Part shown: one piece after another, positions 1-64,000 of the stretch | How positions within the stretch are numbered: the first letter of the stretch is position 1 | How the letters are laid out: every line of letters begins with the position of its first letter | Source of the DNA: Verrucomicrobiia bacterium | GTDB lineage: Bacteria; Verrucomicrobiota; Verrucomicrobiia; Limisphaerales; DASXHY01 | Direction of reading: 5' to 3' | Assembly: GCA_035552155.1 (NCBI GenBank) | Contig: DASZLX010000018.1 | Coordinates: 391,600-455,599 of the forward strand | DNA: 64,000 nt | Program-made: the position numbers and the translations under genes | The notes under the pieces: model-generated | What the model was told of the DNA's origin: nothing | Database searches by the model: none | Seen by the model: only the letters and a program-made list of their open reading frames with translations

Positions 1-1698
1 CGGCTTGATGTCGCGATGCGTCAGGCCCTGTTGATGCAAAAATTCCAGGGCGTCGCTCAAGGCGATGCCGATGCGAATGCATTCCCGCACCGGCAGGCGC
101 TGCCCGGGCGACTGCGCGCGCACACTCATCAGGTCGCGCGGCTTGTAACTCGAGGGCTTCTTTTCCCAATCTGGAAAAAGCGCGTCGCCCAGCTCCATCA
201 CGTAATAAAAGTACGCCTCCCGTTTCCGCGTCACAAAATCCACGCGCAGCAGCCCGGGATGTTTGTCGGAAATGGGCTTGTAGCGGCTGATGCCGTTGAA
301 CTCGCGATCGAAGGGGTCCTTGTTGTTGTCGAACTTGGAAAGGTAAACGACTTTCAAGGCCTGCCATTGCCCGACGGCATTGCGCACGAGCCACACTTTT
401 CCATAAGCGCCTTCGCCGAATGGCGGGTCGAACAATTCATACTCCGGCGTGTCCGGCAATTCCGTGGCCGGGGTCCTGCCTGGCGGTTTCGCCGTTCGCC
501 GGGGCGATTTCGACACAAGTGATGCTTCCGTAATCGTGTCCTGCACGCGATGAAACGCCGGCATGAAAATTGCCCAGCCCAGCGCCAACGGCGCCTGGCC
601 GCCGGCGATGACCAGCCAGGGAAACCAGCGATTGCCGAAATAGCTCCACGAAACACAACCCAAGGTTACCGCGAGCGCGCCAATCGCCGCCACGGACAAT
701 GCGCGCAACGGCGTCAGGCGGCACAACCCGGCGCCCAGCAGGATTCCGGTGAGCACGAGCACGAGTGCTTCCGCCCAGGCCGGGGGACGTTCCAGCCAGT
801 CACCGTTCATCAGGTTCAGGAACTCGGTAATATTGAGGTCTACGCCGCCGTATGCTTCGCCGGTCCAGCGCGTGAAAGGCGTGCGGAATTTGTCCTTCTC
901 CGGATCTTCAGGGTCGGTGGTATGAGGTTGCGAGCCGATGAAAACAATCTTGCCGTGAAAATAGCGAGGCGGCTCTTCCTCGAGAGCATGGCGATAACTG
1001 ATGCGCGTCCAGGCGCCTTCGTGATAATAACGCAGCCAGCGTTCGCGCGCGTTATTATTATCCAATGGCGCGCCCGCCAAAGTCGCCGCCGCCCAGGCCA
1101 TGCTGAAAAATTGCGCCGGCGTGGAGGGGCCGGGTGACGGAAATGGCCAGTGTTTGCGCACGATCCAATCAAAACCATCCGGGTCAAACCAGGCCACGCC
1201 GGAATTGGTCCGCGCCGCATCGAGAAACAGGTCCGCCGGATAGGTAGGTTGCACGCCGTCCAACTTTCGGTTCACCACCTTGGATTGCTCCGCCATCAGG
1301 ACCACGTTGTTTCGACGCAACGCCGACACCAACGCGGCATCGTCGTCCGGATTTCGCGGGGCGCGAAAAAAAGTGTCCATGACGACCAACGCCGCCCCGC
1401 CGTCGGCGAGTTTGTTCAACAATCGTGCGTGCCGTTTTCGGTCCCACGGCTGCCCGGTGCCAGACTGCGGATCCAATCGTCCCTGTTTGTAGTAATCGTA
1501 CGACTCGTTATCCATCTGGACGAGCACGACCTGGTTGGTGACGGCGCGGGAGCTGAAACGAAATTGATAATCATAACTGGTGTCCACCCACCAGTCACCC
1601 ATCGGCGTGCCCCACAAAATCAGGCCGCAAAGCACGGCGAGCACCGCGCCCATGAACGGACGGAAAAGGCTCCACTCGCTAATCGCCTTTAAATTCAC
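1..1698 (-). CDS. CHASE2 sensor domain-containing Ser/Thr protein kinase (C-terminus runs off the window at nt 1)
   Basis: Not in the supplied ORF track because there is no stop inside the window. My translation of the minus strand is open from GTG 1698 to nt 1 (566 codons); an in-frame TGA lies directly upstream and ATG 1653 is an alternative start. Sequence: MNLKAISEWSLFRPFMGAVLAVLCGLILW..., then a CHASE2-like periplasmic part (VVLVQMDNESY, ALVVMDTFF), TM helices (ALVLVLTGILLGAGL; WFPWLVIAGGQAPLALGWAIF), then kinase motifs GEGAYGKVW, ALKVV and the catalytic loop HRDIKP at nt 18-1. The + strand ORFs 16-522, 550-1137 and 1150-1692 are Arg-rich antisense shadows. Confidence 0.85.
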   Translation of the reverse strand, partial: MNLKAISEWSLFRPFMGAVLAVLCGLILWGTPMGDWWVDTSYDYQFRFSSRAVTNQVVLVQMDNESYDYYKQGRLDPQSGTGQPWDRKRHARLLNKLADGGAALVVMDTFFRAPRNPDDDAALVSALRRNNVVLMAEQSKVVNRKLDGVQPTYPADLFLDAARTNSGVAWFDPDGFDWIVRKHWPFPSPGPSTPAQFFSMAWAAATLAGAPLDNNNARERWLRYYHEGAWTRISYRHALEEEPPRYFHGKIVFIGSQPHTTDPEDPEKDKFRTPFTRWTGEAYGGVDLNITEFLNLMNGDWLERPPAWAEALVLVLTGILLGAGLCRLTPLRALSVAAIGALAVTLGCVSWSYFGNRWFPWLVIAGGQAPLALGWAIFMPAFHRVQDTITEASLVSKSPRRTAKPPGRTPATELPDTPEYELFDPPFGEGAYGKVWLVRNAVGQWQALKVVYLSKFDNNKDPFDREFNGISRYKPISDKHPGLLRVDFVTRKREAYFYYVMELGDALFPDWEKKPSSYKPRDLMSVRAQSPGQRLPVRECIRIGIALSDALEFLHQQGLTHRDIKP

Positions 1699-1827
1699 TC
1701 AGGCAATTCTCACGGAGACGGCAGAGCGAAATCGAGCAAAAACCGCGACCGATAGAACAAGGGCGAGGCCCGGACGGATAATTCCGCCGGCAGCCTCGCC
1801 CCTGATGATTAATCGATGTGAATCGTC

Positions 1828-2955
1828 TCAGTGATGTCCGCGACTTTTCACGAAGGGCTGCACGCTGCCAAATAACCCGTGACTTTCGCCGGAGGGACCG
1901 GCACTGAAATAAAGGGTATTCGTCACGCCCGACTGCGTGCCGTTGCCAAACGTAAGACCCCAGAGGCCGTCAATCGACAACAGTTTGCCATTGGCCGCCC
2001 GGAGTTCACCACGGAAACGGCCGTTCGAGTCGAAGGACATGATGGTTCCACTGCCGAAGTTGCCGACCAGCAAAAGCCCACCGGCCTGGCCGAACGACTC
2101 CGGGGCGAGTGCGATGCCCCACGGTGAGTTCATTTGTTGGACCACCGGCCCGCGGGTGCCGTGCTTGCCTCTGATAACCGCGTCCCTGCCGGTGGCGAAG
2201 CGCTGGAACGCCCCGGTCTCCGGATTGAATACGTCGATCAATCCGTTTCCGGCGCCAGCCACGTCGTCGTGTTTAGCAGCATCTTGTTTGGCGAACGTTA
2301 CGAAGACCGTTCCATTGATGGTTTGAATGCCAAAGGGCGCGTAACCGGCCGGCGCATTTGAATCGGAGAATTGGCCGAGCAAGGCGGAATTGGTGCCATA
2401 CATATCCACCGTCCCCTGCCGAAAGTTCGACGCCAGCAAGACCAGCCCGTTATTCGGAGTGCTCGCTAGTGTCATCCCCTTGTAAACCGTGTTGGTGTTG
2501 CCCGGCACCAGGGTTTCCGCAGCTGTGCCCAACGTGGAACGCCATCCGGAAACAGTGCCATCCTCACTGACAAAAAGAAAAATGTCCCCGTTAAAACCGC
2601 CGGCGCTGCTAAAGGCCTGGCCGGTTGGCGTGCCATCGCCAGGAATGTGGACCACGAGCGGCACTCGGTTGACATGGGGCGCGCCGGTCGTGTCGTTCGT
2701 AACGGAATAAAGGGTTGAAACACCCGTTCCGTTATCGCTCACCCAAAAAGGTGTGGACGGGCCGAAGGAAATGCCCCACGCATTCACCAGGTTCGTGTCC
2801 TGCAACAGAGCCACGCCCGGCAAATCAGAAACGAGATTTGTCTGCTGGTAACGGTTATCGTCTGCCTGTGAGACGGATGCGAAAGCCAATAACGCGCTTG
2901 CGACGGTCAATCCCAAACACGCGGGCTTCATTTTGCCACGGAAACTAGTTTTCAT
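1828..2955 (-). CDS. TIGR03118-family secreted beta-propeller (NHL-like) protein
   Basis: ORF 1828-3015. ATG 2955 gives the signal peptide MKTSFRGKMKPACLGLTVASALLAFASVSQA. Motifs NLVSDLPGVALLQDTNLVNAWGISFGPSTPFWVSDNGTGVSTLY and LWGLTFGNG are typical of TIGR03118. Confidence 0.75.
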   Translation of the reverse strand: MKTSFRGKMKPACLGLTVASALLAFASVSQADDNRYQQTNLVSDLPGVALLQDTNLVNAWGISFGPSTPFWVSDNGTGVSTLYSVTNDTTGAPHVNRVPLVVHIPGDGTPTGQAFSSAGGFNGDIFLFVSEDGTVSGWRSTLGTAAETLVPGNTNTVYKGMTLASTPNNGLVLLASNFRQGTVDMYGTNSALLGQFSDSNAPAGYAPFGIQTINGTVFVTFAKQDAAKHDDVAGAGNGLIDVFNPETGAFQRFATGRDAVIRGKHGTRGPVVQQMNSPWGIALAPESFGQAGGLLLVGNFGSGTIMSFDSNGRFRGELRAANGKLLSIDGLWGLTFGNGTQSGVTNTLYFSAGPSGESHGLFGSVQPFVKSRGHH

Positions 2956-3459
2956 ATGTTTTTTGTTGTTGGTCTGGTTGGATACGGAGTGGGTCCCATT
3001 AAGAGTGAAGCGCACCCTGTTTGGTTCCCGAATAGTTATCGGGCGGTGAAGCGGCTGGCCGTCCGTTTTTAATACACCTTCTCGCCGTAGATGTTAAAAA
3101 AGCAGTCGGTTTTCACGCGAAATCCGGCTGGCCTTGCCCGCCCTCCGAGGAGGGTATTTTGGCCGCCCTCGTCACCACGCAAATGGCTCAGGTGATGCTT
3201 TTTAGCGCGCTTGATGCTAGAAAAATACCTTTGTTCCCCAGTCCATTACCGCCGCTGCGCACTGCTGCGGCGGACGGTTCATCAAATTCGTCCGACAGCC
3301 GTCAAGAAACAGGCGTTCTCCAGAAGCGATGATTTCTCCCTCGTAAACCGCCCGGCGTGTCAGCCAGACACTGACAAACGTCTGTCCCGCGACTCCGACA
3401 CGTTAATTGGCCCGACTCCGATTTTTAGTTTTTCCGCCACACGCCAGAGTAAGCGCACT

Positions 3460-6400
3460 ATGCGGAAAACATTTTACGCAATTTTAAGTATGGCTGTGTC
3501 GCTGGTGGCTCCGTTCGCGGGGCGCGCCGGCAACACCGCTGAATATTCAGTGCAGGTCAGCGCGAACGTGAAGGCGTCTCCGGCGCAAATCACGCTCACC
3601 TGGCCGCAAGACACGATTTCAACCCCGAAGGACTATCTGGTTTACCGGCGCGCGCCGGGCTCCTCTTCGTGGGGCAACGCAACGACCCTTCCGGGCTCGA
3701 CCACAACTTACGTGGACAACAACGTCGTCACCGGCGTTCCTTACGAATATCAAATCGTCAAACAAACGGCGGGTTACACCGGCTACGGATACATCTATTC
3801 GGGCATTGACGTTCCGCTCACCGAAAATCGCGGCACGCTCCTGCTCGTGGTGGACAACACCTACGCCCCGCAGCTCGTCAAGGAACTCACGCGGCTCCAG
3901 CAGGACCTCGTGGGCGACGGCTGGACGGTATCACGCATCAATGTGAGCCGTTCGGATTCGCCGGTCCATGTGAAGAGCCTCATCAAGGCCAAATACAACC
4001 AGGACCCGGCGAATACGAAAGGCGTGTTCCTCTTCGGCCATGTTCCGGTCCCCTACTCTGGCGACATCGTTCCGGACGGCCATTATGCCAATCACCAGGG
4101 CGCCTGGCCGTGTGATGGTTATTACGCGGACATGAACGGCACCTGGACGGACAACACCGTGGATGACACCAGCGCTGAAGACGCGCGCAATCACAATGTC
4201 CCGGGCGACGGCAAATTCGATCAGTCGAAATTTCCCGCGCCGCTGACGTTGATGATTGGCCGCGTGGACCTGGCAAACATGCCCGGGCGGATGAGCGCGG
4301 GCGGTCCCGCCACGTTCCCGAGCGAACTGGAATTGCTGCGCAACTATTTGAACAAGGACCATAACTTCCGGAATAAAACCATTTCCGCGCCCGCCCGCGC
4401 CATCGTCGGCGATTATTTCGGCGTGCGTGACGGCGAAGCCTTTGCGGCGAGCGGCTGGAGAAATTTCGCCCCCTTATTGGGCGCGAATAAAATCACCACG
4501 GTCGCCAAGGAAGGCACGTGGCTGCCGACGCTCCGCACCAACGCGTATTTGTTCGCGTACGGCTGCGGCTCGGGCAGCTACACCAGCATCGGCGGCATCG
4601 GCAGCGTGGGCCGTTATCGGGACGGGGTCACGACGGAACTCGTGCAGGACGACGTGAAGGCTGTGTTCACCCTGCTCTACGGCAGCTGGCTCGGCGATTG
4701 GGATTCCGAAGACAACATCCAGCGCGCGGTCCTGGCGACGAAAGATCTCGGCCTGACCTGTTCGTGGTCGGGACGTCCGCACTGGTTCATGCACCACATG
4801 GCGCTGGGCGAGCCGATTGGCTACAGCGCGCGACTGACCCAGAACGACGGTTTCACGGACCTTTACAAGAACGAGCAGAACAATTGCGAGAGCTGGACGC
4901 ACATTGCGTTGATGGGCGACCCTACTTTGCGCATGCAGATGGTGGCCCCGGCTTCCGATGTGACGGTGGCCGACAACGACCAGGGCGCGGACCTCACCTG
5001 GACGCCTTCGAGCGATTCAGTGGCAGGTTATAATGTCTATCGCGCGACGAACCCGAATGGGCCGTTCACGCGCCTGAATTCCGCACTCGTGAAAGACAAC
5101 ACTTTCACCGACGCCAATGCCACGGACGATTCCTTTACCTCGGCGCCGGGCGCACGTCCGGTCCTGGCGATGACCGGCCGCACGCAGTATTATTATATGG
5201 TGCGCGCAGTGAAATTGGAGAAATCCGCGAGCGGCACTTATTTCAATCCGAGCGAAGGCGCCTTCGCCTCCGCGCGTGGCACAACAGCCAACGTCAATGT
5301 TGCCAATGCGGCGACTCTGGTGCCGAAGCATCCGGTTGCGGTGAAACCGCAGGCCAAGGCTGATTACAGCATGGCGTTGGGCCGCGACCTGCCCCCGACC
5401 GGCGCGACGAGCGTAGACACGATTTGGTTCGATGACACTCTCCCTACGGGCGCAGTCAAGGACGGCAACGTCGATACTTGGAACTGGGTGAATAAAAGTC
5501 CCACCGCAGAATCCGGCAAGCTGGCTCATGAGTCCAAAATCAGCACCGGCCTGCATCAGCACATGTTCACCAAGGCCAAGCAGACTCTCAAAGTGAACAC
5601 GGGCGATACCGTTTACACTTATGTTTATCTTGATCCGGCCAATGTGCCGTCGGAAGTGATGTTGCAATGGAATGACGGCTCGACGTTTTATCATCGCGCG
5701 TATTGGGGCGCCAACAACCTCTCGTTTACTTCGCCGACGGCGGCAAGCCTGGTCTACATGGGACCGTTGCCGGCCGCAGGCCAATGGGTGCGCCTCGAAG
5801 TGCCTGCCAGCACTGTCGGCCTGGAAGGCGTGACGGTCAGCGGCATGGCGTTCTCGCTCTACGGCGGACGCGCCACGTGGGACAATTCCGGCAAATCGAC
5901 GCCGGTTGTCGTCACTACTCCCCCACCCGATAACAATCCGACGAATCCGCCCCCGACCAATCCGACGAATTCTGTCTCGAGCACCAACGACACCAGTTGG
6001 GTGGATGACTCGGTGCCCGCGGGAGCCGCTACCGACTACAGCGGCGGCGATACGTGGAATTGGGTAACGGCCAGTCCGTCACCCGAACTGGGAACGAAAG
6101 CGCATCAATCGGCAATTGCCAGCGGCCTGCATCAGCATTTCTTCAACGGCGCAACCGCTCCGCTCCAGATCAACACCGGTGACAAATTGTACACCTACGT
6201 TTATGTGGATCCAGCCAATCCGCCCACCGAAATTATGTTGCAATGGAGCGATGGATCTTCCTGGGAGCACCGCGCTTATTGGGGAGCCAACAGTGTGGCC
6301 TGGGGCACGGACAACACGCCCGGACTTTACCGGATGGGCACGATTCCGACGGCCGGCCAGTGGGTCCGCCTCGAAGTACCCGCCAGCAATGTGGGCCTGG

Positions 6401-9400
6401 AAGGCTCTTCCGTTGTCGGCATGGCGTTCACGCTCTACGGCGGACGCGTCACCTGGGACAACTCCGGCAAATCATCGGTGGTGGCCACTAATTCCACCTC
6501 GCCGACGAATTCACCGACCGGCACGAACACCCTGGGCAATCTCAGCGTGTGGTTCGATGACGCGTTGCCCACGGGGGCGGCTCCGGACTGGAATGTCGAC
6601 ACTTGGAATTGGACCAGCACCAGTCCGAATCCGGAATCCGGCACGCGCGCGCATCAAAGCGCCATTGCGGCCGGCCTTCACCAGCATTTCTTCACGAGCG
6701 CCTCGCAGACCATGTCGGTGGCAACGGGAGATATTCTTTACACCTACGTTTATATCGACCCCGCCAACGTTCCGAGCGAACTAATGTTGCAATGGAACGA
6801 CGGCGCGTCGTGGGAACACCGCGCGTATTGGGGCGGCAACAGCATCAACATGGGAACCGATGGTACGACCGGCCGCCACTATATGGGACCGATGCCGGCG
6901 ACGGGCCAATGGGTGCAATTGCAAGTGCCCGCCAGCGCGGTCGCGTTGGAAGGCAGCACTGTCAGCGGTATGGCGTTTACGCTCAATGATGGGCGCGTCA
7001 CCTGGGATAATACGGGCAAAGGAACCTTGGTGTCTTCATCGCCGGGTAACCCGAGCGATCCCGGCAATCCGACTAACAACCCTCCGCCAGTTACGAATTC
7101 ACCGCTGGCAATTGCTCTGTCCCACCCCGCGGACAACACGACCTACGCCGCTCCGGTCACTATGACGCTCAGAGCGACGACCAGCGGCGGCAGCGGAACG
7201 ATCAGCAAAGTGGCATTCTATTCGGGTGCGACTGAAATCGGCGAGGCGACCGGCAGTCCGTATAGCTTCAATTGGAGCAATGTCGGGGCCGGCACTTATT
7301 CCGTCACGGCGGCAGCGACGGACGGCAGCGGCGCCACGGTGCTCTCGACGCCAGTGCAGATTGTCATCACTAATGCTGTTATAATCGGAACCAATCCGCC
7401 GCCGCCAGATACCAATCTGCCACCGGCGACGAACAACCTGACCGGGCCGGGCAACTGGCTTCATGCCGCGAGCGCGGATGATGTGGCCTGTCTCATCCCG
7501 CAGCCGGGTGATTACACCCTGCACGTGCTGACGCCGACGTTGCTGGAGTTGAAGACCATCAACAGTGCCGCGAGCGGTTCGTTGACACCTTCCACTCTTA
7601 ACTTGGTCAGCAGCAGCTATAGCTTCCTGGCGCCCTCGACCGGACTCTTTGGCGTGACGGTCAACGGAAAAGCCGTGGCCGTAACCTCGGTCGGCTTCAA
7701 ACGGCGGCCGCTTTACGCGCCGCTTTACAAGTTCGACCTGCGCGTGGATAACAATGTTTATCTGCAGCTCGCTTCACCCATCTCGGACAACGATGTCATC
7801 AAGGTGACCAATCCGAGCGGGGCGTTGTGGAATGCCAGCACCACCTACTCGGCGACGGCGGACCCGCTGCGGTTCAACCCGGCGATCCACGTCAACCAGG
7901 AAGGTTACATGCCGAATTATTCCAAGAAAGCGATGATCGGTTACTGGGCCGGCAGCATGGGTGAAGTTTCCCTGCCGGTTTCCTCGGGCTTCACGCTCGT
8001 GGATGCGAACAGCGGCGCGACGGTGTTTTCCGGCACGCTTGCCCAGCGATTGGACTCGGGCTGGAACTACAGTCCCGCGCCTTACCAAAAGGTGTATGAA
8101 GCCGATTTCACGAGCTTCACCACGCCCGGACAATATCGTCTCGTGGTGCCCGGCATGGGCGCATCCCTGCCGTTCAACATCACCGACGGCATCGCCATGG
8201 CGTTTGCCCGCACCTACGCGCTGGGCCTTTACAACCAGCGTTGCGGCACCTCTGTGAGCCTGCCGTGGTCGCGCTATACTCACGACGCCTGCCATACGGC
8301 CGCAGCGACCATTCCCTGGCCGCCGCAGAACTACGCCTGGACGTGGCAGACCATCGATAATTACGGAACAATTGTTAACCCGGATAATCCGACGCAAACC
8401 GCGCCGAAGATCAACGAGAACACCCTGTTGTTCCCGTACGTGAACCAGGGCAAGGTGGACGTCTCCGGCGGTCATCATGACGCCGGCGATTACAGCAAAT
8501 ACATGACGGACAGCGCCGCGGTGGTGCATGCGCTCATGTTCGCGGTGGATTCACTGCCGGGCGTCGCGCAACTCGACAACATGGGCATCCCCGAGAGCGG
8601 CGATGGCGTCAGCGACGTCATGCAGGAAGCGAAATGGGAAGCGGATTACATCGCGAAGATGCAGGACGCGGACGGTGGATTCTATTTCATCGTCTATCCG
8701 ACCACGCGCGAATACGAATCGGACGTGACGCCGGACCATGGCGATCCGCAAATCGTGTGGCCCAAGACTTCGACGGCCACGGCCGCCGCGGTTGCCGCGC
8801 TGGCGCAATGCGCGTCCTCACCGGCGTTCAAGGCCGCGTATCCGCAGGTGGCGGCCAGCTATCTCGCGAAAGCGAAACTGGGCTGGACGTTCCTGACCAA
8901 TGCCATTGCCAAATACGGCAAGAACGGCATCTATCAAAAAATCACGCACTACGGCGACACCTTCGCCGACCAGGACGAGCTCGCATGGGCGGCGTGTGAA
9001 ATGTTCCTCGCCACGGGCGACCAGGGCATTCACCAGACGCTCATGTCGTGGTTCGATCCCTCCAGCTCGGCGACGTGGCGCTGGGGTTGGTGGCACATGC
9101 CGGAATCCTACGGCAACGCCATCCGCAGCTACGCCTTCGCCGCCCGCAGTGGACGCCTGCAGGCGAATCAGTTGAATTCGGCCTACCTGGCGAAGTGCCA
9201 GGCGGAAATCGCGGCTGCTGGCGACATGCAGTTGGGCTTTGCGCAGGCGAGTGCTTACGGGACGAGTTTCCCGACGCAAACCAAGGCTGTCCAGGGGGCA
9301 GGCTGGTATTTCTCGCAGGACCAGGCGTTCGATATGACGGTGGCCTACCAGTTGAATCCCAAGACGGATTATATGACGGCCATCCTCGAGAACATGAACT

Positions 9401-10506
9401 ACGAGGGCGGTTGTAACCCGGCCAACGTGTGTTACCTCACCGGCCTCGGCTGGAAACGCCAGCGCGATGTGGTCAGCCAATACGCGCTGAATGACAAACG
9501 CCTCTCGCCGCCTTCGGGCGAGCCGGTGGGCAATGTGGAGAGCAGCTTCTCCTCGTTGTGGACTTATCCCAACAACCAGATCGAGGGATTGGTTTATCCC
9601 CAGGACAGCGGCACGACCCAATATCCGTTCTACGATCGCTGGGGTGATAGTTGGAATGTGCAGAACGAGTTCGTGATCCTGAACCAGGCGCGGTCGCTGG
9701 GCAACCTGGCGTTCCTCGCCGCGCAGACCTCGCTTAAGAACCAGGCGTGGAAATCGGTGCTCGGCCAGATCACCATCACGCCGGTGGATTCGGCGTCCGG
9801 CGCAATTAAGTTCTCGTTGTCAGCTCCCGGAGTGGACCTGAGCAGCGCGAAGATCGTGTGGGAAACCCGCGATGCGGATCCCACGATGGGCCAGACGTTC
9901 ACCTTCACTCCGAAGGTCAACGACAACCAATGGGTCGAAGCGGAAGCAACCCTGCCCGACGGGCGGCGTATTTTCGGCACGAATAGCTTCGTGGGCAGCA
10001 CGCCGAACGTTACGTGGGTGGATGATGCCGCGCCGGCGGGTTCCGAGGCGGGTTCCGACGGCGGCGATCCGTGGGATTGGAACTGGGTGAGCAGCAATCC
10101 GACTCCGCAGTCGGGGCAATTCGCGTTCCAATCGGCCATTGTGGCGGGCGAACATCAGTACCTGTTCCTCAACGCCACCGCGACCATGACGGTTCCGACG
10201 GGAGCGACGTTGTTCGCTTACATTTACATCGATCCGGCCAATCCGCCGAGCGAAGTGATGATGCAATGGAACGACGGTTCGTCGTGGGATCACCGTGCGT
10301 ATTGGGGGGCGAACAACCTCACCTACGGCACGGACGGAACGGTAAGCCGTTATAATGTCGGCGCCCTTCCGGGCACCGGCCAATGGGTGAAACTGGCGGT
10401 CCCCGCCAGCGCCGTCGGTCTCGAAGGCAAAACTCTCACCGGCATGGGCTTCACGCTCTACGGCGGACGCGCCACCTGGGATGACGTAGGCGAGACAACG
10501 AACTAA
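3460..10506 (+). CDS. Giant secreted multidomain protein with a GH9-type glycoside hydrolase module and a four-fold unassigned repeat domain (2,348 aa)
   Basis: The longest ORF starts at TTG 3211; ATG 3460 gives the signal peptide MRKTFYAILSMAVSLVAPFAGRAGN. Domain order read from the translation: FN3-like; ~350-aa alpha/beta region with an FLFGHVPVP / FAYGCGSG His-Cys pair; second FN3-like; 3 tandem ~160-aa repeats; Ig-like (AFYSGATEIG...YSVTAAATDGSG); beta-sandwich plus CelD_N-like Ig (LRFNPAIHVNQEGYMP); (alpha/alpha)6 GH9-like module (GGHHDAGDYSKY, DRWGDSWNVQNEFV); Ig-like; 4th repeat. Pro/Thr/Asn linkers separate the domains. Confidence 0.85.
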   Translation: MRKTFYAILSMAVSLVAPFAGRAGNTAEYSVQVSANVKASPAQITLTWPQDTISTPKDYLVYRRAPGSSSWGNATTLPGSTTTYVDNNVVTGVPYEYQIVKQTAGYTGYGYIYSGIDVPLTENRGTLLLVVDNTYAPQLVKELTRLQQDLVGDGWTVSRINVSRSDSPVHVKSLIKAKYNQDPANTKGVFLFGHVPVPYSGDIVPDGHYANHQGAWPCDGYYADMNGTWTDNTVDDTSAEDARNHNVPGDGKFDQSKFPAPLTLMIGRVDLANMPGRMSAGGPATFPSELELLRNYLNKDHNFRNKTISAPARAIVGDYFGVRDGEAFAASGWRNFAPLLGANKITTVAKEGTWLPTLRTNAYLFAYGCGSGSYTSIGGIGSVGRYRDGVTTELVQDDVKAVFTLLYGSWLGDWDSEDNIQRAVLATKDLGLTCSWSGRPHWFMHHMALGEPIGYSARLTQNDGFTDLYKNEQNNCESWTHIALMGDPTLRMQMVAPASDVTVADNDQGADLTWTPSSDSVAGYNVYRATNPNGPFTRLNSALVKDNTFTDANATDDSFTSAPGARPVLAMTGRTQYYYMVRAVKLEKSASGTYFNPSEGAFASARGTTANVNVANAATLVPKHPVAVKPQAKADYSMALGRDLPPTGATSVDTIWFDDTLPTGAVKDGNVDTWNWVNKSPTAESGKLAHESKISTGLHQHMFTKAKQTLKVNTGDTVYTYVYLDPANVPSEVMLQWNDGSTFYHRAYWGANNLSFTSPTAASLVYMGPLPAAGQWVRLEVPASTVGLEGVTVSGMAFSLYGGRATWDNSGKSTPVVVTTPPPDNNPTNPPPTNPTNSVSSTNDTSWVDDSVPAGAATDYSGGDTWNWVTASPSPELGTKAHQSAIASGLHQHFFNGATAPLQINTGDKLYTYVYVDPANPPTEIMLQWSDGSSWEHRAYWGANSVAWGTDNTPGLYRMGTIPTAGQWVRLEVPASNVGLEGSSVVGMAFTLYGGRVTWDNSGKSSVVATNSTSPTNSPTGTNTLGNLSVWFDDALPTGAAPDWNVDTWNWTSTSPNPESGTRAHQSAIAAGLHQHFFTSASQTMSVATGDILYTYVYIDPANVPSELMLQWNDGASWEHRAYWGGNSINMGTDGTTGRHYMGPMPATGQWVQLQVPASAVALEGSTVSGMAFTLNDGRVTWDNTGKGTLVSSSPGNPSDPGNPTNNPPPVTNSPLAIALSHPADNTTYAAPVTMTLRATTSGGSGTISKVAFYSGATEIGEATGSPYSFNWSNVGAGTYSVTAAATDGSGATVLSTPVQIVITNAVIIGTNPPPPDTNLPPATNNLTGPGNWLHAASADDVACLIPQPGDYTLHVLTPTLLELKTINSAASGSLTPSTLNLVSSSYSFLAPSTGLFGVTVNGKAVAVTSVGFKRRPLYAPLYKFDLRVDNNVYLQLASPISDNDVIKVTNPSGALWNASTTYSATADPLRFNPAIHVNQEGYMPNYSKKAMIGYWAGSMGEVSLPVSSGFTLVDANSGATVFSGTLAQRLDSGWNYSPAPYQKVYEADFTSFTTPGQYRLVVPGMGASLPFNITDGIAMAFARTYALGLYNQRCGTSVSLPWSRYTHDACHTAAATIPWPPQNYAWTWQTIDNYGTIVNPDNPTQTAPKINENTLLFPYVNQGKVDVSGGHHDAGDYSKYMTDSAAVVHALMFAVDSLPGVAQLDNMGIPESGDGVSDVMQEAKWEADYIAKMQDADGGFYFIVYPTTREYESDVTPDHGDPQIVWPKTSTATAAAVAALAQCASSPAFKAAYPQVAASYLAKAKLGWTFLTNAIAKYGKNGIYQKITHYGDTFADQDELAWAACEMFLATGDQGIHQTLMSWFDPSSSATWRWGWWHMPESYGNAIRSYAFAARSGRLQANQLNSAYLAKCQAEIAAAGDMQLGFAQASAYGTSFPTQTKAVQGAGWYFSQDQAFDMTVAYQLNPKTDYMTAILENMNYEGGCNPANVCYLTGLGWKRQRDVVSQYALNDKRLSPPSGEPVGNVESSFSSLWTYPNNQIEGLVYPQDSGTTQYPFYDRWGDSWNVQNEFVILNQARSLGNLAFLAAQTSLKNQAWKSVLGQITITPVDSASGAIKFSLSAPGVDLSSAKIVWETRDADPTMGQTFTFTPKVNDNQWVEAEATLPDGRRIFGTNSFVGSTPNVTWVDDAAPAGSEAGSDGGDPWDWNWVSSNPTPQSGQFAFQSAIVAGEHQYLFLNATATMTVPTGATLFAYIYIDPANPPSEVMMQWNDGSSWDHRAYWGANNLTYGTDGTVSRYNVGALPGTGQWVKLAVPASAVGLEGKTLTGMGFTLYGGRATWDDVGETTN
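5419..7023 (+). repeat. Three tandem coding copies of a ~160-aa unassigned domain (5419-5898, 5992-6474, 6541-7023)
   Basis: The copies align by eye. Conserved blocks are W(F/V)DD..P.GA, (D)TWNW, AH(Q/E)S, GLHQH.F, LYTYVY.DPAN.P(S/T)E.MLQW.DGS, HRAYWG.N, GQWV.L.VPAS.V.LEG, GMAF.L..GR.TWDN.GK. The period is about 550-575 nt and the DNA copies differ at many wobble positions. Confidence 0.85.
10009..10503 (+). repeat. Fourth, C-terminal copy of the same ~160-aa domain
   Basis: VTWVDDAAPAGS...PWDWNWV...FQSAIVAGEHQYLF...LFAYIYIDPANPPSEVMMQWNDGSSWDHRAYWGANN...GQWVKLAVPASAVGLEG...GMGFTLYGGRATWDD. Confidence 0.85.
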
Positions 10507-10530
10507 GTTCGTCTTAAAATTATAAACGCA

Positions 10531-10562
10531 AAGCGGCGGTCGAAAGACCGCCGCTTTTTTTT
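10531..10562 (+). terminator. Intrinsic terminator of the giant GH9-like gene
   Basis: aagcggcggtc-gaaa-gaccgccgctt: an 11-bp perfect stem and GAAA loop followed by a T8 run. It starts 25 nt after the stop codon, in a convergent gap. Confidence 0.8.
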
Positions 10563-10582
10563 GATCTGTCATCCCCGTTCCG

Positions 10583-11338
10583 TCATTTACTCTCTGCCAC
10601 GGAAATCGTCTTCACCTGCCGCTTTTTAAGATAAGCGATGAGCGAACGCGTGATGGGAAAATCGAGGTAATTGTGCAGCAGGCGCCATTGCCAGCGGTCC
10701 TTGAATGCGTGGATGAGGAAGGCGCACATCATCAGCCGGTTTTCGACGCGCTCAAAAAATGTGTTCTGCGCCACCTTCTCACCGTGGACGATGGATCTGA
10801 CAAAACGCACCTTGCGGAAATGGCGCGATTTGAAAACGTCCTCGCACATGACGCGCAATACGCCGGGCCAGCACGTGGTGTCGTGAAACGCCATGTGGCC
10901 GTGCTCGACGACTTTCGGGAACCAGGAGTCGAAATCGATTTTCACACCTTCGTACTCGTGGAGGCCGTCGATGAAAATAAGTTCGACCGGTTGATCAAAT
11001 CTTTTGGCTACCGCATCGGAAAAATCCACGTGCGGCTCAACCATGTTCGTCATGCCGGCGTTTTCGATGTTGCGGCGGAATTCATCAAACGTCCAGACGA
11101 CGCCGAATTGTTTGGAATGCTCCGGCGAACCCGTATGGGGATCGATGGCATTGATTTTTGCCTTGCCGCCCGCGAGCGAACCGCGCGCGAGGCAGATGGT
11201 TGATTTTCCCTTCCAGGAGCCGATTTCCACGATGGCGCCACGCGCCTTGCATTCGCTCGCCAGCCGGTACAACAGGCGGGCTTCCTTCGGATGCAGCCAT
11301 CCATCCACACTGGTCAAAACATCTTCAATAGTTTGCAT
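10583..11338 (-). CDS. Class I SAM-dependent methyltransferase (Methyltransf_24 / O-methyltransferase-like)
   Basis: ORF 10583-11377 starts at TTG; ATG 11338 (MQTIEDVL...) is more likely. Motifs: LLYRLASECKARGAIVEIGSWKGKST (SAM-binding G-x-G-like loop) and IFIDGLHEYEGV. Confidence 0.7.
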   Translation of the reverse strand: MQTIEDVLTSVDGWLHPKEARLLYRLASECKARGAIVEIGSWKGKSTICLARGSLAGGKAKINAIDPHTGSPEHSKQFGVVWTFDEFRRNIENAGMTNMVEPHVDFSDAVAKRFDQPVELIFIDGLHEYEGVKIDFDSWFPKVVEHGHMAFHDTTCWPGVLRVMCEDVFKSRHFRKVRFVRSIVHGEKVAQNTFFERVENRLMMCAFLIHAFKDRWQWRLLHNYLDFPITRSLIAYLKKRQVKTISVAESK

Positions 11339-11422
11339 AAATATTTTCCGGAATTCAGAAGGGATGCTAGCGACCAACTCCTTGCGTTGAAATGGGGTGA
11401 TAGACCTAACAGCGGAAATACC

Positions 11423-11517
11423 GGAGATAACCGAGGAAACTGAGAAAGGAATTCCCGTATGAAAGCAGATGCCGACACATTACGAATAACTCGGCCTCCG
11501 TTTCCTCGGTTATCTCC
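11423..11517. repeat. 18-bp perfect inverted repeat with a 59-nt spacer (long hairpin / REP-like element)
   Basis: ggagataaccgaggaaac (11423-11440) is the exact reverse complement of gtttcctcggttatctcc (11500-11517). It lies in the gap between the OMP terminator and the methyltransferase start. Confidence 0.6.
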
Positions 11518-11524
11518 TGTTCCA

Positions 11525-11556
11525 ACAAAAAACGCCGGGAAAAAATTCCCGGCGTT
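11525..11556 (-). terminator. Intrinsic terminator of the OMP gene
   Basis: Stem aacgccggga / tcccggcgtt (10 bp, 11531-11540 and 11547-11556). On the minus-strand RNA it is followed by a U-run (complement of the A-run at 11525-11530). It lies 21 nt downstream of the stop at 11577. Confidence 0.7.
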
Positions 11557-11576
11557 TGACACAACCCATTTAACGA

Positions 11577-12173
11577 CTAGAACACAAATCGGAATCCGGC
11601 GCGGAACAGGATTTCGTCGGAAGTGTGTTTCACCCAGGTATAGCGGGCATCAGCAAAAATGCCGGTAACCGGATTGAATCGGTATTCCATGCCTACGCCG
11701 GCATGGCCGGTCCATTCCCAAGCCGGATCCGTCTGCCGTCCGCCGCCGCCGAAGAGATACGGCGCCAGGCCCGAGTTTCCGATGGGGAAACGCGCAATCA
11801 AACTTCCATTGACGTTATTGATGAAATTTCCGCCGCCGTCATCCGGGATATCGGCGTCGGCGCCGATGCCGATGTTACGCGTGAAGAAATAATTTGCGCC
11901 CACGCCGCCGCCCCAGAAGCCGTGGCGGATGTTGGTTTTGAACAGGTCTTCAGCCCGGCGCTCCCCGGCAAGATAACTGGCAAAAAAGTCCAGACTGAGT
12001 TCGTTGGCCGTGTAGCGATCGCCGTTATTGTAAACCCAATGATTGCCCCACCAGGCGTGGGGATCGTTCCACACGTGCGTCGTGGTGGTCGTTTCCGTCA
12101 CGGTGGTCTGCGCCATTCCTGCGCCCGCGGTTAACAACACGGCTGCCGTCAATGCAACGAGTTTTATTTTCAT
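11577..12173 (-). CDS. Outer-membrane beta-barrel protein (OmpW/porin-family-like)
   Basis: Signal peptide MKIKLVALTAAVLLTAGAGMAQ, alternating aromatic/Gly beta-strand pattern, and a C-terminal ...RAGFRFVF ending in Phe, the typical OMP signature. Confidence 0.7.
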   Translation of the reverse strand: MKIKLVALTAAVLLTAGAGMAQTTVTETTTTTHVWNDPHAWWGNHWVYNNGDRYTANELSLDFFASYLAGERRAEDLFKTNIRHGFWGGGVGANYFFTRNIGIGADADIPDDGGGNFINNVNGSLIARFPIGNSGLAPYLFGGGGRQTDPAWEWTGHAGVGMEYRFNPVTGIFADARYTWVKHTSDEILFRAGFRFVF

Positions 12174-12327
12174 AGTTTAATTTTTTACCTTGTTCGACTG
12201 AACGATGTTTTTGTCGTCCTACGCTAGTTTTGGCCTCTCCCTCCCGCCATAGGGTCTTCCCCGCTGTGGGACGGAGATAGGGCGCGGGGGTATTTTACCC
12301 CATGCAGACGGTCTCCGTATTTGAAAC

Positions 12328-12368
12328 GTTTTCGGCGAGAGGCCGAAAACTGCACGCGGGCCGCGTGC
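12328..12368 (-). terminator. Tandem hairpins downstream of the small basic protein gene (possible terminator)
   Basis: gttttcggc-gagag-gccgaaaac (12328-12350) and gcacgc...gcgtgc (12352-12368). On the minus strand the second hairpin is followed by GUUUCAAA, so the U-tract is weak. Confidence 0.4.
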
Positions 12369-12376
12369 GGTCGGGC

Positions 12377-12538
12377 TTATTTCTTTTTCTTCTGCGCGCG
12401 CTTCTTCATTACGGTGCGGGCGGCGACTTCCTTGGCGCGCTTGCCGTAACGGCCGGATTTTTTGGCGGACTTTTTGATGCGTTCGTACTGGCGTTGTTCT
12501 TTCGAACTCGCCCCCCGGAGGTGTTTTTTACCTGGCAT
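12377..12538 (-). CDS. Small lysine-rich basic protein (conserved hypothetical, 53 aa)
   Basis: MPGKKHLRGASSKEQRQYERIKKSAKKSGRYGKRAKEVAARTVMKKRAQKKKK. The track ORF extends to a TTG at 12631 that overlaps the upstream stop (TTGA), so the longer form cannot be excluded. Confidence 0.55.
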   Translation of the reverse strand: MPGKKHLRGASSKEQRQYERIKKSAKKSGRYGKRAKEVAARTVMKKRAQKKKK

Positions 12539-12627
12539 AATCTCTAAATTGAGTTCAAGAACTACGGCCTGCTGAAGCGTCGCCGCCGGGCCGTTCCGGG
12601 CTGCCCCGCCCTGGCCGTGTTCATGGC

Positions 12628-12969
12628 TCAAAGTCGTTTGGAAAGATATTCTTCAGCGGCGGTCTGATTCGATTCTCTTTTGCCAGCTGAAAATCTTCCA
12701 AATAAGGGGGAAACTCGTTGGTAGGTTTTCCAGCCGAGAAATACCAGCGAACCGATGCGCTTCAGGGAAAAGCCGCCCTTGCGACGAAAAAGTCCGCTCA
12801 ATACTGGCAGCGAGGACATCAGGAGCGGCACGTAATTGCTGACGGAGGTTAAACGCCGCTTGGTCCGCATGCCGTACACTTTGAAGGTTTGCAGTTCCAG
12901 CTTGAGCAATTGCCGGTAGACCTCGCTCTCGGCGGCCAGTAATTTTTTCTTTTCCGCGAATTTGCTCAT
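12628..12969 (-). CDS. YqjK-like protein
   Basis: N-terminal coiled-coil MSKFAEKKKLLAAESEVYRQLLKLEL followed by a hydrophobic segment. Its position and 4-nt overlap after the YqjE-like gene mirror the yqjD-yqjE-yqjK arrangement. Confidence 0.55.
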   Translation of the reverse strand: MSKFAEKKKLLAAESEVYRQLLKLELQTFKVYGMRTKRRLTSVSNYVPLLMSSLPVLSGLFRRKGGFSLKRIGSLVFLGWKTYQRVSPLFGRFSAGKRESNQTAAEEYLSKRL

Positions 12970-13349
12970 TTGAACGCGTCCAGAAGTTCCGCGTCTTTTT
13001 TGATCTGGTTCACCGACTCGGCGAAGGGGGATTGTTTAAGCAGCCCTTTGACGGCCAATCCAGCTCCGGCCGCGCCAGCCAGATAAAGTATGGCGAACCC
13101 GAGCACGGCCCAAACCCGGTATTCCGGCGGCACCAGAAAAATGATCAGGGCGGTTATGAGAAGAATCGACATCATGGCGAGGAACAACCCAATGACACCG
13201 AACGCCACCATCCTCATCAACCGGTCATTTTCCTCCTCGAACTCGAGGGCGAAAAGTTCGGCGCGGTTCTCCACGGCGCCAATGCACGTGGCAAGTGTGC
13301 GGCGGGCCAAACGCCCTAAAGTCGGCAGCTGATGGTCGGTGTCGATCAT
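12966..13349 (-). CDS. YqjE-like membrane protein (annotated in databases as 'phage holin family'/DUF1469)
   Basis: VENRAELFALEFEEENDRL followed by two TM helices (MVAFGVIGLFLAMMSILLITALIIFLV; WAVLGFAILYLAGAAGAGLAV). ATGA overlaps on both sides. Confidence 0.65.
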   Translation of the reverse strand: MIDTDHQLPTLGRLARRTLATCIGAVENRAELFALEFEEENDRLMRMVAFGVIGLFLAMMSILLITALIIFLVPPEYRVWAVLGFAILYLAGAAGAGLAVKGLLKQSPFAESVNQIKKDAELLDAFK

Positions 13350-13660
13350 TTTCTGCGCGCTGCCAGCAATCCCAGAAGCATTCCGATGCCAAAAGCGGCG
13401 CCAATGGCCTGGTAGGGATTGCTGCGAATATAGGTGTCAGCCACCTTCGCTCCCGCAACCGCCCGCTCCTGCAAACGACGCTGGGTTTCCTTGGCGATTT
13501 CGAGCGCAGCCATTAGTTTCTCGCGCGCGGCCGAACCGCGTTCGCCCAATTCCTCCGCGCCGGCGCGCAATAATTCCTCGCCGTCGCTCACGACTTCTTT
13601 TAAATCCTGGAGTAATTTTTCGGTTGATTCTTCAATGTCGGATGTAGATCGAGTTTCCAT
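13346..13660 (-). CDS. DUF883 family (YqjD/ElaB/YgaM-like) membrane-anchored stress protein
   Basis: Helical N-terminal region and the C-terminal signature YIRSNPYQAIGAAFGIGMLLGLLAARRK. Confidence 0.8.
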   Translation of the reverse strand: METRSTSDIEESTEKLLQDLKEVVSDGEELLRAGAEELGERGSAAREKLMAALEIAKETQRRLQERAVAGAKVADTYIRSNPYQAIGAAFGIGMLLGLLAARRK

Positions 13661-13823
13661 AAATGCTTTAGTTTTTTCTTGGATGAGACGTGCTGAAGCA
13701 TGTCCAAGTTCGTGAAAAGAATACTGCCGCGCAGGCTGATGGGTATATGGGGTCTTACCCCAAAATTGATTTTAAAAAGGCCGGATTTGAGCTTTCCAGC
13801 TCAAGGCGCGCGCGCATTCCTGG

Positions 13824-14312
13824 TTAACTTTCGGAATGACTGTGGTCGACGTGCTTGCGTTTCACATCCGGTGTTCCGAGGTCGGACTTGCCGCTGCGCA
13901 GATCATCGACGGCCTGCCGGGCAAGCTTCGTGTAACATTGTTTGATGTCATCCAGTTCCGTTTCCGAGAGCTCCTCGATTTCCAACAATGCGTTGTGAGC
14001 GCCGCGCGTGGAGCGCAGCAGTTCGTCGAGTTTCAACTGCACCGCCTCGCTGTCGCGGTTTTGTGTATTTTGAATCAGGAAGACCATCAGGAAGGTCACA
14101 ATTGTCGTGGCGGTGTTGACCACCAGTTGCCAGGTGTCGCTGAAATGAAAAATAGGGCCCGTCACCAGCCAGATTACGATGAACAAAGCTGCCAGGGCGA
14201 AGGCAATGGGGCGGCCGGTCCAGCGGGCGCTGGAACGGGCGAATTTTCTGAACCCTCCCTTTTGTTTTCGAGGTTTCGAACGGCCGTTTTTTTGATGATG
14301 GGATTGCCGCAT
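13824..14312 (-). CDS. Low-affinity iron permease family protein (PF04120-like)
   Basis: TFLMVFLIQNTQNRDSEAVQLKLDELLRS is the family signature, preceded by a TM helix (IAFALAALFIVIWLVTGPIF). Confidence 0.75.
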   Translation of the reverse strand: MRQSHHQKNGRSKPRKQKGGFRKFARSSARWTGRPIAFALAALFIVIWLVTGPIFHFSDTWQLVVNTATTIVTFLMVFLIQNTQNRDSEAVQLKLDELLRSTRGAHNALLEIEELSETELDDIKQCYTKLARQAVDDLRSGKSDLGTPDVKRKHVDHSHSES

Positions 14313-14486
14313 AAAGCAAGGCTGCGCCCCTAACTTCCCTTAAATCGCCATCTGCGCCTATGGGGATTTTCCCGTGCCGATCGAGACGCATGAAAGGAGG
14401 TTTTATTCACGTTTTTTCAAAGAAAAATTGTGAAAAAAGTGGCCCGTGGTTCAATACAATCGCCGCCCTGCCGTCTATATTAGTAT

Positions 14487-14876
14487 ATGAAAAAATTGCT
14501 ATTGCTATCCGCCGTATTGCTGGGTGCGGCCACCGCCTCGCAAGCCGGCGTTCGTTTCAACCTCGGCATTGGAATTCCCCTGCCGACACCGCCGGCTGTA
14601 GTGGTAACGCCTCCGGAATACGCCGCGCCAGCTCCGACATACGTCGAGCCCGCGCCGCAAGTCTATGCGCCCGCTCCACAGGTGTACGCACCGGCGCCGC
14701 AGGTTTACGTGGCTCCGCCAGTCGTGGTTTCCCCGCGGGTGATACTGCGTCCGCCGGTCATTGATTTCCGGGTGCGCCATGAGCCTTACTGGCAACATTT
14801 CCGCGACCAATTCAATCGCGCGCATGACCATGATCGCGATTGGCATCGGGGCTACGACCACGGGCGTCGTTGGTAA
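14487..14876 (+). CDS. Secreted proline-rich repeat protein (hypothetical)
   Basis: Signal peptide MKKLLLLSAVLLGAATASQA, then PAPQVYA x3 (14649-14711) inside a longer Pro-rich stretch, and a His/Arg/Asp-rich tail (HDHDRDWHRGYDHGRRW). Confidence 0.65.
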   Translation: MKKLLLLSAVLLGAATASQAGVRFNLGIGIPLPTPPAVVVTPPEYAAPAPTYVEPAPQVYAPAPQVYAPAPQVYVAPPVVVSPRVILRPPVIDFRVRHEPYWQHFRDQFNRAHDHDRDWHRGYDHGRRW

Positions 14877-14900
14877 ACGGAATTAAGAAGTTCAACCACA

Positions 14901-14932
14901 CAAGGCAGCGGTCATCCGCTGCCTTGTTTTTT
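14901..14932 (+). terminator. Intrinsic terminator of the Pro-rich protein gene
   Basis: caaggcagcgg-tcat-ccgctgccttg (11-bp stem) followed by T6. The hairpin overlaps the stop codon and last codons of the convergent reductase gene. Confidence 0.75.
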
Positions 14933-15919
14933 CGAGGATTTATGAGGCCGGGTGCGCAACCGCACCCGGGACTGCGCTGGCTTCCCCTTCGCGGACGAGG
15001 TTAGACTTTTTGTCAAACTCTCTTCGAACAAGTTGCGGTTGATCGCTTGAGCGGCGGTGGCGCCCTGCCCGGCGGCGATGATCATCTGGCAATTGGCCGG
15101 AGTGACGCAACCGGCCGCATAGAGGCCGGGCACGGTCGTCCGCATATCCAGCCGAATCACAATTTCCCCCGCCCGATTCAACCTGGCACCAAGTGCTTCG
15201 GCGAGTTTGCTGAAATAAATATCTCCCCGGGTGGTGAACAAAGCTTCGAGGCAAACTTGCTTGCCGCCATCAAACGCCAGCGCCTGGATTTGTCCTCCAC
15301 AATGGCTAACGTGGCAAATGGCCTGCCGATAAACCGGGATACCACGCGTACGAATCCAGTTGCGGTGCCGCCGGCTCCAGCGCGGCTTGCGGCCATTCGT
15401 CAAAATGGCGACGTGGTTTGAATAGGTCAGCATGGCGAGCGCGTACTCCACGGTTTCATTGGTCCAGCCGTAGATGCCAATGTTTCGGTTGCTGACCCGA
15501 TAGCCATCGCAGTCCTTGCAAAAAAACATGCTGTGGCCCAGGCACGGTTGAACGCCCGCGATGTCTGGCGGCACGTGAAAAATGCCGGTGGCCAACAGTA
15601 AACGGTGGCAGGAGTAATTGTCTTTTCGCCCGCGGAGGGAAAAATTATTCCCGTGCGCCTTTGCCGAAACGATTTCATCGCGCACAAACCGCACCCGATA
15701 CCGCCGGGCTTGTTCGCGCGCGCGCCGGAGCAATTCCGAGCCCGCAATGCCGCCGGGGAAGCCGAGATAATTTTGCACGTCCGGCTCCCATCGCGCCATG
15801 GACCGGCCGGAATCCACGACCAGCGTCTCGCGTTTGGCGCGCCCGAGGTAAATGGCGGCGGAAAGGCCGGCAATTCCACCGCCGATGATGATGACTTCTG
15901 CCTTGGTGACGCGGCTCAT
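14912..15919 (-). CDS. Thioredoxin-reductase-like FAD/NAD(P)-dependent oxidoreductase
   Basis: ATG 15919 gives MSRVTKAEVIIIGGGIAGLSAA (FAD GxGxxG). There is a redox-type CKDCDG motif (compare the TrxB CATCDG), a second dinucleotide fold IGIYGW, and GLYAAGCV near the C-terminus. The basic C-terminal tail is atypical. Confidence 0.7.
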   Translation of the reverse strand: MSRVTKAEVIIIGGGIAGLSAAIYLGRAKRETLVVDSGRSMARWEPDVQNYLGFPGGIAGSELLRRAREQARRYRVRFVRDEIVSAKAHGNNFSLRGRKDNYSCHRLLLATGIFHVPPDIAGVQPCLGHSMFFCKDCDGYRVSNRNIGIYGWTNETVEYALAMLTYSNHVAILTNGRKPRWSRRHRNWIRTRGIPVYRQAICHVSHCGGQIQALAFDGGKQVCLEALFTTRGDIYFSKLAEALGARLNRAGEIVIRLDMRTTVPGLYAAGCVTPANCQMIIAAGQGATAAQAINRNLFEESLTKSLTSSAKGKPAQSRVRLRTRPHKSSKKQGSG

Positions 15920-16021
15920 ATCAAAATACAAACGAACGGCAACCGGCCTTTCGACCGATTGCCGTCCTGTCAGGAGGATACCGCACCGGGTTGGATGGCC
16001 GGAATCAACCTGAAATTAAGT

Positions 16022-16699
16022 TCAGTGCATGGGGCTGTCTTCCGTGCTTTGATCGCTGTTGGTGGTTTCTGCCTGTCCATTTTGATTCGGCTGATCCTGA
16101 TGAATTTTTCCCGCGCCCCCGGGCTGGGCGGTTTGATTCACGGCATTGCTGTTGGAATTCTGCGCGCCGCGGCCGGTATTTTGATAAATCGCCGGCGGAT
16201 TATTGCCCCCGACAGACGTGGGATTCAGGAGTGGATTGACCGGCTGATTGCCCGTGTCGGTTTCCCGTGGCGAGGGGCTGGAAAAGACCTGCAACTGGTT
16301 GTTGATGGCGACGACGCCCGTGGCCTGTTGCGCAATGGCTTCGATCTGACGTTTCTGTTCCTCGCTTTGGACCGAACCATTCAATAGCACGGCGCCATTA
16401 TTCGCGCTGATTTGAACGTTCGAAACAATCGGCGCAATTTCCGCGTTGCGACGCAACGACTCGCGTACGGATGCGACAATGGCATTGTCGGATTGAGTAG
16501 CGCTTTTTCCGGAAGCAGAGGCGGCTGCGGACATGACCGGCGACGAAACCGCCGCGTGGGGGCCGTTAAAATCACTCATTCGACCCGCGGAATAGACGGG
16601 AGAAATACTTGGATCATAGTGGGCGGTTTCCTGATTATCAGCGCAACCCGCCGCCATCAAAAGCCCGGCGGCCATTGCGAGGATATTTGAAATTTTCAT
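16022..16699 (-). CDS. BON domain-containing lipoprotein
   Basis: Lipobox LLMAAGC. BON domain IVASVRESLRRNAEIAPIVSNVQISANNGAVLLNGSVQSEEQKRQIEAIAQQATGVVAINNQLQV. Low-complexity Asn/Gln/Gly-rich tail. Confidence 0.8.
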   Translation of the reverse strand: MKISNILAMAAGLLMAAGCADNQETAHYDPSISPVYSAGRMSDFNGPHAAVSSPVMSAAASASGKSATQSDNAIVASVRESLRRNAEIAPIVSNVQISANNGAVLLNGSVQSEEQKRQIEAIAQQATGVVAINNQLQVFSSPSPRETDTGNQPVNPLLNPTSVGGNNPPAIYQNTGRGAQNSNSNAVNQTAQPGGAGKIHQDQPNQNGQAETTNSDQSTEDSPMH

Positions 16700-16728
16700 G
16701 TTTGCCTGACTTAATTGAGCGCCCGCCG

Positions 16729-17172
16729 CTACACATTGGGATCTATTTCCAGTTGGTCCGTGATTTGGCTGACGCCCATAATGTTACGAAGATTGTCCAC
16801 GATGACCCGAGCATCGAGGTCCGATTTTACCGTTCCGCGAAGGAAAATGCGTCCGTTTTGCAGCACAATGGTAACGTGTTCGAGCGACGGCGCCAGGCCC
16901 CGGTCGTATTCAAGTTGCTGCCGGATGACATCGGCCACCGCGACGTCCGCGCGGCTGTTCCCGCTCTCGTTTGATTTAACGACTATGTTGGGCTCTTCCG
17001 CAGGATAACTCGCGGTCTCAGGATAGACGCGGCTGGTGGCGACGCCGGTGGGGGGCAACAGGCCCTCGCGTTGCCATTCGGAAATCGTAGGGTCCTGCTG
17101 CACCGGAGCGGCGCATCCGGCAATGAGCAAAACGAGTGGGGACACCCAAAAAAGCCGTTTCATATTTTTCAT
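16729..17172 (-). CDS. BON domain-containing lipoprotein
   Basis: ATG 17172 gives MKNMKRLFWVSPLVLLIAGC (lipobox). BON domain VADVIRQQLEYDRGLAPSLEHVTIVLQNGRIFLRGTVKSDLDARVIVDNLRNIMGVSQITDQLEI. The track ORF start at 17346 adds a non-protein-like leader. Confidence 0.75.
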   Translation of the reverse strand: MKNMKRLFWVSPLVLLIAGCAAPVQQDPTISEWQREGLLPPTGVATSRVYPETASYPAEEPNIVVKSNESGNSRADVAVADVIRQQLEYDRGLAPSLEHVTIVLQNGRIFLRGTVKSDLDARVIVDNLRNIMGVSQITDQLEIDPNV

Positions 17173-17290
17173 AAATCGTTTTCTCCTCTTGAACCTCACT
17201 TGGGAGAGACACCTATGCCATGGGGAATTGGCCTCATAAAAAAACGGCCCCGGATTCCGAGGCCGTTTCTTTGACAACCACTTTGGGAAT

Positions 17291-17434
17291 TTACTGGTCA
17301 GATTTGTCTTGAATCGACTGACCGGCATTTTCCATGTCTTCGCCAAAACCGTGGGCCGTGTGACAGCCGGTAAAGACGATTTGGCTCACGATGGCGACCA
17401 AAACGCAGATGACGGTTCGTTTCAGCATTTTCAT
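17291..17434 (-). CDS. Entericidin A/B-family small lipoprotein (47 aa)
   Basis: Below the ORF-track size cut-off; found by hand translation: MKMLKRTVICVLVAIVSQIVFTGCHTAHGFGEDMENAGQSIQDKSDQ*. It has a lipobox (FTGC) and the entericidin core G-x-GED-x(4)-G-x-x-I. An AAGGAG Shine-Dalgarno lies 7 nt upstream of ATG 17434. Confidence 0.75.
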   Translation of the reverse strand: MKMLKRTVICVLVAIVSQIVFTGCHTAHGFGEDMENAGQSIQDKSDQ

Positions 17435-17468
17435 TTTTAACTCCTTCGGTTTCTGACCTCGGCGCGCG

Positions 17469-17627
17469 TCACAATCTTCCGAGCAACGCGAGAATAACGA
17501 TAATCACCAGCAGCAGCCCCACGATGCCGCCGGGCCCATACCCCCAGCTATTGCTGTATCCCCAAGTGGGAAGCACCCCGATTAGCGCGAGTATCAATAG
17601 GATTATTAATATTGTTCCAAGGCTCAT
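17469..17627 (-). CDS. DUF3309 family small membrane protein
   Basis: MSLGTILIILLILALIGVLPTWGYSNSWGYGPGGIVGLLLVIIVILALLGRL: two TM helices flanking the conserved W-G-Y/G-P-G loop. ATG 17627 is preferred over the track start at 17657. Confidence 0.75.
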   Translation of the reverse strand: MSLGTILIILLILALIGVLPTWGYSNSWGYGPGGIVGLLLVIIVILALLGRL

Positions 17628-17916
17628 AACGTCTTCTTTCTTAAGTTTCGGTCCCAACCCGTTTCACAGTGAAACGCATCGACCGAATCCTGTCATAGTT
17701 TCCGGTGAGAGCGGATGGATACCAATAGGGTCTAGCCCCCGAAACCTATGGAAAATCCATGGAATCGTGGGTAGGAGTTCTTGGAGAAGACGTATGAGGG
17801 CGGTCGTTCGAAGGGCTGATTAATCTCCTCAAAGAGCTTTTGCGGTTCGCAGAGCTTGTTGAAATGTTGGGGACTCGTGGAACTCGTCCCTCCGAAATTC
17901 GTCCCCGAAACCTGGC

Positions 17917-18600
17917 TTACAAAGCCGGGGACCGCAGACCGGCGCTGCTCTCGATAATCCCTTTGGCAATGGCGTGGCGGGTGAGACCGGCCACGTCGTG
18001 GATGCCGAGCTTGTTCATCACTTGCTGGCGGTGTTTTTCCACCGTTTTAATGCTGATGCACAATTCCGAGGCGATCTGTTTATTGGCACGCCCTTCCGCA
18101 ATCAGTTGCAATACTTCCGCTTCGCGCGCCGTAAGCTGGTCCGTCCGTCGCTTCGTGGGTTGGCCGGTGGCAAAGGCTTCGCGGCATTGGTCGCGCAACC
18201 GTTTGGCAATGGAAGGGCTGAAATAGGCGTTCCCCTTGTGAGCCTCGCGAATCGCTTTGAGCAATTCGTTCGCCGCGGTTTGTTTGATCAGATACCCCGC
18301 GGCGCCCGCCTCCGTCAATTGCTGCACGTATTCGTCATCGCTGTAGGAGGAAAGAATGAGCACCTTCGTGGACGGCAGCATTCGCGTGATTTGCCGCGTG
18401 GCCTCCAGTCCATTGAGCTGAGGCATGGCGATGTCGATGACGGCCACGTCGGGTGTGAGCTGGCGCGCAATCTGGACCGCCTGCCGGCCGTTTTCAGCCT
18501 CGCCGACGATTTCAATATCACCTTCCGCTGCGAGCAACGCACGCAGTCCCTGCCGGACCACGGTGTGGTCATCCGCTAAAATCACTCTAATTTTTTGCAT
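17917..18600 (-). CDS. NarL/LuxR-family response regulator (no adjacent kinase)
   Basis: REC domain (RVILADDHTVVRQGL, DVAVIDIAMPQLNG, KVLILSSY) plus a LuxR HTH (LTAREAEVLQLIAEGRANKQIASELCISIKTVEKHR). Confidence 0.9.
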   Translation of the reverse strand: MQKIRVILADDHTVVRQGLRALLAAEGDIEIVGEAENGRQAVQIARQLTPDVAVIDIAMPQLNGLEATRQITRMLPSTKVLILSSYSDDEYVQQLTEAGAAGYLIKQTAANELLKAIREAHKGNAYFSPSIAKRLRDQCREAFATGQPTKRRTDQLTAREAEVLQLIAEGRANKQIASELCISIKTVEKHRQQVMNKLGIHDVAGLTRHAIAKGIIESSAGLRSPAL

Positions 18601-18868
18601 AGCTTTGGAGCGTGAAATTTTCGCGTCACTGTCGACAATAGCGCCATTCGAATTTTTGTGCCACCGATTTCACCAAGTTTTTTCAAGAGCATGCATTTGA
18701 AGAGCGAGGCAAGGATCGTTGCTCTTGGCGCGCTATCATGGTGACAGTTCCGCCCGGAAAATATTTCGAAACTGTTGTTCAGGTCCCGGTCTTGTCGGCG
18801 CTGTGCCGGGGGGAAACCCTACCACGAAATTTTTTGCGGGCGATGGCAACGTGCATCATGCTGGGAAA

Positions 18869-21499
18869 ATGTTTCGCCTTCGTTTTGCCGCCGGAATGCT
18901 CGCGGTCTTTACGCTCTGCAGCGCTCCTGCCGGGGAGTTGATTATTTCCGACGCCAATCCCCTGGCAATGCCTCCGGTCGGCGCGCACCAACTCCGGATT
19001 CTTTCTCCCACGCTGCTTGAACTCACACTGATTACGACGAAAAAGACGGAGGATTCTCCGCTCACTCAATGGAATTTCGCCGATCTGAACGGCAAGGCGC
19101 ATCTGCCGAACCAAAGCGAATTTCTGGTGCTCGTGAACGGAAGCACGAATAAGGTCCAAACCGTCGGCTTCAAACGGCGCGTGCTGTATGCGCCGCTGAA
19201 AGAACGCGATTTGCGCATCGGCAATTATCTCTACTTGCAACTTGCCGCGCCGATCAGTGACAATCAATCGGTCGCGGTGCTTGATCCGGACAAAAAACTC
19301 TGGCCAGCGGAAACTCATTTTGCCGGCAAGGCGGACCCGCTGCGATATAGTCCCGCCATTCACGTCAACCAGGTTGGTTATCTTCCCGCGCAATCCAAGA
19401 AAGCCATGGTGGGTTTTTATCTGGGCAACCTCGGGGAAATGAATGTGGGAGGAGCGATCCCTTCACCGGTTTTCAAAATCATCGAGGCCGCTTCTGGAAA
19501 AGAAGCTTTTACCGGCAACCTGACGCCGCGTCTGGATACCGGTTTTCCGTTCGTTTGTTATCAAAATGTTTTCGAAGCCGATTTTTCCGCTTTTAAAACT
19601 CCCGGCGAATACCGGCTTGAGGTTCCAGGGTTGGGCGCTTCGTTTCCATTTTTCATCGATGACGGCGTGGCGGCGGCATTTGCGCGGACTTATGCGCTGG
19701 GCATTTATCATCAGCGCTGCGGCATGGCGAATGAGATGCCGTTCACTCGTTTCACACACGACGCGTGCCACACGGCCCCGGCGGAAGTGCCGACGATGGC
19801 GGGCAAATTTGATTTCGTGAACCAAACGCTGGCGGGGTACGCGGCGGACGAAAATAAAAATCCCGCCCAGACCGCGCCGCCGCTTAAGAACGTGGCGGCA
19901 AGTCTTTATCCCTTCGTCAACAAGGGACCGGTGGACGTGCGCGGCGGCCATCATGACGCCGGTGATTACAGCAAATACACAGAGAACAGCGCGTGGTTTA
20001 TTCACTATCTTGTTTTCGCGGCGGATAATTTCCCCGGCGCCGCCGGCCTGGATAATCTTGGGCTTCCCGAAAGCGGCGATGGAAAAAGTGATTTGTTGCA
20101 GGAAGCGAAGTGGGAGGCGGATTTCCTCGCCAAAATGCAGGATGCGGACGGCGGATTCTATTTTCTGGTTTATCCGCGCGAACGCGAATACGAAATCGAT
20201 GTCCTCCCGGACCATGGCGATCCGCAAATTGTTTATCCCAAAACCACCGCGGTGACGGCGGCGGCTGTCGCGGCGCTGGCGCAGTGCGCATCATCGCCCA
20301 CGTTTAAGAAACAATTCCCCGAGGCCGCAGCTCTTTATCTCGACAAGGCCAAAAAAGGCTGGGCGTTTCTGGAACGCGCGATTGCCAAATACGGCCAGGA
20401 TGGCGCGTATCAAAAAATTACTCACTATGGCGATGATTCCACGGACAAAGACGAACTGGCCTGGGCGGCCTGCGAACTTTTTCTGGCGACGGGAGACGGC
20501 GCGTTTCAGGACAAGCTCGCGAACTGGTTGAAACCGTCCGATCCGGAAACCCGGATGTGGGGCTGGTGGCGGATGTACGCGTGCTGGGGAAATGCGATCC
20601 GCGATTACGCCTTCGCGGCGCGCAGCGGAAGGATCGGTCGCGAGCGGCTCATTCCGTCGCTGCTGGCCGATTGCGAGAACGAAATCATCGCCACTGCCGA
20701 TGACCAGTTGCATCGCTCGCAAGCCAGCGCTTACGGCACCAGTTTTCCAGCCGAAACGAAAGCGACGCGCACGGCGGGCTGGTATTTTTCCAGTGACGCG
20801 GCGTTTGAACTCGCCGTCGCGTGCCAGCTTAATTTTCCTCCGATGAACGACCCGCGCCCGAAATATGTGGATGCGATCCTCGGCAATTTGAATTACGAGG
20901 CCGGTTGCAATCCGGTGAATGTCACTTACCTCACCGGTTTGGGTTGGAAACGCCAGCGTGACATCGTGGATCAATACGCCGAAAACGACCGGCGCGTGCT
21001 TCCGCCCTCCGGTATTCCGCTGGGCAACATCCAAAGCAGCTTCGGCTCGTTGGAACTTTACGGCGATGAATTGGAGGCGCTGAGTTTTCCGAACGATTCG
21101 GATGAGACGGCGCCTTATCCGATTTACGATCGCTGGGGCGACAGTTTCAATTTGACGCAGGAGTTCGTAATCCCAAACCAGGCGCGGGCGCTGGCGTATC
21201 TCACATGGATGATGGGCCGCAGCCCATTGAGAAATCAGCCGTGGAAGGCGGCTGTAGCCAACATTTCCGGCCTGCCTTCACGGGCGCGCGCCGGGCAGCA
21301 ACTGAGCGTGACAATTTCCGCGAACGGTGTGGATTTATCACGCGCGCGAATTGTTTGGGAAGCGGGCAGCCAGGAACCCGCATTCGGAAAAAGTTTTTCC
21401 TTCGTGCCGGCCAACCGCGGTCCGCAATGGCTGGAAGCGGAAGCGCAATTGCCTGATGGACGCCGTGTTTTTGCGGTGACAAATTTTGTGGCGAAATAA
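18869..21499 (+). CDS. Secreted GH9-like glycoside hydrolase (876 aa), paralogue of the core of the giant protein
   Basis: ATG 18869 gives the signal peptide MFRLRFAAGMLAVFTLCSAPAGE. It is collinear with 7519-9999: beta-sandwich (LRILSPTLLELTLI...GFKRRVLYAPL), CelD_N-like Ig (LRYSPAIHVNQVGYLP), catalytic module (GGHHDAGDYSKY; KWEADFLAKMQDADGGFYF; DRWGDSFNLTQEFV), and a C-terminal Ig-like domain ending ...QLPDGRRVFAVTNFV. Confidence 0.85.
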   Translation: MFRLRFAAGMLAVFTLCSAPAGELIISDANPLAMPPVGAHQLRILSPTLLELTLITTKKTEDSPLTQWNFADLNGKAHLPNQSEFLVLVNGSTNKVQTVGFKRRVLYAPLKERDLRIGNYLYLQLAAPISDNQSVAVLDPDKKLWPAETHFAGKADPLRYSPAIHVNQVGYLPAQSKKAMVGFYLGNLGEMNVGGAIPSPVFKIIEAASGKEAFTGNLTPRLDTGFPFVCYQNVFEADFSAFKTPGEYRLEVPGLGASFPFFIDDGVAAAFARTYALGIYHQRCGMANEMPFTRFTHDACHTAPAEVPTMAGKFDFVNQTLAGYAADENKNPAQTAPPLKNVAASLYPFVNKGPVDVRGGHHDAGDYSKYTENSAWFIHYLVFAADNFPGAAGLDNLGLPESGDGKSDLLQEAKWEADFLAKMQDADGGFYFLVYPREREYEIDVLPDHGDPQIVYPKTTAVTAAAVAALAQCASSPTFKKQFPEAAALYLDKAKKGWAFLERAIAKYGQDGAYQKITHYGDDSTDKDELAWAACELFLATGDGAFQDKLANWLKPSDPETRMWGWWRMYACWGNAIRDYAFAARSGRIGRERLIPSLLADCENEIIATADDQLHRSQASAYGTSFPAETKATRTAGWYFSSDAAFELAVACQLNFPPMNDPRPKYVDAILGNLNYEAGCNPVNVTYLTGLGWKRQRDIVDQYAENDRRVLPPSGIPLGNIQSSFGSLELYGDELEALSFPNDSDETAPYPIYDRWGDSFNLTQEFVIPNQARALAYLTWMMGRSPLRNQPWKAAVANISGLPSRARAGQQLSVTISANGVDLSRARIVWEAGSQEPAFGKSFSFVPANRGPQWLEAEAQLPDGRRVFAVTNFVAK

Positions 21500-21775
21500 G
21501 CGGCGCGCGGACGTCGCTTTTCTTTTTCGAGCGTCGAATTTCCCCGCTCCGAGGAGAAAAAAACTTTCGTGGGGTCTTTCACGTGCGTTAGTCAGGTTCT
21601 TACCTCCTTTGTCAGGCGCGCCAGCGCCGCGTAGAGTTCTCGCAGGAAAATTCGCTGTGAAAAGATTGAAACAAAGTGGTCAGATAAATGTAACGCGCCC
21701 GACATTTTTCGGCGCGTGCATCCGCTGCAGATTCAATGAGCAAACCCCTCCTGCTCCTTTTCAAAGTTAATTCCT

Positions 21776-22504
21776 ATGCCTAACAACGAATTGAATACTC
21801 TGGTTCTGCGCCGGTTCGAAGCGGCGCAGACTCTCGCCGGCCGTTTTTTATTGAACGTGCACGTGGAATTTCAACGTTTCCGCGCCAGTTGGCTGGCCGG
21901 GGGCGGCGCCGCGCTCAAACGCGGTTTCGACATCGCGGCCAGCAGCCTGGCCCTGGTGGTGTTAAGCCCGCTCTTCGCGCTCATTGCCCTGCTGGTGAAA
22001 ATTGAAGACGGCGGGCCGATTTTCTTCCGCCAGATTCGCGTCGGCCAATTCGGGCGCGAGTTTAAAATGTTCAAGATGCGCTCCATGTGCCTGGACGCCG
22101 AACAACGGTTGAAGGAAATCCTGGAAAAGAATCATCACAAGGAAGGAATCACCTTCAAACTCAAAGATGACCCTCGCATCACGCGCGTGGGAAAATGGCT
22201 GCGCAAGTTTTCGCTCGATGAATTGCCCCAGCTTTATAACGTCCTGATTGGCGACATGTCGCTCGTGGGGCCGCGCCCGCCGCTGCCCCGGGAGGTGTGC
22301 AAATACTCGCTCGCCCATCGCCGCCGCCTGGCGGTCAAACCGGGCATCACCTGTATCTGGCAGATCAGCGGCCGCGCCGAAATTGATTTTTCAGGGCAAG
22401 TCCAGCTCGATGTCGATTACATCGAAAGCCAGGGCTTCTGGGTGGACGTTAAAATCCTGGCGAAGACGGTTCCCGCCGTTTTTTCAGGCAAAGGCGCGTG
22501 CTGA
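21776..22504 (+). CDS. Polyprenyl-phosphate sugar phosphotransferase (bacterial sugar transferase, small WbaP/EpsL-type priming enzyme)
   Basis: KRGFDIAASSLALVVLSPLFALIALLVKIEDGGPIFFRQIRVG..G..FKMFKMRSM and DELPQLYNVLIGDMSLVGPRP are the PF02397 hallmarks. Confidence 0.9.
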   Translation: MPNNELNTLVLRRFEAAQTLAGRFLLNVHVEFQRFRASWLAGGGAALKRGFDIAASSLALVVLSPLFALIALLVKIEDGGPIFFRQIRVGQFGREFKMFKMRSMCLDAEQRLKEILEKNHHKEGITFKLKDDPRITRVGKWLRKFSLDELPQLYNVLIGDMSLVGPRPPLPREVCKYSLAHRRRLAVKPGITCIWQISGRAEIDFSGQVQLDVDYIESQGFWVDVKILAKTVPAVFSGKGAC

Positions 22505-23367
22505 TGAGCAAAGCACTCCTCATTTGTCCGTCGGAACGTCCGGCGGTGGCCGAACTCTCGCGCATCGCCCCACTCGCGGCCATTCCGTTGCTGGGTCAAA
22601 GCCTGCTGGAGTATTGGCTTACCCACCTCGCGCTGGGAGGCTTCAAGGAAGTTCATGTCCTCGCAAACGACCGCCCGGAACAGATTCGGAAGCTCGCCGG
22701 CAACGGCGCGCGATGGGGGTTGAAAGTGGAGGTGACGGCGGAGGTGCGCGAACTGACGGCGGCCCAGGCGCAAATTAAATATGCGGCGGAAACTTCCATC
22801 GCCTCGGGGAACTGCATTGTTGCTCTGGAACATTTTCCCGGCGAGAACGATTGCCCGCTGTTCGCCAGTTATTCGAATTTTTTTGCCGGGCTCGCGCGGT
22901 GGATGCCCAAGGCAAAAACAATTGATCGCGTCGGCGTCCAGGAAGTTCAACCTGGAATATGGATCGGGCGCCACGCGCACGTTTCGCCCCAGGCGCAATT
23001 GCACGCGCCGTGCTGGATCGGCCAGCACGCCTTTGTCGGTGCGAATTGCATCATCGGGCCGATGGCCGTGCTCGAAAACCGCTCCTTCGTGGAAGGCGGC
23101 GCGGAGATCGTCAATAGTATCGTGGGGCCGGACACCTTCGTCGGCAAACTGGCCGCGTTGCGCCGGTCGCTGGCGCTGGGAAACACGCTGGTGAACTGGC
23201 AGACGAATTCCGCGGTTCAAATCAGCGATGCCTTTTTGATGTGCGCTTTACGCCGTCAGCCCACCTCGGAGAAATTCGTGCGCCGCGTGCTGGAACTGCT
23301 GTTCAGCGAGCCGAAGCCGGAAGCCACCCCTCTTGAGACCATCAATCAACAGGGAAGATTTACATGA
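22504..23367 (+). CDS. NTP-transferase-fold + left-handed beta-helix protein with a degenerate nucleotide-binding loop
   Basis: The ATG overlaps the upstream TGA (ATGA-type junction at 22502-22506). The N-terminus KALLICPSERPAV...PLAAIPLLGQSLLEYWLTHLALGGFKEVHVL aligns to sugar-1-P nucleotidyltransferases, but the G-G-x-G-T-R loop reads C-P-S-E-R-P. The C-terminus has hexapeptide repeats (IWIGRHAHVSPQAQL..CWIGQHAFVGANCIIG..). Confidence 0.6.
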   Translation: MSKALLICPSERPAVAELSRIAPLAAIPLLGQSLLEYWLTHLALGGFKEVHVLANDRPEQIRKLAGNGARWGLKVEVTAEVRELTAAQAQIKYAAETSIASGNCIVALEHFPGENDCPLFASYSNFFAGLARWMPKAKTIDRVGVQEVQPGIWIGRHAHVSPQAQLHAPCWIGQHAFVGANCIIGPMAVLENRSFVEGGAEIVNSIVGPDTFVGKLAALRRSLALGNTLVNWQTNSAVQISDAFLMCALRRQPTSEKFVRRVLELLFSEPKPEATPLETINQQGRFT

Positions 23368-23711
23368 AATTTGTTGTACACGGAGACACGTTAAACGTCA
23401 GCGAAATCAGGGAATTGGCCACGGCCACGGCGAATTCGTTCCAATCCGAATTGAGCGCCGCGATGCCAGCGGGGGTCAAACACATCGATCTCGATCTATC
23501 GCAAACCACGTTCGTTGATTGCGGCGGACTGGGCGCTCTGGTCGCAATTCGAAAAAGAACCGCCGACGGCCACGGGACCGCGACCATCCGTCTGGTCAAT
23601 CCGCCCAAGCCCCTCCAGCACATTGTCACGATGATGAAAATGGACGAGGTTTTTCCGCTGGAAACGGAAAAGCAGGCGCCCCTCCCTCCGCTGAACCGCC
23701 TGCGCAATTGA
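23364..23711 (+). CDS. STAS-domain protein (anti-sigma-factor-antagonist fold)
   Basis: ATGA overlap with the upstream gene. IDLDLSQTTFVDCGGLGALVAI aligns to the SpoIIAA L-S-F-M-D-S-S-G-L-G, with Cys (TGC 23520-23522) at the phospho-Ser position. Confidence 0.75.
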   Translation: MKFVVHGDTLNVSEIRELATATANSFQSELSAAMPAGVKHIDLDLSQTTFVDCGGLGALVAIRKRTADGHGTATIRLVNPPKPLQHIVTMMKMDEVFPLETEKQAPLPPLNRLRN

Positions 23712-23800
23712 ATCAGGCCGGAGCCGTCGAGAAGAGGCTCCCGATCGTCTCCCAAATCCGACCGTAGGTCTGCGTTTTCTTTTTCTGAGGCCTTCGCCCC

Positions 23801-23822
23801 ATTGCCGCGCGCGGCAATTTTT
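23801..23822 (+). terminator. Palindromic hairpin + T-run after the STAS gene (possible terminator/attenuator)
   Basis: attgccgcgcgcggcaat is a perfect 18-nt palindrome (7-bp stem, CGCG loop) followed by tttt. It lies 26 nt upstream of the MBOAT start. Confidence 0.45.
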
Positions 23823-23848
23823 CAGAACACTTTTCCCGGCTGAGATGT

Positions 23849-25030
23849 ATGATTTTTAATACTTTCACGTATTTTATTTTGTTCCTCGTTCCGTCGGCGA
23901 TTCTCTTCCGACTGGTCCGCCCGGCCGCGCAGCCGTGGGTTTGCATCACGTTTGGAGCCAGCTTCTTCGTTTTTTTTTCGTTGACGCAGGTGGGCGGCGC
24001 GTTTGGCGCGGCGTGCCTGTTGATTTTCATCTGGGAAAGCATTTTCAGCCGCTTCTACAAGCAGGGCTCCGTGCTCTGCATCGTGGGCATCGTACAGACC
24101 ATTATATTTCTTATCATTTTCAAATACTGGAACTTTCTCACCGGGCTCGCTTTTGGAAGTCCGCAGCACAATCCGTTTTTCTGGGCGGGCGCATTTTTGC
24201 CGCTGGGGATTTCATTTTTCACCTTCGAATTCATTCATTACGCGGTGGACAGCTACCGCGGCACGACGCCGCCAGGTAAATTCCGCGAATACATGGCCTT
24301 CATTTTGTTTTTCCCGACGATGGTCGCGGGGCCGATCAAACGCTATCAAACTTTCCTGCCGAGCCTGCGTGAACCGAGCCTGGAATGGTCCAGTGATTGG
24401 CGCATCGGGATGACGCGCCTCCTGGTGGGTCTGGCAAAAAAATTCGCCATCGCCGACCTGATGACCGCATTTACAAATCATTTGAACCATGCCGACATTG
24501 CGAAGGCGCAGCGCTGGGTGCTGCCGCTCTGGGTGCTCGCCTACGGGATCAAAATTTATTTCGATTTTTCGGCCTACTCGGACATCGCCATCGGCTCGGC
24601 TCGATTGTTTGGCATGAAGGTGCCGGAAAATTTTGACTGGCCCTACGCCCGCACGAACATCGCCGAATTCTGGAAACACTGGCACATCTCGCTTTACCGC
24701 TGGCTGCTGGATTACGTTTTCATTCCACTCGGCGGCTCGCGCTGCAAGCCGCCGCGCGTGCTGGTCAATTTGCTGATCACGATGTTTTTGAGCGGGCTCT
24801 GGCACGGTGCCGGATTAAACTTCATTGCCTGGGGCCTGTGGCACGGTTTGTTGCTGGCGGTGCATCGCACCTGGTCCAAGTGGCGCGGCGCCCATCCGCA
24901 GCCGCCGTCGGTGTTTGGAACGCTGGCGGCTTGGGCAATTACTTTTGTCACCGTCAATCTCGGCTGGGCCTTCTTCTGCATGGACCTGCCCACGGCGGCA
25001 TTTTTCCTGAAACGACTTTTTTGCGGATAA
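23849..25030 (+). CDS. MBOAT-family membrane O-acyltransferase (AlgI/DltB/PatA-like)
   Basis: Polytopic membrane protein. Motifs GISFFTFEFIHYAVDSYRG, FILFFPTMVAGPIKRY and FWKHWHISLYRWLLDYVFIPLGG, with the conserved His in the WHIS block. Confidence 0.9.
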   Translation: MIFNTFTYFILFLVPSAILFRLVRPAAQPWVCITFGASFFVFFSLTQVGGAFGAACLLIFIWESIFSRFYKQGSVLCIVGIVQTIIFLIIFKYWNFLTGLAFGSPQHNPFFWAGAFLPLGISFFTFEFIHYAVDSYRGTTPPGKFREYMAFILFFPTMVAGPIKRYQTFLPSLREPSLEWSSDWRIGMTRLLVGLAKKFAIADLMTAFTNHLNHADIAKAQRWVLPLWVLAYGIKIYFDFSAYSDIAIGSARLFGMKVPENFDWPYARTNIAEFWKHWHISLYRWLLDYVFIPLGGSRCKPPRVLVNLLITMFLSGLWHGAGLNFIAWGLWHGLLLAVHRTWSKWRGAHPQPPSVFGTLAAWAITFVTVNLGWAFFCMDLPTAAFFLKRLFCG

Positions 25031-25037
25031 GAGAAAC

Positions 25038-25316
25038 ATGAACACGATTCAACATCAAAACCCCAACGCCGGAAATGCCGCTACGCCCGAAACCAGCCAG
25101 ATTCCGGAAAGATTTTTCGACACCCGCCCTATCACTGCTCTGCTCGCGTGGGTCAAAAGTGTATTCGACTATCTGGGCGGCAGCCGCGAGGAAGCACCGG
25201 CAGGCATGCCATTTCTCGCCTCACCGCTTTGGCTGGGAATTTGGTGGGGACTGATGATCGGCTTGATTTTGCTGTTTTGCGGTCAAACCTCGAAATTCAT
25301 CTACATCGACTTTTAG
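25038..25316 (+). CDS. Small single-pass membrane protein ending ...SKFIYIDF (hypothetical)
   Basis: 92 aa with a C-terminal TM helix (LWLGIWWGLMIGLILLFCG) followed by a QTSKFIYIDF tail. It sits between the MBOAT and SGNH-like genes with 7-nt and 1-nt gaps. Confidence 0.5.
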   Translation: MNTIQHQNPNAGNAATPETSQIPERFFDTRPITALLAWVKSVFDYLGGSREEAPAGMPFLASPLWLGIWWGLMIGLILLFCGQTSKFIYIDF

Positions 25317-25317
25317 G

Positions 25318-26331
25318 ATGAAAAAGAGGCTTTTTATTTCGGTTGGAATCGCGCTGGCCATCCTGCTGGCTTACAACATCGTTATTGCCATGGTGGCGAA
25401 GAAAACGCAGCGGCGGCATCTGTTGGCTGCCATTGAACATCTGCCGCCCGCCACCGATTGCATCTTCCTGGGAAATTCGCTGATGGAAGCAGGCGGCGAC
25501 GCGACGGTTTTTCAGGCGAGCTGGCCGCAAACCAACGCTTCGCCGTCGGCGGTAAATCTCGCCCTGGGCGCGACTACGCCGGTCGAGCATTACCTGATCT
25601 TGAAACAGGCATTCCGCCAGCCGGTTCACATCAAGTATGTCATCTATGGCTTTTTCGACGACCAACTGAATGCGGCCCCGGATGGAAAATGGGAGGATCT
25701 CATCGGGAACCGGGCGTTCTCATATTATTTTCCCCGCGAGGCGGCGGAGTTTTACACGCCCCATTCCCGGATCGGGGAATGGCGGCTGGAAGCAACGGAG
25801 CGCATTCCCATGGTTGCCGAGCGGTCATCACTTTGGGACCGGGTGGAATTGCTGCGCCGGCGTCTCGATGAAATCGGCATGCCGCCGCAGAAGGTGAATC
25901 GTTTTGGGCGTGTGGGGGATTTTAATGCGCTGGAAGCGAAGGACGTGCCGAGTTTCACGCAACGTTGCGAAGCCATTCTTCACGGGCAAAAAGGATTTTC
26001 AGCTCCGATCCAGGCCATGATTGACATGGCCCATCAACACGGCGCGGAATTTTTCTTCGTGGAAATGCCCATGTCGCCCCGGCATCGGGAAACGTTCTAC
26101 TCGCTGCCCGTCTGGCGGGAAATGCGCGCCCATTTGCAAGCCTTGGCGAGCCGGCAAAACACGACTTACATCATGGCCAGCGATTGGGTGCCTGAAGGGA
26201 CGAATTTTGAAGATACGGTGCATCTGAACGAACAAGGCGCGCGCTGCTTCAGCGCCCGGCTCGCCACGGCCTTGTCGCAAATGAAGCCCGAGAAACCAAA
26301 GCGCTTTCTGGCTGAGGCCGGAAAACACTGA
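25318..26331 (+). CDS. Membrane-anchored SGNH/GDSL-like protein (candidate periplasmic O-acyltransferase partner of the MBOAT)
   Basis: N-terminal TM anchor (LFISVGIALAILLAYNIVIAMV), a block-I-like CIFLGNSLMEAGG (Ser nucleophile context) and a block-V-like FEDTVHLNEQG (D-x-x-H). Confidence 0.5.
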   Translation: MKKRLFISVGIALAILLAYNIVIAMVAKKTQRRHLLAAIEHLPPATDCIFLGNSLMEAGGDATVFQASWPQTNASPSAVNLALGATTPVEHYLILKQAFRQPVHIKYVIYGFFDDQLNAAPDGKWEDLIGNRAFSYYFPREAAEFYTPHSRIGEWRLEATERIPMVAERSSLWDRVELLRRRLDEIGMPPQKVNRFGRVGDFNALEAKDVPSFTQRCEAILHGQKGFSAPIQAMIDMAHQHGAEFFFVEMPMSPRHRETFYSLPVWREMRAHLQALASRQNTTYIMASDWVPEGTNFEDTVHLNEQGARCFSARLATALSQMKPEKPKRFLAEAGKH

Positions 26332-26423
26332 TTGCGAGGTGGTTTCTCAGAGCATTTCAGATAGTCGCGAAATAAATCCTGGAGGCTTCACTGGGCCGCC
26401 CCATCTCTTAAAATGCTGTGGCC

Positions 26424-27239
26424 TCAATTCAACGGCGCCCGGCCTTCGGCCAAATCCGCGAACGAAATCACTTTGAGATCGCGTTGCGAGGCGAGGTATT
26501 CCGCGGTCTCATGCAGGCGTTGGATGAATTTGTGATTTGGACTTCCGCCCGCAAAGTATTCCCACCAGTGCGTGACGAGCACGGTGGTCTGGCGGCTGTT
26601 GATGGCGCGGATGATTTCATCGAGCATGGAATCCAAATTCCGTTGCGCGGAAAGCAGACAGCCCGGGTGCGAAAGCAAAACCGCGCCGCCCGCGCGCCAG
26701 TGAGCGGTGCCGCGCGTTTTCTTCGCTAAATACTTCGGCCACCAGGAATGAGGCAATCGTTGCAATTCGAACCATCCGCTGGAAATGACACGAAACCGTT
26801 TGGCCACCTCGCGATAACTGGCGCGGGAGAGCTTATCGTGGGGGGCGACGAACGTGACCGGATGCGGAAATCCCGCTTCCGTCAAGAGCCGCGTGCCGCG
26901 CTCCAGCCGGCTGGAAATTTCCGACGGCGACTGCATATCGAATTCAAAGCACTCGTGATGACATCCGTGTTGCACGATTTTGTAGCCGGGATTTCCCTGG
27001 AGATATCTTACCAGGTCCGGATTTTCGCCGATTGGAACCGTGGCAGCGCGCGTGCCATTCTTGGCGAACAAAAACCCCTCCGCCCTCCCCTCAGGCGTCA
27101 GCGCATTGGTCGCCACGTCCGGGATCATCGCAAGATTCACCGGGAGGTCGTGTGCCAGGAACGGGCGGTAAAGCCGTTCAAGGCATTCAACGGGCGTCAA
27201 CGCATTGGTGTCGTCGTCGCGCAGGATCACGTATCGCAT
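26424..27239 (-). CDS. Polysaccharide deacetylase-like protein (DUF2334/CE4-like)
   Basis: MRYVILRDDDTNALTP (Asp-Asp metal/catalytic motif near the N-terminus) and KIVQHGCHHECFEF (His cluster). The family call is tentative. Confidence 0.5.
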   Translation of the reverse strand: MRYVILRDDDTNALTPVECLERLYRPFLAHDLPVNLAMIPDVATNALTPEGRAEGFLFAKNGTRAATVPIGENPDLVRYLQGNPGYKIVQHGCHHECFEFDMQSPSEISSRLERGTRLLTEAGFPHPVTFVAPHDKLSRASYREVAKRFRVISSGWFELQRLPHSWWPKYLAKKTRGTAHWRAGGAVLLSHPGCLLSAQRNLDSMLDEIIRAINSRQTTVLVTHWWEYFAGGSPNHKFIQRLHETAEYLASQRDLKVISFADLAEGRAPLN

Positions 27240-28473
27240 TTTTTTCCTCGATTAACTCTTGGTAAAGGCCCTTCATCCGCGCCGCGAGCGCGCCGACGTC
27301 ATACTGCGCGTGCACTTCGGCATCGCCGCGCCGCAGCATGCGTTGGGCGGCGTCGGATTTTGAAAGCGCCTGCGCCAGCGGTTCATGAAAGGTCTCGGGC
27401 TTGTCCAGGTCAAACAACCAGCCATTCTGCCCATCCCGCACGAGCATGCACGCGCCGGAAGTGCGCGTGGACAAAACCATCGTGCCGGTGGCCCATGCTT
27501 CCAAAATGACGAGGCCGAAGGTTTCGGATTTGGATGGCAGCAACAGCACTTCCGCTTCCTGCAATAAACCGATCAAGCGCGGGTCGTTGGGGGGCAACCC
27601 TCCGGTCAGCAGCACGCGGTCCTCCAACCCGAGCACCCGAATCCGCTGCCGGAGCATCTCGCCGTAGGGCTCGTCCGTGCACGCGCCGGCCAGGACCAGC
27701 AGGGCGCGCGGATGTTTTTGAAAAATTGCGGGCGCCTGCTCCACCAGCCAGCCCTGATTTTTGACCGGGTCAATGCGGCCCACGCTGAGCAGCACTTGTC
27801 GGTCGCGAATTTGCGGAAACGCGGCCAATGCTTGTTCGCGGCAGTCTGGCTCGTAAACCTTCAGCGGCACGCCGTGAGGTTGAACCACCACGCGTTTGCC
27901 GGGATATTGTTCCCGCAAGAGGCGCGCTTCATTTTCGTTGCAAGTAATGATGGCGTCGGCATCGAACAACAATCGGCGCGATTGAAGAATCAATCCGAAG
28001 ATTTTTCCCCACTCCCAGCCTCCGACGGGCGTATTAAAATCCTTTTTCATCTGCGCCGGCAAATCCAGAACGCCGCCGTGAATCGTGACCACCAGCGGCA
28101 CATTGTGCCACCGCGCCGCCAGCCTTCCGATCCCGCCAATGCGTCCGAGCGCGTGGGTATGGACAATCGAAACGCCTCTTTCGCGCAGCAGCCGGGGCAA
28201 CAGATCCAGGGACATCAGGTTGCCTCCCACAGACACAATCTGGCGTCTGTGTTGTGATGAAATGCCGACGATGGGCATGAACGCACGGAAGCGCTTCACG
28301 CAGTGCCCGTCCGTCGCGAGCGGATCCCGAGCAGCCACGCCTGCGATACGCGGACTATAAACAACCGACTCGACATCGTGCTCGCGCAGTCCGGCGAAGA
28401 GACGCTGGATGGCGGTTTCCGTCCCCCCCCATTGCGAAGGATCGTATTTTCTGAGCAGGTGAACGGTGCGCAT
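27187..28473 (-). CDS. Glycosyltransferase family 4 (GT-B, 'group 1')
   Basis: ATG 28473 (MRTVHLLRKYDPSQWGGTETAIQRL...) starts 1 nt after the upstream stop. C-terminal GT4 motif LLPSKSETFGLVILEAWATGTMVLSTRTSG (E-x7-E). The track start at 28572 adds a Ser/Pro-rich leader that overlaps the upstream gene. The 3' end overlaps the next gene by 53 nt. Confidence 0.85.
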   Translation of the reverse strand: MRTVHLLRKYDPSQWGGTETAIQRLFAGLREHDVESVVYSPRIAGVAARDPLATDGHCVKRFRAFMPIVGISSQHRRQIVSVGGNLMSLDLLPRLLRERGVSIVHTHALGRIGGIGRLAARWHNVPLVVTIHGGVLDLPAQMKKDFNTPVGGWEWGKIFGLILQSRRLLFDADAIITCNENEARLLREQYPGKRVVVQPHGVPLKVYEPDCREQALAAFPQIRDRQVLLSVGRIDPVKNQGWLVEQAPAIFQKHPRALLVLAGACTDEPYGEMLRQRIRVLGLEDRVLLTGGLPPNDPRLIGLLQEAEVLLLPSKSETFGLVILEAWATGTMVLSTRTSGACMLVRDGQNGWLFDLDKPETFHEPLAQALSKSDAAQRMLRRGDAEVHAQYDVGALAARMKGLYQELIEEKNAIRDPARRRHQCVDAR

Positions 28474-28474
28474 A

Positions 28475-29986
28475 TCAGGCAAATGACGAACGACGGACGA
28501 CGAATGGGTCGTCCGGGTCCGACTCGGGCTCGGGTTCGGACTCGGGCTCGTCGACGATTTCCGCTTCTTCAAATTGAACTTCGTGATCCACTCTGGCTGG
28601 CCGCTTTCGATCGAGCTTTCGGAGGTAAATCAAACTGGCGAGGACGCCCAGCATGATATTGAACGTGAAAAAAATCGGAGTCTGGTGAAAAACCCATTCG
28701 GTCATGCTTTGGAAAAACGTTCCGCACATGCCGAAGAAAATTCCGATTCCGACCCGGCGCATGGGATCCGGGGTTCGCGGCCAGAGAAAGCTCGCGCCCA
28801 TCCACAGCCAGCGTATCCAAAGCACCGTGAACAGAGCGAGGCCGCCATAGCCCATCTCGCCCGCCGTGAGGGCCGCCAGGCTGTGCGCCGGCGCGGCCTG
28901 CGCGTCATCGATATTGCGCCCCGGTGGCACGACGTCGCTTGGTTTTTGGTCGGTGCCGTGGTACGGCACGAAGCGCCAGCCCAGCTTGGGGCCGTATTTA
29001 TCGCTCACCCAATAAGACCAGTTGTTTGGTCCCACGCCAAACCAGGAATCCTCCGCGATGGCCGCGGCGATGCGAATGTAATAGCCGCGATTCTGTTCGT
29101 GCTTGGCGCCGTATTCGTTCTTGAGACTGTCGTCTTTGAAACGCGCGCCGACAGTCTTCCACGATTTCGCGAGCGCACCCGCCATTCCCACCATCACGAG
29201 AAAAGTAATGAGAACCTTTTTAAAGGTTATCCGGTAGGAAATGGTGGTAACGGTCGCCGCAAATAACATGAGGATGATGGCAATCAGGCCGGCGCGGGAA
29301 ATGGTCAGAATCACGCCCACAAAGGCCACGGCAATCGCCGCAGCCCCGAGCAGCTTGAGTGATTTTGGAAATCGCGAGGTGATCACTGCTACAAAAACCG
29401 GCGCGGTCGTGCAGAGATACATGGAAAGGCTGTTCGAATCGTCCAAAGTCCCATACACCCGGTAAAGGCCATGAATATAACGCTGACTCAGCGCGACGAA
29501 TCCCTCATAACACACCACCACACCGAGAGCGAAAATAAACAGCCGCAGCTCACGCTCGCTGCGGAGATACAGGGCCGCCGCGAGAAACATGACCAGGCCC
29601 CGCAGCATTTTGGACAGCTCGAAGAGCCCGAAAAGTTTGGGATCGGCCATGCCGACACAAAACGACGCATACAAAAAATAAATCAACATGAGCCCCAAAC
29701 TGGCCGGCCAAAACCATCGCTTTTCACCCGGACGCGGTCGGAGAATGGCGCTCGCCAGGAGGCTTATGGAAATCACGTCCACGAATGACACTTCAAACCC
29801 GCAGGTGGTTCCGCGATACCAATCACGACTGACGAAATTGACGTCTATGTACTCCGTCACGGCCGAAAGCGTCACGATCAGAAAAAAGAATAAATCGCGG
29901 ATGCGTTGCGACAAACACGTCAGCACAATTCCCCCGCAAGCGCCGCAGGACAGCAGCCCGAATGCGATTAGGTCTTTCTTTTCCAT
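28475..29986 (-). CDS. O-antigen ligase / Wzy-type polymerase family membrane protein
   Basis: About 10-12 TM helices and the Wzy_C-like loop LTISRAGLIAIILMLFA. The large periplasmic loop contains H/R residues. The C-terminal tail is acidic (EEAEIVDEPESEPEPESDPDD). Confidence 0.75.
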   Translation of the reverse strand: MEKKDLIAFGLLSCGACGGIVLTCLSQRIRDLFFFLIVTLSAVTEYIDVNFVSRDWYRGTTCGFEVSFVDVISISLLASAILRPRPGEKRWFWPASLGLMLIYFLYASFCVGMADPKLFGLFELSKMLRGLVMFLAAALYLRSERELRLFIFALGVVVCYEGFVALSQRYIHGLYRVYGTLDDSNSLSMYLCTTAPVFVAVITSRFPKSLKLLGAAAIAVAFVGVILTISRAGLIAIILMLFAATVTTISYRITFKKVLITFLVMVGMAGALAKSWKTVGARFKDDSLKNEYGAKHEQNRGYYIRIAAAIAEDSWFGVGPNNWSYWVSDKYGPKLGWRFVPYHGTDQKPSDVVPPGRNIDDAQAAPAHSLAALTAGEMGYGGLALFTVLWIRWLWMGASFLWPRTPDPMRRVGIGIFFGMCGTFFQSMTEWVFHQTPIFFTFNIMLGVLASLIYLRKLDRKRPARVDHEVQFEEAEIVDEPESEPEPESDPDDPFVVRRSSFA

Positions 29987-30025
29987 CTCGAAACGATTTC
30001 GGCAACCGATGGCGGGTCTGGGATT

Positions 30026-31183
30026 TTACGAGACGTCGCCGGTGGCGCGCTCCAGCTCGAACTCTTTGAGACGTCCGCGCTCGGCGCGCGGCCAGTAGTC
30101 GGTCGCTCCTTTTTTGAGCGACGTGTAGGCCATGAAACTGGAAGCCAGCGCCACGAAAAATCCGGCCAGCGCCGCTGGAAAACAAGCCACCCGCCTGACC
30201 CAGCCCAACGGGGCGAGCCGTTTAAACCGGTGACTCAGCAGCCCCGGGTAAAGCTGCCAGCAGAACCGTGTGCGCCGCAGATGTTCCGCAATCAATTGTT
30301 TCAGCCAGTCCGGCTCCGCCTGCTCCTGTTCGCACAAGGCTTCGGCCAGTTTCAGGCGTTTCATCACCGGCAGCTTTCGCAAATAACCGTCCACGAGGAT
30401 GTGGACAATGGTTTGCCCTATCATCTGTCTTTTTTGGTTCTTGAGAATTCCCGCCGGCGAGACATACGCCTCGAAGGTGTGCGCGGCGTCAGCCGCCGAG
30501 ACTATCCGCCAGGGCCAGACCTGGTGCATGAGAAAATCTGTGCACACGAGCGCTTTGATAAATCCGTCGTCGCACGCGCAGAGGTCTTTGGGGAGGTAAA
30601 TATTCCGCGCGACCTCGGCGCGAATGCAATAAAGCTGCCCGCAAAGCTGCCCGGTGGCCGAGCCGGTCATTTGTGACGCGCCGAGCGACATCCGGTCCCA
30701 AAAACTTTTCTTTGCCTTGAAAGAAATGTCCTTGCGCGGCAAGTCCACCGAGACGCTGGCTTCCCGGTTTTTTTCCAGCGTGTCCACCATGTTCCACAGC
30801 GTCTCGCGGGGATGGATCAGGATATCCGCGTCCATGAGGAAAAGATATTTGGCGTCGCGCGCGGAAAATGAATGCACGAATTTGTTCCAGGCATTTATTT
30901 TTCCTCGCTGCGAAACATTCATGACGCGGCAGGAGAAATTCGCAGCGGCCGGATGTTCCCGGCTTTTCTGGGCGAAGATTTCCGACACCACTTCGGGCGT
31001 ACGATCGGTGCAGCCGTTGGTGACGCAGATAATTTCACAACGCTGCCCGCGGCTGCCGAGTTCGGCAAAAAGAGATTGTTGAAAAACGGATTCGAGCATG
31101 GCGCCAATGCCCTGTTCCTCGTTCCAGGCGATGATGCCGATGGAAACCAGGGGCGCCGCGGACGTAGCTGATTGTGTATTCAC
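30026..31183 (-). CDS. Glycosyltransferase family 2 (GT-A) with a C-terminal membrane-associated extension
   Basis: LVSIGIIAWNEEQGIGAMLESV, ICVTNGCTDRT and FLMDADILI (DxD). The start is uncertain: GTG 31183 (MNTQSATSAAPLVSIGII) fits the GT2 N-terminal spacing, while the open frame continues to TTG 31327. Confidence 0.8.
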   Translation of the reverse strand: MNTQSATSAAPLVSIGIIAWNEEQGIGAMLESVFQQSLFAELGSRGQRCEIICVTNGCTDRTPEVVSEIFAQKSREHPAAANFSCRVMNVSQRGKINAWNKFVHSFSARDAKYLFLMDADILIHPRETLWNMVDTLEKNREASVSVDLPRKDISFKAKKSFWDRMSLGASQMTGSATGQLCGQLYCIRAEVARNIYLPKDLCACDDGFIKALVCTDFLMHQVWPWRIVSAADAAHTFEAYVSPAGILKNQKRQMIGQTIVHILVDGYLRKLPVMKRLKLAEALCEQEQAEPDWLKQLIAEHLRRTRFCWQLYPGLLSHRFKRLAPLGWVRRVACFPAALAGFFVALASSFMAYTSLKKGATDYWPRAERGRLKEFELERATGDVS

Positions 31184-31382
31184 GACCGAGCCATCGTAGG
31201 CGCAACGGCGGGAGTTTGAAGTGGGCGAATACCCGATGGGAGGTGAGGGAACGGCCCCAAAAAAAAGCGGAACTTGGTATTCCCTTTTCCGCGCGATCCC
31301 TGGCCCTCGGGGTGAAAAAGCCGCCAATTTGCGGGGAAAACCCCATTTTTGACCGGCTGATTATCGTTCAAAATAGTTGACG

Positions 31383-31793
31383 ATGAAAAAGACGGCCTTA
31401 ACTCCAGCCGTTGTCCTGCTTTGGTTCTGGGCGTCCATTCTCGCGCCGCCTCACTCCGCACAGGCGGAACCGCTCAAGGCGCGACCGCAGCAAGGATTCG
31501 CTTCGTGGTACGGGGAGGAACACCGCGGGAAATTGATGGCCAACGGGCGGCCCTTCGATCCGGATAGATTCACCGCGGCCTCGTGGTTTTACCCGCTCGG
31601 GACGCGTGTGCGCGTGACCGTCAATGCTCCTCATTTCGAACCGCGCAGTGTGCTGGTGACCATCACGGATCGCGGTCCGGCCAAACGCCTGGTGCAGCAG
31701 GGCCGCGTCATCGACCTTGGCCACGCGGCGTTTCAAAAGCTTGCCCAGTCCGATCTCGGACTCGTGGAAGTGGTCGTGGAGCCCGTTCAGTAG
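31383..31793 (+). CDS. RlpA-like double-psi beta-barrel (DPBB) lipoprotein/secreted protein
   Basis: Signal peptide MKKTALTPAVVLLWFWASILAPPHSAQA. Motifs GFASWYGEEHRGKLMANGRPFDPDRFTAAS..PLGTRVRVT and VTITDRGP. Confidence 0.8.
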   Translation: MKKTALTPAVVLLWFWASILAPPHSAQAEPLKARPQQGFASWYGEEHRGKLMANGRPFDPDRFTAASWFYPLGTRVRVTVNAPHFEPRSVLVTITDRGPAKRLVQQGRVIDLGHAAFQKLAQSDLGLVEVVVEPVQ

Positions 31794-32047
31794 GACAGTT
31801 TTCCCGCACGGCAAAGGCGGCTCCCGTTTGCCGGGGGTTCGTTCAATGTTCTTCGCCGAATGATTTTGCACGCCGCCTTCCCAATGGCGTGAGAGGCTGA
31901 AACAGCGTGCGATCCAAAGCCAACTGCTCGCAAGCTTCGGGCCGCACCATTGACAGAAGCCTTTTGCGGCATTCATAATTGAAAATTCGGCAAACGATTC
32001 GACCCTTCCGAATGGGCTGACAATGGTTCGCCGCGAATCGCCAAACT

Positions 32048-34192
32048 ATGCTACAGAAAAATTGTTTTTTAGGTTTCGCCGTGTTTCTCGCGACGATTTT
32101 ACTTAACAACGTCTCCGCGTCCGCCGCCGCGTCTCACGAACAGGTCGAGGTAAAGACCAAAAATTTCACAGTGACTTTTTTCGTGGGTGACGATGGCCGC
32201 CTTTATCAAATCCCCATCGGCGGCAGCAAACCGGACGCTAAGCATTTGCGAGACGAGGAGTTTTATCCACAGGCAGGCGATGGCTACATCTGGGAGCCGG
32301 CGCTGCAACTGGCCCATGCGGATGGCAATACGTCCACCGTGCTTCACTATGAGGGCGTCACGCAGACCAATGAATCGCCGGAAATCGAGTTGACGCGCAT
32401 TCACCTGCGCGACCCGGCTTATCCGTTCGATGTGACGCTTTGTTTTCGAACACATCACGACGAGGATGTCATCGAGCAATGGACGGAAATCCGCCACCAG
32501 GAGCCGAACGCCGTCCTGCTGAAGCGCATGGCGTCCACTTCGCTTCTGCTGAACACGAACGTTTACCTGACGCATTTCTTCGGCGATTGGGCGAAGGAGA
32601 TGTTGAATCCCATCACCGAGAAAATCACTCCCGGCACGAAGATTTTCGATTCAAAAATCGGAGTCCGCGCGACGCAATTCAACAATCCCTCGTTCTTTTT
32701 AGCGCTCAACGGCCAGGCGACCGAGACCAATGGCCAGGTGCTCGCGGGGTCGCTCGCGTGGTCGGGTAGTTTTCAATGCGCCTTCGACGACAACAACTAC
32801 TCAGTGCGGGCGTTGTGCGGCATCAATCCGTTTGCGTCCACTTATCGCCTGGAACCGAATAAAACCTTTACGACACCGACGATGATTTGGGTGTGGAGCG
32901 GCAGCGGGCTGGGAGACATGAGCCGGAAATTTCATCGCTGGGCGCGCGATTTTGGCATTCGCGACGGGCACAAGACGCGCACGGTGCTGCTCAACAATTG
33001 GGAGGCGACCGGTTTTGATTTTGATTTTGATCGCATCGCGAATTTGTTCGGCCCGGCAAAGGAAATCGGGACCGAGTTGTTTCTCCTGGACGACGGCTGG
33101 TTCGGGAACAAATATCCACGCACGAACGACCTGGCGGGCCTCGGCGACTGGCAGCCCAACCGCAAACGGCTGCCGAACGGCCTGGCGCCGCTGGCCGCCG
33201 CAGCGATCAAGCACGGGCTCCAGTTCGGCATCTGGATGGAGCCGGAAATGGTGAACCCGAAGAGCGAATTGTTCGACGAGCATCCGGATTGGGTCATTCA
33301 TCAGCCGAAACGCGAGCTCGAATTGCAGCGGCATCAACTCGTGCTGGACCTCACGCGCCCGGCGGTGCAGGAATTCGAGTGGAAAACCATCCAAAGCATT
33401 CTCAGCGTGCCGGGAATCACTTATGCCAAGTGGGATTGCAACCGATATCTCACGCAACCGGGTTCGGAATACCTGGCGCCGGACCGCCAGTCGGAGCTTT
33501 GGATTGATTACGTCCAGGCGCTCTACGCGTTGATGGAGAAAACGGCGAAGGCTTTTCCGAACACGGAATTGATGCTTTGTTCCGGCGGCGGCGGCCGGGC
33601 GGATTATGGGGCGTTGAAATACTTTCACGAATTCTGGCCGAGCGACAACACCGACCCGGTTTCCCGCGTGCTGATGCAGTGGGATTATTCCTATTTCTTT
33701 CCGCCCACGGCAATCGCCGGACACGTGACCCATTGGGGCAACCGTCCGATGCATTTTGCGTGCAGCGTGGCGATGAGCGCGCGGTTCGGGATGGATCTGG
33801 ACCTAAACAAATTATCGGCGGAGGACAAAGCCATTTGCGCGGGCGCCATCAGCGCCTACAAAAAGATCCGCGACGTGACTTCGCTCGGCGATTTATATCG
33901 GTTGGAAGACCCGCACGACGGCATCCGGAGCGCGCTGAATTTTGTATCGCCGGACCAGTCGCGCGCGGTGATGTTCGTGTTCCAGTTGCAGGACGGCCAA
34001 AACGCGGTGGTGCGGCCGCAAGGGTTGGACCCGGCGAAGCGTTATACGATTGGCGAACTGAATCCGGTCCCGGGACGTCCCGCTATGGAGCAGGAAGGGA
34101 AAACTTTCACGGGCGAGGAATTGATGCGCGACGGAATTTCGCCGTCTTGTTCGAAGGCGCTGGAAGCCTGCGTGATTGAATTGAATTCATAG
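32048..34192 (+). CDS. Alpha-galactosidase, glycoside hydrolase family 36 (with signal peptide)
   Basis: VLLNNWEATGFDFDFDRI, ELFLLDDGWFGNKYPRTNDLAGLGDWQPNRKRLPNGL, GLQFGIWMEPEMVNPKSELFDEHPDWV and KWDCNR are GH36 hallmarks. The N-terminus MLQKNCFLGFAVFLATILLNNVSASAAAS looks like a signal peptide. Confidence 0.9.
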   Translation: MLQKNCFLGFAVFLATILLNNVSASAAASHEQVEVKTKNFTVTFFVGDDGRLYQIPIGGSKPDAKHLRDEEFYPQAGDGYIWEPALQLAHADGNTSTVLHYEGVTQTNESPEIELTRIHLRDPAYPFDVTLCFRTHHDEDVIEQWTEIRHQEPNAVLLKRMASTSLLLNTNVYLTHFFGDWAKEMLNPITEKITPGTKIFDSKIGVRATQFNNPSFFLALNGQATETNGQVLAGSLAWSGSFQCAFDDNNYSVRALCGINPFASTYRLEPNKTFTTPTMIWVWSGSGLGDMSRKFHRWARDFGIRDGHKTRTVLLNNWEATGFDFDFDRIANLFGPAKEIGTELFLLDDGWFGNKYPRTNDLAGLGDWQPNRKRLPNGLAPLAAAAIKHGLQFGIWMEPEMVNPKSELFDEHPDWVIHQPKRELELQRHQLVLDLTRPAVQEFEWKTIQSILSVPGITYAKWDCNRYLTQPGSEYLAPDRQSELWIDYVQALYALMEKTAKAFPNTELMLCSGGGGRADYGALKYFHEFWPSDNTDPVSRVLMQWDYSYFFPPTAIAGHVTHWGNRPMHFACSVAMSARFGMDLDLNKLSAEDKAICAGAISAYKKIRDVTSLGDLYRLEDPHDGIRSALNFVSPDQSRAVMFVFQLQDGQNAVVRPQGLDPAKRYTIGELNPVPGRPAMEQEGKTFTGEELMRDGISPSCSKALEACVIELNS

Positions 34193-34218
34193 ACCCTTCC
34201 GATCGTCAGTAACTGATC

Positions 34219-36144
34219 ATGTTTTCAAGACTGAAAGATATCCGCTTCGCTCTGCGGGTGATACTGCTCACTACATTGATGGGGAATGTCTCATCAGCCG
34301 TCCAAAGCTGGTCGCTGGCTTCTCCAAATGGGCGCTGCGAGATCGACGTGTCGCTCGGGAATGACGGGAGCCTGAGTTACGATGTTTATCGGCAAGGGAA
34401 AGCGGTGTTAAAGAATTCACCACTCGGGCTTCGCTGTGACACGGAGGATTTTGAACGCGCGCTGGTGTTCGCTTCGGACGGAACGGCAACGAGTCGTTCC
34501 GAGGTGTATGACTTATTTTCCGGTGCCCACACGCACGTGGATCATCAGGTGCGACAGCGCAATCTCGTCTTTCAAAATACGAATGGCGCCGCCATTGAAA
34601 TTGACCTGGCGGCGACGGAAGAAGGAGTCGCGTTCCGGTATCGTTTTCCGGAAACGAACAGCGGCGTTCGCATCGTTGAATCCGAGCTTACCGGGTTTCA
34701 GTTGCCGCCAAACGCCCGCGGCTGGTTGCAGCCTTATCATGCCGCGGGACCTTACACGCCGGCTTACGAGGATTTCTTTTTTAACGTCTCTCCCGGCGAC
34801 CCGCCGCCCGATTCGCGCGCGAAAGCGGTCGGCTGGGGATTTCCGGCGCTCTTTCACGTTCCGGATGCCGATACCTGGGCGCTTTTGACTGAATCCGGCA
34901 CGGACGAATCCTACTGCGGCTGCCATCTCGGGGCGGATTCCTCCAGCGGACTTTACCGCATCGCGTTTCCAGCGAGCGATCAGGGGACCAAGGGTTGGAC
35001 GAATAAATTCGGTCCCGAGCCGCGCTTTTCGCTTCCCTGGACCATGCCGTGGCGCGTGATCGTGCTGGGCGGTAATGCGGGCGATATTGCGATGTCCAGC
35101 CTGGTCACTGACCTCGCGCCGCCGGCGCGCGTGGCGGACACTTCCTGGATCAAACCCGGCCGCGCTTCCTGGGCCTGGTGGTCGCATCGGAGCGGGCCGG
35201 ACACCACGAACCTGTTCGATTCCTTCACGGATTTCGCGGCGAAAATGGGATGGGAATACACGTTGTTTGACGCCGGCTGGTGGAAGGTGGGATTGAAAAA
35301 TATTTCCGATTATGCCCGCGGCCAGGGGGTCGTGCCGCTGGCCTGGAGTTTCGCCTCGGATTTTTACGATCCGGAAACGCGCGCCAAGAAACTGGATTCG
35401 ATGGCAGCCGACGGCGCCGGCGGCGTGAAGGTGGATTTCTGGTGTTCGGACCGGCAGGAAGCCATCGCGGCGATGCTGGGATTGTTCCGCGATGCCGCCG
35501 CGCGGCATATGGTGGTGAATACGCACGGCTGCACAATACCGCGCGGATGGCAACGGACGTGGCCGAATTTTCTGACGTGCGAAGCCGTCCTCGGCACGGA
35601 ATCGTATTTTTACGAGCCTCGTTACACCGAAAAGGCCGCGGAGTTGAACACGGTCCTGCCGTTCACGCGAAATGCCATCGGGCCGATGGATTCGACACCG
35701 GTCGCCTGCACGCCCAAAAAATACCCGCGCACGACCACGGCGGCGCACGAACTGGCCACGGCCATCATCCTGAATTCGGGCATCATTCATTATGCGGACC
35801 AACCGGAATTTTTCGAGTCGCTGCCGGCGGAGGCGTTGCAGGTCTTTCGCGACGCCCCGGCGCGCTGGGATGAAACGCGCTGCCTCGCGGGTGACCCGGG
35901 ACGAGTGGTGGTCTTCGCGCGACGCTCGGGGAAAAGCTGGTTCGTCGCCGGCCTCAACGGGACCAACGCTCCCCTGCCCCTGGAACTGGATCTTTCCGCC
36001 TTCAAAAATTTTCCAAAGCGGATTCTGATTGCCGAAGGGACCGACGCGATCATGCAAGTGACGGTCTCGAAAACGCCGATATCCAATCATTGGAAGCATA
36101 CGCTGCCGCCACGCGGCGGTTTTATTTTGAGGTTCGATCGGTAA
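34219..36144 (+). CDS. Glycoside hydrolase family 97 (alpha-glucosidase/alpha-galactosidase-type)
   Basis: Signal peptide, then a GH97 N-terminal beta-sandwich (SPNGRCEIDVSLGNDGSLSYDVYRQGKAVLKNSPLGL). The TIM barrel carries GGVKVDFWCSDRQEAI and HGCTIPRGWQRTWPNFLTCEAVLG. It starts 26 nt after the GH36 gene. Confidence 0.8.
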   Translation: MFSRLKDIRFALRVILLTTLMGNVSSAVQSWSLASPNGRCEIDVSLGNDGSLSYDVYRQGKAVLKNSPLGLRCDTEDFERALVFASDGTATSRSEVYDLFSGAHTHVDHQVRQRNLVFQNTNGAAIEIDLAATEEGVAFRYRFPETNSGVRIVESELTGFQLPPNARGWLQPYHAAGPYTPAYEDFFFNVSPGDPPPDSRAKAVGWGFPALFHVPDADTWALLTESGTDESYCGCHLGADSSSGLYRIAFPASDQGTKGWTNKFGPEPRFSLPWTMPWRVIVLGGNAGDIAMSSLVTDLAPPARVADTSWIKPGRASWAWWSHRSGPDTTNLFDSFTDFAAKMGWEYTLFDAGWWKVGLKNISDYARGQGVVPLAWSFASDFYDPETRAKKLDSMAADGAGGVKVDFWCSDRQEAIAAMLGLFRDAAARHMVVNTHGCTIPRGWQRTWPNFLTCEAVLGTESYFYEPRYTEKAAELNTVLPFTRNAIGPMDSTPVACTPKKYPRTTTAAHELATAIILNSGIIHYADQPEFFESLPAEALQVFRDAPARWDETRCLAGDPGRVVVFARRSGKSWFVAGLNGTNAPLPLELDLSAFKNFPKRILIAEGTDAIMQVTVSKTPISNHWKHTLPPRGGFILRFDR

Positions 36145-36177
36145 TTTTCAAGGCCTCAAAATTTGGACATCCGAGTT

Positions 36178-38601
36178 ATGAAAAATCTTTATCTCTCCGG
36201 CCTGGCAATGTTTGCGATCATCAGCCTGGCTACGACAGCCCGTGCCGCCTCGCCCGAAACGAGCATCTGGATGGACGCCCCGGCGCGGAATTTCACGCAG
36301 TCCTCGCCGATGGGAAATGGCCGGCTGGGAGCGATGATGTTTGGCGGCGTGAATGACGAGCGGATTGTTTTGAATGAAAGTTCCGTCTGGTCCGGCTCGC
36401 GCCAGGACGCCGATCGTCCGGACGCTTACAAGGTGCTGCCCGAGATTCAGAAATTATTGCTCGAAGGAAAGAATACCGAGGCCGAGGCGCTCGTAAACGC
36501 GAACTTCACCTGCAAAGGGCCGGGCTCCGCGAGTGGCTCCGGTAATAGCCAGTATGGCTGCTATCAGGTGCTCGGAAATCTTCATCTGTTGTTCACCGAC
36601 ACCAATGCGCCGGTTGAGAATTATCGCCGCGAACTCGACCTCGACGACGCAGTGACGCGCCTGGAATACCTCCGCGGCGGCATCACTTTCACGCGTGAAA
36701 TGTTTGTGAGCGCGCCCGACCAGGTGATGGTTTTGCATTTGAGCGCCAACCGCGGGAAAGCCATTTCTTTCGAGGCGCGGCTGGATCGTCCGGAGCGTTT
36801 TGAAACCACCGGCGACGGCAACAACGGCCTTTTGATGACGGGACAATTGAACGACGGACTGTCCGGTAAAACCGGTGTCCGCTACGTCGCGCGCATCCGG
36901 GTGGTGAATCGCGGTGGCGAGGTGTCCGTTCACGGGAATGTTTTGAAGGTCAGCAAGGCTGATGAAATCACGTTGCTCATCGCAGCGGGAACGGATTACC
37001 AGGGCTTCGCGGGCCGCCAGACCAGGGATCCGCTCGCGGCGACGCTTGATGATTTGACCAAGGCGGCGAAAAAATCCTTTGCGTCGCTGCGCAAAGCGCA
37101 CGTTGCGGATTATCAAAAATATTTTCACCGGGTTTCGCTCAAGCTTCCGCCCGCCGACGCGGATGGCGCCCTCAAACCCACTCCCGAACGACTTCTGTTC
37201 GCGCAAAAACACGGCGGCGATCCGAGCCTGGCGGCGTTGTATTTTAATTTCGGCCGCTACCTGTTGATTTCGTCGTCCCGGCCCGGCGGTTTTCCCGCCA
37301 ATCTTCAAGGCATCTGGGCGGAGGAAATTCAAACGCCGTGGACGGGTGACTGGCACCTGGACGTGAATGTGGAGATGAATTACTGGCCGGCGGAGGCGTG
37401 CAATTTATCCGACCTCACGCAGCCGCTATTTGCCCTGATCTCTTCGTTGCAGAATCCCGGAGCAAAAACCGCGCACGATTATTACCATGCGCGCGGATGG
37501 GTGGCGCACGTCATCACGAATCCGTGGGGTTTCACCTCGCCGGGAGAATCGGCTTCCTGGGGCGCGGCGACCTGCGGCTCGCCGTGGTTGTGCCAGCATC
37601 TTTGGGATCATTATTTATTCACGGAAGACCGGGAGTTTCTAAAATGGGCTTATCCCATCATGAGAGGCTCGGCGTTATTTTATTCCGACATGCTGATCGA
37701 AGAGCCAAAACATCATTGGCTGGTGGTGGCGCCGGCCAATTCGCCGGAGAACCATTTTCGAATGCCCGACGGCAAGGAAGCGTCCATTTGCATGGGGCCG
37801 ACGATGATGCAGCAACTCGTGCGCTATCTTTTCAGCGCGTGCATTGAATCGTCCAAAATTCTGGGTGTGGACGAAAATTTTCGCAATGATTTGATTGCCC
37901 GGCGCGCGCGGCTGGCTCCGACGCAAATCGGGCCGGACGGCCGCGTCATGGAATGGCTGGAACCCTACGGGGAGCCGGAGCCGCATCATCGCCATATCTC
38001 GCATCTTTGGGGTTTGTATCCCGGCAATGAAATTTCGCCTGAGACAACCCCGCAATTGGCGGAAGCCGCACGCAAAAGCTTGATCGGGCGCGGAGCGGTC
38101 CCGACTGGCCAGGGCGGGGCCGGAAATGTCGGCTGGTCGATCGCTTACAAGGCCGCCTTGTGGGCGCGGCTCGGCAATGGAGATTACGCCTGGGGCATGG
38201 TTCGCGACGCGCTTCAACCGGTGTTTGGCACGGAGGAGCGCTATGATGGCGGGGGCGGTGTTTGTCCAAATCTATTCGACGTCTGCCCGCCGTTTCAAAT
38301 CGACGGAAATTTCGGCACGACGGCTGCCATCGCGGAAATGCTGCTGCAAAGCGGCGATGGGGAAATTCATCTGCTGCCCGCTCTGCCGGACGCGTGGAAA
38401 GAAGGAAGCGTCACCGGCCTGCGCGCGCGAGGCGGATTCGAGGTCTCCGTGACTTGGAAAGCGGGACAGTTGACCACGGCAACGATTCGTTCGACCACCG
38501 GCGAGCCTTGCCGCTTGCGTTACCGCGACCAATCCATCGAGCTCAAAATCAGAAAAGGGAAAACTGTCACGTTCGGCGCCAGCTTAAGCAACGCGAGGTA
38601 G
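36178..38601 (+). CDS. Glycoside hydrolase family 95 (alpha-L-fucosidase-type)
   Basis: ATG 36178 gives the signal peptide [23 protein letters not shown]. Motifs [62 protein letters not shown] and [13 protein letters not shown]. Confidence 0.9.
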
Positions 38602-38652
38602 ACAGGCTCCTTTCCATTCTCTTCGGCGAATAAAGTGAGCCTGCAGTAAGCT

Positions 38653-38671
38653 CCCACCCGAAAGAGGGATG
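38653..38671 (+). promoter_or_regulatory. 19-nt motif CCCACCCGAAAGAGGGATG, 51 nt upstream of the start codon
   Basis: An exact copy on the opposite strand lies at 50336-50354, at a comparable distance upstream of another secreted-protein gene. Confidence 0.5.
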
Positions 38672-38722
38672 AATCGTTTCCCGGGATTCTCCAAGCTATT
38701 CAGAAATCCGTCATAGCCTGTT

Positions 38723-41335
38723 ATGTCCATGAAAGCGGCCCGTTTTAAATTGATACCGGGCCGCGCACTTGCCAGGCATGTTGGGCGCGGATTTTTATCG
38801 CTGGCGGTTCTTGCCGGTTGGCTCGGCACTTTTGCAATTCACGCTCAAGTCATCAATTTCGACGTCCCCGGCGGCGCGGGTGCGGTCAATTATTCCGGCC
38901 CCGGCGCCTGTCCTGATCCCAGTAATAATTATTGGAACCCGGTGAAAGGCGGAGGAACGACGGCGGCGACAAATCGATTGTCGGATGGAATTACCGCCAG
39001 CGCGATCACCTTGACTTCCCAGTATGGCGGCACGTTCGGCACTCAAGGAAGCCAGGGCACGCCGGCGGCATTGCAATCACCCTACCAATATAACAATGCG
39101 ATCCGCCGGACCAATACGCTCAACAATGTCCCGCCCGGAACCTACAACCTCTACCTTTACAGCATCAACAATCTCGGGAACCGCGGCACGACGTTTTCAG
39201 TTTTCACCACCGCCACACCGGCGATGACTCTCAGCACTTCCAACACTCCGGCCAGCCTTAATACGTTCATCAACGGAGCGGATTATGTCGTGTTCAGCAA
39301 CCTAGTTTTAACGATGACGGGGACGATTGCTTTTACCTGGACCGCCAATCCGAATGTGGCGCTCGCCGGAAATAATGAAGGCGATTTCAGCGGACTGCAA
39401 CTGGTGCTCGTTTCCACCGACACGGATGGCGCCGCTCCCAATTTCGGGCCAAACGTGCTGATTTTCGATCCCTCGATGGGGTCGTCCGCCATCCAGAGCC
39501 AGATGGATCCCGTGTTTTCGGCGCAACACAACAGTCAATTCGGCGCCGGGCGTTTTGCCTACCTTTTTAAGCCCGGCCAATATACGAACCTGGATGTCAA
39601 TCTTGGCTATTATATGCAGGTGCTCGGGCTTGGACAAATGCCCGATGCGGTCACAATTACCGGCGATGTTCATTCAGATGGAGTTCTCGCCAATCACAAT
39701 GCCACGACCACTTTTTGGCGCGCGTGCGAAAACTTTGCCGTGACGCCCACGAACGCAGGCGCGAGCCTCCTCGAAGCCAATAACACGATGACCTGGGCGC
39801 AGTCGCAGGGGGCATGGATGCGGCGCATGCACATCAAGGGGAGTATCAATCTGGCCAACACCAACAGCGGAGCTTATTCGAGCGGCGGTTACCTGGCGGA
39901 TTCCAAAATAGATTCCACGATCAATTCGAAGACCCAGCAACAGTGGATTTCCCGAAACGACATTTGGAAAACGTGGTCCGGGCAAAATTGGAACATGGTT
40001 TTTGTGGGTGTTTCCAACCCGCCCTCCGGAACGTGGCCCGGTTCAAAATTCACCGTCATTACCAACGCGCCTTTGGTGCGCGAAAAGCCGTACCTGGCTC
40101 TCGATAATAACAGCAACTTCGTGGTCATGGTGCCGAATCTCCAGACCAACCGCATCGGCACGACCTGGAGCGCCGGTTTGACGCCGGCCACTTCCGTGCC
40201 CATCAATCAGTTTTATACCGCGCAACCCGTGCTCGATAATGCGGCCACCATCAACGCCGCGCTGGATGCCGGCCTGAATATAATTTTTACTCCCGGCGTT
40301 TATCAGCTTACCAACACCATTTTTGTGACGCGGCCGGACACCATTATCATGGGACTCGGATACCCGACGCTCATACCCGCAAATGGAAAGGTCACAATGC
40401 AGATTGCCGATGTCGACGGCGTCACAGTGAGCGGTTTGATATTCGATGCGGGAACAACAGCCTCGCCGGCATTGTTGCAGGTCGGGACCAGCGCTGGAAG
40501 CGTGCGGCACTATTCCGATCCCATATGTATTTATGACATTTCCAGCCGGGTGGGAGGACAATTCGTCGGCACGACCACAAATTGCATGACCATTTACGCC
40601 AATGATGTGCTGGCGGAAAATTTATGGCTCTGGCGCGCGGATCATGGCGCGGGTTCCAGCCCCGCGTGGATCGGCAATCCCAGCTCCACCGGCCTGGAGG
40701 TGGATGGTGATAATGTTACCATTTACGGTTTGTTCTGCGAGCATCACGAGAAATTTCAGACGATATGGAACGGTAATTGGGGCCGGGTCTATTTCTACCA
40801 ATCCGAGTTGCCCTATGACGCTCCGTCACAAACCCTGTGGTCGCACGACGGCGTCAACGGTTATGCCTCCTACAAAATCGCCGACTCAGTCACCAGCCAT
40901 CAGGCTTACGGGCTGGGCGTCTATGGAGTTTTTAATAATTCCACCGCGAAGTGCTTCAACACGATCGAAACTCCAACGACTACCCCGCAAGTCAACGTGC
41001 ATAACATGATTAACGTTTACATCACCGGACAGGCGGGCAGCGAAATGACGCATATTATCAACGGGACTGGAAACACACTCACGACGGGCGTGACGACGAC
41101 CACCGCGAATTATCTTTGGCAGAATCCCGGCTTCGCATTGGAGACCTTTTCGAGCGGAACGAATCTTAACCTTCTCTTGCCGACGGAATCCTGGCGGTCC
41201 TATCACGTACAATATAAAAACAATCTGACGGACCCGACGTGGCTGCTCCTGAGCAACGTTCCGGGAAACGACACATTGCAATCGATAGTCCTTTCGACCC
41301 CTTTCAGTAACCGCTTCTACCGCGCGACCTACTGA
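38723..41335 (+). CDS. Secreted right-handed beta-helix (pectate-lyase-fold, two-lobe, GH55-like?) glycosidase-like protein with an N-terminal beta-sandwich and a C-terminal '...FYR' module
   Basis: Signal/anchor LSLAVLAGWLGTFAIHAQ. The two lobes show FAYLFKPGQYTNLDVNLGYYMQVLGLG and LNIIFTPGVYQLTNTIFVTRPDTIIMGLGYPTL (pectate_lyase_3-like), plus WLWRADHG and LFCEHHEKF. The C-terminus reads WRSYHVQYKNNLTDPTWLLLSNVPG...SNRFYRATY. The family assignment is uncertain. Confidence 0.6.
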   Translation: MSMKAARFKLIPGRALARHVGRGFLSLAVLAGWLGTFAIHAQVINFDVPGGAGAVNYSGPGACPDPSNNYWNPVKGGGTTAATNRLSDGITASAITLTSQYGGTFGTQGSQGTPAALQSPYQYNNAIRRTNTLNNVPPGTYNLYLYSINNLGNRGTTFSVFTTATPAMTLSTSNTPASLNTFINGADYVVFSNLVLTMTGTIAFTWTANPNVALAGNNEGDFSGLQLVLVSTDTDGAAPNFGPNVLIFDPSMGSSAIQSQMDPVFSAQHNSQFGAGRFAYLFKPGQYTNLDVNLGYYMQVLGLGQMPDAVTITGDVHSDGVLANHNATTTFWRACENFAVTPTNAGASLLEANNTMTWAQSQGAWMRRMHIKGSINLANTNSGAYSSGGYLADSKIDSTINSKTQQQWISRNDIWKTWSGQNWNMVFVGVSNPPSGTWPGSKFTVITNAPLVREKPYLALDNNSNFVVMVPNLQTNRIGTTWSAGLTPATSVPINQFYTAQPVLDNAATINAALDAGLNIIFTPGVYQLTNTIFVTRPDTIIMGLGYPTLIPANGKVTMQIADVDGVTVSGLIFDAGTTASPALLQVGTSAGSVRHYSDPICIYDISSRVGGQFVGTTTNCMTIYANDVLAENLWLWRADHGAGSSPAWIGNPSSTGLEVDGDNVTIYGLFCEHHEKFQTIWNGNWGRVYFYQSELPYDAPSQTLWSHDGVNGYASYKIADSVTSHQAYGLGVYGVFNNSTAKCFNTIETPTTTPQVNVHNMINVYITGQAGSEMTHIINGTGNTLTTGVTTTTANYLWQNPGFALETFSSGTNLNLLLPTESWRSYHVQYKNNLTDPTWLLLSNVPGNDTLQSIVLSTPFSNRFYRATY

Positions 41336-41340
41336 TTTTT

Positions 41341-41410
41341 GCCACAGAGACACAGCGGACGCAGAGCCGAGCAGCAAATTATTGTTCTGTGAACTCCGTG
41401 TCTCTATGGC
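41341..41410. terminator. Imperfect long hairpin in the convergent gap (possible bidirectional terminator / REP-like)
   Basis: gccaCagagacac... (41341-) pairs with ...gtgtctctAtggc (-41410): 4 + 8 bp interrupted by one mismatch. There is no clear U-tract on either side. Confidence 0.3.
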
Positions 41411-41423
41411 AAACCCGAACTGT

Positions 41424-43862
41424 TTAATTCGTGGTTGGGCGTGTTTTGAACGCATTGAGGTTGGCCTGCACCGCCTCCAGATTTCGTTGAGCGATTTGAT
41501 TCGTGGGATTCAACTGCAACGTAACCTGGAATTCCTTGACCGCTTCCTCCAATTTTCCCTGCCTGGCCAGCGCGACGGCATAATTCTGATGAGCCTTGGC
41601 AAAATCCGGGCGCTGACGCGTCACTTCGGAGAATTGGGCCTGCGCTTCACCCACTTTATTTTGCCCGGCCAGTTCCACGCCGAGGAGATAATGCGCCTGC
41701 CAGAATTGCGGATTCATCCAAACCGCAGCCTGAAATTGAGTGATCGCGTCCTTGCTCTGATGTTGCATGGCCAGGAGAATGGCCTGATAAAAATACGCCG
41801 CCGGGCCCTTGGGTTGAAGTTCCGCCGCCTGACGATAATGCGCGACCGCCTGTTCCATTTTTCCCTCACCCTGCTCCATGAATCCCCATCCTATATACGC
41901 TTCGAAAAATCCGGGGTTTATCCGGAGAGCTTCTGAGAAATACCTGACGGCTTCCGCGGTTTTCATTTGATTGGCGAGTATCAAACCCATTTCGTTCAAG
42001 GCCGGCAGATAATCGCGCCGCAGCGCCAGCGCCTGAGAAAAAGATTTCTGCGCTTCGCCCACGTTTCCCTGCCGGACGAGCAACGAGCCGATTTTGAATG
42101 GGCCAACCGGAGTTTGCGGCAGCAAATCGCTGAACTGCCGCTCTTGCTTGATCGCGTCCGGCAAGTTGTCAATTTGCGATAAAAATTGGGCGAAGTTTTC
42201 ATGTAAAATGTAATCATCCGGGGCGCGTGCCACGGCGTCCCGATAGAGGGCGCGAGATTGCTCGCGCGATTGGCCATTCATTTGGCCGCCCAGCTCTTTC
42301 AGCGTGGCCATGTAAAATTTCGCGCGCGGAACATCATTCAATTGGCTCGTGAACGGCGGCTCGGATACGCGACTGAAATTTTCCTGATAAAGACGCGCCC
42401 GGTCCCAAAGCGAAACAGCCAGCCGCCGGTCGCAAATATCGGATGAGGCCCATTCGCCCGTGTCACGCGACACAGCAGATTTAGGCAACAGCTTTGCCGT
42501 TTGCCCGGCGAACGCGCGCCCGAGCACGTAATTGCCGGCGAAATTCATATGCACGTGTTCGTAAAACAGCTCGTTACCCGGGATTCCCTCCGGTGAATTT
42601 TCCGCGAACATGCGCGCCGCATCCAAAAAATAAATCCCTTTGCCGGCCTGCGCATCGGCGGCGTTTTTGATGATTTGATTGACGGGAGTATCGGAGCGGA
42701 AATCGAGGGTGTCGTCATCGCGCGCCAATTCGAATTCGCGCAGGGCGCGGGCGGCATTGGTCAGGGCGAGGTCGCAGGTTCCCATTCGAAATTGCAGTTC
42801 GGCATATTGAGAATCCAATGCCGCAGCCTGGCTGAACTGTTCCAGCGCTTTCGCGTAATCGCCGGCTGTTTGCGACGCGATCCCGCCTTGAAACCATCCG
42901 TCCCACACCACCCTTTGCGACTCGGTCAGTTTCACCGAGTGCAGGGACGCGAACGGCGCGCAATCCTTCAAGTTGCTGCCGACGCTGCTTAGAATCACGG
43001 GCACATGCGCGCTTTGACTGGCGCGCAATATGTCGGCGAGATTTTTTCTGAAGTTCTCATAAGCCCGCAACCGGTTCGGATCATCGCAACGCACCTGGTG
43101 ATCCTTGAACATATTCAAGCCCTCCCACGTTTTCGGAATGGCGGAATGCGGGCCCCAATGTTGCATCACGTTCGCCAGGAATTGCCCCGTCCGCGTGGCC
43201 TTGGCGGCCAGATTTGCGCGGACGAGGCTCACGGCGGGAACGCGGGAACCGAAGACCGTGCTGGCGCCGAATGGGCCGATCATTTCGTTATTGCCCATGT
43301 AAATGATCCATAGGTCGCCGTCGCGCCGCGCGCATTCGCGCGCGATGGGGAGGATGGCGTGGGAATTGATGGCGGTCATGGCCACGCAAATGACTTCGAA
43401 ATCCGTCCCGGGATAGCGCTCGCGCAATAAGGCCTGCAGATACCGCCCGGCGCCAAAACTAGGATCCGGGTCGCCCATCGCGGCAGATTCGCCAAACAAG
43501 AAAATGCGAAATGTATTGGCCGGCTTTTTTACCGCCATCCGCTGCGGCTCGGGTGTGCGGGCCAGGGCGGGAGGAAAGAACCGATATCCGAAAGTGTCAT
43601 TGGGAACATAAAAATCCTGGCCGTTTATTTTTGCGCGTAGAAAAAAACTCGTGGGATAACCGTAGCCGGCAAGACGCAAAGCAAGTTCCAGGAAGCAAAG
43701 AGCGACGACGGGAATGATAATCACCGCCACGACGCGGAACAACCAGAGCCGGCCGCGCGAAATTTTTGCGGGGGAATTTTTAGACGGAGGATTGTTTTCG
43801 TCCGAAGAACGCGCTCGATCTTTGGAATGCCTTTTGCGCTTCAATGGCTTCAACGATTGCAA
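41424..43862 (-). CDS. Membrane-anchored SGNH-hydrolase-like + tetratricopeptide-repeat (TPR) protein
   Basis: Basic N-terminus and TM helix (LWLFRVVAVIIIPVVALCFLELAL). SGNH blocks FRIFLFGESAAMG and WIIYMGNNE. About 10 TPR units fill the C-terminal half (e.g. YAKALEQFSQAAALDSQYAELQFRMG ... AHQNYAVALARQGKLEEAVKEFQVTLQLNP). There is no in-frame ATG before the TM helix, so a TTG start (43862 or nearby) is required. Confidence 0.8.
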   Translation of the reverse strand: MQSLKPLKRKRHSKDRARSSDENNPPSKNSPAKISRGRLWLFRVVAVIIIPVVALCFLELALRLAGYGYPTSFFLRAKINGQDFYVPNDTFGYRFFPPALARTPEPQRMAVKKPANTFRIFLFGESAAMGDPDPSFGAGRYLQALLRERYPGTDFEVICVAMTAINSHAILPIARECARRDGDLWIIYMGNNEMIGPFGASTVFGSRVPAVSLVRANLAAKATRTGQFLANVMQHWGPHSAIPKTWEGLNMFKDHQVRCDDPNRLRAYENFRKNLADILRASQSAHVPVILSSVGSNLKDCAPFASLHSVKLTESQRVVWDGWFQGGIASQTAGDYAKALEQFSQAAALDSQYAELQFRMGTCDLALTNAARALREFELARDDDTLDFRSDTPVNQIIKNAADAQAGKGIYFLDAARMFAENSPEGIPGNELFYEHVHMNFAGNYVLGRAFAGQTAKLLPKSAVSRDTGEWASSDICDRRLAVSLWDRARLYQENFSRVSEPPFTSQLNDVPRAKFYMATLKELGGQMNGQSREQSRALYRDAVARAPDDYILHENFAQFLSQIDNLPDAIKQERQFSDLLPQTPVGPFKIGSLLVRQGNVGEAQKSFSQALALRRDYLPALNEMGLILANQMKTAEAVRYFSEALRINPGFFEAYIGWGFMEQGEGKMEQAVAHYRQAAELQPKGPAAYFYQAILLAMQHQSKDAITQFQAAVWMNPQFWQAHYLLGVELAGQNKVGEAQAQFSEVTRQRPDFAKAHQNYAVALARQGKLEEAVKEFQVTLQLNPTNQIAQRNLEAVQANLNAFKTRPTTN

Positions 43863-43904
43863 AAAATGCCGGCCAGGGCAACAAAAGCCTCGCGGATGCC
43901 TGTC

Positions 43905-45344
43905 CTATGCTTGAGGAAGCACCAGTGTCATGATGGAATGCGCCGGGCTTTGGGATTTCGCCTCCTTGTCGTCCATCCAGAGATAGAACGGCTGGGCTTT
44001 GGCGGTCGAATTCATAACGATGACAACGATGTTTTTGTCGTTATTCAAAAACGCCGTGGTGATCAAGTTATCCGTGGTTGAGGAACTGACAATCCTGCGG
44101 GCGCCCGGCCGGACGAATTTGGAAAAGTGGCCGATGTAATAATACGAATTCATGTAATGAAGCGCGCCGGTTTTGGTGTCGCCGTGAATGGGAGCGAAAC
44201 AGAAATTTTGCACGTGATTGGGGCCGCCCTCCTGATCGAGCAACACGTTCCAGTCCGTCCAACCGACGGCGCCGTTGTTGAAATCGTTGACCATTGATTT
44301 TCCGTAATTCTCGCCCCATTTCCAGTCGTCGATGGTCGCGGAATCATACGGGCCGTTGCAGCCTTCGGTGAAGAGAAGATGGGTGTTCGGAAAGGCTTGT
44401 TGGACCATTTTGACATTTTCAAAATGATCGCCCACGTACCAATGATACCCCACCCCCCAGACAAACCGGGCGGCTTCCGGGTCTTCCAGAACCACCGCGG
44501 CGCGCTGATACATGAGACTGCGGTTATGGTCCCAAATCACGATATTTTTTTTCGCGAGACCGTCCTTCGCGAAGGTGGGTCCGAGATAGTTTTTTACGAA
44601 GTCCCGCTCCTCTTCGGCGGTGTAGATGCACGATTCCCAGGTCTGGATGGCCATGGGCTCGTTTTGAACGGTCATTCCCCAGATGGGCACGCCCTGTTTT
44701 TCGTAGGCCTTGATGAATTTGGCGCAATAATTTGCCCAAGTGCCGTAATATTCCGGTTTCAATTTTCCACCGTGCAGCATGTCATTATTATCTTTCATCC
44801 AGGCGGGCGGACTCCAGGGGCTGGCGAAAATCGTGAAATTATTCGCGCCGGCAGTCGCGAGGATTTCCTTGATGAACGGGATTCGATATTTCAAGTCGTG
44901 GCTGATGTCGAAGCTGTTCAGGGATGTGTCCCCATTTTTCACGTAGGTGTAGCTTTCGCTGGAAAAATCGCAGCTATGGATATGGGTGCGGCCCAGGGAG
45001 TAACCGATGCCTTTTTCAGGGTCAAAATAGGCCTGCAGGATCTCCTGCTGTTTGTCCTTGGGCAGTTTATAAAATGTCTCAGCCGCTGCGTCGGTCAACG
45101 CGCCGCCCACGCCCAACACAGTCTGGTAGGTTTTGGAAGCGTCGACAAATATCGTCTCCTGCTTCTCGCCTGGCTGCGGCATGGCGACAAAGCTCAAATC
45201 GGCCGCCCGGGATAACTTTTGGCCGGTGTCTTTTGCCGTTATGTAGACTTTGATCGAAGCCCCGGATTGCTCAGCCGCATAGGCGGTGGAAAAAGATGCG
45301 ATGGCGAGCGCAATCAATATTTTCGAGTGGATATGTTTGGTCAT
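43905..45344 (-). CDS. Glycoside hydrolase family 30 (glucosylceramidase-like O-glycosyl hydrolase)
   Basis: Signal peptide MTKHIHSKILIALAIASFSTAYA. Motifs YQTVLGVGGALTDAAAE, FASPWSPPAWMKDN and IWGMTVQNEP (acid/base Glu context). Confidence 0.9.
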   Translation of the reverse strand: MTKHIHSKILIALAIASFSTAYAAEQSGASIKVYITAKDTGQKLSRAADLSFVAMPQPGEKQETIFVDASKTYQTVLGVGGALTDAAAETFYKLPKDKQQEILQAYFDPEKGIGYSLGRTHIHSCDFSSESYTYVKNGDTSLNSFDISHDLKYRIPFIKEILATAGANNFTIFASPWSPPAWMKDNNDMLHGGKLKPEYYGTWANYCAKFIKAYEKQGVPIWGMTVQNEPMAIQTWESCIYTAEEERDFVKNYLGPTFAKDGLAKKNIVIWDHNRSLMYQRAAVVLEDPEAARFVWGVGYHWYVGDHFENVKMVQQAFPNTHLLFTEGCNGPYDSATIDDWKWGENYGKSMVNDFNNGAVGWTDWNVLLDQEGGPNHVQNFCFAPIHGDTKTGALHYMNSYYYIGHFSKFVRPGARRIVSSSTTDNLITTAFLNNDKNIVVIVMNSTAKAQPFYLWMDDKEAKSQSPAHSIMTLVLPQA

Positions 45345-45465
45345 AATTCGCCCGGCGACAGAATAGGCCGGCGATTAAGCGTTTAAAAGATTGAAACCTC
45401 GCCACCCTGGGCGGCACCTCAATATTGCGACGCACAATACGTCAAAGCAATGCCGATCGGCGCCG

Positions 45466-46365
45466 TTATTTATGAACAGAGGAATGCTCCATCAACCAAT
45501 CGATGTCCCCAATCCCCGCCACGGCCGGACAGGCGGCAGCGTTAGGCGGGAGCGGTCCCTGGAATTTTATCAAATTTGCGTCCCGCCACTTATGTATTTC
45601 ACTGTGCCCATCGGCAAAGCTGAACCCTCCGGCGTTATTATGATAGGTGGCCGGCTTGTCCACCCAACTTTGAGAGGCGTTATCCGAGCAGAACCAGCCG
45701 TCATTGATGCTCCAGGGATTCTCATCCAGGACTACGAAACAATTTGCCGCTCCCATGGGAATGAGGTCCGCCTGTTTTCTGAATATCCTATAATTGGCGT
45801 TGAGCGGTGCCGTGCTTTTCACAATGCTGTCCACAATGGGAGCCAGATAGCCATTCATGGACATGCTACGCACCGTTGGTTTATCGGTGGCGCCCGGCGG
45901 CACGCTTAGTCCAAAGAAAGCCGTTCTTAAATCGGCCGGACATTTGAACAACTGAATGTTTGGAGCATAAAGGTACATCAATCCGGCCTTCACCAAGTCC
46001 GTATTTTGCGCCGCCGTAGGTTGAGTTATGTCTCCATAGACCCACTGATTTTCCGGATTTCCCGGGTCGGTATAGGGGTTGGGAAGGAGGCTGACTTGAA
46101 GCGCACCCTGCCCCACCGTGGGCATGAATTTGGAGTTGTTATCGTCCGAGTACATGAGCCAGGCCAGACCCATTTGCCGGAGATTGTTCATGCACTGCGT
46201 GGCTTGGGCCCTCGTTTTAGCCTTCGCGAGCGCCGGCAACAGCATGGCCGCCAGAATCGCGATGATGGCGATAACCACCAAAAGCTCGATCAAGGTGAAA
46301 CCCGCATTTCTGGACGATGAGCCCGATGAGGGTCCGCGGAGCGAATCTGTCTTTGTTTGCATCAT
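45466..46365 (-). CDS. Prepilin-type N-terminal cleavage/methylation domain protein (PVC-type pseudopilin-like, DUF1559/H-X9-DG class)
   Basis: [31 protein letters not shown] is a class-III signal with the prepilin peptidase site. The C-terminal [15 protein letters not shown] is the H-X9-DG-like motif. Confidence 0.85.
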
Positions 46366-46392
46366 AAATTACGTCTGCATTTCTTTTTTTTG

Positions 46393-46428
46393 GGGGTCCG
46401 GCACCGGCTGAAACGGTTGCCGGACCCC
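46393..46428 (-). other. Strong GC-rich hairpin between the LamG/CBM giant gene and the pseudopilin-like gene
   Basis: ggggtccggca...tgccggacccc: an 11-bp perfect stem plus 3-4 further pairs. On the minus-strand mRNA it is followed by an A-run, not a U-run, so it is not a canonical terminator. Confidence 0.5.
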
Positions 46429-46455
46429 GCACTGCATCATTATTCGTTCACGTCA

Positions 46456-49400
46456 TTATTGCACCTGCACGCGATAGAACCGTGAGCTGTTCACAATCGG
46501 ATTCGTGACCCATTGCGTTCCGTTGTTACCCGGCACAGTGCTGAACACATTCCAGGTCGCATCCGTCAGGTTGGTCTTGTATTGGAGTTGATAATTCCAA
46601 CCCGAGAGCGTCGGGAATGAAACAACCAGATTCGTGCCGGACAAGGCGGCGTTCGCCGACATTATCGGCACCAGCATCATATAGTTCACGTTGACATCCG
46701 GGGTGGTAGGATTGTCCAAGGGCCTGATCAGCTCCAGTGTGTTGGTAGAGCCGTTAAGTGTCACCGTGGCGAGATTGCCCGAGGCATCCCGCATTGGAAC
46801 ATATTGATAGGTGCCCCAACCGAAGGTATTCGGGATGTTAAACGATCCCAGGAGGTTGGTGGTCTGGGCCGTCGTGCCCCAGCCGCTCGTGACTTCCGCA
46901 AGGTTTGCATCGGTGCCTACCGAGGCTGTCGCAAAGCGGCCATAGACATAGTAGGTTCCGGCAGGATAGTTCCTGGTATAGTTACACCAGGCACCATTGC
47001 TGAAGAATCCGATGCTGCCATCCACCTGAGGGTTGGTGGGATCCTCGAATTGCGGTCTCGGCACGTCGCCGCTCGGACCGTTGTCTTCACCTGAGGTGCG
47101 GTAACTATACGTACCGCCGAAGTTGACCTGAACTGTATCCACACCTGCCACCGCACCCAGGCCGGCGTAAGCATTCGTTTGTGGATTATCGAAGAACTGG
47201 CCGCCGTCATGGTCGTAATCCTCCGCTTCCCAGGTGTAGTTGTTCGGGTTGACGGTATCAAACGTCGCCGTGGAGCTGGATGAATTGCCGTTCACGTCCG
47301 TGACTGTCGCCACGATGGTGTAGATTGAATTCGGCAACAGATGCGGATAGGTAACGTTCCAATTGTTGATGTTACCGGTGATCACCAGGTTTGAAACTGT
47401 CGTTCCATTGACCGTCACCACAATTTCGTTCGAAGCAACGCCGGAGCTCGATTGAACATTGAAGCTGAACGTATTGGTTAACTGCGTTCCGGTGACCGGG
47501 AAGACCCCGTTCAAGGTAGGCAGATTTGTGTTCGCCGGGAAGAACGCATAGAAGTTCGCGTTCAAGCTGCCGCCGCTGGTGACCCGGAGCGTCTCGACCG
47601 AGCCGCCGGTGAATTTCACCAGGTTGCCGCCGGAATCCCGCAGAGGCGTCCAATTATAAGCCTGCCAGTCGCCCGTGGGGTTCTGGGTAAACGTTCCTAT
47701 GTTCGTCGTGGTCTGGGTAGGAGTGCCAATTCCGCTGGTCACCTGGGCCAGAGTAGCCACGCCTGAGCCGGTGCCGCCGTCGGCGCCGCGCAGATAAATA
47801 TTATATACGCCGGCCGGGAAGGTCCGGGTATAATTATTCCACTCACCGCCATCATACCAACCCAGGTTGTAGTCGGTGAGCGAGTTCGTGACATATTGCA
47901 ATCTCGGAGCATCACCATTGCCTTGGTCCGCGGTGGTGCCGGTGCGATAAATGAAGGTTTCTCCGTTATCTACGATGTTATGAGCGTCTTCACCTTCAAT
48001 TCCGGACAAGTTGGCATAAGCATCGGGCGCCGGATTGTCGATGAATGAACCACCGTTATAATCGTAATCTTCCGCTTCCCACGTGAACACCGGGCTGAGT
48101 GTATCGAACTTAACCGATGTCGCCGCCGGACTTCCGTTGGCGTCGATGACACTGATGCTGGCCGTGTAGACCTCGTTGGAGAGCAGCGCGAGGCTGACGG
48201 TCCGGTTCGTGGACTGGCCACCGAAGCTCAAGCCATTGGTCGCGGTGATATTGGTGGCGAATCCAATTCCCAACAGATTGGTTACCGTGAGCCGCACCGA
48301 GATGCTGTTGGTGTTAATATTCACGCCCGACGGGGAACTCGCCACGAAGGTGAGCGTCGGGAAAGGCTGGAACATATTAGTTCCGTTGGGATAAACGCCG
48401 CTGATAGCAGGCAGATTGGTGTTCGCCGGCGTCAACATGAAGAAGTTGAGGTTTCCGCCGCCGCTGGTTCCCGCTGTAAGACGGACTGTGTTCGTGCTGC
48501 CGTTGAACTGGACCCGGGCGAGGTTGCCGCCGGAATCGCGGAGAGGCACCCAGGAAAATCCGTCCCAGCCGCCCGAGTTCGCCATGGTAAACGTGCCCAG
48601 GTTAGTCAGAGTTTGCGCCGTCGTGCCCCAACCACTGGTGACCAAATCAAACGAGTCGTTCAATGTGCCACCGCCGTCCGCGACTCGCAGAAAGACGTTA
48701 TAATTGCCGGCTGGAAAATTCCGGGTGTAGTTCATCCAGTTTGGCAGACCGCTTCCGGAGCCGCCGTCATAATATCCGACGTTCACATCGCGGGCGATGT
48801 TAGTGACGGCAAACGCATCCAAAACTTTCTGCCGCATAAGCTCGCCAATGGAATTGCCGCCGTTATTTCCGGTGCCCACACTGAATTCGGTTTCTACCAG
48901 CTCGAAGGGATCGCGATAGATACGACTGGGACCGGCGGTGTTACCATTGTCGTTTGCGTCCGTTATATTCACGTAGGGGGTCTGTTCCTGGTAATACGTG
49001 TTAACGTCAGGCCCGACAAAGCTCATCACCGGATTGTCGATGAAGAGGCCGCCGCCGAAGTCGTAGTCTTCAGCTTCCCACGTGTAATTGGTCGGGTTAA
49101 AAGCGTCGTAAACGTAAAGGTTGGTGGCGACAACGCCCGCGTTATCCGTCACCCGAATACCGATACTAACCCCGTCGAGATTGGTTTGCTGAATGAGAGT
49201 GGGATTAATGGGCAATCCGGTGTAACTCACATTCATCGACGTGGACGATCCGCCGATCGACAGGCTCGATGAAACATCCGCTCCGTTCACCGTCACTTTG
49301 ATATTGCCTGCAGTAAGGCCGTTCGTGGAACTCGCGGTGAAGGACAGAGTATTGGTGCCGCATTGCAAAACCGAGCCGTCGGGGGTCAAATTGGAAATGA

Positions 49401-50289
49401 CCACAGGAATAGCCTGCTGACGCACATTCTCAATAAAGCTTGCGCTGCCAGCGCCGGTGTAAAACCGGGCATCGTCGATCCAACCAATGAAATCGCGCGG
49501 ATTGCCGTGAATGGTATTGCCGATCGCGGCACTTGCCAGGCCGCTGAGATTAACGGTGGTCCCCGCCGGCACGCTTCTGACCGCGTACAACTTAGCCGGG
49601 CTGGCTTCTGTACCATAATAGATATAGGCATTCTGGGCCGTACTGTCATACACGAGAGCGGCGAACAGCCAGACATTCGTCGGAAAATCATAATAAACCG
49701 GTGGAGAAATACGCGTCGCGCCAACGAAACCATTGATGCAGATCAACGGGCTTCCGGGCTGCGTGACAGCGGAACGTCCGCTGAGTTGCAGACCGAGACT
49801 CAGGGCATTGTTGACGTCTGTCGTCCCATTGGTGGCCAGGAGGAACAAACGCGAGCCTTGATTGGAAAGGTTGGTGAACAGGTTGGGCATTTTAAACCAA
49901 ATGGTCATCGTGAAGTCGCTGACCGCACCCAGATTTGCCAGTGTCGCATCCCCGGCTTTGTAGGCAAAGGCGCCGCCGGCAACATTTCCGGCGATGGGAT
50001 TCGTATGCAGGTCCAGCGCCACGCCCTGGTTTTGCACTCCTGAGTTGGCGAGGCCATGAAGATCTCCGGGAGTGGTGGCATCGCCATTTACCATATTCAG
50101 AACCACCGGTAGCGCGCCGCTGCTGGTAATCGTCGTTCCAGGTCCGTCCTCGAAATTATAGCGTAATTGAAGCGTTTGCGCTTGCGCTGGAAGCGCGCAG
50201 AGAAGAGCGCAAAGAAAGGCCAGGGCGGCCAGGAGTAGTGGGGCTTGTTTAGTTTTCACAATCTTGATTGGATGGTTTTTGCGTTTCAT
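46456..50289 (-). CDS. Giant secreted LamG + 3x(Ig-like + CBM6/35-like) protein with a C-terminal '...FYR' module (1,277 aa)
   Basis: ATG 50289 gives MKRKNHPIKIVKTKQAPLLLAALAFLCALLCALPAQAQ. LamG/concanavalin-like region at 49423-50175 (FTMTIWFKM...WIDDARFY). Three modules each begin an ...(Y/F)TWEAEDYD(F/Y/H)(G/N/D)GG.F(I/F)DNP... CBM and contain ...NYTR.(F/Y)PAG.Y.(V/I)(F/Y).R and ...PLRDSGGNL. The C-terminus reads GWNYQLQYKTNLTDATWNVFSTVPG...SSRFYRVQVQ. Confidence 0.85.
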   Translation of the reverse strand: MKRKNHPIKIVKTKQAPLLLAALAFLCALLCALPAQAQTLQLRYNFEDGPGTTITSSGALPVVLNMVNGDATTPGDLHGLANSGVQNQGVALDLHTNPIAGNVAGGAFAYKAGDATLANLGAVSDFTMTIWFKMPNLFTNLSNQGSRLFLLATNGTTDVNNALSLGLQLSGRSAVTQPGSPLICINGFVGATRISPPVYYDFPTNVWLFAALVYDSTAQNAYIYYGTEASPAKLYAVRSVPAGTTVNLSGLASAAIGNTIHGNPRDFIGWIDDARFYTGAGSASFIENVRQQAIPVVISNLTPDGSVLQCGTNTLSFTASSTNGLTAGNIKVTVNGADVSSSLSIGGSSTSMNVSYTGLPINPTLIQQTNLDGVSIGIRVTDNAGVVATNLYVYDAFNPTNYTWEAEDYDFGGGLFIDNPVMSFVGPDVNTYYQEQTPYVNITDANDNGNTAGPSRIYRDPFELVETEFSVGTGNNGGNSIGELMRQKVLDAFAVTNIARDVNVGYYDGGSGSGLPNWMNYTRNFPAGNYNVFLRVADGGGTLNDSFDLVTSGWGTTAQTLTNLGTFTMANSGGWDGFSWVPLRDSGGNLARVQFNGSTNTVRLTAGTSGGGNLNFFMLTPANTNLPAISGVYPNGTNMFQPFPTLTFVASSPSGVNINTNSISVRLTVTNLLGIGFATNITATNGLSFGGQSTNRTVSLALLSNEVYTASISVIDANGSPAATSVKFDTLSPVFTWEAEDYDYNGGSFIDNPAPDAYANLSGIEGEDAHNIVDNGETFIYRTGTTADQGNGDAPRLQYVTNSLTDYNLGWYDGGEWNNYTRTFPAGVYNIYLRGADGGTGSGVATLAQVTSGIGTPTQTTTNIGTFTQNPTGDWQAYNWTPLRDSGGNLVKFTGGSVETLRVTSGGSLNANFYAFFPANTNLPTLNGVFPVTGTQLTNTFSFNVQSSSGVASNEIVVTVNGTTVSNLVITGNINNWNVTYPHLLPNSIYTIVATVTDVNGNSSSSTATFDTVNPNNYTWEAEDYDHDGGQFFDNPQTNAYAGLGAVAGVDTVQVNFGGTYSYRTSGEDNGPSGDVPRPQFEDPTNPQVDGSIGFFSNGAWCNYTRNYPAGTYYVYGRFATASVGTDANLAEVTSGWGTTAQTTNLLGSFNIPNTFGWGTYQYVPMRDASGNLATVTLNGSTNTLELIRPLDNPTTPDVNVNYMMLVPIMSANAALSGTNLVVSFPTLSGWNYQLQYKTNLTDATWNVFSTVPGNNGTQWVTNPIVNSSRFYRVQVQ
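46666..49410 (-). repeat. Three tandem coding copies of an Ig-like + CBM module (48424-49410, 47530-48414, 46666-47523)
   Basis: Protein-level repeat of about 290-330 aa, with diverged DNA. Boundaries come from residue counting in the translation. Confidence 0.8.
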
Positions 50290-50335
50290 AGTGGGAGCCA
50301 GCCTCATTACGATACCTGCTTTGTAAAATCAGCCA

Positions 50336-50354
50336 CATCCCTCTTTCGGGTGGG
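50336..50354 (-). promoter_or_regulatory. Second exact copy of the CCCACCCGAAAGAGGGATG motif (minus strand), 46 nt upstream of ATG 50289
   Basis: The plus strand reads catccctctttcgggtggg. It lies in the 135-nt divergent region shared with the histidine kinase gene. Confidence 0.5.
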
Positions 50355-50424
50355 TATACGTGATTAAATGCTAATGATATGATTCGCTCTCGACTTTCAC
50401 GACGTTCGTGCTTTGATTAAAACT

Positions 50425-52704
50425 ATGTTTCTGGCCAGGAAACTCGCCGGGCTCACGCTGCTGACGACTGCGCTCCTGCTTTCCACGAGCGGGATTTCGA
50501 CCGGGGCCACCGCCGAGGTTTTGACGAATGCCGCCGATATCCTGGCCCTCTCGCCCGAGCGCGCTTCAGACTCCATCTCAGTATCCATTACCGGCGTCGT
50601 CACCGCCGCCGAACCCAATTGGGGCGGTCGGTTTTTTGTGCAGGACGCCAGCGGCGGAGTATTTGTCAACAGCGTCGATGGGGCGCCGCCCAGCCCGGGA
50701 GACATCGCGACGGTTGCTGGAATTACCACCCCGGGCGGTTATGCGCCGTGTATCGACAAGCCGCACTGGATGAAATCAGGCACCGGTCCCATGCCGAAAG
50801 CGAAGGTCCCCACCATCGAACAATTCATGACGGGAAATGAAGACAGTCAGCGCATCGAATTGTCCGGCATCGTCAGATCCGCTTCCACGAATATCGATCG
50901 GCTGAGCGTGGAATTAGTCTCGGGCGCTTATCGCTTTCGCGCGCACTCGCCGATTCCGCCCGGCGTAAATCCCCAGAGCCTGGTTGGCGCCCGAGTCCGC
51001 ATCCGCGGCACGGCAGCAGTATTTTTCAACGCCACTTTAAGACGTTTCCTCACCATCGTTCTTTATGCTCCTTCGGTTTCTGATTTCATCATTGAACAAC
51101 CGGCTCCCGCGAATCCTTTCGATGACCCGCTGATCCCGCTGAACGCCACCGCGCAATACCGCAACCGGCCGTCGCCGTCGGGCCAGGTCCACGTCCGCGG
51201 ATTAGTCACGTATCAAAGGCTCGGCGAAGATTTGTTTCTTCAGGATGACACCGGCGGGTTGCAGATCAAATGCCCCGATGCCGCGGCATTTTCGCCGGGC
51301 GACATTGTCGAGGCGGTTGGATTTCCCGGCGTTCAAAATTTCCTGCCCGTCCTTGAAGACGCCATTTTGCGGAAATGCCCCGGCGGACCCGCCCTCGTGC
51401 TGCCCAACAACGTGCCCATGGCCCAATTGCAAATGGGTTTGCACAATGCGGAGCTGATTATGCTCCAAGGCAAGCTGCTGGATCGCCAGACTGGCCATGC
51501 CAAAACATCCGCCGGCAGTCTCCTCGGCCCCCGCACAGTGCTGGTCATCCAAACCACCAACCTCGTATTCACCGCGGAAGACAATGCGACCGCCGCCGAT
51601 TCTTTTTTATCCTCCATCCCCATTGGCAGCACCATCCTGGTGAGCGGCGTTTGCCTCCTGCAAAGCGCCGAGGACGGCAAAACAAAATCCATTCAACTAT
51701 TGCTTCCCTCTTCCGCCAACGTTCGCATTCTCGCCAGCCCGGGCTGGCTTACGCCGCAACATTTATTGGTGACCCTCGCCGCAGCCCTGATGGTCATCCT
51801 GATCGGTTCAACCTGGATCATCATGGCGTTAAAAAGAAACACCGCCCTGCGGCAATTGATTTACGAGCGCGAACTGGGCCGCAAGGAACTTCAGAAAGCC
51901 CACGACTCGTTGGAACAACGCGTCAAGGAACGCACGCGGCAGTTGAAAGTGCAAATCACCGCGCGCAAAGAAGCCGACCTGCAATCCAAAGCAGTCCTCA
52001 GCGAGCGCACGCGTCTGGCCAAGGAGTTGCACGACACCATCGAGCAAACCATGACGGGCGTCACGCTCCAACTCAATGCCGTGGCCAAGCTGCTCGAGCA
52101 AAATCCCGAAACCGCCGGCCGCCATCTTGGCCTCGCGCGGAATATGGTCCGGACAAGCCGCGTGGATTTGCGCCGATCCATTTGGGATTTGCGCACGCGG
52201 GAGCTGGAGCAATTCGACCTGGCCGGCGCGTTGTTGCTGAGTGGAAATCAAATTGCCGACGGCGCCAACATCGGCGTTAAAATTGAAACCGGAGGCACGG
52301 CGCGGTCGTTGCCCGAAATCATGGAGGAAAATATTCTTCGGATAGGTCAGGAAGCGATCACCAACGCGGTCAAGCATTCCGGAGCCACTCAACTGCGTCT
52401 GGGACTTGATTTCCACGAGCAAAATGTCGTCCTAACCATCAAAGACAATGGAAACGGATTTACTCCGGACAACTGCCTCGGGCCGAATGAAGGTCATTTT
52501 GGACTGCTGGGCATGTCGGAAAGGGCCAAACGGTTGGTGGGCACTCTCACCATCGAGAGCGCGCCGGGAACGGGAACGACCATCACCGTTGATATCCCAA
52601 CCGAGGAAATGACAATCCGCCGCGCCGTCATCGCCGGGCAAACTGGCGAATCGATGGAAACAGACCATGAAGAAAACATCCCCGATACGGATCCTTGCCG
52701 CTGA
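50425..52704 (+). CDS. Sensor histidine kinase (HisKA_3/NarX-class) with a ~430-aa periplasmic sensor region
   Basis: ATG 50425 gives MFLARKLAGLTLLTTALLLSTSG. A second TM helix (LLVTLAAALMVILIGSTWIIMAL) is followed by a coiled coil, the HisKA_3 H-box RTRLAKELHDTIEQTMTG, and HATPase motifs (ITNAVKHSGA; DNGNGF; GHFGLLGMSERA; GTGTTI). Confidence 0.9.
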   Translation: MFLARKLAGLTLLTTALLLSTSGISTGATAEVLTNAADILALSPERASDSISVSITGVVTAAEPNWGGRFFVQDASGGVFVNSVDGAPPSPGDIATVAGITTPGGYAPCIDKPHWMKSGTGPMPKAKVPTIEQFMTGNEDSQRIELSGIVRSASTNIDRLSVELVSGAYRFRAHSPIPPGVNPQSLVGARVRIRGTAAVFFNATLRRFLTIVLYAPSVSDFIIEQPAPANPFDDPLIPLNATAQYRNRPSPSGQVHVRGLVTYQRLGEDLFLQDDTGGLQIKCPDAAAFSPGDIVEAVGFPGVQNFLPVLEDAILRKCPGGPALVLPNNVPMAQLQMGLHNAELIMLQGKLLDRQTGHAKTSAGSLLGPRTVLVIQTTNLVFTAEDNATAADSFLSSIPIGSTILVSGVCLLQSAEDGKTKSIQLLLPSSANVRILASPGWLTPQHLLVTLAAALMVILIGSTWIIMALKRNTALRQLIYERELGRKELQKAHDSLEQRVKERTRQLKVQITARKEADLQSKAVLSERTRLAKELHDTIEQTMTGVTLQLNAVAKLLEQNPETAGRHLGLARNMVRTSRVDLRRSIWDLRTRELEQFDLAGALLLSGNQIADGANIGVKIETGGTARSLPEIMEENILRIGQEAITNAVKHSGATQLRLGLDFHEQNVVLTIKDNGNGFTPDNCLGPNEGHFGLLGMSERAKRLVGTLTIESAPGTGTTITVDIPTEEMTIRRAVIAGQTGESMETDHEENIPDTDPCR

Positions 52705-53296
52705 CGATCATTTTATTGTTCGGATGGGTTTGACGGCAATGGTCAACATCGAACCGGACATGGAAATTGTGGCCGAAGCCTCCGATGGCGCCGAGGCCAT
52801 CGCGCTGTTCACGAAATTCAATCCCGACGTCACGTTGCTGGACGTGCGGATGCCGGCCATCAACGGCATCGAAGTTGCCGCCGCCATTCGCAGGCAAAAC
52901 GAGACCGCGCGCATTTTGATGCTCTCGGCCCTGAACGGCGACGAGGATATTCATAAGGCGCTGGAAGCCGGCGCGGCCGGTTATGTCCTGAAGAATGCCA
53001 CGGAAGAAAAACTCATTCCCGCCATCCGCGCCGTCGCCGCCGGACAACGCTGGATTCCGCAGGATGTGGCCAATCGCCTTTGGTCGCGGCGCTTGTTCCA
53101 GGAACTCACCGCGCGCGAATTGCAGGTGCTCAACAAGCTCATCAAGGGCATGGCCAACAAGCAAATCGCCCATGCGATGAACATCAGCGAAAATACGGTG
53201 AAAGGATTTCTGAAAAATATTCTCGCCAAACTTCACGTGGCTGATCGAACGGAGGCGGTAGCCGTGGCCATTCAGCGGGGCCTGATTCAACTTTAG
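52667..53296 (+). CDS. NarL/LuxR-family response regulator
   Basis: IRILAADDHFIVRMGL, DVTLLDVRMPAINGIE, ILMLSAL, and the HTH LTARELQVLNKLIKGMANKQIAHAMNISENTVKGF. It overlaps the kinase gene by 38 nt. Confidence 0.9.
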   Translation: MKKTSPIRILAADDHFIVRMGLTAMVNIEPDMEIVAEASDGAEAIALFTKFNPDVTLLDVRMPAINGIEVAAAIRRQNETARILMLSALNGDEDIHKALEAGAAGYVLKNATEEKLIPAIRAVAAGQRWIPQDVANRLWSRRLFQELTARELQVLNKLIKGMANKQIAHAMNISENTVKGFLKNILAKLHVADRTEAVAVAIQRGLIQL

Positions 53297-53348
53297 CGCC
53301 GGTAATTGCTCGTCCACAACGCCCGGCCTGATACATTGACGCAAAACC

Positions 53349-55205
53349 ATGACGAGCATTCTCGGCATCTCCGCTTTTTACCATGACAGCGCCGCGGCGC
53401 TCGTGGTGGATGGCCGGATCGTCGCGGCGGCGCAGGAGGAGCGATTTACTCGGCGCAAGCATGACCCGGATTTTCCGAAACACGCCGCCGAGTATTGCCT
53501 GCGCGAAGCGGGCTTGGAATTGGGCGAACTGGACTACGTCGTTTTTTACGAAAAGCCGCTCCTGAAATTCGACCGACTGCTGGAGACCTATTTCGCCTTC
53601 GCGCCAGCCGGCTTCGCGAGTTTCCGCGAGGCGATGCCTTTATGGCTGCGCGACAAATTATATTTGCGCCGCAAGTTGCGCGCCGAATTGAAAAACGCAA
53701 AGCGGGCGCGTTTTATTTTCACCGAACACCACGAGAGCCATGCCGCTAGCGCTTTTTTTCCCAGCCCATTCGAGGATGCGGCCATCCTGACGGTGGATGG
53801 CGTCGGCGAATGGACCACCGCCACGCTCGGGGTCGGCGAGGGGAATCGCCTCCGGCTTTTGCGCGAGCTGAAATTTCCGCACTCGCTCGGCCTGCTCTAT
53901 TCCGCGTTCACCTATTATTGCGGCTTCAAAGTGAACAGCGGCGAATACAAATTGATGGGCCTCGCGCCCTACGGACAACCGCGGTTTGCTGATGCCATTC
54001 GTAAACACCTCCTGGACCTCCGGCCGGACGGCAGTTTTCGGATGAACATGGATTATTTCAATTACTGCCAGGGCCTGACCATGACCAACGAACGGTTTCA
54101 TGGTCTCTTCGGCGGCCCACCGCGTGCGCCCGAATCGCAGTTGGAACAACGCCACATGGATTTGGCGGCCAGCATCCAGGTAGTCAGCGAAGAAATTTTC
54201 ATCGCCATGGCTCGGGAACTTCATCGGCTCACGGGCAAAAAGAATCTCGTGCTCGCTGGCGGCGTGGCGCTCAATTGCGTGGCCAACGGACGCTTGCTGC
54301 GCGAAGGGCCTTTTTCAGACTTCTGGATTCAACCCGCCGCGGGTGATGCGGGCGGCGCGCTTGGGGCGGCGCTTTTCGTCTGGCATCAATTGCTCGAAAA
54401 ACCCCGCCGCCCCGCTTCGGTCGATTCGCAATCCGGAAGTTTTCTCGGCCCGCGATTTTCCGACGACGAAGTCGACCAGGCGCTGCAGACGCGTTCGCTG
54501 CCGGGTCGGCGATTTGATGACGAAGAGGCGCTATTGAAGCAAATTGTGGAGGCGCTGGAAGATGGGAAGGTAGTAGGATGGTTTCACGGCCGGATGGAAT
54601 TTGGCCCGCGCGCGCTCGGCGCGCGCAGCATCCTGGGCGACGCCCGAAATCCCGCGATGCAAGCCGTGATGAATTTGAAGATCAAATACCGGGAAAGCTT
54701 CCGCCCGTTCGCTCCCTGTATTTTGCGCGAGCGCGCCGCGGATTACTTTGCCCTGCCCCGGCACATTGAAAGTCCCTACATGCTGCTCGTCGCTCCGCTG
54801 CTGGAACGGCATCGCACACCACTTTCCGACGCGCAGCGCGGCACGATGACCAATGATCCGGACCTGCGCCAGCGCGTGAATGTGGCGCGCTCGACTGTGC
54901 CGGCCATTACTCACGTCGATTACAGCGCGCGTATTCAAACCGTGGACGAGGAACGACACGGCCGTTTTTATCGCCTGCTGAAAATGTTCGAGGAACGGAC
55001 CGGTTGCCCGATGCTAGTGAACACCAGCTTCAACGTGCGCGGCGAACCCATCGTGTGCACCCCCGACGACGCAATACGCTGTTTCCTTGCGACCGACATG
55101 GACCTGCTGGTGCTGGAAAATTTCATTGCGGACAAACAACAAGTGACACGCCTGCCTTCCGCGGCGGAAAAAGCCGGGCATCTCGCAGCCTTTCAACCCG
55201 ATTGA
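53349..55205 (+). CDS. Carbamoyltransferase (NodU/CmcH family)
   Basis: MTSILGISAFYHDSAAALVVDGRIVAAAQEERFTRRKHDPDFP, HHESHAASAFF, LAGGVALNCVANG, and the C-terminal YrdC/Kae1-like part NTSFNVRGEPIVCTP. Confidence 0.9.
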   Translation: MTSILGISAFYHDSAAALVVDGRIVAAAQEERFTRRKHDPDFPKHAAEYCLREAGLELGELDYVVFYEKPLLKFDRLLETYFAFAPAGFASFREAMPLWLRDKLYLRRKLRAELKNAKRARFIFTEHHESHAASAFFPSPFEDAAILTVDGVGEWTTATLGVGEGNRLRLLRELKFPHSLGLLYSAFTYYCGFKVNSGEYKLMGLAPYGQPRFADAIRKHLLDLRPDGSFRMNMDYFNYCQGLTMTNERFHGLFGGPPRAPESQLEQRHMDLAASIQVVSEEIFIAMARELHRLTGKKNLVLAGGVALNCVANGRLLREGPFSDFWIQPAAGDAGGALGAALFVWHQLLEKPRRPASVDSQSGSFLGPRFSDDEVDQALQTRSLPGRRFDDEEALLKQIVEALEDGKVVGWFHGRMEFGPRALGARSILGDARNPAMQAVMNLKIKYRESFRPFAPCILRERAADYFALPRHIESPYMLLVAPLLERHRTPLSDAQRGTMTNDPDLRQRVNVARSTVPAITHVDYSARIQTVDEERHGRFYRLLKMFEERTGCPMLVNTSFNVRGEPIVCTPDDAIRCFLATDMDLLVLENFIADKQQVTRLPSAAEKAGHLAAFQPD

Positions 55206-55209
55206 CACC

Positions 55210-55623
55210 ATGGGACTGATTGTTTTTCAAACCAAACCGACCGCACGCGTGCTGCGGCAATTCGCGGGAGCGTGGCTGGTATTTTTTCTCGCGCTGGCAG
55301 CGAACCAGACCTGGCGGCGCGGGCATGTTCCGGCGGGAATCGCGCTGGGCATCGTGGCACTCATCGGCATTGTGGGCCTGATCCAACCGAAATCGATGCG
55401 CCTGCTTTTCATTGCCGCGTCCGCTGCCGCGTTTCCGATTGGATGGCTCGTCAGCCAGATTATGCTGTTGCTGATGTTCTACGGCGTGATGACTCCGGTG
55501 GCATTTTTCTGGCGCCTGCGCGGGCGGGATACGCTCCAGTTGCGCGCGAAACCGGATCAATCCAGCTTTTGGATTGACCGCCAGGAGGAGCCGAAGCCTG
55601 AACGATACCTGAAACAATTTTGA
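55210..55623 (+). CDS. SxtJ-family membrane protein
   Basis: 137 aa with 3-4 TM helices and LRQFAG near the N-terminus. The 4-nt gap after the carbamoyltransferase and the DUF5989 gene that follows form the widely conserved trio. Confidence 0.65.
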   Translation: MGLIVFQTKPTARVLRQFAGAWLVFFLALAANQTWRRGHVPAGIALGIVALIGIVGLIQPKSMRLLFIAASAAAFPIGWLVSQIMLLLMFYGVMTPVAFFWRLRGRDTLQLRAKPDQSSFWIDRQEEPKPERYLKQF

Positions 55624-55634
55624 GACCTTCCACT

Positions 55635-55835
55635 ATGAAAAAAAATGAACCCACCGCCTTCGAGAAGGCCGCCGCGTCGCAGACCCGCAATGGTTTTTTG
55701 AGCGACCTCTGGTATTTTCTCAAGACAAACAAAAAATGGTGGCTCATCCCGATACTGATCGTCTTCGTGCTCGCCGGCTTGCTCGTGTTGCTTTCCAGCA
55801 CCGGACTCGCGCCCTTTATTTACACATTGTTTTGA
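55635..55835 (+). CDS. DUF5989-family small membrane protein
   Basis: MKKNEPTAFEKAAASQTRNGFLSDLWYFLKTNKKWWLIPILIVFVLAGLLVLLSSTGLAPFIYTLF. The KKWWL-TM-APFIYTLF signature is the family hallmark. The track ORF starts at a TTG (55620) overlapping the upstream stop. Confidence 0.8.
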   Translation: MKKNEPTAFEKAAASQTRNGFLSDLWYFLKTNKKWWLIPILIVFVLAGLLVLLSSTGLAPFIYTLF

Positions 55836-55844
55836 ACACCGCCC

Positions 55845-58745
55845 ATGCAGCCTGCTGACATTCGATACCGTTTTCTGCGCGCAGTAATCCTGATGTTGCT
55901 GCTGGGGTTTGCCGACAGGCGGCTGGCATGCGGCCAGACGGTGAATGTCTGGCTGACCACGGACGACCAGAGCCAAAAATTGCAACCGAAGGCTTCCGTG
56001 TCGTTTTCCACTGGGACGGGCGGTAATAATCCGATCATCGTAGATGAAACCCAGACTTACCAGCGCATTGAAGGGTTTGGCGCTTCGTTCACTGACACGA
56101 CCGGCTATGCGTTGCATCAACTGGCAACGCCATCGCAGCGCAACGCCGCAATGACAAATCTCTTCACCCGAAATGGCGGGGGCATCGGCTTGAGCTTCGT
56201 CCGCAATCCAATGGCCGCCTGCGACCTCTCGCTGTCGGTCTATTCTTACGATGATTTACCGGCCGGACAGACCGATACGAATCTGAATTCATTTTCCATT
56301 GCCCATGACCAGGCGGACATTATTCCGCTAGTCCAACAGGCGCTGCAATTGAATCCGCAATTGAAAATCATGGCCAATCCCTGGAGTCCGCCCGGGTGGA
56401 TGAAGGATTCCGGCTCGATGATTGGCGGTTCGTTGCTGCCCGGCATGTATGGGCCGTTCGCGTTATATTTTATCAAATATCTCCAGGCCTATGGGGACGC
56501 CGGCATCACTGTGAATTATATCTCGCTGCAAAATGAACCGCTGTATCAGCCGGCCAATTATCCGGGTATGTTGATGGACGCGGCCACGCAAACGGTCGTG
56601 TTACGCGATTACCTCCTGCCCGCCCTGGCCGCGCACAACCTGACCAACACGACCGTGCTGGTTTACGACCACAACTGGGACCGGCCGGATTACCCCACCA
56701 CCGAGTTTTCGGATGCCGCCGTGAATAATTCGCCGCAAGTCACCGGAATTGCCTGGCACGGATATGGCGGCACGCCCGGCGTGATGCTCTCGCTGGAAAA
56801 TAGTTATCCCCCGAAGGGACAGTATTTGACCGAACACTCCGGCGAAGTTTCGATTCCCGACCAGGTCAAAGCGGATTTCCGGGAAATCATTCATGTCATG
56901 CGAAGCTGGGGAAAAGCGTACGTGAAATGGAACATGGCCTCCGACGAAAACTACGGGCCGCACACCGGCGGTTGCAGTGACTGCACGCCACTGGTGTACG
57001 TCAATTCCACGACCCGTAATGTCAGCTACGGCATCGAGTTTTATACGCTGGGGCATTTCAGCAAATTCGTGCTGCCCGGCGCTTACCGGATTTATTCCAG
57101 CGACGGCGCGGGAGTGGATACCGCGGCCTTTTTAAATCCGGACAATTCCAAAGTGCTGGTGGCGTTCAATGACACGGCGAACAGCGTCACATTTCAGGTG
57201 CAGTGGGGGAATCGGTCGTTTCCTTACATGCTCACGTCTTATTCCGGGGCGACTTTCACGTGGAGCGGCACACCGGGCGACGGATATACGGTGAATCCCA
57301 CGAACCTCGTCACCGCCTCCAGTTTTAATTCCATTTCCGCTTTGCAGACTGAGCCGACGACCGACACGCTGGGCGGTTATGATTTGGGTTTTGCGTCCGG
57401 CGGCAGCTATGCCGGGTATTCAAACGTCGATCTCACTACCGGTTTTACAAATGTCATCGGGCGCCTGGCAAGCGCGGGCTCCGGTGGGACGCTCGAATTC
57501 CACATCGATAGCCCAACCGGGCCGATGGTCGGCTCGCTAACCATCCCCGTCACCGGAGGATGGCAGACGTGGCAAACGGTCACGGGACTCGTCACCGGCG
57601 GCGCCGGAGTGCACACGTTGTTTGCGCGATTCAACGGCTCGGGCGGCATCGGGAATTTAAACTGGTTTCAATTTGCCGGCGCGACATCTCCCCTGCCCGC
57701 ACCCTGGTCCGGCGCGGATATCGGCAGCATCGGACTGGCTGGCAGCGCCGCGCTGAGCAGCGGAACCTTCACGCTGAACGGATCGGGAAATGATATTTGG
57801 AATTCCGAGGATGCTTTTCACCTGGTGTCGCAACCAGCGGCCGGGAATTGCGAAATCCGCGCGCGCGTGACCAGCTTGCAGCCCACGGATCCCTGGGCCA
57901 AAGCAGGCGTGATGATCCGGGACAGCGCCGCGGCAGGAGCCATGAACGCGTCGGTCGTTCTTGCGGCGAGCAATGGTGTTTCCTTCCAGGTTCGCCCGGG
58001 CACGGGCAACGCGACAACTTCGACCGTCGTAGGCGTTGGCACGCTGAAGACTCCACTGTGGTTGAGATTGGTGCGCGCTGCCAATTCGTTCGCGGGTTAC
58101 TACTCGGTGGATGGCAACAATTGGACGCAAGTCGGCGCGAGTGTGCCGCTGGCGTTGAATAACAGCGCCTTGATAGGCCTGGCGGTGACCGCCCACAATA
58201 ACGCGTCAAACTGCGTCGCCGCTTTCGACAATGTTTCCGTGAACCAATCCCCCACTCTCGCGCCCATCCCTGACCAGACGATTTTGGCCGGGAGGACATT
58301 GCTAATCACAAATCAGGCGAGCGACCCGGACATTCCGGCACAAACACTGGCCTACAGCCTCCTCAATGCGCCCGCTGGCGCGCGCATGGACAGCGCCGGA
58401 ATTTTCTCCTGGCGGCCGGCTATTTCGCAGTCGCCATCCACTCAAACGCTCAGCGTCGTTGTCGCGGACAATGGCGTTCCAAGCATGGCGGCTACGCAGA
58501 AATTCGCGGTGACGATCAATCGTCCGGCGAATCCATTGTTGTCCGAGCCATTCGTCACCAACAGTGAGTTCGGCCTGTGGGTTTCCGGAGATGTCGGGCC
58601 GGATTACTTGCTGCAATCCTCCTCCAATCTTTTGTCCTGGTCCACAATTTCGACTTCCACCCCACCTGTGATGCCTTTCTGGTTGACGGTCACGAACGGT
58701 ATTCAATCTCCTGCGCAGTTTTATCGCATTATACTCGGCCCATAA
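55845..58745 (+). CDS. Secreted GH30 glycosidase + CBM6 + concanavalin/LamG-like (DUF1349-like) + cadherin/Ig-like + C-terminal '...FYR' module
   Basis: GH30: YQRIEGFGASFTDTTG, MANPWSPPGWMKDS, YISLQNEP. CBM6-like: ASSFNSISALQTE...GGWQTWQTV...GIGNLNWFQF. Jelly-roll: GNDIWNSEDAFHLVSQ...PWAKAGVMIRDS...FAGYYSVDGNNWTQVG. Ig: PTLAPIPDQTILAGRTLLITNQASDPDIPAQTLAYSL. C-terminus: YLLQSSSNLLSWSTIS...PAQFYRIILGP. Confidence 0.85.
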   Translation: MQPADIRYRFLRAVILMLLLGFADRRLACGQTVNVWLTTDDQSQKLQPKASVSFSTGTGGNNPIIVDETQTYQRIEGFGASFTDTTGYALHQLATPSQRNAAMTNLFTRNGGGIGLSFVRNPMAACDLSLSVYSYDDLPAGQTDTNLNSFSIAHDQADIIPLVQQALQLNPQLKIMANPWSPPGWMKDSGSMIGGSLLPGMYGPFALYFIKYLQAYGDAGITVNYISLQNEPLYQPANYPGMLMDAATQTVVLRDYLLPALAAHNLTNTTVLVYDHNWDRPDYPTTEFSDAAVNNSPQVTGIAWHGYGGTPGVMLSLENSYPPKGQYLTEHSGEVSIPDQVKADFREIIHVMRSWGKAYVKWNMASDENYGPHTGGCSDCTPLVYVNSTTRNVSYGIEFYTLGHFSKFVLPGAYRIYSSDGAGVDTAAFLNPDNSKVLVAFNDTANSVTFQVQWGNRSFPYMLTSYSGATFTWSGTPGDGYTVNPTNLVTASSFNSISALQTEPTTDTLGGYDLGFASGGSYAGYSNVDLTTGFTNVIGRLASAGSGGTLEFHIDSPTGPMVGSLTIPVTGGWQTWQTVTGLVTGGAGVHTLFARFNGSGGIGNLNWFQFAGATSPLPAPWSGADIGSIGLAGSAALSSGTFTLNGSGNDIWNSEDAFHLVSQPAAGNCEIRARVTSLQPTDPWAKAGVMIRDSAAAGAMNASVVLAASNGVSFQVRPGTGNATTSTVVGVGTLKTPLWLRLVRAANSFAGYYSVDGNNWTQVGASVPLALNNSALIGLAVTAHNNASNCVAAFDNVSVNQSPTLAPIPDQTILAGRTLLITNQASDPDIPAQTLAYSLLNAPAGARMDSAGIFSWRPAISQSPSTQTLSVVVADNGVPSMAATQKFAVTINRPANPLLSEPFVTNSEFGLWVSGDVGPDYLLQSSSNLLSWSTISTSTPPVMPFWLTVTNGIQSPAQFYRIILGP

Positions 58746-58764
58746 AACAGGCATCCTGCCGGTC

Positions 58765-59877
58765 CTAGAGCGTACGGCGAAAAAGCAGCGTCGCGGCCGT
58801 CATCGCCAGCAGCGTAAATCCAAAAAGAAAAATCAGGTCCGGAGCGATGGCGGTCAATCCGGTGTTTTTCAATACGAGGTCCTTGAATCCATGCACCGCG
58901 TAAGTGAACGGGTCCGCCACCGTGATGGCTTTCATCCAGGCCGGGAAGGCCTCAGTCGGATACACCGCGCCACTGGGAAAAAATAACACCGTGTTCAACA
59001 TTCCAAAAATCGCGCGCGGCACGAGCGGGTCGCTCACGCGCACCATGATCAGGAACATCATGCTGATGAGCGCGAGCGCGGTGGCGACGACCAGCAAAAA
59101 CATTCGCGCCATGCGCAGGAGGTTGAACGGATCCGGAATGCCCGCGATGACCGAGCCCGCTGTAATTAAAACCAAACCGGAAATGATGGCTTTGGCCGCG
59201 CCGGAAAAGGTGAAGCCGAGAATCAATTCCAATTTGCTGATCGGCGTCACGAGATAGCCCTCGTGCAGGCCGCGGGCTTTGTCGTCGATGAAAATGATGC
59301 CGCCGCCAATCATCGCGGAAACGAAAATCGCGAGCACAATGGTGCCAGGCAGCAGATATTGGATATATGGCACGTAGGGATAAACTTCCACCACGTCCAA
59401 CGTGGCGTTGGCGGTCATGCGCGGCGGCATGGCTGGGGCGCGATAGGCCGGCAGCATTCCAGCGAGGACGCCTGAAAGGGCCGACGAGGAAAATTGGTCA
59501 GTGTTGTCCTCGATCAACGCTATGCGTGGATTCGCGCCGGCGAGGACCTTGCGCGAGAATTGCGGCGGGATGTTCAGCAGGCCATTGATTTTTCCGTTGC
59601 GCAAGTCGCGCAAGGCGGAGGCCATGTCCGTATACGTAATTGTGTCGAAGGTGCGCGCATTGGCGGCCACCGCCTGGAACATTTCCTTCAATTGAACGGC
59701 CGGCACGCCATGGTCCTGATCCACCACTCCGATCTGAAGGTTCTTTACTTTTCCACCGAAGGCATAGCCCAGCACGACGAGCTGCACCAGCGGCATGATG
59801 ATGGAGACGATGATAAGCACCGGACTACGCCGGAAGCGGCGCAAATCGCGTTCTATGATGGCCCAGACTCGGTGCAT
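58765..59877 (-). CDS. ABC-2 type transporter permease
   Basis: 370 aa with an N-terminal TM helix, a large loop and 5 C-terminal TM helices (ABC2_membrane pattern). It starts 3 nt downstream of the ATPase gene. Confidence 0.85.
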   Translation of the reverse strand: MHRVWAIIERDLRRFRRSPVLIIVSIIMPLVQLVVLGYAFGGKVKNLQIGVVDQDHGVPAVQLKEMFQAVAANARTFDTITYTDMASALRDLRNGKINGLLNIPPQFSRKVLAGANPRIALIEDNTDQFSSSALSGVLAGMLPAYRAPAMPPRMTANATLDVVEVYPYVPYIQYLLPGTIVLAIFVSAMIGGGIIFIDDKARGLHEGYLVTPISKLELILGFTFSGAAKAIISGLVLITAGSVIAGIPDPFNLLRMARMFLLVVATALALISMMFLIMVRVSDPLVPRAIFGMLNTVLFFPSGAVYPTEAFPAWMKAITVADPFTYAVHGFKDLVLKNTGLTAIAPDLIFLFGFTLLAMTAATLLFRRTL

Positions 59878-59880
59878 GGT

Positions 59881-60870
59881 TCAGCTTCGTTTCATCATGT
59901 AGGGACTTTCGGCCACGCTCGGCGCCTGCAACGCGTCGCGCAACTGGTGGCCGGTATAATGCACAAACACGTCGTCCAACGTGGTGCTCTGCACGGAAAG
60001 CGAGGTCACGGTCACGCCTGCGGTCTGTGCCGCTTCCATCAACGCCAGGGTAGTGCGGGGGCCGTTGTTGGATGAAATGCGGAATATATTTTCCTGGCTC
60101 TTGACGTCCGCCACATCCGGCAGCGCTTTCAGTGTCTCCAGCAAATTCGGCGGGACGCTCGAAAAGCTGACTTCCAAAATATTCTTTCCGGGAATGGAGG
60201 CCTTCAGCTTGAGCGGCGAATCCAGCGCCGCCAGTTTTCCGTGGTCCACAATGGCGATGCGATCACACAATTTGTCAGCCTCATCCATGTAATGCGTCGT
60301 GACCAGGATGGTCAAATCACGCTCGCGCTTGAGCCGCGCCAGCATATCCCAAACCGCCACCCGCGAAACCGGATCGAGACCAGTGGTCGGTTCGTCGAGG
60401 AAAAAAATCTTGGGCTCGTGCACGAGGCCACGCGCGATTTCGAGCCGCCGCCTCATTCCGCCGGAGAACATTTTCACGGGTTTATCCGCCCATTTTTCGA
60501 GGTCCACTTCCTGGAGCAGTTGCTGGATGGTTCGCCGGCGTTTCTCACGCGGAATCCCGTACAACTTCGCGAAGATGCTCATGTTTTCCTCAGCGCTCAA
60601 ATCCATGTCGGAAGTCATGGCCTGCGGAATCACGCCGATGGATTGCCGCACGCCGTTTTGCTCGCGCACGATGTCGAAACCATTCACACGCGCAACGCCC
60701 GACGTGGGCGGCACCAGGGTCGTCAACATGCGGATGAGTGTGGACTTGCCCGCGCCGTTCGGTCCCAGCAGGCCAAACACCTCGCCGTGCTGGACAGAAA
60801 AACTCACGCCACCCACGGCGACAAAATCGCCGAAGCGCTTGGTTAAATTGTCAACTTCGATGTCGAACAT
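59881..60870 (-). CDS. ABC transporter ATP-binding protein (DrrA/CcmA-like)
   Basis: Walker A GLLGPNGAGKST, Q-loop, signature FSGGMRRRLEIA, Walker B IFFLDEPTTGLD and the H-loop TTHYMDEA. Confidence 0.95.
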   Translation of the reverse strand: MFDIEVDNLTKRFGDFVAVGGVSFSVQHGEVFGLLGPNGAGKSTLIRMLTTLVPPTSGVARVNGFDIVREQNGVRQSIGVIPQAMTSDMDLSAEENMSIFAKLYGIPREKRRRTIQQLLQEVDLEKWADKPVKMFSGGMRRRLEIARGLVHEPKIFFLDEPTTGLDPVSRVAVWDMLARLKRERDLTILVTTHYMDEADKLCDRIAIVDHGKLAALDSPLKLKASIPGKNILEVSFSSVPPNLLETLKALPDVADVKSQENIFRISSNNGPRTTLALMEAAQTAGVTVTSLSVQSTTLDDVFVHYTGHQLRDALQAPSVAESPYMMKRS

Positions 60871-60873
60871 GGT

Positions 60874-61941
60874 TCACGGCCGGGACGTTTTCCCCGCCAG
60901 CGGCAACTCGACATAAGCCGTCATTCCCACGGCCAGGCTGCGGTCGCGGTTGTCGCAACGCAGGCGGATTTCGAAGGTCCTGATATCGCGCTTCGTGCGG
61001 CTCACGTCCCGCTGCGTGGCGTAATCCGCATCGACGCCCCGGAAAAAAACGGTGCCTTCACGCGTGCCGCCGGAAGGCAATTTCACCTGCAACTTGTCGT
61101 CGAGATGAATGCGGTCGATGTAGCTCTCCTCGACATCGGCGCGCACCCACAAGTCGTCCGGATCAATGAGCGTGACGATCGCCTGGCCAGGATTCACGAC
61201 TTCGCCGGTGAGCGCCGCACGCGTGTCCACAAAGCCGTTCAGCGGCGCGCGGATTTCGGTATAGGCCAATTGGACCTTGGCCTTCTCCTTCTGGGCGCCG
61301 GCAGCGGCCAGCTGATGGCGGCTGGCTTCAAAAGCGGCGCGGCGCGCAGTCACCTGCTCCGAATTGGACTTCGCCATTTCCACCGACGCCTCCGCCGCGG
61401 CGGTTTGTTTTTCGGCGGCGTCCACCCGCGCCTTGGCCGCATCATAGGCGGTGCGCGACTGGTCGTAGGTTTGCTGGGACTCCACCCCGGTGCTGTGCAG
61501 GTTCTGCTGGCGCTCAAAAGTCAGCCGGGCATTCTCCAAATCCGCGGCGGCTTCGGTGGCCTGGGCCTGCGCCGCGGCGAGATTGGCCTCGGCCTGGGTG
61601 ACCTGGTTGCTGGTCTGCGCCTCTTGAAACCTCAGGTCCGCTCCGGCCTGCGCCACCTGCGAGGCTGAACTGCGTTCGGTATTTTCGTAAAACGTCATGT
61701 CGGCCTGCTCCGTTTGCGGCTGGATGACCGCGAGCAATTGGCCGTTGGTCACCGCATCGCCTTCCCGCACCAAAACCTGCTGCAACCGTCCCTGGATCTG
61801 CGGGCTGACAATGACTTCATCCGTGGTGACAATTCCCGTGAGCACGATTTCGCCCGGCGGTCGCACCGCCACGAAATAAATCACCGCGGCCACGACAATC
61901 GCGCCGGCCAAAAGGAAAATTCTGATTTTTCGTTTCTTCAC
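60874..61941 (-). CDS. HlyD-family secretion / periplasmic adaptor protein
   Basis: N-terminal TM anchor (IRIFLLAGAIVVAAVIYF), a lipoyl-like hairpin (GRLQQVLVREGDAVTNGQLLAVI), a long Ala/Gln coiled coil and a beta-barrel C-terminus. GTG start overlapping the TetR stop (GTGA). Confidence 0.9.
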   Translation of the reverse strand: MKKRKIRIFLLAGAIVVAAVIYFVAVRPPGEIVLTGIVTTDEVIVSPQIQGRLQQVLVREGDAVTNGQLLAVIQPQTEQADMTFYENTERSSASQVAQAGADLRFQEAQTSNQVTQAEANLAAAQAQATEAAADLENARLTFERQQNLHSTGVESQQTYDQSRTAYDAAKARVDAAEKQTAAAEASVEMAKSNSEQVTARRAAFEASRHQLAAAGAQKEKAKVQLAYTEIRAPLNGFVDTRAALTGEVVNPGQAIVTLIDPDDLWVRADVEESYIDRIHLDDKLQVKLPSGGTREGTVFFRGVDADYATQRDVSRTKRDIRTFEIRLRCDNRDRSLAVGMTAYVELPLAGKTSRP

Positions 61942-62582
61942 GAGACAGGTTTGTTGGGGTTGGTGAATAGCGCGCGGCGGATGAAATCCAGCACCTCATG
62001 TTTGCGCGCCTTTAGATTTGTCGCGCTGTGCGCATGGGAATGGCCGAGCAACTGCAATACGGGCGCGGCGGAAAAATAAAAGACGATGAGCGATATGATC
62101 GACACGGCGGTGTGAAAAGGGTCGGTTCGGCGAAACTCGCCCGAGCGCACCCCTCGTTCCAGCAACTTGCCCACGGCGTCGCTGCGCGGTTTGAAATATT
62201 TACGAATCAGCCGCTCCGCACGTTTGCCGCCAGCCATCATGAATTGCTGGAAAAGCGGAGCGGACTGATGGTGCGCAGCGATGAAATCGAAATGCACGCT
62301 CACGTAGCGCAATAAAACCTCGCGCGCCGGCCCCTCGGATCCCAGAACCGCCATCGCCTGCGTATTGAACTGGCGGAAATGGTCTTCGACCACGGCTTCG
62401 TACAGGCGTTCCTTGCTTTTGAAATAGTAATAAAGCAGCGCCTTGTTCACCCCAGCGGATTTTGCGATCGTGTTGGTGCGCGCACCGGCCAGCCCACTCT
62501 CGGCGAAAATGCGCCCGGCGGTGGCGAGAATATTCGCCCGGGTTTTCTCACTGCTTCTCGGCTGGCGCGGCACGACTTTCAT
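61938..62582 (-). CDS. TetR/AcrR-family transcriptional regulator
   Basis: ATG 62582 gives MKVVPRQPRSSEKTRANILATAGRIFAESGLAGARTNTIAKSAGVNKALLYYYFKSKERLY (TetR_N HTH). It is the first gene of the efflux operon. Confidence 0.9.
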   Translation of the reverse strand: MKVVPRQPRSSEKTRANILATAGRIFAESGLAGARTNTIAKSAGVNKALLYYYFKSKERLYEAVVEDHFRQFNTQAMAVLGSEGPAREVLLRYVSVHFDFIAAHHQSAPLFQQFMMAGGKRAERLIRKYFKPRSDAVGKLLERGVRSGEFRRTDPFHTAVSIISLIVFYFSAAPVLQLLGHSHAHSATNLKARKHEVLDFIRRALFTNPNKPVS

Positions 62583-62955
62583 TTTAAACAAACACTAACT
62601 AACCGGATAGTTAATACATGAGATGCCATTCGTCAAATTCATTTCGAACGACCGCCGGGAGCCGTGCGCAGGACCGTATTTTGACCCTCAAAATTGCGGA
62701 AAGGAGCGCGGCTGTGTCACAGACCAGCCGCAGCCGCATGATACATTCAGTCATTTCAAATATTTACTGAGCCTTTCGCATTGCTGCGGCTGGTTCCGCT
62801 GCCGGAACACATCCGGGGCAAGATGCACCCCGCGCTGGACGGCCAGCATTGTGGTCTTGTTGAAAGGCCGATTACGTGCATAATGAGCGAGATGGACAAC
62901 CAGAGCGCACATATTAAATGCTGAGACCGAGTCGGCCTGCCGTCCATCGTTTTGC

Positions 62956-64000
62956 ATGCATCGTTTGAAATCACCCCCCTCCCCGCAGTCTCTTTTGAAG
63001 TTCGCTCGTGCCCTTCGTTCCCATTGCTGGCTGCTGCCGATGGTATGGCTCCTGGCAGGACCGTTGGCGGCGAAGGCCAGTCTTCCCGTGGCTGTATTTG
63101 GCCGGGAATCTTTTTTCACGCTGAACACCGCGGACACTTCCAAACTGAAGAATTCCGGTTTCAATACCGCCATCCTGTTCGTGGTGGATGTCGAAGCCAA
63201 CGGCGATTTGAATTACAACGGTGATCATTTGATTGTCACCAACGGCGTCTACATGGGGGATGCCAATTGGGGCTCCCGGCTGGCTGCCCTCCGAGTGGCA
63301 CCCACTTCCATCAATCGTATCGAGGTTTGCACGGGCGGAGCGGGAGCGCAAAGCTGGGCGAATATCAAAAACCTCATCGCCACCAATGGCACTGGCCCCA
63401 CCAGTATTCTTTACCGAAATTTCCAGGCCTTGAAAAACGCGCTGGGAATCGACGCGATTTGCAATGACGACGAAGTCGCTTTTAATGCCTCTTCCGCCGC
63501 GACGTTCAACCAGATGATCACCGCTTTGGGACTGAAGAATACGCTTTGCCCCTATAATAATGTCAGTTACTGGCAGAGCGTTTTCAACAACAGCGCCATC
63601 GATGCGATTTATCTGCAATGTTACGACGGCGGCGCGGGGAACGATCCGGCAACCTGGGACGGTTACTTCGGTGGGTTCCAGGTCGCTCCCGGCGATTGGA
63701 GCAACGATGGGCTGGCCACGGTAGCATCCAAATTCAATGCCTGGTCACCGGTCATCGCGGGCGGCTTTATCTGGCAGTTCGAAAATATCAGCGCTGCCGA
63801 CCTGGCCAGCTACGGTGCTATTATCAACAAGGCGGTGGATCCCCTGGTCGTCACCCCGAGCACGGGTTTCTCGGGAATTGCCGCTTACAATCTGTATTCC
63901 GCGCCGGCAAGCACGCCCTTTGTCCTAACCAACCGGGGTGCGGCTTCGTTTTCCTGGAGTCTCATCAACACTTCCAGTTGGTTAACCGCCTCCAGTTCTC
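62956..64000 (+). CDS. Secreted GH18-like (class-III-chitinase-like TIM barrel) protein, 3' end outside the window
   Basis: Not in the ORF track (no stop within the window); hand translation from ATG 62956: MHRLKSPPSPQSLLKFARALRSHCWLLPMVWLLAGPLAAKA/SLPVAVFGRESFF...GFNTAILFVVDV...LGIDAICNDDEVAF...IDAIYLQCYDGGAGN...GGFIWQFENI... GIDAICNDDE (63451-63474) aligns with the GH18 D-x-x-D-x-D-x-E motif, with the middle Asp replaced by Cys. The family call is tentative. Confidence 0.6.
   Translation, partial: MHRLKSPPSPQSLLKFARALRSHCWLLPMVWLLAGPLAAKASLPVAVFGRESFFTLNTADTSKLKNSGFNTAILFVVDVEANGDLNYNGDHLIVTNGVYMGDANWGSRLAALRVAPTSINRIEVCTGGAGAQSWANIKNLIATNGTGPTSILYRNFQALKNALGIDAICNDDEVAFNASSAATFNQMITALGLKNTLCPYNNVSYWQSVFNNSAIDAIYLQCYDGGAGNDPATWDGYFGGFQVAPGDWSNDGLATVASKFNAWSPVIAGGFIWQFENISAADLASYGAIINKAVDPLVVTPSTGFSGIAAYNLYSAPASTPFVLTNRGAASFSWSLINTSSWLTASSS

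What the first reader, a model, noticed from the sequence alone, without database searches (positions are those of the whole stretch)
38653..38671. Exact 19-nt motif CCCACCCGAAAGAGGGATG upstream of two secreted-protein genes
The 19-mer occurs at 38653-38671 (+), 51 nt before ATG 38723 of the beta-helix protein gene. It occurs again at 50336-50354 (-), 46 nt before ATG 50289 of the LamG/CBM giant gene. The flanks show no similarity, so this is a discrete element rather than a duplicated region. Back-of-envelope: about (6.4e4)^2 position pairs against 4^19 sequences, well under one expected exact 19-mer match in 64 kb. Both copies are intergenic, in the sense orientation and similarly spaced from the start codon. 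Both downstream proteins carry the same C-terminal '...FYR' module. The second copy lies in the divergent region shared with a histidine kinase/NarL-regulator pair. It could be an operator, a specialised promoter element or a 5'-UTR element (CCC-GAAAGA-GGG can form a small stem-loop).
Basis: seen in the sequence. Interest (0 to 1): 0.6.

Follow-up and report, generated by a model that had tools for sequence, protein, structure and literature searches.

The report
Response-regulator binding site for glucanase promoters
The repeated 19-base motif is most likely the DNA docking site of the neighbouring two-component response regulator, sitting just upstream of the core promoter of two beta-glucan-degrading gene sets in a soil Verrucomicrobium; this is an ordinary kind of switch, but not described before in this little-studied phylum.

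Summary
CCCACCCGAAAGAGGGATG occurs exactly twice in the window (38653-38671 +, 50336-50354 -), and nothing else comes within 3 mismatches; shuffles expect 0.03.

It is not a dispersed repeat or an RNA element. Three lines of evidence make it a cis-regulatory DNA site tied to the adjacent HisKA_3 histidine kinase (50425-52704) and NarL/LuxR-type response regulator (52667-53296).

- **Conservation.** In eight orthologous intergenic regions averaging 65% identity, the motif is the only long invariant block. It is 19/19 identical even in Opitutaceae-like loci whose kinase is 40-47% identical. It always lies in the divergent region next to the kinase and points away from it.
- **Paralogue variants.** Paralogous kinase-regulator loci with the same gene architecture carry variant, mostly palindromic sites at the same place. 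The variant tracks the regulator's recognition helix, including a prospective 3/3 test.
- **Promoter position.** A -10-like hexamer (nAnnnT, mostly TAnnnT) lies 20-21 nt downstream in 22 of 23 sites and 19 nt in the other. No -35 hexamer is present. This puts the site at about -52 to -34, the position of a class II activator.

The targets are a GH55 exo-beta-1,3-glucanase gene and a LamG/CBM6-pseudopilin-GH30 operon. Binding and the transcription start are inferred, not shown.

Verdict: a new member of a known kind, of moderate interest.

The parts
38653..38671 (+). Site copy 1: 19-bp putative response-regulator binding site upstream of the GH55-like gene.
   Evidence: Exact match. It is 19/19 conserved in the orthologous loci L004 and L012, while the surrounding intergenic region is 83% identical.
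38692..38697 (+). Predicted -10-like hexamer CAAGCT (nAnnnT), 20 nt after site copy 1. Predicted transcription start near 38704.
   Evidence: Offset analysis. A at position 2 and T at position 6 are kept in L004 (CACACT) and L012 (CAAGCT). Inferred; no transcription-start data.
38723..41335 (+). Target gene 1: secreted GH55-type exo-beta-1,3-glucanase (beta-helix) with an N-terminal extension and a C-terminal RFYR module.
   Evidence: Residues 240-793 match SacteLam55A structures 4pew/4pex with E 3e-133. Orthologues are marked PF27525 LAM55_pectate-like. ATG 38723 is conserved in L004 and L012.
50336..50354 (-). Site copy 2: the same 19-bp site, in the divergent region between the kinase operon and the LamG/CBM6 operon, pointing towards the latter.
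   Evidence: Exact match. 17 of 19 positions are invariant in 8 orthologous regions with a mean column identity of 65%. It is found with 0-2 mismatches in 3 of 3 lineages fetched through the kinase protein alone.
50309..50314 (-). Predicted -10 hexamer TATCGT, 21 nt after site copy 2. Predicted transcription start near 50302.
   Evidence: A TAnnnT at offset 20/21 in all eight orthologues, although the hexamer sequence itself differs. Inferred.
46456..50259 (-). Target gene 2: giant secreted LamG/CBM6-repeat protein with a C-terminal RFYR module. The start is taken as the conserved GTG 50259.
   Evidence: Translation. The GTGAAA block is invariant in 8 orthologues, whereas the upstream ATGs are not conserved or not in frame. 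Orthologues carry Laminin_G_3 and CBM_6 hits.
45466..46365 (-). Prepilin-like N_methyl/DUF1559 protein. Probably the same operon as target gene 2.
   Evidence: Pfam N_methyl and SBP_bac_10. NCBIfam hits to GspG-like pseudopilins fall below their cut-offs. Synteny is conserved in L005, L020, L021 and L025-L031.
43905..45344 (-). GH30 glycoside hydrolase (glucosylceramidase / beta-glucosidase-like). Probably the same operon.
   Evidence: Pfam Glyco_hydro_30 with E 2e-75. Closest solved relatives are SrfJ and GBA. In Opitutaceae locus L003 the GH30 orthologue is the first long ORF (start 98 nt) downstream of the site, in sense.
50425..52704 (+). Sensor histidine kinase: HisKA_3 + HATPase_c, with a periplasmic part made of four OB-fold domains.
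   Evidence: Pfam. Translation and start. AF2 model with pLDDT 80 and Foldseek hits to tandem OB folds. The orthologue sits next to the site in L003, L007, L015, L020, L021 and L024.
52667..53296 (+). NarL/LuxR(GerE)-type response regulator, the proposed protein that binds the site.
   Evidence: Pfam Response_reg + GerE. VraR/NarL are the closest solved relatives, E 1e-38 to 1e-36. The recognition helix ISENTVKGFLKNIL is identical in the other four Pedosphaerales-type loci read (L015, L020, L021, L024); L003 and L007, which carry the same site, have ISENTVKDHLK[HN]IL.
53349..58745 (+). Genes co-directional with the kinase-regulator pair, separated by gaps of 52 nt or less: carbamoyltransferase, two small ORFs, and a GH30+CBM6 endo-beta-1,6-glucanase-like protein with an RFYR tail. 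Possibly one operon read from the same divergent region.
   Evidence: ORF layout. Pfam. NCBIfam best hit is the BT3312 endo-1,6-beta-glucanase model, below its cut-off. L024 has the same order. Operon membership is inferred.

Best explanation
The 19-mer is the DNA binding site of the NarL/LuxR-type response regulator encoded at 52667-53296, the partner of the OB-fold-sensor histidine kinase at 50425-52704.

**Proposed mechanism**
1. The kinase senses a periplasmic signal, probably a beta-glucan oligosaccharide. This step is inferred.
2. The kinase phosphorylates the regulator.
3. A regulator dimer binds the 19-bp site, which spans about -52 to -34 (centre near -42.5) of two promoters. These promoters have a -10-like hexamer but no -35 hexamer.
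4. The bound regulator recruits RNA polymerase, as a class II activator does.

**Promoters controlled**
- A GH55 exo-beta-1,3-glucanase gene (38723-41335).
- The LamG/CBM6 giant protein - pseudopilin-like - GH30 operon (50259 down to 43905).
- Possibly, in the opposite direction, the kinase-regulator operon itself, which ends in a GH30+CBM6 gene.

**Shown here**
- Sequence conservation of the site.
- Linkage of the site to the regulator pair.
- Regulator-specific site variants.
- Fixed spacing to a -10-like hexamer.

**Inferred**
- Binding itself.
- The sign of regulation.
- The transcription start.
- The signal.
For: 1. **Not chance, not dispersed.** There are 2 exact copies and no near copies in 64 kb, against 0.03 expected. 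In the scan of 185,579 representative genomes, the only contig with two exact copies is one from a related Verrucomicrobiia MAG (DATAZE010000006.1). Both copies sit at the orthologous positions.

2. **Footprint-like conservation.** In 8 orthologous divergent regions (65% mean identity), 17 of the 19 motif columns are invariant. This is the only long invariant run apart from the GTG start. Copy 1 is likewise conserved in L004 and L012.

3. **Unbiased sampling.** In loci fetched through the kinase protein alone (66-71% identity), the site is present in 3 of 3 lineages with 0-2 mismatches: ACCACCCGAAAGAGGGGTG, ACCACCCGAAAGAGGGATG and exact.

4. **Linkage over long distances.** In Opitutaceae D2-102 (L003: kinase 40%, regulator 60% identity) and in L007 (47% and 59%), the exact 19-mer again lies beside the kinase start, pointing away from it. 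It lies upstream of a GH30 gene in one and a TonB-receptor-like gene in the other.

5. **Paralogue-specific variants.** Paralogous kinase-regulator loci with the same architecture carry variant sites at the same place, several of them clear palindromes:
   - CCCCCTCTAAAGAGGGATG
   - ATCCCTCGAAATAGGGATG
   - CCACCCCTCCAAGGAGGGGTGG
   - CCCACCCGAAAGAGTGGTG

   Second sites of the same variant occur in the same locus in L025, L026, L029 and L030.

6. **Recognition helix tracks site type.** Helices ...TVKG[F]/D[H]LK... go with GAGGG[AG]TG. Helices ...TVKW[HY]LK... go with GAGTGG[TC]G in 5 of 5 loci; three of these were read after the rule was stated. Helices ITE[NH]TAK go with a CCCTC left half.

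7. **Promoter geometry.** An nAnnnT hexamer lies 20 or 21 nt after the site in 22 of 23 sites, and 19 nt after it in the other. Fifteen of the 23 are TAnnnT. The hexamer sequences themselves have diverged. Away from offsets 19-21, no two-offset window exceeds 10 of 23. The later loci L029-L031 also fit. No sigma-70-type -35/-10 pair is found in either region.

8. **The regulator is a bona fide REC+GerE protein.** Its closest relatives are VraR and NarL.
Against: - No binding, expression or transcription-start data exist; all of this is comparative inference.
- The window's own site is only weakly symmetric. Three to four of eight pairs are complementary, and the repeat finder reports no inverted repeat. 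This is unusual for a homodimeric GerE-type protein.
- Invariance of 19/19 across families, central GAAAG included, is stricter than most operators show. It hints at an additional constraint.
- In L006 the kinase-regulator pair is deleted yet the site is intact. This may simply be a recent deletion.
- The helix-to-site correlation rests on few independent evolutionary events.
- The copy 1 hexamer (CAAGCT) is a poor -10.
- Overlap with the -35 region would also suit a repressor.
Confidence: 0.8

Rival explanations
1. Same protein and same site, but the regulator acts as a repressor. By sitting over the -35 region it blocks RNA polymerase until the signal removes it.
For: The site's 3' edge falls at about -34 and so overlaps the place of a -35 hexamer. 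Such overlap is also typical of repressors.
Against: No -35-like hexamer exists to be occluded (the sequence after the site varies between loci). A promoter without a -35 normally needs an activator. Most NarL-family regulators with a site centred near -42 activate (general knowledge).
Confidence: 0.12
2. The motif is read by a different factor, and the neighbouring regulator is linked only by synteny. Candidates are an alternative sigma factor using it as an extended -35 element, or an unrelated global regulator.
For: - The site is strongly asymmetric and is invariant over all 19 positions, more like a sigma/promoter element than a dimer operator.
- The site persists in L006 without the kinase-regulator pair.
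- The exact 19-mer also occurs in actinobacterial contigs that lack this kinase.
Against: - Site variants change together with the regulator's recognition helix in paralogous loci.
- No sigma factor gene is linked.
- The downstream hexamer is of the housekeeping TAnnnT type.
- A spacing of 20-21 nt is too long for a -35/-10 pair.
- The actinobacterial copies sit next to a GerE-type HTH gene, which points to this protein family again.
Confidence: 0.06
3. The motif is a transcribed 5'-UTR element: a small CCC-GAAAGA-GGG hairpin, a CsrA-like GGA site, or a Shine-Dalgarno-like standby site that controls translation or stability.
For: - The 19-mer alone can form a 3-bp stem (-4.6 kcal/mol, z -1.9).
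- AGGGAUG resembles the ARGGAUG core of CsrA sites, and GAAAGAGG is Shine-Dalgarno-like (own knowledge).
- Both copies are in the sense orientation.
Against: - Both leader regions fold worse than their shuffles (z +1.0 and +1.2).
- Rfam has no match.
- Orthologues conserve sequence, not pairing.
- The distance to the start codon varies widely (51, 76, 98 nt), while the distance to the -10-like hexamer is fixed. This puts the motif upstream of the likely transcription start.
- The linkage to the regulator gene and the paralogue-specific variants have no explanation on this view.
Confidence: 0.03
4. The motif is a chance repeat, or a fragment of a generic dispersed repeat or mobile element.
For: A handful of exact matches in unrelated contigs fall inside long ORFs or in low-GC DNA: L001, L009/L017, L018 and L010/L016. 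That is about the number expected by chance in collections of this size.
Against: - Shuffles expect 0.03, against 2 observed.
- Both copies are conserved at orthologous positions in several genomes, while their flanks diverge.
- There are no flanking repeat structures.
Confidence: 0.01

Closest known systems
NarL/NarP '7-2-7' operator sites of E. coli (inverted TACYYMT heptamers)
   Same: - The regulator family is the same: REC + GerE HTH with a HisKA_3 kinase partner.
- Half-sites are C-rich and G-rich in inverted orientation. Paralogous sites such as CCCTCT-AA-AGAGGG in L025 look very much like a 7-2-7 site.
   Different: - The sequence and spacing differ. There is a central GAAAG, and the half-site cores are about 6 nt apart.
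- The window's own site is a hybrid of two half-site types (CCACCC on the left, GAGGGAT on the right), not a true palindrome.
- The signal and regulon are unrelated: glycan degradation rather than nitrate respiration.
LuxR lux box (20-bp dyad centred at -42.5 of the luxI promoter), the textbook class II site of a GerE-type HTH activator
   Same: - The DNA-binding fold is the same.
- The size is about 19-20 bp.
- The inferred centre is near -42.5, replacing a -35 hexamer (the lux box position is from my own knowledge).
   Different: The regulator here is a phosphorylation-controlled response regulator, not an acyl-homoserine-lactone receptor. There is no sequence similarity to the lux box. The position here is inferred from a -10-like hexamer, not from a mapped start.
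DevR/DosR, VraR and LiaR operators (NarL-family regulators whose promoter-proximal site overlaps the -35 region)
   Same: VraR is the closest solved relative of the regulator, with E 2e-38. Both involve activation from a promoter-proximal site and autoregulated two-component operons (own knowledge).
   Different: The consensus sequences and the stimuli are different (hypoxia or cell-envelope stress). Autoregulation here is only a possibility, suggested by the divergent layout.
Hybrid two-component systems and SusR/ECF regulators of Bacteroidota polysaccharide utilisation loci
   Same: The logic is the same: many paralogous sensor-regulator units, each next to its own glycan-degrading gene cluster.
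   Different: The proteins are unrelated: a classical two-protein system with an OB-fold sensor and a GerE HTH, rather than a one-protein hybrid with an AraC output. The loci have no SusC/SusD pair. Instead they have a giant LamG/CBM6 protein and a pseudopilin-like protein.

Membership tests
Operator of a NarL/FixJ (GerE-HTH) response regulator | A cognate REC+GerE regulator (with a HisKA_3 kinase) is encoded next to the site. | tested here: met
   Pfam Response_reg + GerE and HisKA_3 + HATPase_c. NarL, NarP and VraR are the best matches. Site copy 2 ends 70 nt from the kinase start codon.
Operator of a NarL/FixJ (GerE-HTH) response regulator | The site-regulator linkage is conserved in other genomes, and the site is more conserved than its surroundings. 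| tested here: met
   - L003, L007, L015, L020, L021 and L024 all have the site beside the orthologous kinase-regulator pair.
- 17 of 19 columns are invariant in an alignment with 65% mean column identity.
Operator of a NarL/FixJ (GerE-HTH) response regulator | Two half-sites with dyad symmetry, for a dimer. | tested here: inconclusive
   - The window's site has only CCC-N6-GGG plus scattered symmetric positions, and the repeat finder finds no inverted repeat.
- Paralogous sites at the same position are clear palindromes: ATCCCT-N6-AGGGAT, CCCTCT-AA-AGAGGG and CCACCCCTCC-AA-GGAGGGGTGG.
Operator of a NarL/FixJ (GerE-HTH) response regulator | Site sequence changes together with the recognition helix among paralogues. 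| tested here: met
   Four helix types match four site types. The W-type helix predicted GAGTGG[TC]G in 3 of 3 newly fetched loci. The number of independent events is small.
Operator of a NarL/FixJ (GerE-HTH) response regulator | Direct, phosphorylation-dependent binding of the regulator to the site. | not testable with these tools
   Needs EMSA, footprinting or ChIP.
Class II (-35-overlapping) activator site | Centre near -41.5/-42.5 relative to the transcription start, a weak or absent -35, and a recognisable -10. | tested here: inconclusive
   - An nAnnnT hexamer lies at a fixed 19-21 nt after the site in 23 of 23 sites.
- No -35/-10 consensus pair is found.
- The transcription start itself is not mapped.
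E. coli-type NarL 7-2-7 heptamer site (TACYYMT-N2-AKRRGTA) | Heptamer consensus and a 2-bp spacer. | tested here: not met
   - Read from the sequence, copy 2 is preceded by TA, giving TACCCAC. Copy 1 has CTCCCAC.
- The right half AGGGATG does not match AKRRGTA.
- The spacing is different.
- The consensus itself is from my own knowledge.
Structured 5'-UTR RNA element / riboswitch | A stable conserved secondary structure, covariation, or a match to a described family. | tested here: not met
   - Rfam gives no hit at gathering threshold.
- Leader folds are no better than shuffles, z +1.0 and +1.2.
- Orthologues are invariant, so there is no covariation.
Dispersed repeat (REP/MITE-like) | Many copies, in varied contexts, with flanking repeat structure. 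| tested here: not met
   - There are two copies in the window.
- There are two on the related MAG's contig, both at orthologous positions.
- There are no flanking inverted repeats.

The most novel reading that the evidence does not exclude
The window's site is one 'word' of a so far undescribed regulatory code in Verrucomicrobiota.

- Hundreds of paralogous kinases with an OB-fold sensor, each paired with a GerE-type regulator, each sit next to a glycan-degrading cluster: a giant LamG/CBM6 protein, a pseudopilin-like protein and glycoside hydrolases.
- Each pair reads its own 19-22-bp C-tract/G-tract site at about -42.5. This would be a functional counterpart of the Bacteroidota hybrid two-component / PUL system.
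- The hybrid, asymmetric type I word (CCACCC + GAGGGATG) is held 19/19 across families. It even recurs next to a GerE-type gene in Actinobacteria. This suggests a portable regulator-operator module, or a second reader of the same DNA.
Probability: 0.45. Interest if true: 0.6.

Novelty: new member of a known kind. Interest (0 to 1): 0.42.

Why it matters
Almost nothing is known about how Verrucomicrobiota, major polysaccharide degraders in soil and water, switch their glycan-degrading genes on.

This finding gives a concrete, testable regulator-operator pair and a predicted regulon: a GH55 exo-beta-1,3-glucanase, GH30 enzymes and a LamG/CBM6 giant protein. These point to beta-1,3/1,6-glucans such as laminarin or fungal cell wall.

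It also gives a simple rule for finding other regulons of the paralogous systems in uncultured genomes. The rule is the site type, followed by a -10-like hexamer 20-21 nt downstream.

The kind of mechanism itself, a NarL-family regulator binding near -42, is textbook.

Tried and rejected
- **Rfam.** A scan of the whole window at gathering threshold found nothing. A scan of the actinobacterial loci at E up to 1 also found nothing.
- **RNA folding.** Neither leader folds better than its shuffles, so the hairpin idea was dropped.
- **Upstream ORF from the motif's ATG.** It is in frame with the LamG gene in L005. In the window it runs into a stop. For copy 1 it gives a 15-codon ORF that is not conserved in L004 (read). 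Rejected.
- **CsrA-like (ARGGAUG) or Shine-Dalgarno-like (GAAAGAGG) reading.** Not supported. The site keeps a fixed distance to the -10-like hexamer, not to the start codon, and the CCCACCC half is conserved just as well.
- **Promoter and repeat scans.** The sigma-70 -35/-10 scan found no promoter in either region. The inverted-repeat search around both copies found none.
- **Weaker or half-site copies in the window.** Searches for GAGGGRTG, AGGGATG, CCACCCG and CCC-N-AAA-N-AG-N-G found only intragenic or isolated hits apart from the two sites.
- **The third RFYR-tail gene (55845).** It has no site of its own. It may instead belong to the kinase operon.
- **Exact-match hits in unrelated contigs.** L001, L009/L017 and L018 lie inside long ORFs, and L010/L016 are low-GC DNA. 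All were set aside as chance.
- **Literature.** The 19-mer appears in no held paper. Two topic searches found nothing on regulation of such loci.
- **Not possible.** A whole-genome scan of the source genome could not be run, because only the 64-kb window and the fetched loci are held.

Full report
**1. Observation**

CCCACCCGAAAGAGGGATG is present exactly at 38653-38671 (+) and 50336-50354 (-). No third site has up to 3 mismatches. Dinucleotide shuffles expect 0.03 matches, and none of 100 shuffles reached two. Both copies are intergenic and in the sense of the downstream gene. The flanks of the two copies are unrelated.

The window is a Verrucomicrobia-type glycan-degradation region. It holds GH95, GH97, GH36, GH30 and GH9 enzymes and prepilin-like N_methyl/DUF1559 proteins. 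The source contig is annotated 'Verrucomicrobiae bacterium' (P0001).

**2. The downstream genes**

- The product of 38723-41335 matches the GH55 exo-beta-1,3-glucanase SacteLam55A over residues 240-793, with E 3e-133. Its orthologues carry PF27525 LAM55.
- The product of the gene ending at 46456 is a LamG/CBM6-repeat giant (orthologue Pfam hits). A pseudopilin-like gene and a GH30 gene follow it on the same strand.
- Both proteins share a roughly 60-aa C-terminal ...RFYR module, and so does the GH30+CBM6 protein of 55845-58745.
ATG 50289 is ATC in L005, and ATG 50307 is out of frame there. A GTGAAA block at 50259 is invariant in eight orthologues. The motif-to-start distances are therefore 51 and 76 nt, not similar.

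**3. Distribution elsewhere**

The exact 19-mer was searched in 185,579 representative genomes and in the metagenome collection. The hits fall into four groups.

- Orthologous positions in relatives: L004 and L012 for copy 1; L005, L006, L013 and L015 for copy 2.
- Two distant Verrucomicrobia: Opitutaceae D2-102 (L003) and L007.
- One actinobacterial lineage: L002, L008, L011, L014 and L019.
- A few hits inside long ORFs or in low-GC DNA, which fit the number expected by chance.

The only contig in the representative-genome scan with two exact copies belongs to a related MAG, DATAZE010000006.1. Both copies sit at the orthologous places. The motif is therefore not a dispersed repeat.

**4. Linkage to one two-component system**

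Copy 2 ends 70 nt from the start (ATG 50425) of a HisKA_3 kinase. A REC+GerE regulator follows the kinase, and its closest relatives are VraR and NarL.

In L003 the kinase is 40% and the regulator 60% identical; in L007 they are 47% and 59% identical. In both, the identical 19-mer again lies in the divergent region beside the kinase and points away from it. It points towards a GH30 gene in L003 and towards a TonB-dependent-receptor-like gene in L007.

To avoid the bias of searching with the motif itself, I fetched loci through kinase homologues alone. In 3 of 3 orthologous lineages (66-71% kinase identity) the site is there with 0-2 mismatches.

An alignment of eight such divergent regions has 65% mean column identity. 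In it, 17 of the 19 motif columns are invariant, the only long invariant run besides the start codon. Copy 1 behaves the same way in its three orthologues.

**5. A family of sites**

Kinase paralogues (53-60% identity) sit in the same architecture: giant secreted protein, pseudopilin-like protein and glycoside hydrolases, transcribed divergently from the kinase-regulator pair. In a Pedosphaera MAG three such units stand in tandem.

At the same place they carry related but distinct sites:

- CCCCCTCTAAAGAGGGATG
- ATCCCTCGAAATAGGGATG
- CCCCCTCCAAAGAGGGATG
- CCACCCCTCCAAGGAGGGGTGG, a 10-2-10 palindrome
- CC[CT]ACCC[GT]AAAGAGTGG[CT]G

Several loci have a second site of their own type upstream of another gene in the cluster: L025, L026, L029 and L030. 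This mirrors the two copies in the window.

The regulators' recognition helices sort the same way:

| Recognition helix | Site feature |
|---|---|
| ISENTVK[GD][FH]LK | GAGGG[AG]TG |
| ISENTVKW[HY]LK | GAGTGG[TC]G |
| ITE[NH]TAK | CCCTC left half |

After noting the rule, I fetched three more loci whose regulators have the W-type helix. All three had GAGTGGTG sites. The number of independent evolutionary events is small, but this pattern is what a regulator-operator pair predicts. A sigma element or an RNA motif would not predict it.

**6. Position in the promoter**

I anchored 23 sites on the motif: orthologues, paralogues and the actinobacterial copies. An nAnnnT hexamer lies 20 or 21 nt after the site in 22 of them and 19 nt after it in the last. 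Fifteen are TAnnnT.

The hexamers themselves have diverged (TATCGT, TAGTGT, TAAGGT, TAGGAT, TACGGT, TAAAAT, GATTAT and others). Away from offsets 19-21, no two-offset window exceeds 10 of 23. L029-L031 fit as well.

No -35 hexamer can be found. If the hexamer is the -10, the site spans about -52 to -34 with its centre near -42.5. That is the position of class II activators such as LuxR at the lux box (own knowledge). Predicted starts are near 38704 and 50302. This step is inference.

**7. RNA reading rejected**

Rfam gives nothing. The leaders fold no better than shuffles, with z +1.0 and +1.2, and the motif alone forms a 3-bp stem. Orthologues conserve sequence, not pairing. The distance to the start codon varies while the distance to the -10 does not.

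**8. Caveats**

- The window's site is only weakly symmetric. It looks like a hybrid of the two half-site types seen in the paralogues: CCACCC on the left and GAGGGAT on the right.
- Its 19/19 invariance across families is stricter than usual.
- In L006 the kinase-regulator pair has been deleted, leaving about 70 nt of the kinase ORF, yet the site is intact.
- The sign of regulation, the signal and autoregulation of the kinase operon are all inferred.
- The kinase's periplasmic part is predicted as four tandem OB folds (pLDDT 80). That is compatible with oligosaccharide binding but does not prove it.

**9. Verdict**

This is a real, discrete cis-regulatory DNA element. Most likely (about 0.8) it is the binding site of the adjacent NarL-type response regulator, acting at two, possibly three, promoters of a beta-glucan-degradation regulon.

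It is a new member of a known kind of element. I found no description of it in the held literature. Interest is moderate. It gives a first handle on glycan-gene regulation in Verrucomicrobiota, and it exposes a large paralogous regulator-operator family.

Noticed in passing
L002 5020-5038, L008 9019-9037, L011 43-61, L014 5643-5661, L019 1756-1774: High-GC actinobacterial contigs carry the identical 19-mer in an intergenic region.
- A small stand-alone GerE/LuxR HTH gene (43% identical to the regulator's HTH) ends 46-50 nt upstream.
- A (G/C)AGGAT hexamer lies 20 nt downstream.
- A membrane HD-GYP protein gene starts about 65 nt downstream.
- Extra half-sites CATCCCT and CCCACCCCCG flank the motif.

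The promoter layout is the same in another phylum. Whether this reflects transfer or convergence is open.
   Followed up: partly
window 50425-51750 (kinase residues about 30-440): The periplasmic sensor part of the histidine kinase has no Pfam domain. It is predicted (pLDDT 80) as four tandem OB-fold domains resembling HIN200/RPA arrays, which is an unusual sensor architecture. More than 800 homologues have E at or below 1e-30.
   Followed up: partly
L027 (Pedosphaera sp. JAQGPA010000083.1) 1-17000; also L020, L025, L026, L028-L031: A repeated locus architecture: a giant secreted LamG/CBM6 protein, a prepilin-like N_methyl/DUF1559 protein and GH30/GH5/GH55 enzymes, transcribed divergently from a kinase-regulator pair. 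Three such units stand in tandem in L027, each with its own palindromic site variant.
   Followed up: partly
window 41150-41335, 46456-46640, 58560-58745: A C-terminal module of about 60 aa ending ...RFYR is shared by three secreted glycan-active proteins. It has no Pfam or NCBIfam match. It may be a sorting or anchoring domain.
   Followed up: no
L006 8275-8505: In this metagenome contig the kinase and regulator genes are deleted. Only the first 70 nt or so of the kinase ORF remain, fused to the region before the carbamoyltransferase gene. The 19-mer and the LamG gene are intact.
   Followed up: partly
window 53349-55836: A carbamoyltransferase gene and two small membrane-protein ORFs (SxtJ-like and DUF5989 in orthologues) are conserved directly after the regulator gene. 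In the window and in L024 a GH30+CBM6 endo-beta-1,6-glucanase-like gene follows them. The role of a carbamoyltransferase in this cluster is unclear.
   Followed up: no
window 50398-50410 (+): A small hairpin (CACGACGTTCGTG) followed by a T-rich run lies immediately before the kinase start codon. It sits within a block conserved only among the closest relatives (W, L005, L006, L013, L015).
   Followed up: no
window 17917-18600 (-) and 18719-21499 (+): A second NarL-type regulator is transcribed divergently from a GH9 cellulase-like gene. Its recognition helix (ISIKTVEKHRQQV) differs, and the 118-nt divergent region has no copy of the motif.
   Followed up: partly
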